DNA of 62,781 bases, filler included, from Sphacelaria rigidula (taxonomy: Eukaryota), in the NCBI GenBank assembly GCA_964200075.2. It is 6 parts of 6 records of this genome, joined end to end, with 100 filler letters (N's around TTAATTAATTAA, not from the genome) between each part and the next. Parts side by side here need not be neighbours in the genome. Positions count along the whole stretch, not along the records: positions 41,924 to 52,302 come from CAXNAA020006609.1; 5 more parts are not named here. One strand, written 5' to 3'. Shown here piece by piece: positions 1 through 62,781 of the stretch (within the stretch, counting starts at the first letter, position 1; the number at the start of each line of letters is the position of its first letter). The notes below the pieces were generated by a model. The model made no database searches. It worked only from the letters and a program-made list of their open reading frames with translations, and was not told the origin of the DNA. The position numbers were made by a program, and so were the translations under genes.

Positions 1-62
1 ATGCGTGGTCAATGGCCAAACGACTAAGGCAAGCAACAAATGAGTACGCCCCCGCCCCCCCC
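1..62 (+). repeat. Family B fragment (3' end)
   Basis: ATGCGTGGTCAATGG...ATGAGTACGCCCCC matches ATGCGAGGTCAATGG...ATGAGTACACCCCC at ~47233-47288. Confidence 0.65.
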
Positions 63-1419
63 AATGCCCCACAGCCAGCGAGCAGGGCGTACGCAACGAG
101 TTGACACACACACGAAAGCAATGCGTGTTTCGCTGCAGTTGTTAGCTTGTCTTTCTCACAAACGACTGCTGCACAATCAGGAACTCGTGGCATGAAATAT
201 TGGGGAAGGGATGTGGACCTCAAATGGCTTCTTCGGTTTGAACTTTGAATATATTGGCGAAAAGATACCTCACAGCCCCGCCGCTCAACCATGCCCAAAA
301 CTAGCGCTAGGGAGCAATCCGTTGTAGATCCCGAGCGATCCTAAAATTCGCCCATCTATACCTACACTAAGGTCATCTTCCAAAACTTGGCGGGACTGGT
401 CCACATTTTTGGAACAAAAGGTCGTGGGCGTCAAATCGGCTAACCGTTTTGGCACCCGCGGCCTGCTGCGGCTTCCAAGAGATCCATGAAGGGTTGCGAC
501 ATTGTAAACGAGGAAGACCATGGCAACACGCTCGGGGGTTCAATGATTTCGGGCATCCTCCTCCTCGATCAGCAGGATCAAAAGTTGCTATTTGGTCACA
601 GTCTAGAGGAAGCTTGTGTTTGCACAATGTTGGCAGCAAACAGGATGGTTGCGCCTGGTCGACTTCGTATCCCGCTAGCGTTGCCGTTGACGACTGCAAC
701 AGAGGAGATGCACACGCCATTGTAGCGCAGCCACTGGCGGTTTGAAAACATCTCCAGGGAAGGGGACGGACCCCCTTTATTACATAGATTGTCCTGTACT
801 CAGGGCGCTTCCAATTTCAATCCATTACGGTGTTTGTGACGTTGCGGTCTTGGATTGCGGCGGTGAAACCAGAGTGGTCTCGGCTGGGCCCTTGTTAGAA
901 GTGGCTCTAAAATGAAGGTCTGACGCACGCACCTGGGGCATGGTGATGTGTCGTTGCACAGAAGCGTAAAGTTGTGTTGAAGCATAAATCGTGTTCGTGC
1001 TATCGCCGTCGCCCTACATTCGCAAGGGCCCGCAACAAGCCGGCGCTGAGACGCGAGCCGTTTCCCGGCAAATTCCCGCTAGGTCGTCCCGCACTAGTCC
1101 CAGCCACTACCATGCGTGTTTTCAAGTACACGTACAGGACTTGCTTCCCGGTATGCCATCGACTTTAAGTTGCAAACTGCTGTTTCTCGGGTAGACAGGG
1201 GACAACGTCAAGCGTCAAGCAGCTGCACGCTGGGCCGAGGGGCCACATATCGGGGAATGACGGCACTCCTCCCCCCTCCCCCAACTCGCGCAAACCTCAT
1301 TCTGGGGTCGTAGGAGGGGAGGGGGGTGGGAGACACCCCCCTCATCGATGGCTGATGGCGATAGTAGTTGCTGTGTGTGTGCGCGCGCATCGGTCTTAGA
1401 ACACAGATCTATGTACCGT

Positions 1420-2140
1420 ACATAAAATATGCTGCTTTCTTCTGTGTTCGACACTGCGTACCAACCGCAGCGTGACGCCTTCGGCGGTACTACCTGCTCA
1501 CTGCACAGCTGCAGGGTGCAGGGTGAAAAGCACACCGCAGGACGTCACATCCTTAGCCTATGCCTGTTCTGCATTGATTTCGCGCTGTCCTACGCAGTTC
1601 ACCACATCATGAACGCAGCCGCTGGTATCTGCGGCCCACGTGTACCCAGGATATCACCCCTTGCTACGCGCTATATCCCTACGCCACATTTTGTCAAGCT
1701 GTTCGTGTTGCTGCTACAGCGTGCGTTTGCCCCAGGTGGCGCACACAGGAGTGAAAGGCCGCCTCCGCCGCTGTAATGGCTGCGTGTATCTTCGAAGCTG
1801 CATGGTAACACAGCCGCTATAGCGCCAAGGTCGCCTGTAACATGCCACATCGGGGGAGATTTTCACACACTGTTGTCTCGAAGTGTAGCGTTGCAGCTAC
1901 CGAGTTGAAGTACGAGTACTACCCGTACTGTATTACAAAAATTACAGGCGGCAATACATTCTATACTGAGCAATTCAACCTAGCGGTCGCTGGGCGAACT
2001 GCAGTTGAGGCAATCGCCGAAATATTCACCTGCAGACTCTGCTCCAGTGCACTGTAAGTTGATGTCGCTAGAAGGACACTACCACAACCACCTTGCCGAC
2101 TGTCAGACTGTCAAGACGTAGGATCCGCTAGCATTGCTAC
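1420..2140 (+). repeat. Dispersed repeat family A, copy 1 (boundaries approximate)
   Basis: Blocks TCTGTGTTCGA(C/T)ACTGCGTACCAACCGCAGCG...GCAGGGTGCAG...AGCACACCGC and CCAGTGCACTGTAAGTTGAT(G/A)TCGCTA...CACCTTGCCGACTG recur in the same order at ~15190-15760 in another contig. Confidence 0.75.
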
Positions 2141-2628
2141 TGTTATGGGCGCGTCTGATCCCCCAAACTGGGCAAAAAAAGTGTCACCGACCAAAATCAC
2201 GAAAAGACACGAACAGATAGACTTTTGGGGCTTATTCAGGCTCGTCGGGTAAAATATGCCCAACGTCATCGGAAGAGAACGACATGGATCCAAAATTCAT
2301 ATCGAGAACCCTACCGTTACTTCTGTTGTTGTTCCACACATATTGCATGCCACTGCGTAGCTTTTCGTCCATGCTTGCGATACGCTGGAATGCCAGTAGG
2401 CTAGTTGGGTTGATACTGTTCGAGTGATTCAGATACCCAGTAATGCTGGATCTACGTAGAACCGGGGGTCGGGGTGACTGCGAGTACCGACAGTCAAGTG
2501 TGTGCAAATCTGGTACAGTACGGCTGAGAGCAGCGGAGCAGTCCGCCTCCCTTGATCATTCTCATTCATCTACCTCCATCTCATCAGCACTGTCCCAAGT
2601 TAGAGTAGAACTTGGGTGCTCTTCAACA
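2141..2628 (+). mobile_element. Possible 5' LTR of the Copia element
   Basis: Starts TGTT and ends AACA just upstream of the gag ATG (2696); similarity to repeat A stops at 2140. No matching 3' LTR and no canonical PBS are visible, so this is tentative. Confidence 0.3.
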
Positions 2629-5228
2629 AAAGATCTGAACCATTACCCTGTGCCTGAGCCAAGGAATACACTAATGATTAATCGATTGGGCAAGTATGGC
2701 TAGGAACGATGGTAACGCTCCGTCTTCAGAAGAAAGATTAGACGGGCTCACGAGTATGATGAGTCTGTTCAGTGGTCAGTTTAACACACTGACAGATATG
2801 GTAAAAGATGTACAATCTACACAGACTGTAATGCAGGGTAGGGTAGATGGCATCGAAGGTCGAGAATCCGGAGGCGCGAGGTGGAGTGACGTCGTCGAAA
2901 GCGAGGAAGATCAAGCAACACAACAACACCGGGCTGACAGCGCAGCCAACCAAAGCACACCTCAAAGCCGGAGACATAGCCGAGAGGGCGAGCGGGGAGC
3001 TCCGAGCGAGAGCGACCACAGGACAGCAAGCGATGGAGCAAGGGGTGCAGACCCCGCAAGTGAGTCCGTCACGGTGTTCGGTCACGATCGACCAAGTGTC
3101 CAAAATATTTCCGGGGTCCCGGTTTTCAAGGCAACTGTACCTAAGTTCTCGGCAAAGAGTTCAGAGTTCAACCACTACAGTCGCGAACTAATCATGTTTG
3201 CTAGGAGCGAAGCAGTTGATTAGGTGTTCACTATGTCAGAAAATAGGGCATACGATGTGGAGGTGGGAAACAAGACTTTATCCTTAAGTTATCTTCAAGC
3301 AAGGCACGGAAAGGGCACTGTAGCTGCAAACGTGAGAGCGAGGCAAATGTTGGTGCCAAGTCTCGAACATAAGCGAGACCGGGATGTTTTGTTCCGAATT
3401 TGGTCTCCAGCAGCCGTGTGGCGTGAGTTAAATGATTTCTACAGCCCCAAGACCAACTGAGCAAGGTTAGCTAATCTAGAAAAGTATGATCACGTGAAGA
3501 ATCGGCACTTTTCAAGCAGGAACTCGCCAAGGGGAAGAAGGCTTCCCCGGGCGACCAGGCCCTTGCTGTCGAGGGCCATCCCGGCAAACCTAACGGTTCA
3601 CATTGGAAAGGTAAGCCGGGAAAGACCCAGAACCCAGGTCACGCAGGTGACGGGGGGCAGGGCAAGAACAAGCAGTCGCCGGCTTCATCGTCAACGAGCC
3701 AGTCGGGGGCTGCGACGCCGTGGAGGTGCCACGTTTGTCAGAAGATGACCACACATCAGGCGAGAGACTGTCCAGACAGGCGTTGTGTTAGGTACGGGAA
3801 GAGAGGACACAGTTTGATTGACTGTCCGAGTACTGTGGAGGACGCGGCGATTGTGATGGGCGTGGCGGAAGACGTGGTGGACGACGACTCCGTCTGTTCG
3901 GATGCTGATGCAGAAGCGTTCACCAGCCTCGACATGACGGTGGATGAGATCAACACAGGCGAGTATGCGTTTGCAAACGGAATGGGGGATGTAGAACAGT
4001 GAGATGGGGGCGAACCGTGGGTACTTGACACGGGGGCCACTTCGCACTTTTCTCCTGACTCAAGTAAGATGACGGACTATAGAAAATGCAGTGGAAAGGT
4101 ACTACGGTGCGCGGGCGGTGGTACCTACCCGATCGTAGGAAGAGGGCTCCTGGTTCTATTTTTACGATCTGACGGACGCAATATAGTCTTGCATTTGAAA
4201 AATGTAGACCACGCACCTTGTGTCCGTCACCATCTGTTGTCACTGACCAGGATGTCCAACGCGGGTCACACCTACACTGGGTCTAGTGATGGCCTCCGGG
4301 TTGAGTTGAAGTCAGGCAATACCCTGAAGATCCCCGGTCAACAGACAACTATTATTAATGTACGCCCACCGCATCTCTCCGCATGGTCATGACAAGCATG
4401 CGTCAGCAGGCGCTGTGATTGCCCCGGGGAAACTTCCCAACCCCCAAGTTGAAGACATAAATGATTTCCACTGCAAACACGCGCATATGCACGAGGACCT
4501 GCTCCGGCGGACTGCAAAGCAGCTCGGAGTGGAGCTGCGCGGCGAGTTGAGACCGTGCCGCGGATGCTCGGAAGGAAAGGAACTTCGGCAGCCTATCCCA
4601 AGATCGACCCATACACGAGCAGTTGAGCCAGCTTTCACAGTGTTCGTTGATCTCACAGGCCCAAAACCAGTTAGATCTCGGGAAGGAAAGTCGTATATGA
4701 TGATAGTACGCGATGATTGCTTGAGGCACACTAGATTGTTTTTCTACGCACAAAGGACGAGTCCGCACAGCACTTTCGTAATTACATCGCAGAAATTCAC
4801 CCGCGAAAAATCGATAAGGTCCGCAGTGATGGTGGAGGTGAAGTTTCGGAGGGGGCGTTCGAGGAGCTATGTGATGGAGAGAAAATAAAACAAGAGAAAA
4901 CAACTGCTGACTCCCCACAGTTCAACGGCGTAGCGGAGCGTGCAATTGGCATCATAGAGTCGGCCGGCCTTGCAGCCAAAATTCAGGCATCGGAGATGTA
5001 CCCGAACCAGAACATCCCAAGTAGCAAGAATCTGTTGGCGGAACAGGCTAACTAGGCATGCCATGCTTTGAACTGTACTGCGAGCTCGGCTAACCCGGGA
5101 AACAAGACGCCACACGCAATGTGGCACGGAGTACCACCGGAAAACAACCTTCTTCCTTTTTTAAAGCTTGGGTTTTGTAGAGTTCAGAGGACGGACAAGT
5201 TCACACCCTGGACAATACAATATTTAAT

Positions 5229-5660
5229 ATATATATATTGCTCACTCAATATATCGAGGCGTCGGGTGGTCAATATATATTGGGCGAGCAATGTGATGAC
5301 ACGAGAGAGGGTCAATATATATTGTGCCATCAATATATCAAGGCTCGCGACATGCAATATATATCGACCGAACAATACATCACGACACGCGCCACCTCAA
5401 TATATTTTGGCCGAGCAATATGTTGGTGCGAGAAGGCATCAATATATATATATTTATCGAGTAATATATTTGCTGCCACCCGAGGTCAATATGTATTGAC
5501 GATTCAATATTCTCGACACCCGAAGCGCCAATATATATTGCTGCCCCAATATGTCGTGCGTCAATGCGTCCAATATATATTGGGTGGACAATACACGAGG
5601 GAACCGACGGTCACAATACATGCTGATGTAGCAAAATATATTGATTTTCAACATATATAT
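5229..5660 (+). repeat. Phased array 1: CAATATATATTG-N6-CAATA plus variable GC-rich segment, ~42-bp period
   Basis: Palindrome starts at ~5229, 5271, 5313, 5355, 5398, 5440, 5487, 5529, 5571 and 5614 (degenerate). Confidence 0.9.
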
Positions 5661-5770
5661 TGGAAAGTGTATTGGAATTAGTACTGTGGGCAGTTCTTTG
5701 TCCGCGGGTGCCATTCAAAGACATATTTTACTTGCCGAAAATGCTCAATGTATTCCTCCGCAAGCGTGTT

Positions 5771-6115
5771 CAATATATATTGGCTGCACAATAGCTATCC
5801 GATCAGCGTGCGCAATATATTTTGGAAAAACGACACTTCTGCATGGTTTGCGTTCAATATATATTATGGTAACAATATGCTACGCATCGCCTCGACTCAA
5901 TATATATTGACACTTCAATATATACACGGCCGGCGTGCACAATATATATTGAATGTTTATTCTCGGAGCAACTGCATGTCCAATATATCTTGACATGCAT
6001 TACTTCATGATCATGACACGAGTAATATATCTTGTTGCTTGAATATCTCCGAGGACATCTCAACACAATATATATTGAAAGAACAATATTTGCGCTGGCT
6101 TCAATACAAAGTATT
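5771..6115 (+). repeat. Phased array 2, ~42-bp period
   Basis: Palindrome starts at 5771, 5813, 5855, 5898, 5940, 5981, 6023 and 6066. Confidence 0.9.
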
Positions 6116-6506
6116 GGTATCATATTGGAACATATAATATTGTCCAGGGTATAAGCAGCACAGCCCCGGTGACCACAGGGGTACCAAAAGGCGCATATCG
6201 ACCCGCGTTTTCTGTCGTCGTGATGTTTAGCCAAGATATTTATATTACACGCTGGAAACGGGATGGGCGGCCCTGCACCGGTGACCAGATAGGTATCAGG
6301 AGGCATATATAACGGGTCGCCTCTTCTGTCACCATATTTTCCAACCAGTATACATATATATGCACATATCAAACGCATTCGACAACTTTCCACAGTAATG
6401 CACCCGAACTTCTGCGGCTCCCTTTAAAGCTTTTCCCAATCTGCACGGGCTCCGGCATCCATCGCGTCTGGATCTCTCCTAGAGCGTACACGATACTTAT
6501 AATATC

Positions 6507-6825
6507 TAATATATATTGACCGGCCAATACGTTGTCACCCACGCAGACCCAATATGTATTGACCGGTCAATATGTCCTCATCAATGCGATCCTAATATAT
6601 ATTGGTCGTGCAATGTGTTGTCGCCCACGCTGCCCCAATATAAATTGACGGGACAATATGTGTTCAACCCCATAGTACCAATATATATTTGGCGGGCAAT
6701 ATGTATGCAGTCCCACGACATCAATGTATATTGGGCGCGCAATACATGTGCAGTCTAAGGGTACCAATATATATTACACCGGCAATATATCGCAAAATTC
6801 CAATATGATCGACTAATATATATTG
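6507..6825 (+). repeat. Phased array 3, exact 43-bp period
   Basis: Palindrome starts at 6507, 6550, 6593, 6636, 6679, 6722 and 6765, with a further copy at 6814. Confidence 0.9.
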
Positions 6826-7309
6826 GAAACATATTGTATCGTCCAGGGTGTGGACAAGATACAACGAAAAGCTCAGAGGTGCTGGTACCTTAGCCCGGCC
6901 CCGGGATACCCGCGCGATGCTATGAGAGTGATGACGGAAACAGGACAAACTATTACGACCAGGCCCGTAACATGGGCGTATGCCCCCCCAATTCCTCTCC
7001 CTGCCCCACAGCAAGCGATCCCGACGCCCGACGGAGCGAGGGATGACAAGATCGAGGGAGGGACGGCCGGCAGCGAGTCTGCGGAACGTCAAACTCCGGC
7101 GGTGCGTACTTCACACCGCGGTTCACGGCACGTGTCGTTCTTGCTCCCCAACCCAGACCTAGACGCAGAAGCGGCACAACAGACTCCTGCTATTGGCGGG
7201 GGGGTGAGATGACCTCGCCGCTTCCTTGCAGAAGCAGGGGGGGGGCGCAGGATTTTACGCAACCCTGTCCGACATCTCATTGATGACGGGGGATCAGCGC
7301 CCCCCACAT

Positions 7310-7400
7310 CGCCGCCGACAGTCACGTCGCCGCCGACAGCAACACCGCCGTCGACAGCCACACCGCCGCCGACAGCCACACCGCCGCCGCCAACGCCGTT
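7310..7400 (+). repeat. 18-bp coding tandem repeat (PPTATP-like) in the Copia IN-RT linker
   Basis: Four to five units resembling CCGCCGACAGCCACACCG. Confidence 0.75.
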
Positions 7401-9190
7401 AGCAACAACGCCGACAACCGTAGACACCCCCGAGCGCAACAACGGGGGGGGCGGTGGAACTCCCAAGATCCCAAGGACGGTGCCACGCCGTCTTGCACTC
7501 GACGATGAATTGTCTCTGCCTCCACAAATGGCAGGTCGCACGCGCAGTGCGACGAGAGCGGCAGCCGACCAAAACGAGCTAGCATCGGCGGCAGAGGAAC
7601 TAGAGAGAATGATGGCGCAGGAAAGAAACGAAGTTTTCTTCCGCGCGATGTCGAGGGATCAGGCGAGGGCTCAAGCGAAGACTGTGCTGTATGAAATGGC
7701 AGAGGATATGTGCAGGATGACGGAGCTGATCACTGCAGCAGCCGGACCAGAGGTGGGAGGCAGCGCGGTCATGCTGATCGAAGAGACCTTTGCGGAGCAG
7801 GAGTATTATCTTTTCAGCCGAAAACGGGACGGAGGAGGTGCCCAGTTTTGGTTTGCGTTCCCCCATCGGTTTGCACGTGAGAGATGCGGAAACTCCCCCC
7901 GTAACAGTAGAAGACATAGAAAAGTCGAAAACAAGGAAACATGGTTGAGTGCCATGCGTGCAGAACTGAATGGGCATGAAACGGCAGGTACATTCTCAAA
8001 AGGAGAAATTCCAAAAGGAGTGAAGATAATCACAGCCAAATGGGTGTTCACTTGGAAAACCGACGCAAATGGTACTGTAACTGAAGCGGAAGCTAGATAA
8101 GTGGCACGTGGCTTTGGCCAGAGATTCGCGGTGGATTATTTTGAGACGTTTGCAGCCACCCTGGTCATGACATTAATTAAATTGGTCATGGCCGTGGCAG
8201 TACAAAGAGGATGGCCACTATATCACTTCGACGTCACCCAGGCTTGTACGAGCCAAAATGGACACGAACGTGTTCATGAAGCTCCCAGAAGGGTTTGGCC
8301 CCTTGACAGGTTGCACGGTTAGGCTAGAAAAATCCATATACGGCGTAAAACAAGCAGGAAGGCAACGGTCCCTCCTCCTGAACACAACACTGATGGAGGA
8401 TGTAAAAATGTCGCAAGGTAAGGCTGACCCGTGTGTGTACAGACTGGAGGAAAGGGGGAAAGTGTGTGTTATACTTGTTGTGCATGTGGACGACATTCTC
8501 ATTGGGGGAGAAACGAAAAGAGTGGAGAGGGTATGTAATACCCTCAACAACAGGTTCCCGATGAAAAACTTAGGTGAAGTCCAGTGGTATATGGGGTGTG
8601 CCATAGAGAGGAATTGGAAAAGAGGTACCATGTTCGTGAATCAGACGATCTTTGTCGACACAATGCTGAAGCGTTTTGAGGTTACGGAATTTTCTGATAT
8701 TCCCGCATCAGTGTCAGCAGATTTGGGACCGGTGAAGCAAGGTAATAAGGTTTTAGATAGGCCATACCAGAGTGCCGTGGTAGGTTTGATGTGGTTGGCT
8801 GGGGTAACCAGGCCTGACATAGCAAATGCAGCCCGAGACCTAGCCCGACAATCACATGACTCATGTGAAAGACACTGGCGAGAGGTGTTGAAAGTTCTGG
8901 CGTACCTCAACACAACCAGAACTACGGCCTGACTTTTAGTTCAGGGGAGAGTAGGCTCACAGTCTATTGTGACGCTGATTACGCCAAGAAAGATACAGAT
9001 CGACGGTCAGTTTCCGGTGTAGCTGTCATGTACGGGGGAATAGCAGTATCAAGTACTAGTCGAACGCAACACTGCGTTACCCTCTTAACCACCGAAGCCG
9101 AGTACGTAGCTATGGCGGAAGGGACGAAGGAATGCATGTTTGTCAGGTCGGTACTGTCTTTCCTACGACGACAAGTAGAGTACGATATTG

Positions 9191-9853
9191 TGTTATGGAT
9201 CGCGGCATACATGGAGGAAGGGCAGTACAATGATGAGCCCAGCTATTCGACTGATGGGCTCGGGGGGCTAGTTAATGTGACCTACGGGTATTTCAACTAG
9301 AGGAGAGGGAGTGGTGTCCGTTGTAACGGTTACAGACACGCCTCCGTGCGCACCGTGTTTTCCATGACCCTTTGCGACCCTTGGTTTTACTCTCTTGAAG
9401 ACGAGCAAAAAACGAGCGAAGAGCTTATGTGAATCTGATTGGTGAGGCTATCAAAACCACCACCATGAAAGAGAAACTGAATCGCTTCTGGAGCTGTGAT
9501 CACTGTACTGCGTTGGACGTATTTCCTCTTGCTATGCTTTTGGGGGTTGGTCGCTGAACACGGTGAGACAATGCAGTACGGATCCCTGAACCATACTCGG
9601 TACGTCAGTATTTGAAATATGGTCGTCACGATAGTATAATGATAAATGAATTCAGTGCACAAACATATATATGTGTAGTTGAGGCATGTTCCGGCATAAT
9701 CAACATGGTATGTTAGTCATCACGTATTTGCATGCGCATGAAAAGACTCAACTGGATGCTTGCTCGAGACCACGAGACATATCGCCTGTCTGTAAGCCAG
9801 TTGCGACGCCCAATGCCGAGAACCCCAACACCATAAAGAATCTGTTTGTAACA
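9191..9853. mobile_element. Solo LTR (663 bp) of an unrelated LTR element inserted in the Copia RNase H
   Basis: Termini TGTTA...TAACA; 4-bp TSD ATTG (9187-9190) / ACTG (9854-9857). Excision restores VEYDIVLFEDNEG. Confidence 0.85.
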
Positions 9854-10382
9854 ACTGTTCTCTTTGAAGACAATGAAGGGGAGGCTGAAGCCGACAACCC
9901 TCTCAGCTCAGGTCGAAGTAAGCACATCGAATTGAGGTGGAATTTTATGAGGGACTTGGTTAGGACGGGAGCAGTAAGGATTGTTCATGTGGATTCGGAG
10001 TGGCAACACGCCGATATCCTTACAAAGCCGCTCCCATTCATGCTGTTCAACAGGCACAGTCGCGCCTTGATGAACACTGGGGACAGTGAGTAGACACATA
10101 TTTTGTTTTGTGTGTGTCTTTCGATTTGTCAGCTCTACATGTTTCAGGTCATGGTTTCCGTAATGCATCTGCGCTTACATCGGGTGAAGCCGCTCACGCT
10201 GCTTTGTGGGGCATGGGTTTGTAGGGCGTTTCCCGTTGTTGGGTGCAGGTGGCCTGGCCTGGGCGTCTGCGAAAACGAGCTGTTTATTTTGAGCACAAGC
10301 GGTGGAGTTTGTGTGATGGGGTTTTTGCTCGGAAGGCCGAGTTTCCTCCTTTAATTTGTTTTTTTTTTGCTCTGAGTGCTGA

Positions 10383-10482
10383 NNNNNNNNNNNNNNNNNN
10401 NNNNNNNNNNNNNNNNNNNNNNNNNNTTAATTAATTAANNNNNNNNNNNNNNNNNNNNNNNNNNNNNNNNNNNNNNNNNNNN
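10383..10482. other. Artificial contig linker (44N-TTAATTAATTAA-44N)
   Basis: Fixed 100-bp spacer with stop codons in all six frames; identical to the four other linkers in the window. Confidence 0.98.
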
Positions 10483-13310
10483 GATGGAAATTACCTTGGC
10501 GGGTATACCGTAGCGTGCTAAAACTTTCCAGAGAAGATACCGGTCCACTGAGTCGTACGCTTTTTGGAGGTCGATGAAGCACATACTAAGAGGAAAATCC
10601 TCGGGCCAGTTCTTGAAGTCTGCGGACAACGAACATCATGTCGACCGTGGAACGGCCAGGTCGGAAACCGCATTGTGCTTCTGGGAGGATTCCCTTCCAC
10701 TCGCAGTAGGCAATGAGGCGAGTCGCAACTATCTTGAGCACCACCTTGCCCACGTGAGACCCGAAAGAAATACCGCGGTAGTTGCCACATTCGTACGGGT
10801 CCTGTTTCTTGAAGAGCACTTTGATGATAGTGTATTTCCACTCTTGCGGTACAACTTCCTGACGCCACACGGTGAGCACGATGTCGTGGAGGTACTCAAG
10901 GATGGCAGAGTCTTCGGTGCGGCCGAGCTTTGACAGTTCACCACAGACGTGGTCCGTCCCAACGGCCTTACCGTTCGCCAGTTTGCCCACCGCTTGCTCC
11001 ACGTCTGCCATCGAAGGCTCCGCCGCGAGCGGTGTGTGCTCTGGCAGCTGTTCGATGAGATCGATAACAGAGTGATCGATTGTAGGTGAGGTTGCGTTCA
11101 GCATTGTGTCTAACCATTCCTTCCATCGTTGCAGGATAGCTTGCTTGTCCCGCAACAGATCGCCTGTTGCGCTCCGGCCGTAGGTTGAGTCGTTCTGCTT
11201 CTTCCCTTCCAGTTCCAAGGACTTGATATGCTGGTACAGTCCTGCTTGATCCCTCTTGCGAACAAAGTCCGCGGTCCGCACTGTGAACTCGTGGATGAAA
11301 TTCTGCAGGTCATCATTCTTTACCCGCTTAAACGCCTTGTCCGCCACCTTCAGCGCCTTCTTCAGGGCAGTGTCTTCGGGGTTTGCTCGTTATTTTTTCC
11401 ATACACTTTCCCGGAGATCCCATGGCTTAAGGAGGCGGTCCTGAGCTTGAGATGACTCACTGAAACATCTAGATTCGTTTTTCTTGGGGGAGCGAGGGAG
11501 TGTATCCGCGATCGTCTGTCGCAGGGGCGTTGGCAAAGGTAGATGCCATGTGGTTGACGTCCGTCACTGCGGGGGAATCAGTGGCATTCGGGAGCGTAAC
11601 GACAATGGCCTGTGCAACAGTAACTCTCCAGTTTCGGTCGGATGCGAGGGCTTGGCGGTCGAAATGCACTCCTCTACCCCCGCCTCTCGGTCGCGGTTGG
11701 CGGTTGGGGGCGTTCCGTCCAAGGAGACGGGTGGCGGCAGAGACCAGACGATGGTCCGATTTCATCTCGGGGTGTACGGTGACATTTCGGACGAGTCTGC
11801 GGTCTTGCTGACGTACGAGGATGTAGTCCGGGCGCCAGCGGTGTTCCACCTTCGGCCCCGCATATGTGTACGCGGTCGATATTTCCCCGCGAATTGGTGT
11901 GCGAAAAAATGTGTTTGTGATGGCCATTATATTTTTCGCGGCGCATTTCAGGAGGCGCCCACCATTATCGTTCCGGGCTTCTCTGCCATACTCTTCCAAC
12001 ACCCGAGCGCCGTCCATGCCTCCTACTTCTCTCTTTTCGGTACGAGCATTGGCATCCATCATTAGCACTAGGTGCTCGTTGGTGGGCACTCCAGCGATGG
12101 AACTACCTAAAGCTTTCCAGAACGTGATATTATCAAAACCTTGTGCTGTCTCAGTAGGAGCATACCCTACAATGAAGGTTGTGGCAACTCTATGCCGGAA
12201 AGCAACTCGTACCTTCAGGACCCTGGCACTCACATGTTCGGGAGAGATGACATCTGGCCCCAGTGTGTTGGCGATAGACTCCTTGATGGCAAGGCCGACT
12301 CCGAGCATTCCCGGTTTCCCCACGTCTCCATGGCGTTGGTCGCTGCAGTGAACCATGTAGCCCGCTGTCGGTGCGTGGAAGGTTGTTCGTCCATCGCGAC
12401 GGAAAAGCAGTAGGTCCTCTGCGTGGCCTGTGCCGATGGAACCTTTCTCGGCCACGGGGCGTACATTCCACGTGGCCACCACGAGCTCTTTGGATCGAGC
12501 CTCCGCCCTTGCGGCAGTACGATTTGCGTGAGCCTGCACTTTGTCGGCTCGCCGAGCTGGTCTTTCCCTCCTCCTTTTCCTTCGTTTTTCTCTGCCCCTC
12601 CCTTTCTTTCTGGTGTCTGATCCAGCGTTTGTGTTCTACAATTCTCCGTTTCCACGCACTCTTCCGCCCACGCTAGTTCATGCCCATCTGTTCCTGCGTG
12701 AGGTTCAGTGGACCTCGCGCACGTCGATCTACACCAGGTCGACCTTTTTGCTCACACGCACGACGCTGTCTAATCTCAGAGCTACGGCAACAATGCTTTC
12801 GGCGGTGGCGATGAGTAGTCGGATTAGCGGCCCCTTCCGGCAGGGGTAGGGCGTGTTCCGATATCATCGCCATGTAGCAGCACGTTTACGGGTGGTAAAC
12901 ACCGTACGGTGCAGGCAGGGGCGCTGGCGCAAAGGGCATTCAAACCCACCCCACTGTGGTGCGTAGAAGTGAGATACTGTAGTAGGAGTTCATCTCCGCA
13001 CCAGCCGAGTGTTGTACTCTTCCAGGGATCTCCGCCTTGGCTGGCCTATACCCGGTGACGGCGGTTCGGGTCTACGACCGGGAAAGGTACCGACTGTATC
13101 ACGGGTGATAACCACCGTATGGCTTGCACGAGCAGGGGTACGAGGGATGAGAAGTAACCCAGCTACCGCACGGGCGTGGTTCGAAGTAGGTTGACAGTAG
13201 ATATCACAGATTCTCCGTACTAACCAAGTTGCTACGTCTTTCCTTGGGCCGCTGCCGTCAGCCAGCCCAACCCGACCTCAGCGCCCTGGCCGAGGCCGGA
13301 GGGAAAGGAG
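10483..13310 (-). mobile_element. RTE-like non-LTR retrotransposon (LINE): 5' UTR, APE endonuclease and N-terminal RT; frameshifted and truncated by the contig end
   Basis: APE motifs VATWNVR, VGYAPTE, MMDANAR, NDNGGRLL, ITNTFF, DYILV, SDHRLV (ORF 11469-12539). RT motifs GKAVGTD, W...[46 protein letters not shown] (10483-11347). No long ORF1, as in the RTE clade. The 5' boundary is approximate. Confidence 0.93.
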
Positions 13311-14222
13311 GACTTCTACGTCATCACCCACGTTGATTCCCGTACATAAACAACTGCTTTCATTTGTTGGAATCTCCAGTCGACGCGGCATTTTTCAAAC
13401 TGCGGATGGATTTGGTTTCTCGGGTTTACAAGACCGCATGTCACGGCCGGAGAGTGAAAATGCATTTTTTTCGGAAATATTCCTATGCTTGTGGGGGTTC
13501 CCAAGGCTAATTGTCAAGAACAGAACTCCATCCGCAATTTAAAGTATCCCGTGCTATTCGATGGAGAGGTACAAAAGTGTTCAAATATGATGGGTGTGGC
13601 GGGTGCTGTTGCTGACTGATTGTGTCGGAACACTCTACACACTACCACTGTTGTAGGCTCATCGCACACCCATTCAGTTTTTACCGGTTTCTACAAGCTT
13701 GGGCTCTAGTCGTGGTCGTCGTTTCTTGTATCATTTGTTGAAGGTTGTCTCAGAGGATTGTTTGGGGCGGGGATCGTCTCCAACCGCGACCACCAAATGA
13801 AACCAAGCCAACAAACCGCAGCATATAGGTGTTTTCATCAAGTAGGTATTTAGCACGTGTTCGAGGGATAACAGTGCAGTGAAAACACTAATTTAGAGGT
13901 GAAAAGCAGCGGGGAAAAAATTGGGAGCGGACTTTTTTTTTCTTCGGCCTGCCGAGGGGGGCTAAGGGGGCGGTGGTTAAGTAGATGTGCGCGATACCTT
14001 TCTTCTTGTGCCCCTGCCCAAACCAACATTCACGTTCACATTCTGCCAACAATGGGGCCAATGGGTAGTCCCCCGCTTAGCGTGGGATTTGATGGATATA
14101 TCTGTGCACGGTTCGCGCCATGACCTAGTCGCAAACAAGAACCGTCGGCACCGGCGATCTTGACAATCCGCTGACATGCGCGGGGCTAGTGGAACAAACA
14201 CTCGGCAAAACAATCCACAGGC

Positions 14223-14472
14223 ACCGTAGGTGAGGGAGGTACCCGGCACCGGCATTCGGGACATCTCATACTCTACCGATACCGGTCCAATTGGGTATTT
14301 TCAAATGTCATACCTACGACACCTAATATACCATGGTATTTTGATATTTCAATACCTACCGTACCCGCTCACACAGGTACTTCCACAACCCATACCTACG
14401 ATACCTACGATACCACGGTATGTCGAGATTTCAACACCTACCGTACGCTCGGTACGGTACCATACCTACGGT
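14223..14472. mobile_element. Possible MITE with TACC/GGTA-rich interior
   Basis: 9-bp inverted termini ACCGTAGGT/ACCTACGGT and repeated ATACCTAC motifs; no clear TSD. Confidence 0.3.
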
Positions 14473-15189
14473 CCCCATGTGGGCGTGGATGGTAAAGGAG
14501 AAAATGCGAATAGCTGCGCAACGTTCGGCATTTGTTCGTGTTTTGTGCCCTATCTGGCTCCGAACCTAATCGTCATCAAGCAGCAGCGTACCATATACAT
14601 CGTAGCCGCATACACATTGCACATAGAGGGGACAAGCACGAGAGAAACCAATACAGAGCTGTATGTAGTCAGTAGGCCAACAACACGAAGTAAGAGGATG
14701 TCATCAGGTGCTGCACCAAGGGTATCTATAGGTGTTTTCACCACACAATGGCCCATAAAGTTCAATATTTGGTGTATTTGGGACCGGAGGTGCGAGAGGG
14801 GGATATTCGGCGAATGCCAGGCACTCCCTAAGGGTCTGAAGGTATTGTTCAAAACGTCATCACACCAAGGCCCCGAAAACTCAATATTTGGTGTATGTGG
14901 GACGAGAGGTGAAAGGGAGGGGGGGGGGGTATTTGGCAAATACTAGGCCCTCCCTACGCGTCAGAAGTTACAGGATTTCCCCCCCCTGCGACACCAATGG
15001 TCTCATGACCAAGATATACACGATCATCCTTACTCCCCCGTCCCACCCCGAAAGCTCTAGCTCAAAGAGATGGAGGTGCGAAGGCATGTTACCAGTGTTG
15101 ATTATTTTCCGTGATATGGAGGCAGATGTCTGGGAACGGTGTACGTTCTAGCACACACTGTATGTGCTTCGGCCTTGAAACATGGATAC

Positions 15190-15760
15190 AGAAAATACTG
15201 CTTGCCGTCTGTGTTCGATACTGCGTACCAACCGCAGCGGCAACGCCTTGGATTACCTACTCTGCACAGCGGCAGGGTGCAGAGTGTCATAGCACACCGC
15301 TAAACGTCATAGCACACCGCTAAACATCATAGCCTATCCCTGTGCTGCATCGATCCACCGCTGTCTTACGCAGTTCGTCCCAGTATGGAGACAGACGCTT
15401 GCACTGCGACCAAAGTATAGTGCGTGTAGCTGCCGACTACAAGTACGATTATTGCGCAAATTACCACAGAAACAGATGCCATACTATGCGTAGTACTCTT
15501 GTTTGCATCTCATACGTACTGCCTGTTGAAATTTTTTGCCCAGGGCGTGGTACATTTCCACATACAATCTATCTAAAGCGGTGAGATCGTGAAAGAAACC
15601 TCAAGATATGGGCGAAATGTAAGTGGTGCAGTTGCCGAAATGGTCACGTACCCCCCCCCCCCCAGTGCACTGTAAGTTGATATCGCTAAAAAAATACCAC
15701 TGCAATCACCTTGCCGACTGCCAGGCTGTCAGCAACTTTGATACGCTAGCACTGCTACTA
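15190..15760 (+). repeat. Dispersed repeat family A, copy 2
   Basis: Co-linear similarity with 1420-2140; carries a local 21-bp duplication TCATAGCACACCGCTAAAC(G/A). Confidence 0.75.
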
Positions 15761-16610
15761 TCTGTACGGGGACGGTACTCCCTGCCGGATATACCGGCAA
15801 CGGTCCGTGACAGAACGCCGTGGTCGCGCGAACCCTAAACTTGGCCTGTCGAGCGACTTGGACCGGGAACGTTCAGCCCCCGACCCTCAAATACATAGCA
15901 GAGCCTTAACGATGCTCATTTCCTTGGTTTCTGCGGGCGTTCTTTCCTAACTGGGCGAAAAATGACGATGAGGTTGGCAGGATCCGTTGCAGCCTGCGGG
16001 CCCGACCAATACCATACCCTGCACAAGGTTCCCCTTCGGCCCTTCGGGAGGTTGGTACGGGCCTTCCGGGGGTGACGCAAGTCGGAAATATATGGTTAAG
16101 ATAGGCTGTTGTATCTCCATGTATAGTAGTGATCGTGGCTGTACAAAACATCGGATGGTGGCTCCGGACATGGTTGACCAACTTGAGTAACACGAATGGA
16201 AGATCATACAATTGTTGGGCGGCAATAATTTCGACATGTGTGGCATATGCGTAGCTGCTCATCAGCTGTGCACGTTGTGCGTGACCTTGCCAAATCTGTC
16301 CAGACCCCATTGAGAAATGATTTTTTGTGAGGCCGCTTCTCATAGACTGACGAAAAACGAAAACGAAAGTCTCTGAGAGAAGTCATTCCGGACTACTTTT
16401 CTCAGAGACATTTCAGTGAATTCAGTTTTCAAAACCCCACCTCTAAGTTTGTCGAAAATCCTGGGGATTTGTACACCCGAGGCCACCATCGAGCCCGCGT
16501 GAAGACGGTGGTGTATAATTCTGGTCATCATTTGCATTTTGTGTTCGTCCCAACTGCGGTGAACTAATACGTGAATAATCCCGTCGAGGTACAGGATAGA
16601 TGGGATGATA

Positions 16611-16672
16611 ACACACACACTCACACTCACACACACGCACGCACGCACGCACGCACGCACACGCACACGCAC
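16611..16672. repeat. Compound microsatellite (CA)n/(CACG)n
   Basis: Directly visible. Confidence 0.95.
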
Positions 16673-19600
16673 AGTAGCTATGGTATTAAAAGGATCGAAA
16701 TGACAGGCGTGTCAACCCTTACTTACTTCAGCCGACCGCCACTTGGTACGGTTGTAGTGTCGCAAGCAGTGAAGTGTGTGCAGCATGCGGTTTGTGCCAT
16801 ACCGCACACATCAAACTCACGTGACAGTCAGTAGTGCGGTAGCACCCGTCTCAGTACACAGAAAACTACAGGGTTCGAAATCGGTGGCGGGCACGACGAG
16901 TGTGACACGATACGAGCAGTCAACACAGCCAGCATGAGTGCCATCGTGCTATTTTAGAGAGGTAAAAGCTGTCGACGAAAAAAAACACTGTGCTGTAATG
17001 TTTGTCCCGGGTCCTACGGTCATGAAGAGGAGGCACGAAGTGCTGCAGCAGCTATGCTGTTGCCACGGTACTGTACATACAACATACACGACTACTTTTG
17101 GACCGCATGTACTACACTTGTAGGCGAGGAGGGTGTGATGGAGCACTGACTGTACCATTGCGGGTGCGGTGTGCGAGGAGTGTGTGATGGAACGTCAATA
17201 CCCAGACAGAGAAACGTCTCGGGGAATCGATGGCTTTTGCCAGACAGATTTTGAAAAATCCCGTTGTCTGAGAATTTATCAGTTTCCAGAGATTCGCTCC
17301 TCTAATGGATGTGGAATATTTGTCATCAGGGGCGTCCCAAACTCGGCTCCCGGCATCCTGGTTTGTCTTGTCATATTGTTTCAAGTGAAAGTGATTGTGA
17401 TTCATCAGATAAGGAGACCCTCTGACGGTCGACGAGGGAAAGGCAGTGCTGATACTCCGTCACGATAAAAAATCAAAAGGCAACCGCCATATAACGGTAC
17501 AGCTCAGCATCGAGGACATTGTGGTTCACTTGCTTACAGTGATATTTGTTTCGCTGGACTCGAGTGTTTATGCTGTATATCATTGCACGGTAGGTGCAGC
17601 CCTGTATACAGGACTATGTCTCCTCTAGACATACAGCCCTGTATACAGGACCACGTCTACTGTAGACATGTTCGCCGTCTACCCTCAAATCTAATTTTGA
17701 TCATACCAAATCAACCACAGATTATATTACCAAAAAGCAGGTGTTCGGACATCTCCGGTACACTGTGTCTGTCTGTTCAGTACTGCCTGAGCGTCCTACT
17801 TGCTCCACACCTTCATCTGGTATAAATCGTCATGGCGCCACACGTGTGCGGTGGCCACGAGTATCCTACGCACGTAGATGTAGACAAGTACTTCGACGAT
17901 GAGGCGACCGCCATCGCCGAGCAATTGCTCTGCGGTAGTCAGGGGCGTTTGTGGCGGAAGTCTTGGTGCGATATCCAAACGCACTCTGCGTACACTCGGC
18001 ACGTTCTACACTGTAAGATCCAGTACGCTGCAGACCGCACGTGCAGCCGCGGCACGATACACTACAGACTGCACAGCAAAAATATGAGGCGTAATAATCA
18101 CCTGGTCGACAACCACACCACCGTCTGTGTTCTGACTCTCACAACCATATGCCTCTCATGCACTCCCGGTCCCGTCCGCCGTAAAGTACTGTAGGCGTTT
18201 TGAGTTGTTAAAAATGAATGATTCTGAACCCAAAAAGTGGAGTGTCTACCTCAGTCTACCAGCGGGGGGGTCGCCGTCTGCGTTAAACCGTTGGACCGCG
18301 TTGCCGGTTCTCCATCTCGATCACGCATTCTATTTTCAAATGAATATTGATGCCGATTCAACAGGTGACCTGCCCTCGCGGTCGAAGGATCGACACCGAT
18401 ATCCCCTTTCGACTTATTCTCGTTAATGTTCTTGAACATGCTTTTGTGGACTGTTGAGTTTGCACAACGGGGGCCCACATGACCTAGATATGACGCTATC
18501 AGACGCTTCATGTCAAACCTAAGGAGTGAAGGATCTCAGATGTTCCGACCTGTGTTTGTGGTGAAGAAATGGCCCGCCATGAACACGCTGCTTTGGTTCG
18601 GGTTCTTGTTCAGAGTTTACATGATCTTGAGGAGGCTTTTGTGGTTCGGGACCGACACCCCGCACAAAAGAGCCAGTGTGGTCGACTTTCCTTGGCCAGA
18701 ACACGCGCCACAGGTACCAGATGGCACTCAAACTTGAACTGTAATGTACCGCTGACCCTCCTTCGTGCACTGCAAAATAAAGCGCGGGCTAAGATGCCTT
18801 GCAGCCAGAGAAAGCTCGGCAAAAGTGGTGAAAAATGCGAAATAATACATGTACACATAATTGTCAACAGACAGAAAGTGCTTCAAATAAAATGTACTCT
18901 CACCCCTGGTATCCACCGTTCCAATGCAGATCGGGCCCTGAGCGCCTTACGCGGCTACGGCTGTGCCTGTGACACCTTGCTGTAGCACACATCTACACGT
19001 CGTCAAAGTGTCGGCGCCATCAGCAAGCGAGGTGCGGATTATCTTGATGGCTCACCTTCCAAAACACCGCCTCCATATTATCGAAGAAAGGACACCACTG
19101 GTTACTTCATTACGGGAAATGCACCGTTGGTGAGCGGACCCAGTAGGCAGTGATGTGCAACGTCCCATGCGATTCACTTACTCCCACCGGCCAGTAATGT
19201 ACACATGCAGTGCTATACTGTACTGCAGCAGCATTGGACACAGTAACCAGTCCCTGACCAGCCGCCGGGCATGCACGCAAATCTTCAAATTGCATGTTGA
19301 ATCGAGGTCTGCCCAACCTCACCACCGCAGGAAAACGCACGCTGCTCTCCGCCGCTGACTGTTGTTTGTGTGAAACGGGCTGTGCACCATTATTATAGTG
19401 TTGCACTGTACTGCTCGTGTGTCTCGACTTCTCCGCTGTTATTACTTTCTCGCTTTCCCTCTGCTTCCTGCCGACTAAGTAGATTCATGCCTCGGTTTTT
19501 ACGAGGATATTTCGTCCCGCTTCCTGTATCATCGGCGTCAAAGCTGTCCAAATTCGAATGTGCTTGCTTGGGACGCGGAGCAGTGAAAAATTCAGACGAA

Positions 19601-20798
19601 GTACTTTCGGCACAGCGACGAGACACACGCGAGAAGCATAGTACTCCTGTACAACATTGCACAACCCCTTTTGCACAAATAATAGTTAGCAACGGTGGGC
19701 AGTGTACGGTATGACGAAATGGCCGCGTGTGGCGGTTGTCATGACCCAAGGAGTGACGTCCCCATCCATGTCTCGAGGGTTTGGTGAACTTGCACATCAG
19801 CTGGTCAGGGACAGGTTGCTGTGCTCAATGTTGGTGTGGTGCACTGTACTGTAAAAGTCGTGCGAGTGCAGCCCCCACCCCCCTCGCTGGTGGTGGCATG
19901 TCCATCCCATGGAACGTCGCATATCGCAGCGACTACGGGCCACGGAAGATGTCCGGTACCACGGCAAGATGAGCGTGGTTTGTGTACTCAACACCCACAT
20001 AAAAAACCCTGACGGTCAGCACGTTAGAGAGAACGAGCTACCAGGACGATTCAAAAACAAGCAAGTCCTGTCTAGATGCAAGCCAAGTCTGCGCACAGGT
20101 TCGATGATGCGACGGTTCCAGCTGAGGTCGTTGGTTCAACTTCCGTAAAGATGCGACAGGGAGGCACAAACGCTACGCACTGAGCCACGAAGAACATGCT
20201 CAGATACCCACCGCTTACGCTCGCCAGCTCCACGGCCGGCCCGTGGTCATCTACACACAATAGTCTTTCTTTGATGGGAATCTGTCTAGTATCGGAGCAA
20301 GGGCGGCCGCGTGCATGTTCATTTCAACCGAAGATGTGCCGTTACTATTCCTCATGCGTGGGCGTTGTTCGCGCTCGTCTGACACATACTGCTGCTCTTC
20401 GTCGAGCTGTGAGCTGATTTGACCAAGGCAAAACACCACGTGCTCGGCTAGTTAAGTTAGCAGCTAGAATTTTAGCCATTTCTTGTTTGTTTGCGAGGGT
20501 AACGGGGGTGTCAGTCTCACGTATCGTGCCGGTATGATTTTGATCGAACGTTTGCATATGCCCCGCCGGATATGACGGAGGTTTCTGCCTGAAGAAGACA
20601 CGGACTCATAATATCAACGGGGATAGAGGAGCGCGTCGCACGGGTGGGCCGACAGGCACAATATATACCGACGGGCACTATTATCGTATTCCCGATGAAA
20701 CGTATCTACGGGTGTGTGGAAATTGTCATGGGTTGCATCTTCTGGCTCGCCGTTGCTATCCGACAGCATATTGCCAGGTGCATAGGAATGGACCGGTC

Positions 20799-20863
20799 GC
20801 TCCGGTGGCTCAGTTGGTAACCTCGTAACCTTCTGAAGGTTGAGTAGGGGGATTTCGATTCCC
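20799..20863 (+). ncRNA. tRNA-like sequence (tRNA pseudogene or SINE head), cut by the contig end
   Basis: A box TGGCTCAGTTGG; stem-loop TAACC-TTCTGAA-GGTTG (nominal anticodon CTG); B-box-like GATTTCGATTCCC. The D stem pairs poorly and the 3' acceptor strand is missing. Confidence 0.55.
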
Positions 20864-20963
20864 NNNNNNNNNNNNNNNNNNNNNNNNNNNNNNNNNNNNN
20901 NNNNNNNTTAATTAATTAANNNNNNNNNNNNNNNNNNNNNNNNNNNNNNNNNNNNNNNNNNNN
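20864..20963. other. Artificial contig linker
   Basis: Same 44N-TTAATTAATTAA-44N structure. Confidence 0.98.
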
Positions 20964-21799
20964 CCCCCCCCCCCCCCCGCCCCGAAGGGGGGGGGGGGTC
21001 AATGGCAAAAAAAAAAAGCAAAACAAAAAAAGGAAACCCCCCCCCCCCCCCCCCCCTTCCTCCCCTTCTAACACGTCCGGTTCCTTCCTGCATAGTTCAC
21101 ACTTTGCCACTATGTGCGTTCTACTCTCCATCGCTTTGCCACCAACAGTCGGGCGGGGGGGCGGGGGCGGGGGGGGGGTATGAAGGAGCGAAGTGGGGGG
21201 CTGGGGTTGCCAATGCAGGCCTCACTGAAGCAAGATGTTCGCGAATGCACCAACTCTTTGACGTTATTTGGTATGCATGGAAAGATCGTTTCGTGTTAGA
21301 TATACATCATGTTATTTTGATGGTCTTCTCGTATGATCATGCGACTGGGGAGTGAAGGACTTGGTTGTTTTGAAACAATACCGCATATCGCTACTCAAGT
21401 GAGTTCACTATTATACGACATGTGCAAGTATTATACCGAGCGGGGGTCAAGGGGTAGTACAAATCCGCATCCTCTGTGGAGATAATTTTTCGTCCTCGTA
21501 TTTCTATCTCTAAAAGTTCAGCTGGTGAAATTGCCCTTGACGACAGGTTCAATGACACTTACGCTCTGTCCGCTCCCCCTTATCGGCGAGGAGCCCCGTC
21601 AGTGTATGATGTCCCGAGTCGTGCCTAAATCGCACCCCAAGCTACCGATGCCACATATCACGTACTTCCACGTGATGCCTCTTGCACGGAAAAATCATGA
21701 CAGTGTTTCGTTAACTTGTGAGAAGTCAAGTGCCTCCTGTGTTTCGCTCCGGTTTTGTCCCTCCCCACGGTCGGATCTTTGTCGAACCTGGACCTTCAG

Positions 21800-24700
21800 C
21801 TCGGGGTCCTGCTAAACCGCCGCCTAGGGGACCACCGCCTTCGACAGCATCGAGCAGGGCTGTCCCAGCGCAGCCACCGCCAGGTATGGAAAGGATGGGC
21901 GTCATAGTGAACAAAGAGAGATGAGAACACGAGTCAGCTGAGATGGATACTGCCTGTTAGAATGGACATTGTCGATTGCCTTGCTACGAATGTTAGCTGC
22001 GGAATATGTCACCGGTACTATTGGAATACCACGTCGGCAGCACGGAGCGTAAGCGTGGTACTAGTTGACGAGCGAACGAACGAACCACGTTACCAGCCCT
22101 ATTTCTCATACGACATTGTTCGGGGAGACCGAGCAAGCTTCACCAACGCGAACATACGCGCAACTTGCCCATTTATTCTTGCGTTTTCCATTTTCAACGC
22201 CACGGTTCAGAGCACGAACGATTATGGGTCCTCTTCAACTTGTTCGTACCCAAGAAAGAATAGTAGTATTGATCACGAACCCGCTATCTTTCATCTAATA
22301 CTACACAAGCGAGGCCTTCAATCTAATGCTTGATAACATCACCAAAGATGGTAGCTCCGACACCTGCAAGTCTTGTCTTATTCCCTCATCACAGGGAATG
22401 CGAATTACCCGTATATATCCGTTGACTACCCGTGTCTATGTACCGAAGCAGGAATCTTTGGTGACGTAATGAAGAGTAAAGCACTCAACATCCATGTAGT
22501 CATCATCCATGTGCAGTATAAGAGAGTTTTCGGAAAACGCTTTTTTGTCATTTCAGAGTGCAAATATCTCCAGATTAGAGTGCAGAATAAAACAACATAC
22601 CCCATCGAAAAAGAGTGAAGGGGGTACCACATTTGACGGAGGTGGAAACAATTTTTCGTTACCCTCTGATCCTAAAATGTTTGCACTCTGAAATGACAAA
22701 AAGATGCGTTTCCCGAAACTCTCTTTTATCAAACAGCAATTTTAGTATCGGCACCGAGTGCAGTTACCTTCTTCAGTCCAGATAAATACGAAGAATCTGG
22801 TTCCCGTCATCGAAAGCCTGCTGACGCAAGAGGCGAAGAAACAATTCGGCGAGAGTTGACGCAGTGCATGAGTACTGATCCAATCCCTTACAGCAAAATA
22901 TATGGCAGGTACCGTGGCAAACATGGGTTGATCCCTTGCGACAACGAACTCACCACGTGGAAGAGGACGGATTCAAAACGTTGAAATTTTGGCAGAAAGA
23001 GAAAAAACGCACAGCAGATGACTCGATAGCTTAGATCGAAAATCCTGGTTCTTATCTTTTTCAAAGCTGGTATTCGCTTATTTTATTATCCTTGTTCTGG
23101 CGTGTGAATTACGTGGATATTCGATCTATCCCGGGCATGAGTACGGTATTGGATGCTTCTTCACAAATATATCCTCAAAGCACCACTCCAAACGCGGCCA
23201 ATCGGCTCCTGCTTCAAATCCCCCTATCGCGTGTTTTTCCTCTTGAGGGCAAAATAGCCCTCTGGAGGATAAAATACCCTCAAGTGGATCGTGATGCCTC
23301 TGGAGTGGACAGCACACGAACCCTCCAGAGGACACATGGTGCTCTGGAGCACGTGATTTCACTGAGGGTACCTCTGTGGGAAATTGGACAATAGTACTCT
23401 GGAGGATCCACCGATGATGGCCTCTAGGGCACTTCTGCAACTCCAGAGGAAACAGCGGTGCAATATCCTCTAGTGTGTAAATTTATCTCTGTGGAGTTCG
23501 CACTAAGTCAAGCCTCCGGACAACGCTTGTCCTCTACAGGCCAACCATGTAATATTTCCCGTGCAGGAGCAACCGATAAGGGCCTCTAGAGCACCTTTGC
23601 GACTGCAGAGGGCATAGGGATAAAACACCCTACGGTGTGTTTATCTCCGGAGCACGTACTGTACGTCAAACCTCTGAAGGGCATTTGTGCTCTCTACGCA
23701 CCAACAATGGGTGAACTCCAACTGAGAAAGGATGCGACATTCGTCTGGGGCTTCACAGTACTATGTGTACACGACCATACTACAAGGCAATGGCCAGAGA
23801 TGCCGATTTCCCTCCATGCAAGCTCCAGCCTTCTAGATACCCCTTGAAAATAACCCCCCCGTATAGCCCAGAGATTGCGAAGCGTGAAGCATATCTACTG
23901 TACTGTACTGTATACTACTTCAAGCTGCAGTCTCTCACCATGTCTTCGACCGTTTTGTACGGGGTCGTTTTTAGTCTAATATAGTGTATTGCAAGCTGTT
24001 GTTCCCCACCATTTTCACGGCCCTTCTTCCGACTTAACTTCAAGTTGCCTTTTTTTGTGCATGGCAGCCGGCATTTATTATATGGTGCCCTGCGGGCTAC
24101 GAGTTTTTCGGAGTCGGGTATATAACAATGGATCGTGCATGCTGAAAATGAAATATCTCCGCCTGTTGCTCAATAGTATGGCCGTGTGTGTACATACTGG
24201 TAGCCAGTATGTGGGATTTCTACAGCAGAAGCTGTTGGAGAGTTCTTCTTTTGCCCAATTTGAACAAAAATGGCGGGCAAAACGAGGATTTTCGAACAAT
24301 CACTGCTGTGTAAGTCCCATATACTAACAACAGTGCAGTATATGGGACTTACACAGCAGAGGCTGTTCGAAAATCCTCTTCTTGTAAATTTCAGTATAAA
24401 GGTTTGGGCACAACGGGGATTTCGAACGGCGTCTGCTGTACGAATCCCATACACTGTACTATTGTCAGCACCTGGGATTTATACAGCAGATGCTGTCCGA
24501 AAATCCGCGTTTCGCCCAATTATAGTATGAATTTATGGGGAAACCGAGGGTTTTCGAACAAACTTTGCTGCACAAATCCCAGACGTACTTTAACCGGTAT
24601 GATATTTCCACAGCGTGAGTGCAGTCATTGTTAATCCAGAGGATTTCGGTATTGAAAAAAATCCTCGACGAGGACTCCGATAGTGAAATCCCTCTGACGA

Positions 24701-27700
24701 AGACTTCGATGTTAACCCCCCCCCCTCCCCCCCGAGAATTTGCGAATGCCTAAGATCCTCTATTGGGGAGTTTCAAAACGGACGGCATGTTCGGAGACGT
24801 TTGGAAAATTGTCCAGAGGATTTTCGAGGGCAGCCGAATAGCCGCGTGTGTCACCATTTCGATTGACCCAACGACGATTACCATCGTTCTGCCAACCTGC
24901 AGGTGTTGTCGATCGGGTGTACCTAGAGCATGTACTGCTGGAGCCCATCCCCGACAGAGATTGATTGCTTTTGCATGAAGCGAATCATGTCATCGTGCTT
25001 CCCATGCTTTTCCAATTCCACGCTCCCTGCTCGTCGCTCGACTTGTTGAAGGTGCACCGCCTGTCAAGGCCGAGGCTAAACCAACCCCCACGCCATCTAC
25101 ACCAACGCCTGCCGTTGAAGAACAAAAGAAGGCACCACCACCTCCGCGATTGGCCCCCGCGGCTGCGCCGCCCCCGACGGCCGGAAGTCCTTCTCGTAAA
25201 CCTCCACCTGGAAAACCGCCAGGCTCACCCCCTCCAGCCGGTGGGTGTGTTCGCTACACCAAAAGGGTCAGCACGCCATGGTGCCAGTTTACTGGATGCT
25301 TTACCAGAAACGATGCGAGAAGCTTTGGAATATGATGATGAGTTTGCGTGATTTCATTCGTCAAGATTTTGGACCATCCTTTCTCAAGCTGATTTTTGTC
25401 GCGGTCAAGTCATCATCCAGAGGTTGCAAATTTGTTGGATCTCTGACCATGTGTACATACATTGTATAGTTTCTGTTCTTGACGCTTGTTCAAAATTTTA
25501 TGTCTGAGCCTCCTGTCTCTGCGTTGATATAGTGTGCTTACTCTCTTCATAGAATCAAAAGAGTGCTGGTTGGGCTGAAATCCTCTTTCCCGGCCCATCT
25601 TTGCCTCCCGGGGCTTCACCTCCTGCCCCAGTTTTCATGTCGGGGTGAATTATCCGTTATTTGTCCTGGTATGCTGTGGCCATTCAGAGTAGGACTGCAC
25701 CTACATAAAACTGGAACTTTCCTCTCACACAGTTGATGGCGGACTCGTCAACTTCCCGATCAAGACGATTGTAATACGCGGTTTTTTCTGTCTTCCTGGA
25801 AGGATGCTAACAACTCTGTGAACACAGCTGTTGCGTGCATGATTTTGTTTTCGTGCGGTTTGTTTTCAATGCATGCAACCCCCTACGTGTGCCATGATCA
25901 CGAGTACGTGTTCTGTGGCATACAAATTCAAGCGTTTGCAACCTCATTGACGCAAGCTGGCCACGTCTCGAAGTATCCATATCCTTCACTCCTTCTTCCC
26001 CTTGAAAACACATGCTAGTGACCGTCCGTCAGTCACCCAGGTGTCGAACAAGGTATTCTTGACATGTGAGCACACCGCAAATGACAGTTGAAAGAGATTC
26101 ACGACTTCATATTTCGGCTGCCTGTCTCGGCACGAATATCATTCATCTCCATTGCTTTCGCAAGGTCAGAACTATACTCCTTACGTTGCATCATCACCCC
26201 CCGGAGTAGCCCTCGTCCAGAAGTCGAACTTTGGTGGATCTCTGAGCTTGCAGCAATTGTCCGTCAACCCCCCTTCTCTCTCCTGCCCTTCCTCCCCCCT
26301 AAATGCCGCCCCATCTCTCCTCTCGACCCTGGACGTACCGTAGATGGCAAACCGTCTACCCCCACCCGTGCTCCTCCTTCCAAGCCACCCACCGGGTCTC
26401 CACCAATCCCAGCCCGCCCACCCTCAGGTAATTTTGTACGTCATGTAATTGAACAATTGATTGGCTGGTTGGCTGGTTGATTATGCGATTAGCTGATGGA
26501 CTGCGTGACACTTCCTGATGTACTGGAGATCCAAAAGTTGGACACCCGGGGGGCGGGGGAGGGGGTGTGAGTTCTCCATGATTTACATTGCAGGCGTTGC
26601 ATATCTGTAGCTCCAGGTGTAGACGTGTCTTTGATTTCCGTAGAGATAAACTGTCTCTGCTCTCGAATGTGCGAAAAAATATGCTCGAGGCGGGGACCCT
26701 TTCGTGGCATTTGCTTTCTGTCCTCGCTAAACCGCGTGTGGTCGAGCCCGATACGTTGCATGCTACGCCCATCACAAATCTCCCCGAAAAACGTTAAAGT
26801 GTATCACTCGTCACTGTCATTGACGGTTCTGCCCACGGAACGTTTGCCAACGGTTGCACTACGAAGTTTTGTCGGCACGACAACCGAGGGGTTGAAGGGT
26901 GTGTGTTTAGTATTCTTCAATTTTCGGCTGGCTCGCCAAAAAAGGAAAACTTCGCAAGGAACTCGCACGATGAATAGGACTGCGAACGTCAGACGAGCAT
27001 ACTTGAGTGCGTGACATGATCGCATTTCACGTCAAATGCATACATATACTTGCTGCTGCTGCCTCGATCATTTTCCTACCCAGGTGCCCCCCCAGGTCGT
27101 CCCCCACCAGGCGCCCCGGCTGGCTCACCGCTCCCTACCGCCTCTCGCGGGCCTCCGCCTTCTAGCCCCCCGCCCGATACTGCCGCAGGTAAATATCAAG
27201 ATAATATTTCTTGAGCTCTCTGGGCTTCACCACTTCTATGCTCTCCTTTTTCTCTGCTCTCCCTCTTCCCCATCTTTCTCTCTATATACGTGTGTTTTTT
27301 ACTGCCGGTGTATGCCAGAGTAGTATGGCATCTCGCTTCATCGTGTTTGTTCATGGATGAGAGGGTCCGCCGTGCCCCAAATAGTGCCGTCGTAGTACAG
27401 AAGACGTCATTTTTTTTTCCCCCACGACGTTTTTGGTGGATCATGACTGGGTACGGGTGTGGTCCTGCGCAAGTTCTCTCCCGCCGAAGCCATGTGGCAA
27501 AGACCGGCCATTGTTTCGACGATATATATATTTTCCATGTCTTGGTCTGTGCTGTTGTTGTGCCCTACCTTTTCTCTTCTCTATTTCTTCTTTAGCCAGT
27601 CTTTCAGGGTTGGGTTGCCTCGGGTGCCACTATCGTGACCGCGGCTGGGTCCATGAGGGATCAATGAACAGTACGACAGTCGATCAATCAATCGATCAAC

Positions 27701-30384
27701 CATCGGCTGACGGGGTCATCGGTGGTGAATTATCGTTTCCCCTCAGCTGCCGAGCTCGATGATATCGTGTTTGTGTCTCCCTCGTGTGTCCTGGTAACAG
27801 CTAGCAGTTATGGTGATTTCCAAAAGCCCCGCCGTAGCGCTCCTCGCGCAGGGGAGCATAAAACATCTAGAAATGTGATCGGATTCGGTGTTGAACGTCG
27901 ATCACGGTGCGGAAGTGCAAGTAAGATATTGGAAAGAGAAAGATGGGGTGATCCCTTGAGACTTTTCGCGGACTCGTCCTGAGCAGAAGAGGGCGGGCGG
28001 GCAGGCGGACGCGAGCGGGGGGAGGGGGGGGATACATGTACGAAACAGAAGGGAAATGAAAAAAAAAAGTGCCAAACTCCCGGCAGATTGTCCCGTTGTT
28101 CATCATGGCTTTTCCCCAGACATGAAACTCGATGTAAGTGTTCGTGTTATCCTTAGTGAACCTTCAAGTAGCCTACTGCTACTTGGCATTTCTGGTGCCC
28201 CCAAGCCGAAGGATCGCGCGGGAGACATGGGGGAGCCCTTACCGGTGTTTTGGAGGAAGTCGTAAGTCTTGATGTTTCATGACCAGACACGTCGTAAGTG
28301 AAACGCTCGGTACTCATCTCGCGCCTTCCAAAGATGATACTAGGGTGGATTACAGTGCCGGAGTAGCTCGAAGTAGTCGTGAACAGGCATGCGCTTTGTG
28401 CACCAAGTTAGTTAGGTTTGGTGTTGACTTGAAGAGGTTTGAGGACCGGTTCAAAACCACAGAAATCATGGAATAAAACAAACAGCAAGTTAGCGTGATT
28501 AGTGCTGTGCTACACACGTGGAACGTGTGAGTGACATCACGGCAAAAAACTGCATTAAAGTATAAGCACTTCGAGAACATGCACTCTCGTTACTCGTCTG
28601 GTCGGGAGTAATTTGTTTGAGTGCTGAATCATTGAGGAGGGTGCCCCTCCGCTCGAACGGCAGTAGGTGTAGAAGGTCGCGCAGTGTATCGACTGGGTTG
28701 ACAAGATGCGGTACCCAATCTCGACATTCTATATATGCAAGGACCCGTACTGCCGTATGATCCCGTTCACCGATGAATCTTGACCTTAAACTTTCAACGC
28801 TGCAGCACGTTCCCATGGCATGACCACCGCAGCTCTCGAGAAGAATCTAAGTCGGAGTTTCCCCCTATTACCTCGGACGATGGTTGCAGCAGGCCACCTG
28901 GCATTTTTTTGTCTGTATTCTCGGTCGGGCGGTCCCTGACTGCCGTTAATTCTTCCACACACGACCGCTACCGCGTATCACTGAAACGTTTGTCGTCACA
29001 CTCTTCGGGAAAAGTTTGAATGCAGCCGAGGTCGAGAGATATCACCGAGTTTTGATTAGAACCACAAACCTACTTGTCAATTTTCTCACCCCCCTCGTAT
29101 GTACCCACTGCTGCAGGTTCTTCCCCCCGCGGTTCTCCATCGCGTGGTCCACCTCCAGCCGCCCCCCCTCCGCGCGGCGCCCCACCAAGAGGACCTTCGC
29201 CAAGGGGACCTCCTCCCGCATCACCGGGACAGCCACAGCAAGATGCACCAGCTGTGGCTGCCACTTCTCAATCACCGCGTGAGTGGTGGGAGACGTATTT
29301 GTTGCGTTCTGTTTGCAGAACCGAGTAGAAACTTGTGTGAAAAACGACGACCACACCCTCTTCCTTCCTGGGTGAAAAAATGATATTTTGGGATACTTTC
29401 CTCACTCCGCGCAAGATTTTGTCGCTGTGTGAGCGAGTGGTCATCACCCAGACATTAAGAATTATCGGCCCCTGAGTACAATCTGTTCGCACGTAGAAAG
29501 ATAGTACAAGTCTAAAATCTATGGGTCACACTCTAGAAAATCGGCCATCAATCACCAGGAAAACTCTTTCTTATACGGGGGCTGTACGGTATACGAGGGA
29601 GGGCGTGCCTGGTATGGAGCCACCACCCAAGCTAATTTGTTTCACTGTTGCGTCAAGTCACTCGCTTGGCCCTCTCTTGGCTCTCGTAGAGCGACGTTCC
29701 ATATGTGGGGGGTGCCTCTCGAAATGCTCCCCTTGTTCGTGACGAGTCCTCAGCCCCGAGGATCTCACCCATCTCGTCTCCCGTACTTGCCTTGCCTTGT
29801 ACCTCAAGACCAACATCATCGTCATCGAGCATCGGACCATCGCTCTCGCAGCCCGTACGAGTAGCCCTTCGATTTTCATCGAATTGCATTACATTCTCGC
29901 CAAATCTCGCTCTCAAGTTTTCGGACGACGGGGCGCCCGAAAAAGCGTCCTTTACGATCGGGGCTCAGATCGCAGAAGGCTGCTCCAGCTATTGTTGAGG
30001 TAACACCTTGACAACCTGGGCGCGGCGACAACGCCAGAGATGGTGCGGCATCATCCCTGGGCAACTAGCGTACCGCGTGGAACTGCTCACCATCTCGTCC
30101 TCCCGCCCTATTACTTGACAAATGTGTGTTTCACCTTGACAGGCGTCGCGTCCACGCCTCCAAGGGAACCTCCACCTGGTCCATCACCTGGTCCTCCACC
30201 TGGTCCACCACCCGGTCCCCCACCTGGATCTCCAACGGCATCTCCAACGGCATCTCCAACGGCATCTCCACCGGGACTGCAAAGGCAAGAGAAGCAGAAC
30301 GCGGAGGGCGGTCGAGATGGAGAGGATGCGGGGGTTTCGGGTCCACCGGCGAAGGCACCTAGAAGTCCTCCTCCATCCCCCAAG
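21800..30384 (+). CDS. Partial multi-exon gene for a proline-rich low-complexity protein; exons 21800-21883, 25052-25240, 26344-26427, 27084-27188, 29117-29278, 30143-30384 (5' and 3' ends outside the contig)
   Basis: Each exon is bounded by AG/GT and the phases join into one open frame: ARGPAKPPPRGPPP.. / GAPPVKAEAKPTPTPSTP..KPPPGKPPGSPPPA / DGKPSTPTRAPPSKPP.. / GAPPGRPPPGAP.. / GSSPRGSPSRGPPP.. / RVASTPPREPPPGPSPGPPPG..SPPPSPK. The acceptor of the first exon is least certain. Confidence 0.82.
22518..22729. mobile_element. Intronic MITE with ~50-bp TIRs
   Basis: AAGAGAGTTTTCGGAAAACGCTTTTTTGTCATTTCAGAGTGCAAA pairs with TTTGCACTCTGAAATGACAAAAAGATGCGTTTCCCGAAACTCTCTT. Confidence 0.75.
23255..23685. 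repeat. Cluster of CCTCTGGAG-like motifs in both orientations, probably a transposon subterminal remnant
   Basis: More than ten CCTCT(G/A)(G/T)AG or CTCCAGAGG motifs at irregular spacing. Confidence 0.5.
24206..24589. repeat. Six ~55-bp units in alternating orientation (three tandem palindromes)
   Basis: Unit TGGGA(T/C)TT.TACAGCAGA.GCTGTTCGAAAATCC and its reverse complement alternate. Best stem is CTGCTGTGTAAGTCCCATATACT / AGTATATGGGACTTACACAGCAG. Confidence 0.85.
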
Positions 30385-30432
30385 GTGCCTTACTCTGTGT
30401 GGTACCGGGCAGCTACCTTTGCTATCTTAGTC

Positions 30433-30495
<63 letters not shown>
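30433..30495. repeat. Compound microsatellite (GCA)n(GTA)n, intronic
   Basis: Directly visible. Confidence 0.95.
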
Positions 30496-30640
30496 ATTGC
30501 TATTCACGCACCACCTTTTGGTTCGGCACATGTGTGCCTTAGGCAAAGTAGGAAGAAGATGACGTGGGGTGTTGGACCTGACGTTTCAAGATTGTTCTCG
30601 TGTTCGGCGGCGCACGAAATCAAGAATCGGCAAAGGAAAA

Positions 30641-30643
<3 letters not shown>

Positions 30644-30689
<46 letters not shown>

Positions 30690-30709
30690 ATGTGTGTGTG
30701 TGTATGTGT
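30644..30709. repeat. (TG)n microsatellite
   Basis: Directly visible. Confidence 0.95.
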
Positions 30710-31343
30710 TGACTTAATCTGTTTTGTATTGTTGCACTTTGTCGCAATCTGCATCCTCCCCCAGACCCGCCCGCCCCACTCCTCTCTTCGAGTCCGTTAA
30801 CATAAGCGACTCGCTTGTTCTCCCCTCGGTTTCTATGACCTGTATAAAACGTATAGCCCACCCGCCGTTTCTGAGTTAGCTGGCGTGCTACGAAGCAACG
30901 AGAAATTGTTTGCTGTCCAAGCTCTCAACTGTACATTTTGTTGAGGACTCTGAAGGCGATGCCAAGATAGTACCTCTTCATTTTATTTTGCACACAAAAC
31001 GTACGTGCTAATGCGGCACCGCTTGAGGGGAGGAGGACGGGTGGTCGGGGTGGGGGTAAATCTACTGTTTTCGGGAAGACACGGTGACGGTGCATAGGCC
31101 CATTTGCTTATGGCTGGGGCTAGTAGGTTGCATTTTTTTTGGGCTACGCTGTCTACGGGGACGACTCACCTCCTCCTCCAGCGTGAATATTGGCAGCATT
31201 TCACAAGCAATTGCTATTAATACGAGCACTGTCCAGCATACAGCATATATAATCAACATACTACGATATATATATGCTTCCTCTGTTTCATAAGTCTGGG
31301 AACCTATCTTAGTACGAGCCCTTAACGGTGTCCGATTTGATTT

Positions 31344-31443
31344 NNNNNNNNNNNNNNNNNNNNNNNNNNNNNNNNNNNNNNNNNNNNTTAATTAATTAAN
31401 NNNNNNNNNNNNNNNNNNNNNNNNNNNNNNNNNNNNNNNNNNN
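31344..31443. other. Artificial contig linker
   Basis: Same 44N-TTAATTAATTAA-44N structure. Confidence 0.98.
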
Positions 31444-32109
31444 GTGTCCTGCAGCCCAGGACTGCTGCTGCATGTTGTGAACTGTCTGTTGTAGCTGTGT
31501 GCTGTTTGTAGCATACGTAGCCTGTAACGGCTTATGCAGCCGGTCACGGTAACTAACGGTTTGAAACCATTATCCAATTTTTTCATATAACCATTGCCAT
31601 TACTATCATAATAATGATGATGACTCGTTATAACTGGTACCATTTCCGAGCTCTAGAGAGTACCGATAGTCTTGCGCTGTCTGCACGGCACGTTACCTGC
31701 TTCTCTTTCACATCCTACTGTACGAAACACGCATACACACACACTCAGGCGCACTGTACGAACATAGCGCAGACAGTATAGTGATATCAAGTGTAGACAA
31801 GCGAATAAGTGCTGCTTCATTAGTCTAAGTCTTCTTGCGATCGATAGCTGGGAAATTCGTTTGGACCCAACTCACGAGAAACGAAGGAATTCGCTTTGAT
31901 CAATTCCACCGCACATTTTTAACGATCGAAAGATGATGTGATAAGACACGGCCTTACACAATAATTGGGTAGAGCGTCGAAATCGTACTCAACGTATCCA
32001 AATTTGGGGCGAAGTACTGAGGCGATACCCAAGTGACACTTTATTCTCTGTTATTTTTTCCCCATGATTGCCGTCTCCACCGTTTCTGCTTCGCTCCGTT
32101 CTGAATTAG

Positions 32110-35100
32110 CAGCGCCCACAACTCGTCCCACGGGCAACGAGGCATCGGTGATGGCGATGATGACCGCACCGAAGAATACGATGAAGTGCAAGCCCTGGCC
32201 AGGTCGCGAGTGCTGCTCGGCGTCGCACTCGGCCTGGCCCGCGCCGGTCTCGGGGCCGACGCCTCCAAGGGTCTAGTTAAGGCCGCCGCGGTTCGTCCTA
32301 GGTGAGATATGGATCGAGATCTTGGCAGCACCCGCCAAGTACGGCTATGTGGAGGTACAGTAGTGGGCGATCTAACTATTTGGGGGTGTTTCGGGGTTTC
32401 CCTCGCGTACTACTCTTCGATAGAAGTCGAAATTGTTGGCTTCGGTAGACTTTGGTACAACACAACATATCATTTTCGAAACACAGTGCCCAAGTCAGTG
32501 TTACTTGGTGTTATGGGGCGAAACGAGTGAATACCCGTTCATCAGGAGGGTGTTACTGACCGTGAAACACAGTTTTCCCGCCCTAGCACTCTGAGAAGGC
32601 AGAATTTCAGAAAAAGAAAACTGCACATGTCTCTGCAAATATGACCGAGACGGGCTCGATCGACGGTAAATACAAATGAGTAAGAATCTGGGCTGAAACG
32701 TGGCAGGACCCACAATGACCGGTCAGCCCGTAAGTCACTCAATATTGAGTACAGATGATTTTTTCCTCTTGGAATGTGGAGCGGATACAAATATATTCAG
32801 ATTTCCGATGTGATGAGGGGTGGCGAGCGGAAAGAGCTCAAGAAAATCGCTAATCACGAAAAAGTCACAAAATGCCATAACATGAATAGTTAGACCGCCC
32901 ACTGCTGTAAATTACACGTCTTTCCGATTCACATGCCAGCTCTGGTGACCTTGTTTTGTACATTTTATTGGTTCATGCCATACTACGCACTAGTTTTAGT
33001 ATCATCGTGCGTGATTAGTAGCATCGCGTGTGAAAGTGTAAATCTACTTCAAACCTTGAGCGCGCTGCAGTTATCGGGGCATATCCTGGGCCGGAGCACA
33101 TCCCACATGTTCACCGACATGACTCACCCTCAGCCGTGGGCATGGCCTAGTTTTCCACCAGCCGCGCCCGAAGAATTAATCGAAGTGTTGTAGCATATCA
33201 GGTGAACTGCGCGTGTTGAATGGTCTATCCGAGTATGTTTCAGGAATACTTTTGTCATATTCTTGGCCTCAGTAGTCCACATTTGCAGCAAGACTATTAA
33301 CTTTCATGTTTACCCACCCGTAACGTGCTTTGAAAGCCCTCCTCCCTTCGTTCGCCATAAACTCATGCTGCCGATCTGTCTCGGGAGCAGTACTCACTTC
33401 GCGTCTTCACCTTTCCCCCTTCCACGCCCCCTATTCTCCGTCTGCTTCCGTCCCCATCTTGTTCACGCACCCACCCACCCACCTACTTACACACTGCACA
33501 TGCACGAAGGAACGTGTCTCCCGGCGACCCCCGAGACAGGTCCATCGTCCTCATCGCTCCGGCCGCTTCAGCTTTGTGCCTCGCGATGCCGCTCATGGCG
33601 AGCGGTGGCAGCGGCGGCGATGACGGTGTATATGGAACGCTATTCGGGGTTCTAGCTCGGTGCATGAGGGATGCTGTGGACCTACTGGCGAGCGTGGTGG
33701 GTGAAGCCGCAAGGCTTGGGCAAGCAGTTCGCCCAGAAAGGTGAGGGCTGTTGTAAGAATCGTGATACAATAGCCTTTTCACCCATGTCTTATGTGATCA
33801 TGAAACGAAAATGTCGTTTCTATTTCCTTCGAACTACCGTGTGGGTTCTTTCGCTGCGCGAGTACTGTAACCTTGCTCTCACGTTTTCGTTCGTGTATAA
33901 GTTGCCATGGGGACGGTAGGTGCGACGCGCGATTCTCAGATTCTTTATTGTGAATGCATCGCGTGTTGTGCAGTGTTTTCGTGCGTGCTCCCGTTCTGGG
34001 AGAAAATCATCGCCGAACATGAAGCCGCCTGTGTCATTTTTACACCTCCGGGCAGATTATTCAGGCGCCCCGCCAGAAACGTTTTGACAGCAGCGGCAAC
34101 AGCAGCAACCTCGTATGAACGTTCGAATCCCCCCCCCCCCCGTTCTCACTGCGAGCGCTCATGTAACCCACCCGTATCTCCTCTCATCTCTCCTAGCTTT
34201 GCTGCCGGCCCCGAAATGACTCTCATGTAGGTTGGAGCGTCCAAGGGCCGCCGTTGGACTGGCTGCCTCATGCATCCTTTCAGCGCTGTGCCACCTAGGT
34301 CCACGGGCCCAGCGAAGGTCACCACCTTCAGGCTCGCTGCCGCTGAGTGACGTTGGTGTGGCGACGAGAGCAGCAACGGACGCTTTCGTGGAGGTGCTCG
34401 GTCGGGCCTTGGACAAGCGCTTCATTGACCACCTTGGCCGTCCGGCGCTCACCGTGGTCCTGTTTGCCCTGCTCAACTGCTGGCCGTCGTCCGTGAGCGG
34501 GTCCGCGGCACCACCATCGGCAGCGGCGGCGACGACGGCTTCGTCACCACCAGATGGACGGGGATATGCTATGGGCTGGTGGCATACCAGCAGGTTTGAT
34601 TCTTCCGCTGTAGTCGGTGGTGGTGGTGTCGGGGTCGGGGTCGGTGTTGGTACCTGTGCAGCTGGTGCAGCCGGTGTCGCAGCCATGGCGGTCGAACCTG
34701 CCGTCGCCGGCAACTTGCAGACAAATGCATCAATGTCTACATCAGCAACGACCGCCGCCCCGTCGTCATCGCTGCCAGCGTCGTCAGTGATGCTCAGACA
34801 ACCCGATTCGTCGGATATGCACCAGGGCGAGACTCTGATGGCGAGCAGAGGCACCGGCATCGACTCGGGCGGCAGTCGCTGTGCCAATCATTCAGGCACA
34901 GTAGGAGCAGGCAGCGGAAGCTGTAGCGGACGTGGTGGTGATTCGGAGGAGCAGGATGAGATGCAGGACGAGTATGGATCATGGGACCATTTCCTCGAAG
35001 ACGTTGACTTGGAAGCCCTGCTGGCGGGTGGCGGGCAGAACACCATTGCCACGGCCCCATGCGATACTATTCAGACCCAACTCGACAAGCGAAGAGCGGA

Positions 35101-38100
35101 GGAGAGGGAACAGCAACAGATGAAGGAGCGTAATGAAAAGCTTGCTGCCGAAGCTGTGGCGGCCGCGGAAAAAGCGGCAAATCAGCAGAAAGAAGAGGAG
35201 TTGTGGCAATCCCTTGCAGCAAGTGCACGCACGCATGTCCTTCCGCATTTGCCCGANNNNNNNNNNGGCGTGGACAATCGCCCGTTACGCGCAGGGCGAA
35301 TCCTCATCATCGTCCGTCACTCTCCAAGGGTCATCACCATTAGTATATTCATCATCTGCGTCTCCATGTCCTACCAGCAATAGTTTTTCGGCTCGTGGCG
35401 GCGGTGGCGTAGGTGTTGGTGGGAGGGTCGGGTTTGCGACCGGACCTCGGCACACCCATCAGCCCCTTGCAGCGATGACGGCGCCTTATTCTGCTAGCGG
35501 TACTGACGCGGCGGCACCCCTTGCTGTATTTGAAGTAGATGCAGGTGTTGTTTTGCAGGTCCACGCCGCTGCGGCACTTTTGGCACTACGGGGCAGCATC
35601 TCAGGGGTCAGCAGCAGCAGCAACAACTATGACAACACGCTACGTAAAATGGACTATGCCTCCGTCCGCGAGAAATATCTGGAGCTGCACCGGGCGACCC
35701 CGAATCCGCTCTTGCCCCAGCAGCGTTTGCTGGCGCCAGCTTTCTTCTGTTTCGTGCTAGAAAACGTTTGCGAGGGTGGCGGCGGCGGCAGTGACTGCAG
35801 CAGTGATGGTGGTGGTGACGGCGACTTCGTCGGTGGCGGTGGTAGTACAAGCGAGAGGGGCCGGCAGAATCCAGGTCGCGGGAGCAGCCGCCGAGGTGGC
35901 GAGGAGGGAAACGACCGAGCGACACACGGCAGCCCACCCGCTGTAACTTATCTAGGGCCCAGGAGACAAATGATTTTGAGGGAGACGTTGAGGGGAAGGG
36001 AGTGGGAGATAATGCATCTGTGGATGCAAACAGCACTGGATCCCATAGTTTTCCCGGTGCCCCTTCGACGCGGAGAGAGTAGGAGGGATTATAATCCTGG
36101 CGGCCGTCACTTTTCCGCCCAGCGAGGGTGGAATATGACCAGCGGCGGCTCGGACGCTGATGACCCATCTGATGTCGTCAGGGACAGGTTCGACGCGTTC
36201 ACCGATGGCCTCGCGAAAGCATTTAGATCCGGCGGCGCTGAAGCAAGATCGGATGATCGCGTCAGAGGCGGTGGCAGCGGTCGAGCACGGCTTACACATC
36301 AAGACGCCGATGACTTGGTGGGCGTGTTCGACAAGAGGTTGACCTGTTTCGAACCCGAGCAAAGAGCGTCACTTTCGAAGGACGAGAACAAGGCAAGCTA
36401 GCTGCTTCTTGCAATTGTTGGGTCATTTGCGGGTTGAGTTGCCATAGCACACCGCTCAGCTATGTAACCCATAGCTTGTGTCGATGGCTGCCTGTACTTG
36501 GGCACGACCTATGCAATATCTTTGAATAGTGCAGGCTTTGCGGTTGCTCATACGTAGTCCGAACTACAGCTCGGTTGCTGTGTCATACCCCTGGCAATTG
36601 CCCCGCTCCTCTCGCTTACATCCACAAGTTCGGTCGGAGAAGCGCAACCACAGAGTTCAAGTGCCCTACTCCCCCCCCTTCCCCCGGTCGGAAAAAAACC
36701 CTGCTTGGTACATGAGCAGTGCGACACCAGCGGGTGCCGACTTTGAAACAATGAATCGTGTTATGTTTCTGTATGTTACTCCCTCGATTCTGTATCATGT
36801 GTTCATGTACGGGGCGGCGGCAGGTACTGGAACGTATATTAGACCTGCAGTCTGTGGTGGCTCACTGCGGACATCTGTGGACGGAAGCTCTGGTGTTGAC
36901 CGGGCCTGGATCGATGCCTGAGGCTGACAGGAAAAGGATCAAGGGTAGCGTGGTGAAATTCATGCACGCCTCCATCAAGTAAGGAAGTGGGCGCCTCCGC
37001 TTCTATGGTGTGCATCTTTTGTCTTTGAGCGGTGTTGGATGATTTTTTTTATTTGATTGGTTGTCGCACTTTAACTGACCCCCCAGGGATCCAACCGTGG
37101 TCTTATGATAAACGTACCCAACAAAAGCGAAACTGAAACACGCTCTAAGGAAGCAGTGACTCGTCGTTAACCTTGAGAGGCCTTATTTTAACAACCAATC
37201 TATCGAGTAGTGTCGTGTTTAACCCAGATACTGCGAGCTTGTCGCTAACGCGAGACGTTCACTGGTCGCGAGGGTGTTCGGAGGTACCTAGCTCTCGCTG
37301 CATCTCATGTTCGAGAGAAACGTTCCGGTCGATGCCACCTGTGGCTGCTCTCCTGGCCGTGTTCTCTTCATTTTGCATTCGTCTAGATCCTTGAGGCGCT
37401 TTCTTCCGGAGGTTTTCCCGAGAGACACTACACAAGCCGCCACCGAAGCAAGAAAAGACGGTGACGCAGCAGCGGTAGCGGTAGCGGGCGATGCCGGCAG
37501 CGGTGGCGGGGGCGCTACCCCTAAGTCTCGGTATGGCTCAACGTTCCGGCGCCTCTACGGCCATGCAGCTTACTCGCTTGTTGCCGCGCTCTGTAGAAAT
37601 TGCGCCGGTGCGCTGAAGGGTCCCCCCCTCCGCGATCTTGTCGAAGCGTGCTTTGAGGAAATCGCGTGCCGTCCAGTCACGACCTCTGCCGGTGGCAGCG
37701 GAGGCGGAGGTTCGCGGCGAGGGACAAGCGGCGGACGCGCTGAATCTGAGGAAAGGGCGCGGAGTAAACCACACCCCGAGCTGACGGCGTTTGCGGTGAT
37801 GCATGCTTCGGACTTATTACAGTGCTGTTCAGAGGTGTGACTTGTGGGTTCATGCCAAGAGGGGGGGTGGGGGGAGGATGTGGGAGGGCGTGAGGGTGAC
37901 TTATCTCGAGGTGTGATGAGCATGCATATCCAATGCAGTGGAGTAGAGGCTTATTTAAGTTTGCGTTGGACGGTACGTAAGGTGAGGCCGACGCCCGCTG
38001 CTGCAGTACCCTAGTCACCTCTGTTACTATCATGTGGAAGCGATGTGATACTCAGGGCTAACTCTCTAAATGCCCTCCTCTCGCTATCCGCGCCCAACGT

Positions 38101-39868
38101 TTTCCCGCCGTGTTCCGTTTTTCTGTTCGTGCCGATCATGATCATAATCTTCCCTCTGCTGTATGCGCAGATGCCAATGACGTTAGTTCCGTATTCTGAC
38201 TGGATCAAGAACATGAACGACCATGCCATCAATGGACTCTCATCCTGGGATTCACCGCCACCACCAGCAGCGACAGGTAATGTAGGCTCTGCGACGCCGC
38301 CCCCACCGCTAATCTGCTCGCTGGCAGCAGGACTACGCGGAGATCTCCGATACACAATTTCCTCTCACAACCTTCGCCTGTATTCTTCTGCTTCGCGGCG
38401 GCGGTGGCGGCGACGACAGCGGGTACAGGCGCAGATACCCGACGACGCCAACAGCGGCTGGGATGATCCGTTTGTCGAACTGGCATCGGTAGCCGCGCTT
38501 GCTCCCGTGCCCCGTGCACCTTCCACGGCGCTCGCAAAGCGCCAGATATTGACCCGCATGCGACTGGAGATGTTCAGCGACAGAAAGCTTCGCATATCAC
38601 GATTTTTATTGGAGGCTGCCGGGAGGCCGGGAAACACCGCCCGAGATGGGGCGAGAGGAAGAAGAGAGGTGGGGAAAAAAGAGGAACAGCAGCAACAACA
38701 CCTGCGCGTTCTGTTTGCCGCCAATAGCGTAAACAAGACGCGCCGTCTTGTCGTCTTGTTGGCGATGGTTTTCGGCAGCCGGCGGTGTCGGCATCCGGGC
38801 CTGTCTGATCCACCAAACGCAGCGGCGACGACAGCTGATCGATCTTCAAACACGATCTCGGCTCCCTCTTCGTTTCTCCCGGTTTCACCGCCTCTGGAGT
38901 TGCGGCGGGACATTATTGTGCTCATTCGGCCAGTGTACTCTCTCCTTGGGCAAGCGCTTTTGGGAGAGCCCGGCCCCGCCCGGCGATTGGAATGCGAAGC
39001 GCTAGCCGCTGCGGTGGCGCTGTCCACGGCGGCGCTCGAGGCAACTGCACTGCCGGAACCGAGGGAAGCGGTGGAGATGAGGAGAGGAGAAACTACTGGT
39101 GGAAGTACATTTGAATCGATGCCGCAGACGCCAGAGGCAGCAAGAAGAGGCAGATCTAATTCTACCATGACAGTTCTCCAGGATGAGAGGCGAGTCGCGG
39201 AGTACTTTGCGCAGGTGATCGTTCTTGCGGTCGCGACCAAACTCGACACGTTCTTGGCCGCCATGGGCGCAGCCGCCGTTGCGCCGGTTGAACCCGATGT
39301 CATCGGTCCCGGCGATGATGACGCCAGCGGACGCAGCTTATTGGGAGTGCGTGGTGATCACAAGCAAGAGCTGCGAAGGTCACCACAACTCGAATCACTG
39401 CGAGATTTGGGACCGCGAGAAGTAGATCTAGAGCGTTTGTTGAGAGTCATGGGGGCCTGGGATGTCCACGGTGACGCACGAGGGTGGCCACACAACGCTC
39501 CTCCTCCTCCTACGCCGTCACAGCCGGGCGGCGGCTGCGCCACGGCTGATGATGCGATGGTCATGGCGATGGATAGTGAAACAAGATATGGGCAAAAAGT
39601 GAGCGAGAAAGATGGATCATCGGACACGCCGCTGTCATCCTTGCTGGACGAAGTGGACGCGATGGTGGAGACATTTGAAGGCGAGGTAATGGTGTCTACA
39701 CGGGGCCGAGATTCGGAGACAGGTGAAGGCGAACAGGAGGGGAGTGCTGTGTGGTGGCGGCGGGTGCAGCGCGCGCTGATGCCCAGGATTGCGGCGTGTA
39801 GGCTGCTCTTGACCGGGGGCGTGGTTGACGTCGGCGCTGGCGGCAGCGGTAGCCGTAGCCGATACTAG
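32110..39868 (+). CDS. 3' part of a large multi-exon gene of unknown function; exons ~32110-32301, 33510-33740, 34231-36392 (10-N gap at 35257-35266), 36851-36978, 37387-37834, 38171-39868 (stop)
   Basis: Long ORFs (383, 422, 177 and 607 aa) joined by phase-compatible splice sites (intron phases 2,2,0,2,0). Helical Leu/Ala-rich segments alternate with Gly/Ser/Ala low-complexity inserts. No domain recognised. Confidence 0.85.
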
Positions 39869-40663
39869 TGTGTGGACATGGTGTGTACATAAATATTATG
39901 TTCGGGTATGCTTGGGTGTTACCGGAGTCTAGCTGGATTTCAAGGATTGCATACGTCGGGCAGATTATCCGTGTCAAGCGGGAGTCACCCGTGCTTGATC
40001 AACGTCGGTAATGTACACATCGATGACTTTCCCCCGGAATTTTTTGTTGGACGCTGGCCGAATAGCATCATGATATGTCAATTGAGCATAAAGCTAAAGC
40101 GATCCTTCCTTTCCCAGCCGCACATGAGTGCGCACCCTGAACGAGGAAATACGAAAACGGCCATCCATACCGCCGCTGGCGCAACTGACCATACGTCTCA
40201 TGAACGCAAACCACAACCATTTTTCCTCACCACTTATGGTCCTGCTACCGAACGTGGAAGAGTCCCACGGTTTTCCAAGGAATTACGTCCCACCACGACT
40301 TGAAGCGCTAGAAGCACACGAAAAAACGCCACAAGGTGAAGCAGGCCTCCACGGTGCAAAGCTCGGAAAAGAAACGAGAAAATCTGACCAATCCATCAAT
40401 CGTGCGGGATACATTCCTGTGTACAGATATCGGTACCTCTTTTATGAAGTCACAAGAGCATCCACTTCATGTTCCATGTGCCCGGGTTGTTACAGACAAC
40501 CTACAGTATTGTAAACATGTACCATATTCCCGGGTCCCACAGGCTGGCAGGTGAGGAATCCTGAGTACTGTTTGTCGTATACTGCATTCGGATTTCTCAC
40601 GGGTGTATTGAACTGTTTCTTGTATACGTATTACTAGCATTCAGATTCCACAAATAAGGGGTA

Positions 40664-41095
40664 AACACGGGATTTTACAAATTGGGGGTATGGATGTTTT
40701 ATTGAGGATGAAAACCCGGAGAATGAAAATGTTCGTATCCACACCAAATCTTCGAAGTATGCTTTCATCTCTTCTCTTGCTGGTAGCTATTGACAACTAC
40801 TACACGCCATACAAATTTGGATTTCGATAACCGAAATGTCGGGATCCTAGATGAGGAACCAATTTTGAGGAGTTTTAGGTGTCCGATCGAACGCCAAAAT
40901 TGTTTTTTCACCCAGGACCCCGATACTTCGGTTTTTGAAATCCAAAATTGTATGGCGTGTATAAGTTGTCAATAGCTACCAGCAAGTGGAGAAATGGAAG
41001 CGTACTTGAACATTTGGTGTGGATACGAAATTTTTTAATTCTCCGGGTTTTCTCACACAAAAAACATCCATCCCCAATCTGTGAAATCCCGTGTT
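40664..41095. mobile_element. Foldback MITE, ~200-bp imperfect arms and short loop
   Basis: AACACGGGATTT...TTCGTATCCACACCAAAT...CTTGCTGGTAGCTATTGACAACT...CAATTTTG is mirrored by CAAAATTG...AGTTGTCAATAGCTACCAGCAAG...ATTTGGTGTGGATACGAA...AAATCCCGTGTT. Confidence 0.88.
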
Positions 41096-41823
41096 GGTGG
41101 CTTTTGGTATACATGAAATTCAAGCTTTCGTTGCGAGCAGACGTCACTAGTATTTTCTTCGTGGCAGGAAGCTGTTGACTCGTAGGTGGATATGGGGTAT
41201 TCAGTCAGCCCATCCCGCCGTGCATCACACTAGCTCCTAGTTCCCATCGCAACAAGTTATTACACGGACAGCATGTCGTTGTCAAGTGTTTTGTGGGTGG
41301 TAGCACGCAGTCTTGAGCAGGGGTGTAGACAGTGGGGGAAATGACAATGGCACGGGATGAGCATCTGTAGACACTAGTACGTGGAAAGGTAGTCGGAGAG
41401 GTCGCACGCCGGAACTTATTTTAGCTTCCAGTAGGTCTCCTGTAGTCCAATCGATCTGTTTTGGGTCCTCCGTTGTGTACTTACCTTTTTTCGTATATTA
41501 TGGATGTTTTGTTTCTCGCCTTCCTCTGCGGGTTGTATGATTCATGGGTATGAACAAGGATCTGTCGGCAGAAAATTTCTGGACATGTAGCCCCCCCTAC
41601 CCCCCCTCTGCCGGAGGATATTCTTTCGAAAATTGTCATGATTTTTATTATTTCTTTCGTCAAATATTGTTGAAAGAAATTGATCAAGCAGAAACTCTGA
41701 CGAAAACCAAAAATCTGGTGGGCTCTGCGACGTTAGTATATTTGCTTCTGCTCCTTGCCCGCTCTGTCCGGATGACCTCGGATGCCGGCCACGCTCCCAA
41801 AGTAGCCTCTTTATCCCACGGCT

Positions 41824-41923
41824 NNNNNNNNNNNNNNNNNNNNNNNNNNNNNNNNNNNNNNNNNNNNTTAATTAATTAANNNNNNNNNNNNNNNNNNNNN
41901 NNNNNNNNNNNNNNNNNNNNNNN
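41824..41923. other. Artificial contig linker
   Basis: Same 44N-TTAATTAATTAA-44N structure. Confidence 0.98.
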
Positions 41924-41952
41924 TGGTCGCGTCACCGGCTAGGGAGCGCGTG

Positions 41953-41984
41953 GGGGGGGGGGGTGGGCCGGAGGGGGGGGGGGG

Positions 41985-42017
<33 letters not shown>
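41953..42017. repeat. Poly-G tract near a contig end (possibly low-quality sequence)
   Basis: Directly visible. Confidence 0.8.
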
Positions 42018-42018
<1 letters not shown>

Positions 42019-42286
42019 GATTCACGGCGACGGGAACACGAAGCGCGCCCGGGGCGAAAATTATACGAGACACGTTTGCGGACGTTGATACAGTAGTACA
42101 ATACTTTCTGGCTAGCGGACAGCAACACCTCCCCTTCGAAGGGGTTTAACGTAATCACCTGGAGATGTTCATGGCAAACAGTGAGCGGCGTGTTTTACAG
42201 CGCTGTTGCCGGTCGATATCAACCTCAATGGGGAGGGGGGGGGCAAGTCATACTCCATCCCCTACGGTATAATCGATGACTCTCAC

Positions 42287-45200
42287 CCCCGCCGAGCATC
42301 CACCGTGATGAGAGAAATCTTGCCGATGTGATAGAGTGTGGACAGCACCACCATTCGAAAAGTCAGCGAGGAGAAGTAGCGAACGGCCATCCACATCGAC
42401 AGCAATTCCCGGGCCCAGTACGCCGCCAGTACTGCGGCGATAACCCAATACATCCGTTTCCTGAGCTGCAGCAAAAAATGGGATATTGCGGCAAGGACAG
42501 TGCGCCGCGAAGGGGCAGTGGTGGTTAACGTAGCCTGGCTAAACTTTGAGAAGAATGCAAACAATGCCAAAATGAGATACGGCGGACGTGGGGGGGAACA
42601 CATACGCGAGAACGGTACGAATACGACCTAACCTAAGCTGCCCCAATAGCCCCTACGAAACCTTGGTTAGGCACCACCTTCATTACAGGCTGGCTGAAGA
42701 GTAGGTGGGAGACTAGTCAATGGAACCAGGCTCCAAATTTCAGTCTCGTTAGCAAGGGTCACTATCCACCCCCCTTGGATCCAAAAGTTTTACATGGGGG
42801 TAGCTGAGGCACAGGAAGGGTATACTGACACCAAGTAGTTCTCCACCAAACTGATACTAACTGACCCTTCAAACCACGACAAAGCCCAGTCATTGAATCC
42901 CACACAAGGAGATTATGCTACGCATGAGGGGGTAATTTAATCTGAAAGGTCGCAATCCAACGGTGGATGTCGGCAATACTTTTTTGCCCGGCACAATACA
43001 CCACAGAAGCCGACAACCCTCCCCCCCCCCCCCCCCTGTGACGTCTCCCGTTCAACATTCAACTACAAGCATCGTCCCGGAACAGTTCCGCAGGGTGACA
43101 GGCCAGGAATATGCGGGGTTTCCACGGGGCGGGGGGGGGGGTTGACAGGGGGGTGGGACCTGTTCGCACAACAGCCGAATAGCCCACCAAATCAACCATA
43201 TGTGTTCGGAAGTTTCTCACAGAAAACCATAATCCAGGAAGGAGGCCCGAGAGAAGCGGAGTAACCATTCTAACCAATTACGGTTGTCAAAATGGTCACC
43301 TTGTTCCCCTATAGATGGACCGCAGATGGACTACTTGTTTTTGTCTGTAATGGCTGTGTTTCTCATTTTGGTCACGACAATTCAACCGTAGATACCATGG
43401 GCATGAATGACGTACTTTTACGCTGCTCGTGGTATTTGCCGCCTGCCTGACCCTTAATGTGTAGCCAGCATAGCGTCTGTCGTGTTGTTATGTAACACTA
43501 AGGAGATACATCGGCGGCATGCCGCAGACTGTGTTCAGTGCAGAGCGACGCCACGCTGATCGTTGCTCGCCGTTGTATCCAGCGAACGCATACGTCACGT
43601 ATACTGACTCTGGACGCAATTGAAGGCAGGGTCAAAAACCGGCGAGGGGTTCTCCGGGACTCTTTTCTGCACAGACCCCCAACGTCCACATATTCATGAA
43701 CAAAGACGTTTTGTGTAGCAAAAAAGTAGCTGTTTTCAACCCTAAATGTGGCATAGTCCATCCGAGTAGGGCTCGCGGTCCACGGGTCAAGGGTTGGCGT
43801 CGGTTGGCAACGACGCGGTAGTACACGCCCCTCACTGCGTAAGCTAGGTAACCAGGCTACCGTTTTTTTCTCGTATGCGTTTTTTTGCGGTCACCATGAT
43901 GGTGGTCGAGCTACATCATATTGCACGGGGCGGGAAACCCGGACTCTGCGCGAGGGGATGATCATACTTTGTAGTGTTTATATGACGAGACACCGACGAG
44001 GCAGTGTGTAACCCGTGGCTGTCACTGTAAGTAGCGATGTCAGAACTGTACGTAACTCGTCGTGTAGGCTGTCATCCATATGCAAGATAATCAGTACGCT
44101 TCGGCCCGAACAATCTTAGCAGGGTGCAGCTCACCCTTCATGCACTCGCCGAACACATCACGGCGCTTGGGGCGTGGTGATTGGGAGCCAGGTACGGCGA
44201 AAACACGGGGTGCTCCGTCCCGACTTCGTAGGGATGCGAGGTCAACGGTCTCATGACTTCGACACGCAACATCATGAGTATACCCCTCCCTGGACACAGG
44301 AGGGCAGGCATAAAATCCTTTGGATTTGAGTTTGCGCAGACACAGGCGACTCTCTCGTGGTGAAGGCGCTTCTCAGCTGTGCATACTGGCGGAGAAACAG
44401 GACGAATTCGGTTTTGGCCGTCGCTTTTTTGCATTTGCGAATGTCCCTGCGGGGGGAATGTGTGTGCCTAGCCTGCGTTTTGAGGAGTCTCCTGCCTCGC
44501 GTGTACCAGATGAGCGCTGGTGCAAATAACGACGATAAGCAAAGATCTACACCGATGCAACAGGGTTTGAAATGGGCAACACATTACGTTACACGAAAAT
44601 ACAGTGCGTGATATGGGGGGTATAGAGGAGATCAAACGGACGCTGAATGGAAGCCATACATCCATAAACGTTCGAAACTCATTTGACAATTTTCCAAACG
44701 CCATTTCTTTCTGTGCTTCGCTTTTGTTGACTTTTTATTCCATTTTTTTTTTCACGTTTCAGTCGACCATGTCGTTCGGTTCGACTTCTTCTGTTCCTTT
44801 TCTTCAGCGAGTGTTCCAGTTTTGTTGACTCTTCATCCCCTCTTTTTCTCCACGTCTCAGTCTACTATGTCGTTCTGTTCGACTTTATCTTTTGTTCCTC
44901 CTTTTTCTTCAGCGAGTGAATCAGTTTTATTTTCCTTGGGCACGTCTGTCATGAGACCGCGGCTGGATCCCTGGGGGGTCAGTTGAAGTGCGACAATCAA
45001 CCAATCAAAACTGCCAAAGATCTTCGCGTGCATGGGACAACGACGATTGAAGTCCACATGGAGCAGCGAATTAGCAATTTGATTCTCCGCGCTCGAGAAA
45101 AGAGGTACCCACGGCGCGGTCAGTGGTTTTCATGAGTCATCTACTATTAGGATGTCCGTGGTAAATCGCTGCCTCTTCTCAGCAGTACACAGGATACCTC

Positions 45201-48200
45201 TGCGGCAGGGCGAGACTCTCGAGAAACATACAGCGCGGAGTGGTGTGTCAGCTACATTGCCTACGCTGGTCATAAGGGATACAAGAATACCACAGCACGG
45301 TACTGGTACTTCGCACAGGCGAGACCTTTGTACAACTCACCAGCGCCACTCCGTAGTTACGATCCAATTTCTGGCAGAGCGGATTCACCAGGATATTGGC
45401 ATGCTGAAGAAGAACCCACACCTCGTGCACAAATACCCCCACCGTAAACCACGCAGACCAGCCCCTCTCTTCCTCACTACCGAACTCCTCTGCCGCATCT
45501 CGCTCTGCGGTCTCCTGCGGATTCGGTCGGCCGGTATCTTTGCGTGCTTCTGGTTCGCTTCGGCGGCTATCCTTTTCGGCCGGCTTCCGGAGTGAATCGT
45601 GGTCAACAAGTTGTTGCTCTTGATCCGTTACTGCTAGCAGGTCTTGAACACGATGCTGATAGTTCGGGTTCGGGTTAGGGATAAGGGACACGGTGGGGAA
45701 GCGACGGTAGTTATGGGTGAGGTGAGGAAAAGGGTACATGAATAGTAGAGTATGGCGAACGATATGCTGTCGTTGAATGAGTTTGGCGAGTAACACAACA
45801 GCCGCACGTCACCTGCCGTCACAAACGGCCGATCGGGACGCGCGGAGGAAAATCAGAGTTTGAAGGATGGCGAAAAATGTCTAGGTTCTCGCATCCGCTT
45901 ACCTGGCTCATCAGAAGGGCGGCGGTGGACGTGTCGACGCGCGTGACCCAAGAGGGAAGAAAACATGCTTGGATCATGTTCCATGCTATGAAAACGGTAT
46001 TACCTTCCACGGATTTATCGCCGTCTGCTTCAGCTCTCACTGACCATTCCAGGACAACTGAGGTAACGTTCACCGGGATAAGAAGCGCAGCTCAGAGCGT
46101 TTGCTTGTATCTCAGCCCAGTATAAGCCAGTCCTTCGCACAACGGTACCGAGTATACGAGCACTGCCCCCCCGAACGACGCCCCCTGGTGACAGGTTCTC
46201 AGCTAGTGCACCATGTCGCTCATCAATCCGACACGATATACACCACCGCCTATTCCGTAGATAGAACGATGGTTTCCTTCATGATCACCACGTTTGCTCG
46301 AACGTGTTGATGAAAATCATCGTCAGACACAGTAGCCGTCATCTCTATCCCACATTGGAGCACCCTACAGGGGTGCCGGCAGGCATTGGGGTCAACACAG
46401 GTATTAATATTAATAGCATAACAAGCACACGAGTGCTGCGAACGCCATGGTCGAAGGCGTTGGTTGCCCTGCGCATGCGGGCGATAATCCCGCAGGTAAA
46501 CCGACCGACGGTCTACCCGATGGTCCACTTCCACCGCAACAGGTTACAACCACCCCATTGAATTATTCCCTCGTAATGCCTGCTTGGGCCTTTTTGAGTC
46601 CCAAGTGATTAGAGCATGTTCGCCCCCCACTTTGAGAGGGAGTTAAGATCATCAAATGACGGGCGATTATTGGTGACAATATGACTTGAGGTACGTCGTA
46701 TATCACCACCCCCACGTTCAGCCTGGTCCGGCGAGAACTCGGCGTGCTCCGTCCCGGCTTTGTAGGGGCGGACGCCCGATGGGGTTCGCTTCGGTTGGCG
46801 ATGACGCTGTAAAACACGCCACGCACTGCGTAAGCTAGGCAACCGGATGACCGTTTTTTTTCGCACGCTTGCGTTTTTTGTGCGGTAACCATGATGGTAG
46901 TCGAGCTAGATCATACTCTGCGGGGTGGGGGAACCTCAACTACGCGCAGAGGGGATGATTGTACTGCGTAGTGTTCAAATGGTGAGACATCCCGGAGGCA
47001 GTGTCCGAGCCTTGGCTGTCTCTGGAAGTGGCAATATCAGAACATGAAGCAACTCAACGGAGGCTGCCATCCAAACGCAAGATAATCACTACGCTTCGGG
47101 CCGAACATCTTAGCAGGATGCAGCTCATCCTTCATGCGACTCGCCGAACACACCACGGCGCTTCGCGCTTGGCGATTGATTGCGAGCCTGGTCTGGCGGA
47201 AACCTGGCGTGCTCCGTCCCGGCTTTGTAGGAATGCGAGGTCAATGGTCTGATGACTCTGGTGTGCGAGATTATGAGTACACCCCCCCGTATGATGTATT
47301 GTCGGGAATCAAAAGCTCATCACACGCGTTATACCGCGCCAACTACGACTGCTACATATCACCACGGCACGAAATAACTCCGACATGAAACCTTCATGGT
47401 TCTCTTTGTTTCATCGTTGTTCCTTTTCGATATTATGGAGACGGTGCTTTGGAAGCGTATGCGTGAAGACAATCCGCACCTCGCTTGAGATGACGCCGAA
47501 ACTTAGAGGATGTGAAGGTTGGCTCTAGAGGAAGGTGTCACAGTCACAGCTGCAGCAGCGGAAGTCGCTGAGAACCCGGTTTGCATTGAAACGGTGGATA
47601 CCACCGAAGCGTCGGACTGTATTTTTTCAGCACCCTGCTGTCTGATGACGATTATAATGGGCACGGTGTCAGTCGGGAACGCACGCAGCGACAGATCCTG
47701 CCGGCCTCATCCTGAATCTTCGCCCAATTATAGATGAACGCTAAAAAGAAACTAGCAAAGAAGGATAATTTACGATCCGCTATATATGCGAGGGCTGGGA
47801 GCTGAACGTTCCCGCTCAACAAACCACGACAGGCGAAGGTTAAGCTCCTATCGCGTGACCGGTGGGTTGTGCCACGGATCCTTGCCGGCATACCTTGCAA
47901 GGGGGGCAACGTCCTGGTGTACACAGACAGTCCTACCACCACCGGGACGGCCGTGCGAACAGTCTGGCAGCCGCGGTGGTCGTTGTAGTGATGTTCCCCT
48001 AGCGGTATCAACTTAGAATAAGGCCGCACAGGGCACGTGGATATTTCGGTGATTGTCCCACTACCACATCGGCCATGTGTTGCGGATTATTTCATGATCT
48101 CACCGCCCATCATGTATGGAAATGTACTACACCCTAGACACGAGCTTTCTACAGTCAGTTTATAATGTCAAATACTGTACTGGGCACTTGCGTGGTGAAG

Positions 48201-49225
48201 GATCATCATTCTCCTGGGTTGCACAACAAGCTCGCAACTGCAGTGCCATACGCTTCGTCTTCGGTTACACAATTCGGAACTTTTTTGGAGAGCACACTCA
48301 TCCATGTCTGAATCAGAACACCCGCTGTCATCCCTTTGCCAACCAACGCTCTACATTCGCTGTAATACGCGCTATTCCGTGCTGTAGATGACTCTTCGTA
48401 TTATGGCAACAGTTTACTCCCTGGACATTGTATGGTCAACAGATGCAATAGACAAAATATGTACTGAATAAAGTATAGGCCTATCGCAACTCTTGGCCGA
48501 AAATAGTTGCAACCGGCCTATACTTTACCCAGTACACTTATTGTCTATCGCATCTTTTGACCATATTTTGTCACGGGTGTGCAAGAGTTCAAGGGCAGGT
48601 CGAGTAGGGTATACATAATTGCGGGGTATTTTGAACGTCGTACTTAATGCACATAAATAGGGGTAGGGTATTAAGGGTTGCTCTCGAGTTATATTTTGGG
48701 ACCTGTGCGGCTTCTATTTATAACACCCTACCCCAATTTGAGTACTGGAAGTACGACTTTCAAAATATCCCGCAGTCGAGTACAGGTATACTCTACTCGA
48801 CCTGCCCTTGCAAAAGTTCAAACTGCAGAGTTATACCGCGATAAACCAACAAGGCGGCGAGGCCATGTAACTCTTCAATACAACATAACATTCGAAACGT
48901 CGTGGGACTATTCCATCCCCGATCCACACTCACTGACCGCTAGCGTGTCCATCTTGCTGGACAGCTGCTCCACATGCTTCATCATCTCGTCCAGCGTAAC
49001 AACAGCACCCCCACCTCTACTCTGGTGCGGAGCTGATGCCTCACCATCCGCGTTCGCTTCTCCAGTGGTCATGGCTGCGCCGCAAGGCGCTAAAGTGCCG
49101 CAGAGGATCAGGATGAGCATACAGTGACAGGATAGAGTGGAGAAGATCCACATACTATCTCTTGGTGGCGGTCTGCGACGAAGCATCGCAATGCTTCGTG
49201 GTCTAGGTCTTCTGCCCTGACGCAT
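42287..49225 (-). CDS. 5' part of a putative secretory-pathway or membrane protein gene; exon 1 49225-48938, exon 2 42534-~42287
   Basis: Exon 1 has a hydrophobic signal-like segment (MLILILCGTLAPCGAA) and LDEMMKHVEQLSSKMDTLA, with donor GCG|GTCAGT in phase 0. Exon 2 follows acceptor CCAG| in phase 0 and encodes ATLTTT..MYWVIAAVLAAYWARELLSMWMAVRYF. The start codon, the exon 2 donor and any intervening exons are uncertain. Confidence 0.5.
43791..44291 (+). repeat. Dispersed repeat family B, copy 1
   Basis: Co-linear with 46781-47288 (CACTGCGTAAGCTAGG, ACCATGATGGT.GTCGAGCTA, GCAAGATAATCA.TACGCTTCGG.CCGAACA, GTGCTCCGTCCCG). Confidence 0.88.
46720..47288 (+). repeat. Dispersed repeat family B, copy 2, with ~47-bp internal direct repeats
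   Basis: As for copy 1; AGCCTGGTC.GGCG..AAC..GGCGTGCTCCGTCCCGGCTTTGTAGG occurs at 46720 and 47185. Confidence 0.88.
48415..48581. mobile_element. Palindromic MITE A (167 bp) with termini related to the 5202-6852 element; 8-bp TSD
   Basis: Ends TACTCCCTGGACA...TGTCACGGGTGTG; arms pair along almost the whole length; flanks CAACAGTT / CAAGAGTT. Confidence 0.8.
48590..48810. mobile_element. MITE B (221 bp), CAAGGG...CCCTTG termini, 8-bp TSD (P- or hAT-like)
   Basis: TIR CAAGGGCAGGTCGAGTAGGGTATAC / GTATACTCTACTCGACCTGCCCTTG, 1 mismatch; flanks CAAGAGTT / CAAAAGTT. Confidence 0.9.
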
Positions 49226-50480
49226 GATATCTGTTCATGTAACCGACGTTACCCAGGCTGTAGGTGGCAGATACAATACTGTGGTTTCACAACAGCGGCA
49301 GATAAGATATTTTGATTTCAGCACGATGGTGCCTAGGCAATCGCCTTGGATCACGTGCACGGGTCGATAATCCTCTGTGCAAGTTTGATATCAGATGCTT
49401 GTCAGATGTCACATCTTATGCATGTCCCTCTATCCGTGGTTGGTCCTTCGTTGGGATGGCCACGCCACGCGTAGAAACTGTCATGCGCTTAATGGAATAT
49501 GACGCATGCATGGATTTAGTCAACGGCTAATGTGGACATTTTGGGGGATCCGTCAGGCAGGACAGATCGACTACACACAACTGCATGACTCGGAACCAGC
49601 AATAAGGAGAAATCCACGAGACGAAAAGAGATGGATATCAAAGGTGAATGTCATATTTTTCAATCTGCGCTTTTGATGCAGGATGCTGCTGTTGTGAAGG
49701 TTGCTGTACGTTGGCCTTGTTCGACCTATTCTGTGGACAACGGGCGGCTCTATTCCGATCTTTGATCTTTCCTCTTGTCTCTGCTGCCACCAGTGACATG
49801 AGGTAGCGCGGGTAGCGTGTCTGAAGGATCGCTGGCCTATCTGGCACATAGATAACACATCTAATCCATAGGCTTGCTATGTGAGAGACGATGTGTATCT
49901 TGGACAATGAGCTAGCATGGCTGAAAGGGTAAGCAATTGTGGTGAGTCAACCACGTGGTGTGAATAGGGTAGTACACGACAGACAGCAGGAACGTATCTT
50001 GTGGTGAGATCTACCGTTGACCGTTCATGCGAGAAGCGGATCCGAAAAAAGTGGCAGTCCGGTATGTTGTGTGTGATGTGTAGATAGCTGTAGCAGAAAG
50101 ATGGAGAGAGACATTAGAACAATAGAACATCAGACTAGTTCTACTATTGGGGGGAGGCAGGGGTGGGGGGGCGGGTTGATCGCACGAAACAACAAAGTGC
50201 AGTGTGTGTGTGTTTGTTCTCGATCTCATTCTTCATTCATCAAACACCACGCGCGGTTGTGTGCGGCTGAACAGGTTGTCGCCCGCGGTGTGCACGCGTG
50301 TCACGTTGATAAGAAGAGCACATTGTTCGCACGAAACTGCTGCTTACAGCGACGCTTCAAAGTAACCACCCCTCCCTGTCGCAGGATCAGATATCATATC
50401 GTGTAACAGGAGCTTGGCCAGCCGTCATTTTTTTTTCGGGTGATGGGTGACGCGCGGCTTGATAATTAATTCAAGGAATC

Positions 50481-50943
50481 AGACCACTTTTTTATGGGGA
50501 CCAATCTGTATTTGTACAAATCTGAGGATTTCAGCCCGTCTACAGGCTGTTTTCTCCCCGTGGATTGATTTTTCGGACCCCAGTCCGTTGAGAAATATTT
50601 TCCGGCTAGCTGTGAGAAAACAAGGGCAATTATCCGATTCTCTGGAAGTTGGCTCTTGGTATGTCACCTTTCTGCTCATATCGGGACACTCCCGAATCCA
50701 TACAGATCGGCGCCCCAAGTCTGTATGGATTCGGGAGTGTCCCGATATGAGCAGAAATGTGACATGCCAGAAATAAACTTCCAGAGAATCTGAGGATTGA
50801 TCTTGTTTTCTCACAGCCAGCCGAAAAACATTGCTCAACAGGCTGGGATCCGAAAAGTCAATCACCGGGAGAAAATCGCCTGTAGACGGGCTGAAATTCT
50901 CAGATTTGTCCAAATACAGATTGGTACCCATAAAAAATGGTCT
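50481..50943. mobile_element. Foldback element, ~225-bp arms and 13-nt loop (may extend to ~50454-50985)
   Basis: Inner 38 bp are perfectly inverted (TTTCTGCTCATATCGGGACACTCCCGAATCCATACAGA); outer arms are imperfect. Confidence 0.9.
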
Positions 50944-51200
50944 TGAGTACTGAAGTTCGACATTTATTTTTATTTTATCAAGACGCAAACCATTTATGAA
51001 GATACGAAGGGGAAAAAACCCAAAGAAAGTTGAAGCGATTTGAAATTTCGGCAAAAGTAGAAAACGCCACGACTCCATGAAAAAAACAGAACACAGCCGT
51101 GTGCCGAAGTGCGTGTTGTTTGCGCACGGAGTATCTTGGTAAAAAATAGGTTAAACGCTTCTAAATTTGGGGTCGCGCGTGAAACTTTTTGTGTGATATC

Positions 51201-51960
51201 TGTCAACATGTCACAGATACCAATGAGCCAAACACTCAGTGCTGATTGTTTAGCTCAGTGGTAGCGTGTGTTAAGATGTCACAGGTACCACTGAGCTAAA
51301 CAGTCAGCGCTGGCTGTTTAGCTCAGTGGTACCTGTGACGTCTTAACAAAAGCAAATCCCTGGGTCCTTCAGGCTGTTCAGCCATCGAACCCACTTTCAC
51401 CTCAGGGTTGCCATCCCTGTAATCAACGCAAGCTTATCTGTGCTTCTTCTTTCCAGGGTGCAGAAAACTCGCCGTGCGGAACGATCCGAGTTCCCCTGAA
51501 AAGAAGGAATCCCGACCCACGGGGGTTTGAACCCCGAGATTAGCTACTACTGTCAAGATGTCACAGATACCTCTGAGTTAAACAGCCAGCGTCTTAACAT
51601 AAGCTCATACCGAGGTTCAAACCCCCACGAGTCGGGATCCCTTCTTTTCAGGAGTACTCGGACCGCTATGTACGGTGAGTATTCTTCGCCTTGTAAATAA
51701 GAAGCACATGAAAGCTTTTTCGTTGATTACAGGGGTGGCAACCCTTGGGTGGAAGTGGGTCCGATGGCTCAACAGCCTGAGGGGCCCAGGGATTAGCTTT
51801 TGTTAAGATGTCACAGGTACCACTGAGATAAACAGGCAGCGCTGACTGTTTAGCTCAGTGGTACCTGTGACATCTTAACAATATCGCGGCGCCCCGGTGT
51901 TTCAACTCACAGAGGAGCCTCCATTTACATAGGTCCCGAGTTCGAATCCCGACACGACCT
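51201..51960. mobile_element. Concatemer of units bounded by a 40-bp TIR, with tRNA-type Pol III A and B boxes
   Basis: 80-bp palindromes at 51269-51348 and 51801-51880; partial ones at 51201-51268 and 51551-51599. A ~200-bp body occurs inverted (51349-51550) and forward (51600-51800). A box TAGCTCAGTGG lies in the TIR; B boxes are at 51523-51533 (-), 51614-51624 (+) and 51938-51950 (+). Confidence 0.85.
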
Positions 51961-52302
51961 TCTTTCCCTCCACATATTACAGTATTTTTTTATCCAACTG
52001 TGAGAAGAAGCGGTCACTATCGGGGATTGGATCGAGGAAAAGCATTACAGCCCAGTCCGAGTTGGATACTTGTGCGCTCGTTATATATGACAATCGGGTC
52101 GGAGGTCCTCAACCATACTGGAGCTGCTGACGTTCTTGATGCCATCTCGCAGCATTCTCAGTGCACCCTTGACTGTATGTGTCAAAGTTGTCATACGTAA
52201 TTCCGCCGTGCTTTATAGAAAAACTTACAACACGCCATCACGCCACAATAAACAGTGTTTTCGTGAGATCGAGAGTAGATGATACGATTGAGAGTGGCTT
52301 TG

Positions 52303-52402
52303 NNNNNNNNNNNNNNNNNNNNNNNNNNNNNNNNNNNNNNNNNNNNTTAATTAATTAANNNNNNNNNNNNNNNNNNNNNNNNNNNNNNNNNNNNNNNNNN
52401 NN
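52303..52402. other. Artificial contig linker
   Basis: Same 44N-TTAATTAATTAA-44N structure. Confidence 0.98.
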
Positions 52403-53304
52403 CCAATTGCAACGATCCGGTGAAGGCCGGGTGGCTAGCTTCGTGCATTGCAGTTTTGGTGGCGTTTGGGTTACTGTACTGCAGTTTGCAGTCAAGCTTG
52501 GAGAGAGCGGCGATGGAAAGGCCGGAAAAATTCTGCTCGCGAGGGGTGAGCGCATCTAAGGTGGGGGCGCACATTCCCCCTCCCCACGAGGATATGGTGC
52601 ATGGTGGGGATAAGGTGCATGGTACTCGCCCGGAGGAGGTGATGGACTTCAATTTCCTCAGCGATGGAGCGAGTGGTCAGCTGGAAAATGGTGGGTTGGA
52701 CGACGGAGATCCGATCCAAGATAATTTGGCGATCAAAGACGATGTGAGCAACTTCGGGTGTTTGGAGCCCACAAAGTCTAGTGTGGAGGCGAAGAAGGTG
52801 GAGTATCTTCTGACATGGCTCAAAGAAAAAGCGATGGGGTCGCCGGAGGTATGGGTCGGCGATACGGGATGGCATGTGAAGAATTGTGCGGTGAGAGCGT
52901 TCAATAAGGCGTTGATGGATTGTAGATTTCGGATGGTCAATTTGTCGTTGTCCCATCGTAAATGTAAACGAATGATGCATGATATTGCTCATATGATGTC
53001 AGAGGCTATAAGTTCCGAAATTACCCTCCGGGCGTTATACGAGGCCCGGTACAGTTTCTGTAGTAGCTTGCCACTGAAGCCTTTGATATCCCTGAGTCGG
53101 ATATCGACGTGTAGCTCTAAGCGCGCGACAGTGTTTCAGGCACAGAAAAGCACACACACACGAAAGGAATTGGTCAAGTTAGAGCGAATAACAGCACTCA
53201 GTCTCAATTAACGCTAGACTCTCAATCTCACCAAAACAATGTCTACCGTACACTAGGAACACCAAGAACGAACAAGACATGAGACACGGGATTCGAAAAA
53301 AAAA

Positions 53305-54881
53305 TCACGCGCGGAATAGTGACTCTAAAGAGCTGCAGAGAGAGCTTACCAGAGGTGTGAAGTAAAGGGCTTTGTAGCTGAATTCAAGAACAGAAAGGCA
53401 GCAGGGGCAGACGAAGTAATGAATAAAGCTCTGAAGTACGAGAGAGGGGGAATGATTATCGTGATGATTATGTTGCGGAATTGGATATGGGAAAACGAGT
53501 ACACACCCAAGAAATGGGGAGAAGGAGTAGTAGTTAACTTTTTCAAGCATGCAGACACGGTCAGGGAATTATAGAGCGATGTCGCTACTGAGCACCGCAG
53601 GGAGAACCTTTGTAAGATTCTGAGCGATAGAGTGCGAACGATGCGAGAAATGGAAGAAAAAAACAGCGAGGGACAAGCAGGTTTTAGACCAAACCGTAAA
53701 TTCGTAGACCATGCGTACACATTAGGTGAGAATGTCAAAGGTAGGAAGGACGCCGGGCTGACAACATACTGTTTCTTCCTGGAAGTGCAAAAGGCATAGG
53801 ACACAGTATGGAGAAGTGGGTTGTGGAAAATGAGGTAGGACAAAAATGGTCAAGAATGCTGATCCTCAGAGACTCGCACCTAGATACTAGGATTGAGAGA
53901 TATCTTCGGATGAATGTGATTGTGCCGAAGCTGCAATATTTAGGTGAGTATGGGAGGGGACCGTGAAGTTGGTAAAGATGTGAGAAACAGTACAGATGGC
54001 AGAAGCCAAGAAGATACGTGGATGCTCAAAAACGACGAGTAATATTACAGTATTAAGAACAGAGTTGGGGTTTTGCCTACATGAAACAAATAGAGGCGTG
54101 AGAATATTGAGATGGCAATATAGCGTACGGACCATGTCAAAAAATATATTACCGGCCAAAGTTGGTAGGGACGTATGGAAGAAAGTGACGAAAGGGCAGG
54201 CTAGAATAAGGCGCGGTAGCGTGGTAGAGAAATGATGGAAGGGCATAGGAAAAAACCAAGAGAAGAAAATGTCAGCAAGTGAACGGGTACAAGACCAAAA
54301 TAAGGGGAAAAGAAGCGCTTAGACGGAAACTAGACGAGGAAGAGCACCTGAAGATATACGGGGGATTGAGAGAGGGGATAGGAATGAAGACATATCTGCA
54401 TGATGACCCAACGGACTCCGCAAAACAATTGAAACTGTGGTTTCGGTTGGGAGACCTGCATCTGCATGAAAGAAGGAAGAGTTATACCAGTGGTCGAGTA
54501 GAGGAGGGAGTGGATGCACATAATTGCCCCTGTGGTGAAGCAATAGCGAGTAAACCTCAATTAATGGCAGAATGAAAATCAAACAAGGAGCAACGGGACG
54601 TGCTAGAGGGGGAATCGGGGGAAGTAAACGAAGGCGGCATGAAAAGATTTGGCACATTAGACTGTAGCGAGAAAACGATTACTACAATAGAAGATATGCG
54701 GGGGCCACAGACGGTGAATCAGGAAGGGGATAAGATTTGTACAAAGTTTTTGTGCGATGCATGGAAGAAACGACATGAGCGCCCACATGTTGGAGGTGTC
54801 TCTAGTAAGATTAGGAACCGTGCTTCGTCTCAATTGGGATTCGTGTTCAATGGTCAAATGACTATGGCAAGCAACGAATAA
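53305..54881 (+). mobile_element. Decayed LINE, RT N-terminus fused to the C-terminal region (RT catalytic core deleted near 53838)
   Basis: KNRKAAGADE, W.EGVVVNFFK, NYRAMSLLS, EGQAGFRPNR..DHAYTL, CFFLEVQKA*DTVWRSGLW; then IVPKLQY, VLRTELG, HLKIYGGL..YLH, and a CPCGE zinc-finger remnant. Many stops and frameshifts. Confidence 0.9.
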
Positions 54882-54884
54882 GTT

Positions 54885-56980
54885 TCTCCTCTCTCCTGCT
54901 GCCTTTGTGTCTTTTATTTTAGCTATGCACTCCTTTACTTCCTCTCGTACGAATTATCTCTGGCATTCGTTGAAGCCATTGTCTTCCCGCTTCGATGCCT
55001 CTAAGCTTTCCTCTGACGATGCGTTGATTCCTATCTCGAATCCCGCGTCGAGATCTTGACACTTGATGGTGTTCCTAGTTTTCGGTAGTGTTCTACCGAT
55101 ACTTCTCTCTTTAATTTCGAACTACTAACCAATTTACCGTTCTCTACCCGTAGCGTGGCTATCACGTTGTCTGCCTCTCCTGCCTGGTTCCCACCACCCC
55201 TTTTATCCCTACCCGCATTTTTCTGTATCCTGCCACCGAAATCTCCATTGGTTTTACTCACTACATCTTCTCATACTCCCTTCTTATCTACAAGTCGTTT
55301 TTTTTATCTCATTTTGAGCTTTAGTATACTCCTCCCACCCTATCGTAGTTTTACTCGATATAAATATACCTTGCGTAGGACTCTCTCCTTACTCGTGAAG
55401 CCTCTTTTACTCACTCATCCCACCATTTACTGCTCTTTTGCATACGATCAGTGTTTCCCCTATGCCTTTACTTACTGTGGCCTCGATCAATTGCTTCCAT
55501 CCTTCCATAATCTTCGCTCCTTCCCGATCCCTTTCTATTTCGGTATGTGCTGTACGTACGCGTTCCAACGTCTCGAAAACGTTCACAGCATTTGTGGCCG
55601 TATCTTCTTGGACCTTTTGCTGTCCTTCCTCCATTTCAAGGTTACCTATCCTCCATTTGTACAACTTCCTGCGCCGTCTATTTTTGTTTCCTGTTATCAG
55701 TTGGTTATATGTCCAGATTAGTCAGTGATCCGCAGTTCCTTCGTCCGCTGCGTATACACGTGCTTCTGTTTTCTCATCAGCTCGATTCTTTACCACTTTG
55801 CGGTCAGGAATGAGACTACTTCACTTTCGTATGAATTGTCCAGTCCATTCCTGATCTAGGTTATCACTCAATTTTTCGAAGCCTCCATCTCGTTGTTATC
55901 AAGGGTTTTCTACATGTCTCCTCTTGTCGCATTCTCCTTCGTTTTCCCCATAGTGCCCAATCTTATCATTCGGTTGGCTTGCATTTTCCAATCTTCGCAT
56001 GAAAACCTCCCACTCACACTACTTCTACTCTCCTTTTGTTCTTCTATACATACGTTGCTATCCGTTTGAACGTCCTCTGATAACTTTCTTCCGTACTCTT
56101 TGACGTTGGAGGCATATAAATGTTCCCTAAGAAAACGTATTCCGTTCACCGCCCTCCTGGTACCTTATTCATATGGTCTCGTCGAATTTCATGTCTATAA
56201 CTACTTCCATTGCATCACAGATAATTCCTTGATTGAGATTACTAATTCCCCCGGCTCCCCTATTGTTGTCTTTCCGTCCCTTCCTCTCTTCCCCTATCCA
56301 TGCGTACTCTTCAACTTTGCATCCTATTCCGACCTCATCCTTCTCCCATGACTCTTGGATTTCCACCATATCTAGGTCGCGTATATTTGTCCGATTATCT
56401 CTAGCCTCTTGCGCTCTTCCGTATCGAACCCACACACGTTCCACGATCATATTCTCAAGTTCTTCATCTGGTCATCATCCACTCCCATTTTTGTATACTG
56501 TTCTTTCTCTCTCGTTTCTACTTCTGTTCTGCCTCTCTAAAATTTTCTTTCTCTTCCCGGTTGGTTCCTTGTCTGTTTGCTCTGGGCCCTCCCCCCCCCC
56601 CCGATTTCCCTTCAGGGCGTTTACTCGTTCCCGCGTCCCCGTACCTCCATTTACCCGAGGGAGGCGTCTTCCGTTCGACGTTCCATCAGTCATACATACT
56701 TCCCATCCTACATTTCTACCCCTTGCCTACACCTTAGTTTCCTTCATCTTTTCCCACTCCTTGCCCACTCTTTGTTTAAGCGTGACTTGGAGGTGTTCTC
56801 GCTCCCTTTCTACTTCTCATATTACCAAACAGTATAGTTCTACTTCATCGCATTTTCTTGGACTCTATTCTCGTCATATCGCGACGGACTCGATTTTCGA
56901 GCAATACCAGTACTTTACCCGCCCAATCCTTGTTTCTCCATCTACCCTACCTTACCGTCTCTCTCTCGATCTCTTTTGAG
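54885..56980 (-). mobile_element. Decayed LINE 5' part (upstream region, APE endonuclease, linker, start of RT), facing the previous fragment
   Basis: DLDMVEIQESW..YAWIG..RGAGG (APE N-terminus, 56400-56245); VGGFHAKIG (GDFNAxIG equivalent, ~56000); linker TLRVENGKLVSS..VEHYRKLG; ends REEVKECIAKIKDTKAAGE. The upstream boundary is approximate. Confidence 0.82.
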
Positions 56981-59721
56981 AGTATAGATACTCAGAGATC
57001 TCTAGCTTGTTTTCTTGAATATTGAAGTAGGACGCAATCAAGGTACTGGGACATCCAAATCCTAGTATTTGCCGTGGGTCTGGTGTCTTTCAACTCTTTT
57101 GCTGGCCCACCGACACTAAATAATGTCTCCAACACGGGCTCGTAGCCTGAAGCCAAAGTCAACACCCTTGACACAAGTACCTCACTTTTGTGCCAGGCGA
57201 TCGGCATGGTAACCATCCAGGCGTCCCACGATCGTACCTTGTACCCTCTTGCCCCACTGCTGTACTGGTTACTTTCCTCCACGGAGGTCAATCTCACGAT
57301 GCAAGGTCCAAGGACGGCTTGCATTACACCAAGCTTACTCACACATGGGGATGTCCCGTACGTCCCTTCTTCCAATTATGTGTACGTGTCACCATGGGTC
57401 GCTACTCCACTATAATAGTGCTCCCGAATAGACCTTCACTGCCAAAGGCTTGGCCAACGATTCTCACACATTTTGTGCTCGCGTTTATCCTTCAAGATCT
57501 TAAGAAGCTCACGAATCGCATTGTGTTCCATATTGTCGGTCATGCGGACGGTCATTTGGTCATTTGTGTATTTTGGCAAGGATTCATTTGTTTCATGAGT
57601 ATAGCAGGTCTTTGCGTCATTATCATGGATCATCCACCCCATTCCTTCATTTAACGCCCATGCACCTAATATTGGGGACTGGTGGGAAGACCACGGGATG
57701 GGGGACGGCAGTCCCAGACGGGAACTGAGACTACAGGAGTGTCTAACCGATGCCGCACCGGGGATGACAGTGAAAAAAAGAGATGATAACTCGGCGAGTG
57801 AGGACAGCGGTCACTCGAGTACGTTCGGTAATGAGAGAAAGGGCAACGGAGCACGATGATAAAGGAGGGCCGGAGACGACGACGACGCAGAAGAGAAAGA
57901 GAAGAAAGAAGCGCAATCAGAAGGAGGTGTGAGGCAGAACCAGCATGCACATAACGACAGAAGAGTGTGCGGGAGAGGGCGTAAGAGGCCCAAAAAGCGT
58001 GTAGAAGACCATCTTTGGACGAAACCATAGGGGCGTCGGCCAAGGAACTATTGGTACCCAAGGCAAGCCCGGGCGGACGCACGAGGCGACCGAAAAAGAC
58101 GGTTCCTTCGTGGAAGTTGTGAGGGATTCTTCCGGAAGGCGGTGAGGAACAGTTCCTTCTCCTCGTTTGGTATCGCGCACCCCTCCATACAGGTCTTCTC
58201 CACGTCTTCACTCAGGAGCGTGCTGTCTAGTGCTTGGGGTGACAGTCGTAGTAATCATATTTTCATTCATTGGCCAGCGTCTACTATACGGTGATCACTG
58301 GTACGTACATCCGTATTTGATTCGAACCATGGTTTCATAGCCTTTTGTTTTGCATAAGAGTGTTTGCCAAAACATCTAGCTATAAGTGAACCCCCAATAA
58401 TAAGGTGCGCGACAGATAGGACGGTAGAAGGAGTCAAGTTCGACAACTGCACAACAGCCAGGGATTGACTTTTTGTGGAATAGGTTCCAAATTGTTTGAT
58501 AGTCTTCCCCCGTCCCATAAGTAGAGATCCTTATGGGGGGCAGATCATTCCTCGCCAATGGAGTTGCCTACGATGCTCAAGTTAAGTTTGCTGAAAATCT
58601 ATGGATACGGTGATGCCAATAAAACATGATGAAAAAACGACTTGGACATACTGAGAATTAGTGGGTCAAAAAGTGAGAAATCTGGCGGGTTTCGGGATAT
58701 ATATCTTTTTAATTTCACGCTATTTACGATGTTTGGAGGCCCACCGCCTCCCACAACCATAATGGATAACCCACCAAAACGTAAACGAGGCGCCGAAGTA
58801 TCGTTGGGCCGCCGTTAGGCCATGGCGGTGGAGACAGCGTCGGCCATTCCACCAGGCAAATCAAGGGTGCCCACGGGCACTCTAGCCCCCATGCCGGAGA
58901 GTTACGGTATTAGCGCTGGTTACCCATCGAAATAATCGGTTCGAGTGTAAAGCCCAGGTCAACGGAACCGGGGAGCTCGACCACACAAGCAAACCTTGTA
59001 GTGGGCGGCTGCCACTTCTTACCCCAACAAAATCTCTGCACTGCGGAAGATCAACAACGATAATCGGTCATTTACGATCAGAGGAGCGTCCGATCATCGA
59101 AGTATAACCAAGCACTACATGCGATCGGCGATAAAGACTTTGGTGTAGAGCATGCCGGGGTATCGGCGCGGCAAAAGGCAGGAACGTTAGAAAAAGTGGT
59201 AAATCATGATGAGGGGGTCTTTATGAAGGCCTGAGACTATCTAGCACCAAGCCCCAGTGACGGCGAGGACGATTTACAAAAATGTTTTGATTTTTTTCGA
59301 CACTTTTTCGCCCCTGGAAAAGGGGCGAAATACGGCTTTTCTCGGGTCGACTGCTCTTTTTTCGGCCGTTCATGCATGCCGGGTGGTGCATTAAAAAAAT
59401 AGAAAACACGGATTCCAACTAAAAAAATACCGAAGAATAAAGCAAAATACTGCTTATGGCGTCGGACACAATCAAGGGTCTGTGTAATCATAAGAACTTT
59501 TACTTATGGGACAGAAGAAGCATATTTTTGAGAAATTTTGTCATTCTGAATCTATTTCTTGTAAACAAATATTGCTATTTTTGAGCACCTCGTCCCGGAC
59601 CCCAGCCAGTGTCCCAGACGCCAGCCAGTGCTCCAATGTCATCTGACACTGCTGTGGGAACCACCAGATAGAAAAGAAAAATTCCCACAAGTGTCCGTCG
59701 AGGAGTTTCGTTTCCACATTT

Positions 59722-59792
59722 GACGAGGCCATGGCATAACTCGTATGCTTTCATGAGCAGAGGGTCCCGGGTTCGAATCTCAGCTTCCACCA
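59722..59792 (+). ncRNA. tRNA-like remnant (SINE-like)
   Basis: GGTCCCGGGTTCGAATCTCAG variable loop/T arm with B box, ending CCACCA; the 5' half is degenerate. Confidence 0.4.
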
Positions 59793-62719
59793 GAAACGAT
59801 GAAAAAGGTGACGCGGTAACAGAAAAGTCGGAAGGTGGTGGGGGATCAGACAACTGCTACGTGGCTTCGAGGCAGAGTTCACAGACTCACGGGTGAGTCT
59901 TCTGTGGAGATTGGTTGCTCGGGAACCCAACACGCGTTGGAGAGATGTGTAGGAAGGCGTCCATCCTCACCGCTAGCCCGCGAGAAAGGTTACGCCTACA
60001 AGCGTATTTTCGCCAAAAGAACGTGCAAAGACGCTTGTAAAAGCGGGGGGTAATGTGGGACCAACCACGTAGGAGGGAAATGTTTCCCACAGGTGTCCGT
60101 CGAGCATTCCATTCACCTCTTCACACTGCAAAGCATTTGTAGGGTGAAAAATCTGGTTTCATATTTTGTAAAACATTTATGCTTTTCAGAGTCCATTAGG
60201 ATCGAGTTTCAAAATTTGAAGATATTATACGTGTTTTGCGACGTCGAACGGCATTAGTACACTGAGCTGCGTGTGGGACGAGCAGGTCACTGACAGCTAT
60301 ATACGAGAAGGGCACAGTTGACAATAAAATAAAGATATATGCATTTATGTTCCACAACACTGTCCTAAAACATGCATGAATATTTTGTGCGTGGTTTTGT
60401 TCGATCCTGTTGTTCGTGTGGTGGTTTTGCACCCCGTGCTGCATGGGTCCCGTGTCGTGCGGTGGTTATACACCCCTTGCTGCATGGATCTCAACCTTGA
60501 GCGAGTTTCTGTACGTTTTTTTAGAAGAATCCAACTCTCCCAAAAATATCGATCATCATATTACTTATCTACATTGCTTTCACTGATTCCGTGTCTGTCC
60601 TGCCATTTGAGCCATCGCCTATTCCTTTGATTTAATTGGGGTGCAGAGGATGAGGTGAGCACTTATGGGGTACTGACAGCACATCCGACGAAAAACCCTG
60701 ATCGATCAATGGTAGTAACCGATGAAGACGTGTTTTGTTAAAACTAATCTCTTCTGTGTCACACAACATGCGAGCTTTGCTACCACGGCTTGTAAGTTGC
60801 GCGTCCTGTCGTGTTCACCCTTGTTTGGGGAGAAAGCGGACAGTTTGTACCCGTTACAAAAGCACTAGACTACAGATATTTTATCTCCGGAGAATGATTT
60901 TCAAACATTCATATTACCAAAATACAGAGTATGTATGTATGACGATGCCACTCTCAATCATCTTGATCCTTAAATCGCTGACTCCTCAATACTGAGCTAG
61001 ATAGGATTTGCTTCTACACCTTAGTCACCCAGGTAATACGTGAACGCCGGAACACATCCTTTTTTCTGGGACAACCCGACTCTCATGAAACCCTCGATCA
61101 ATTCTCAGCGTACGAGTCTCGCCTCAGAGCACGTATTTTGCCGGCTGACAGTCCAGACACCCAGGAGTTTTCAGGGGGCAGGGGGTGACTCTTTCGTGGA
61201 GGATTAGGTGCTTGATCCCAGATCAACCGAGAATCTTGCATAGTCAACCATGCGTGTTTGAAGTCTCCAAAGGCAATCCTCAAGTCGGGCACCAAGCCCG
61301 AAGGGAGGGGAGTGATCATTATCACTGCTTTGATTGGTGAACCTAGCCATGATAGCCCCCCACATAATACCTACAACAGGACACCCACAGAACACCTCAG
61401 CCGTTTTCGATCTGTTGGGTACCGACTGGTCATCAATTCGAGCACAAAAGAGAGGACGGGCTTGATGATCTGTGCGTAGTCTTTGCTCCCTGTCTCGAAC
61501 CTCATGTGCTGTCAAGGTACGTACACTCTGCAGTGTTGATGTGGACACTAAGCAGAAAGGGAAAATACGTGCAGCGCAGCCTGCGTGCAGTAGAGAGCGA
61601 TAACGCACAAGCTGGATATTTGATGCCGTTTTACCCAGTCTCCGGTGACAAACGCGGTTGAACGGTAAAGCAACACCGCCACCAACAGCAACAGCAACAT
61701 CACAGACAGGGGACACGTAAGTTCAGATAAGGCGATGACTCTTGTTACGATAGCCTCCCCCCCCCCCCAAAGTGGGTGGTTTGGGGAGGCGAGATCTCGA
61801 CGTAAATTGAAATGATAAAAGTCGAACAAAACGAGCAGCTGGGGATTCCCACGCTTGGGTTCGTTTTCGCCGATGTCGCCCATATGACGCGCTTGATGCA
61901 GCCTGATTTCAAGCATCACGTGCTATTTGATCGTTTTTTTCGTGACAGTTTTGGGCTGGTTTGGGGGAGTGGCTATCGTAGAAACGCTGCGATATGACAT
62001 GCGCGGATGATTAACGCGGCGCCGGAGAGGCCCGACAGTGCAGGGGAGACAGTGGATTCCGTACCTGCCCAGTAAGGGTCCCTCCTATCCCCTGCAACCA
62101 CGGAAGCAACACCCAAGGCGATTGTATCGGCGCTGCCGGCGACCGCGGCGACGTCGGTCGGGACGCCAGCAGTGCAGGAGGCGACAACGGCGGAGGAGAC
62201 AGCCCCATCACCTCCGGAGAAAAGGGAGTTGCTGCCGAAAGGACAAGGGGAGGCGCCACGTCTGGTGGGGGGCTCTAACAGCAGAGGTACTGGCCATGGT
62301 AGTAGGGCGCGCGGACAGTGAGATCTAGGTGGCCGAGGGCGGGCTGGTCGCCCCGTGGCAGACGAGCGCGGGGATGGTGAAAACGCCAACGGCGGACACA
62401 GCGTCGAAGGTACCTGACGACGTGGACAACCGAGAATTTTCAACCCCGAAAGGGGAGAGGGGAGCTACTCCCACCAGACCTCAACACCCACGTCTCCCGC
62501 TGGCGTCGCAGAACTTTTGCTGCACGGAGCAAGTGTCTTCCATCACCACTATATACCCTTCGCAGAGTTTACCGTCACGGAGACTGTGAAGCCTAGTTGC
62601 CTTTGTCAATTGACGTTATTTGAACTAACTCTTGTGTATAGAACAGCCAAACACTTAATTATGCATACATTGTACGCAGACAAAGCCACGTAGACTCCAA
62701 CCCCCCCCCCGCCCCGGTT

Positions 62720-62781
62720 AGACACCCATGAGGCAGTGTGAGAGCCGTGGCTGTCTCTGGAAGTGACGATACCACAAAATA
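62720..62781 (+). repeat. Family B fragment (internal)
   Basis: GAGGCAGTGTGAGAGCCGTGGCTGTCTCTGGAAGTG matches ~46995-47030. Confidence 0.75.

Follow-up and report, generated by a model that had tools for sequence, protein, structure and literature searches.

A 680-bp block of palindromic modules with Pol III-type boxes in Sphacelaria rigidula: a candidate single foldback-type insertion

Among small transposons of known kinds, the block at 51201–51880 of the window (the whole 62.8-kb stretch of Sphacelaria rigidula DNA analyzed here, 62,781 nucleotides in all) is an unusual variant; it is not a new mode of replication. Our preferred reading, held with moderate confidence and for one locus, is that it constitutes one 680-bp non-coding, non-autonomous element of the foldback type, composed of palindromic modules and mobilized by an integrase-type DDE enzyme. 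An exact 5-bp duplication at the outer ends of the block, a paralogous contig carrying the empty site, and termini of the form TGTYA…TRACA together imply that the 80-bp palindromes within it are probably the terminal and internal repeats of a single non-autonomous insertion, as opposed to the junctions of SINE-like units. The structural conclusions rest on this one locus (51201–51880) and not on a genome-wide set.

The block is assembled from a 40-nt arm (a, TGTTAAG...CAGTCAGC; a′, the complement of a) and two bodies, in the order [a a′-truncated][a a′] body(−) [a a′-8nt] body(+) [a a′] (Table 1). With up to three mismatches allowed, the 40-nt repeat occurs four times (51269–51308 minus, 51309–51348 plus, 51801–51840 minus, and 51841–51880 plus), against an expectation of 0 from 100 shuffles, and three or four more copies are diverged or truncated (51201–51240, 51241–51268, 51551–51591, and 51592–51599). 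Palindromes A and C are each mismatched at 2 of 40 arm positions. Palindrome A holds two diverging strict A boxes (51288–51298 minus and 51319–51329 plus), and palindrome C holds one (51851–51861 plus). At the left edge, a 63-nt stretch from the a1 region is 84% complementary to 51286–51348 and likewise to 51818–51880; together with the truncated arm that follows, a1 makes up a 68-bp partial palindrome, which TRF reports as a repeat of period 68 with 1.9 copies (51201–51331). The head of body(−) combines a B box (51523–51533) with a T-arm-like hairpin that has a 5-bp stem. The central partial palindrome B′, made up of the arm 51551–51591 and the remnant 51592–51599, is the midpoint of a 612-nt near-palindrome, and past the 40-nt arms the inverted repeat extends through another ~11 nt of head and tail (9/11 matching). 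The layout given in the earlier note is thereby borne out in each of its parts: a 40-bp repeat that contains an A box, 80-bp palindromes at 51269–51348 and 51801–51880, partial palindromes at 51201–51268 and 51551–51599, two inverted ~200-bp bodies headed by strict B-box matches (51523 minus and 51614 plus), and the order palindrome, body(−), partial palindrome, body(+), palindrome, then a different B-box-like sequence.

Table 1. Features of the block 51201–51880 and its immediate surroundings (positions along the window)
Feature	Position	Strand	Basis or remark
5-bp direct repeat ATATC, left copy	51196–51200	.	exact match to 51881–51885
Arm a1 (40 nt), leftmost in the block and diverged; begins TGTCA	51201–51240	+	arm alignment
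Truncated inverted arm: first 23 nt, then 5 other bases; strict A box 51251–51261	51241–51268	+	motif scan
80-bp palindrome A, arms 51269–51308/51309–51348, ends TGTTA...TAACA	51269–51348	.	repeat and fold analysis
Body(−), 202 nt; head adjoins 51551, tail adjoins 51348	51349–51550	−	
Central partial palindrome B′: full arm (degenerate A box) plus last 8 nt of the opposite arm	51551–51599	.	
Body(+), 201 nt; B box 51614–51624	51600–51800	+	
80-bp palindrome C, arms 51801–51840/51841–51880, right end ...TAACA	51801–51880	.	repeat and fold analysis
5-bp direct repeat ATATC, right copy	51881–51885	.	offsets 0,0 of the outermost arm ends
Target: 74-nt tRNA-like element of a very high-copy family	51886–51959	+	run depth and contigs

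As single strands, palindromes A and C fold at −41.1 and −40.1 kcal/mol, with 0 of 200 shuffles as good, and the left 68-bp partial palindrome folds at −15.6 kcal/mol (z −4.1); the fold of B′ is no better than that of its shuffles (z −0.16). The 612-nt near-palindrome (51269–51880), whose arms match at 92% over 163 nt and at 78% over 116 nt, folds at −279 kcal/mol, compared with −93 ± 7 for 20 shuffles. The miRNA-precursor-like Rfam matches at the locus lie under threshold and are treated here as generic hairpin matches, not as miRNA genes.

The window itself consists of six pieces of ~10.4 kb joined via N44-TTAATTAATTAA-N44 linkers and is not one continuous stretch of chromosome; its DNA is eukaryotic and rich in repeats, and the locus sits at the end of piece 5 (41924–52302). 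Five additional long hairpins occur in the same 62.8 kb, implying that foldback-type repeats are common in this genome. No other copies of the arm, the body, or the right flank were found elsewhere in the 62.8-kb window, and exact scans of metagenome, viral, and genome contig collections with 28-nt and 21-nt arm patterns gave 0 loci. Pfam searches of the window (10 long ORFs; 113 ORFs of at least 110 aa) yielded no integrase, transposase, recombinase, or Rep/HUH protein, and among the 113 ORFs only RT fragments, from copia and others, were matched, all of them outside piece 5. The Atlas cluster nearest to the copia RT of the window is labeled as diatom, with the phylum known for three of its members. 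No long partner element with the same ends was seen in the window.

The evidence for a single insertion lies at the outer ends. The 680-bp block is bounded by exact copies of ATATC at offsets 0,0, and none of nine other boundary pairs in the locus has a repeat of 3 bp or more at those offsets. Around each palindrome, each arm-body-arm unit, and the five other window hairpins no 5-bp duplication was detected, only scattered 3- to 4-mers at shifted offsets. The scan took in 15 boundary pairs at 49 offsets (735 combinations), over which ~0.7 5-mers are expected by chance, so that ATATC is significant only as an a priori test at offsets 0,0. Comparison of the left flank (51100–51200) with the right flank (51881–51965) returned only local matches of 6 and 11 nt. 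The empty site is represented by one contig from the run X6, aligned from 51883, in which the preceding letters reproduce the left flank 51186–51196 (11/11), followed by one mismatch and then ATC; in this one contig, a paralogue, the site is empty and the pentamer occurs once. The left flank is tied to the right-hand tRNA-like family by joints from 51196 to 51931 as well, in two contigs for each of the runs X1, X3, and X4, although their 22-nt side, accepted at 80% likeness, falls short of the length from which such joints are considered safe, and joints of this kind often derive from repeats. The insertion breaks the target element at its 5′ edge, the upstream part of the target being 51186–51200. 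In X1 the depth over the target is 59,477, compared with ~45 for the unique flank; target position 51936 has its majority letter in 99 contigs, and other copies of the target family show T runs after 51959.

These boundaries bear on how the block was formerly divided. The earlier note had units abutting without target-site duplication, and the inner junctions do lack one, but the block as a whole is flanked by an exact 5-bp duplication. Because the duplication and the paralogous empty site lie at the outer ends, the previously proposed unit, which has GCTG...CAGC at its ends, was probably drawn in a different phase from the true termini. DIRS-type integration leaves no target duplication, and a DIRS-type or other tyrosine-recombinase element, a route that had also been suggested, is not supported, given the exact 5-bp duplication around the block.

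The block and each palindrome begin with TGTTA or TGTCA and end with TAACA or TGACA, and all six arms that retain their outer end (four full and two diverged) start with TGTTA or TGTCA. Ends of the form TG...CA combined with a 5-bp duplication are the norm for LTR retrotransposons. More specifically, TGTNR is described in the accessible part of one study as the terminus of integrase-mobilized gypsy LTRs and of Ginger1/2 DNA transposons, and the same text gives Ginger2 TIRs of 50–180 bp, AT-rich palindromic targets, and 4-bp duplications, with 5-bp duplications for TDD-4/5 (PMC2836005). Termini of the TGTNR type imply that the true ends are probably the sides of the 40-mer that face bodies or flanks, not the GCTG... 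sides at the palindrome centers. The target hexamer at this locus, GATATC, is an AT-rich palindrome. TGG was found within 5 nt after the module at 0 of 4 module-body junctions, in a test of canonical PBSs as opposed to those of the anticodon-loop type, and inspection of the four module-body junctions revealed no purine tract adjoining a module; the TRIM variant of our reading is therefore one without a canonical PBS or PPT. Ginger-like ends and long inverted repeats fit a DNA-transposon MITE equally well as a TRIM.

As the earlier note had it, Pol III-type boxes are combined with long inverted repeats at the locus. By consensus A-box and B-box motifs, the 62.8-kb window contains four strict A-box matches, every one in this locus, and three strict B-box matches, two of which lie at the body heads. 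The B box is situated 16–17 nt inside the internal part and the 80-bp module holds an A box only. No pair of A and B boxes 30–70 nt apart was found at the locus, in either strict-A/loose-B or loose/loose combination; the arms that adjoin the two heads are the degenerate arm and the 8-nt remnant of B′. A reconstructed ancestral arm plus head would have its A box beginning ~47 nt upstream of the B box, a tRNA-like spacing, and two contig joints in which an arm is followed by a head suggest that better arm-plus-head copies exist elsewhere. The tRNA check proposed for the head gave nothing to support it: ARAGORN called 0 tRNA genes in the window, and Rfam returned no tRNA match among 16 hits over 5 kb (E ≤ 1) or among 11 hits over 511 nt (E ≤ 10), the best tRNA-like match being mascRNA at 17.4 bits, compared with a gathering score of 42.5. 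Both heads carry TTTT ~20 nt past the B box, and further T runs are present in both units (TTTT 51645–51648 and TTTTT 51716–51720 in the plus unit; TTTT 51499–51502 and 51464–51467 in the minus unit). There is no 3′ tail, the bodies ending ...GCTTT directly at the arm. On this account the element is not a tRNA-derived SINE (no tRNA call, no tail, TTTT within both units, no A-to-B pair at tRNA spacing, and no duplication for each unit), and the SINE reading of the earlier note is not supported; of the “tRNA-like SINE head” the A-box and B-box motifs stand, but an intact A-then-B unit is not found at the locus.

The two bodies have diverged, as had been noted, being 77%–88% alike, and the divergence is uneven. 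The outermost full arms are identical between the units (40/40), the inner arms are 92.5% identical, the outer body 88%, and the inner body 76.7% (116 columns), and a copy elsewhere (record 3) matches body(−) at 200 of 232 positions (86%). At all seven informative inner sites one of the units retains the family majority. Derived states common to both units and absent from the family majority occur at 51361/51788, 51332/51817, and 51394/51755, all in the outer part, and palindromes A and C have a derived C at position 24 in each of their four arms. By these comparisons the two bodies are not each other's closest relatives, which, with their 77%–88% likeness, argues against a recent hairpin-primed duplication. 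The hairpin priming put forward earlier fits poorly with bodies whose inner and outer parts are 76.7% and 88% alike, less than body(−) is to the copy elsewhere (86%). The dimer is thus not a fresh hairpin-primed copy: its inner parts differ as much as unrelated family members do, and its outer parts have been homogenized, by conversion or by later partial duplication.

Contigs of other sequencing runs recover much of the locus. The runs that hold the region bear the label “algae metagenome”; X1 is a possible source sample of the assembly, X3 comes from another study, and X4 is another sample. Exact X1 contigs cover 50950–51298, 51297–51785, and 51851–52164, an X3 contig covers 51302–51785 with four differences and one gap, and an X4 contig covers 51295–51866 with five differences and four gaps. 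The X3 and X4 contigs indicate that the head-to-head core is present in independent samples, and its recovery in X1, X3, and X4 upholds the earlier judgment that the structure is not an assembly artifact. Among the contigs listed, none from the same locus spans a palindrome center by 31 nt on both sides, as is expected of k-mer contigs at palindromes, and complete palindromes are bridged in paralogous contigs (records 12 and 20). X6 supplies an exact 169-nt contig over 51533–51701; none of the runs with the region was listed as RNA, and X6 is an RNA run only by guess and may be DNA.

Comparisons across the family used contigs at 80% likeness or more. Paralogous X1 contigs of body and arms (10–19 other contigs per position over the bodies and 18–25 over the outer arms) agree with the earlier description of a non-autonomous, multi-copy repeat, and the body and full arm are about equally frequent; summed depth would put them at a few tens of copies, although such a depth does not measure copy number. 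No fewer than three paralogous contigs (records 12, 20, and 28; also 25 and 29) have the tail followed by a complete palindrome, and two joints have an arm followed by a head, one of them extending across a palindrome center by 22 nt. This recurrence implies that palindromes flanking the body are a trait of the family and not a local peculiarity. Loose ends in X6 at 51288 and 51318 belong to another arm variant, likewise joined center to center. In a transposon, conservation should be strongest at the ends. Counter to our explanation, it is the palindrome center (the first ~20 nt of the arm, with the A box) and not the arm ends that is ~5-fold deeper in X1, at 21,125 (51313) compared with 2,178–4,657 at the arm ends (51328–51340).

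In the explanation that we propose, the block would have entered the tRNA-like repeat whole, at the 5′ edge of that repeat. A DDE enzyme of the retroviral-integrase type, supplied in trans, would have carried out the insertion, cutting or joining at the TGTYA...TRACA ends and leaving the 5-bp duplication; candidates are an LTR-retrotransposon integrase acting on a TRIM-like element and a Ginger2/TDD-like transposase acting on a MITE. The 80-bp palindromes would be repeat modules that could serve equally as “LTR” and as “TIR”, because they are palindromic. The layout [partial module][module] body(−) [partial module] body(+) [module] would then be comparable to that of a three-LTR TRIM. Recombination between palindromic repeats could produce inversion as well as deletion, and recombination, slippage, and deletion between modules would best account for the head-to-head bodies, for the tandem partial module of 68 bp on the left, and for the 32 nt missing from the central module. 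The A box of the arm and the B box and T-arm of the body head may be remnants of a captured tRNA-derived Pol III promoter, broken at this locus; such a capture is proposed for TRIMp3 elements in the accessible part of PMC10886601. The enzyme class, the RNA or DNA nature of the intermediate, and the origin of the inner arrangement are points that we infer. A bolder version, which we regard as speculative and quite improbable, equates LTR with TIR: a palindromic, TGTNR-ended 80-bp module with two diverging A boxes at its center would act as a bidirectional Pol III promoter for whichever B-box body lies next to it, would by its symmetry allow bodies to flip and to be joined head to head, would bridge TRIMp3 and Ginger/foldback elements, and would target the 5′ edges of Pol III genes.

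Other histories can be written for the same symmetry. A palindrome-body unit might have been inversely duplicated in place, by fold-back priming or template switching at the short central palindrome, much as short inverted repeats can drive palindrome formation, with ATATC a coincidence. The near-perfect symmetry around 51546–51601, the three derived states common to both units (all in the outer part), the 40/40 identity of the outermost full arms, and the asymmetric central deletion, a feature typical of stabilized palindromes, all fit such a local rearrangement. We nevertheless consider it unlikely, given inner parts that are 76.7% alike over 116 columns, units that differ where one of them keeps the family state, the exact duplication at the block ends with its empty-site contig, and the recurrence of tail plus full palindrome in paralogues, which makes this arrangement a family feature. 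Somewhat further from the evidence stands the idea, close to that of the earlier note, of an arm-body-arm unit with GCTG...CAGC ends, a SINE head with TIRs, whose copies are joined by snap-back priming or by self-targeted integration into their own ends or centers. Such a unit would be coherent, with TIRs of ~52 nt when the 9/11 match past the arms is included, and the palindrome center lies 10 nt before each A box, near where Pol III is expected to start from its distance to that box, as snap-back at the 5′ end of an RNA would produce; the center is also the most abundant part, other arm variants are joined center to center too, and the inner junctions are without duplication. The duplication and the empty site, however, delimit the block on the other side of the arms, TTTT ~20 nt past the B box and the further T runs would make a full-length Pol III template rare, there is no tail and no tRNA call, and bodies that are 77%–88% alike, with the family majority retained in one unit at 7/7 inner sites, do not look like fresh snap-back products. 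We judge this origin quite unlikely.

An integrated head-to-head concatemer of a hairpin-ended linear replicon of the rolling-hairpin type is highly implausible. The succession palindrome-body(−)-palindrome-body(+)-palindrome does resemble a dimer replicative intermediate and the palindromes do fold as perfect hairpins, but the 200-nt unit is non-coding, the window has no Rep/HUH gene among its 113 ORFs of at least 110 aa, the bodies have diverged by 12%–23%, the 5-bp duplication points to DDE integration, and three DNA runs show a family that is low-copy and chromosomal. A different kind of proposal concerns the present role of the locus, whatever its origin: a read-through transcript with a ~300-bp stem would be diced and would silence the family. 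Consistent with a source of hairpin small RNA are the extreme fold stability of the 612-nt near-palindrome, Rfam matches that are only miRNA-precursor-like and sub-threshold, and the exact 169-nt contig over 51533–51701 in X6, the run guessed to be RNA; yet all Rfam matches fall far under their gathering scores, X6 is possibly DNA, and neither the termini nor the duplication is accounted for, leaving this role distinctly improbable. A single integrase-type insertion of a foldback-type element thus remains our preferred reading.

The closest known kinds of element are TRIMp3/Helenus, multi-LTR Cassandra, Ginger2-type MITEs, and foldback elements. In common with foldback-type elements, the block has two long inverted arms of repeated sub-modules, a variable inside, no coding sequence, and a target duplication. 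Foldback elements such as Drosophila FB and Galileo have other termini and duplications of 7–9 bp, and the sub-repeats of FB are direct tandems; in their place the element described here has 80-bp palindromes bearing tRNA-like boxes. Like tRNA-derived SINEs, it is short and multi-copy, with an A box and a B box/T-arm at a tRNA-like distance in the presumed ancestral arm plus head; unlike them, it has inverted terminal arms and internal TTTT, and it has no tail, no duplication for each unit, and no covariance-model tRNA signal. As in a MITE or other non-autonomous TIR element, it has terminal inverted repeats, is small and non-coding, and is multi-copy; a MITE would also have a target duplication of fixed length, on which the data are the 5 bp at this one insertion and one empty-site contig. 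TIRs of tens of bp (here arms of 40 nt in modules of 80 nt), TGTNR termini, a duplication of 4–5 bp (here 5 bp), and an AT-rich palindromic target are shared with Ginger2/TDD as described in the accessible text of PMC2836005, where the target preference reported for Ginger2 is RTATAY, compared with GATATC here (Bao et al. 2010). Ginger is not known to carry Pol III boxes or palindromic sub-modules.

To our knowledge, perfectly palindromic LTRs and inverted internal domains have not been described for TRIMs. TRIMp3/Helenus elements, according to the accessible part of PMC10886601 (Kojima 2024), are non-autonomous LTR retrotransposons whose LTRs contain tRNA-like Pol III boxes and which have 5-bp duplications. 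Small size, lack of coding sequence, tRNA-type boxes without a functional tRNA, TG...CA ends, and a repeat-internal-repeat plan are shared with Helenus, and the 5-bp duplication is shared with fungal and plant Helenus (PMC10886601, accessible part). At this locus TG...CA ends occur with a duplication in the 4–5-bp range, and the direct orientation of the LTRs is trivially true because the modules are palindromes; the two boxes do not both lie inside the LTR, the module having an A box only. Helenus LTRs are described there as direct repeats of 120–323 bp that contain both boxes and adjoin PBS and PPT, whereas the element here has an 80-bp palindromic module with an A box only (on both strands), an internal B box, no PBS or PPT found beside the modules, and two internal parts that are inverted. 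Cassandra TRIMs with three to five LTRs inside one 5-bp duplication are common in pear, where 182 of 1,175 intact elements with duplications have three LTRs, as the accessible part of PMC4079214 reports. On the same basis, Cassandra and the present element share at least three repeat modules, at least two internal domains, a single 5-bp duplication, and a Pol III promoter in the repeat; Cassandra differs in its 5S-derived LTRs of 268–285 bp, their direct order, and inner LTRs flanked by PBS/PPT (PMC4079214).

The literature covered, which comprised search listings and the accessible parts of PMC2836005, PMC4079214, PMC10886601, and PMC12130899 and lay outside subscription journals, Repbase, and Dfam, contained no described element with an 80-bp palindromic terminal module and diverging A boxes, no SINE that unites terminal inverted repeats, A/B boxes, and palindromes, and no relevant paper on brown-alga MITEs or SINEs. 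Modules of this kind score as tRNA-like motifs and as miRNA-like hairpins and cause breaks in assemblies, and recognizing them averts mis-annotation. Should the block be just a foldback MITE that has decayed, it would count as an ordinary repeat. If its design is family-wide, it would extend the non-autonomous elements that bear small-RNA promoters (Cassandra, Helenus, and Ajax) to an algal lineage, would add to them a palindromic module design that is undescribed for those three, and, through terminal repeats that are palindromic, would blur the division between LTR-type and TIR-type integrase-mobilized elements.

The target of the 680-bp foldback insertion (51201-51880) is the 74-nt tRNA-like repeat, whose member here is listed in the table below together with the other features of the window. 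The summed contig depth of this repeat at 80% likeness, a measure distinct from copy number, is 59,477 in the sequencing run X1 versus approximately 45 in unique DNA. At position 51936 the majority letter of the repeat is present in 99 contigs, and in other copies runs of T follow the position equivalent to 51959. Neither ARAGORN nor Rfam called a tRNA in the 74-nt sequence.

Features of the joined stretch and their positions
Feature	Position	Strand	Remark
tRNA-like repeat member, 74 nt	51886-51959, with 51186-51200	+	very high-copy family
Linkers, N44-TTAATTAATTAA-N44	10383-10482, 20864-20963, 31344-31443, 41824-41923, 52303-52402
Copia-type pol fragments (Pol_BBD, RVT_2) and weak RVT_1 fragment	4003-4389, 8177-8929 (+); 10589-11389 (-)	+; -
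Open frame, 617 codons	38015-39865	+	within GC-rich 34000-40000
Near-perfect hairpin, 450 bp	50488-50937		directly beside the 680-bp foldback block
Four further long hairpin-type inverted repeats	40686-41075; 48416-48580; 24278-24384; 22542-22702

Within the insertion, a derived C (51332/51817), which creates the motif GGTACC, is common to all four arms of the two 80-bp palindromes (51269-51348 and 51801-51880). A T is observed instead of this C in both diverged arms of the block (51201-51240 and 51551-51591) and in most genomic copies.

A second abundant repeat (52006-52225, X1 depth 3,000-11,800) may be the end of a tailed retroposon, because a long A run follows 52208 in its other copies. 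A short segment at 50994-51081, also repeated in the genome (X1 depth 1,050-1,540), is present in run X6, which is possibly RNA, and loose ends lie there at positions 51024 and 51056; one contig links this segment to 51931.

The window is an artificial join of six pieces of approximately 10.4 kb each, and sequences on either side of a linker are therefore not neighbours in the genome. The fifth piece has a G run of approximately 66 nt (41952-42017) at its extreme start. For the RVT_2 fragment, the nearest Atlas cluster is diatom-labelled, with phylum known for three members. The 617-codon open frame gave no match in Pfam; the stretch that holds it is 55%-60% GC and contains overlapping antisense frames.

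In the 450-bp hairpin, one pair of arms is 150 nt long (85%) and the other 75 nt long (92%). The hairpin has no sequence in common with the palindrome family, a simple scan revealed no flanking duplication, and Rfam returned sub-threshold MIR820-like matches. Foldback or MITE-like structures are a frequent feature of this genome.
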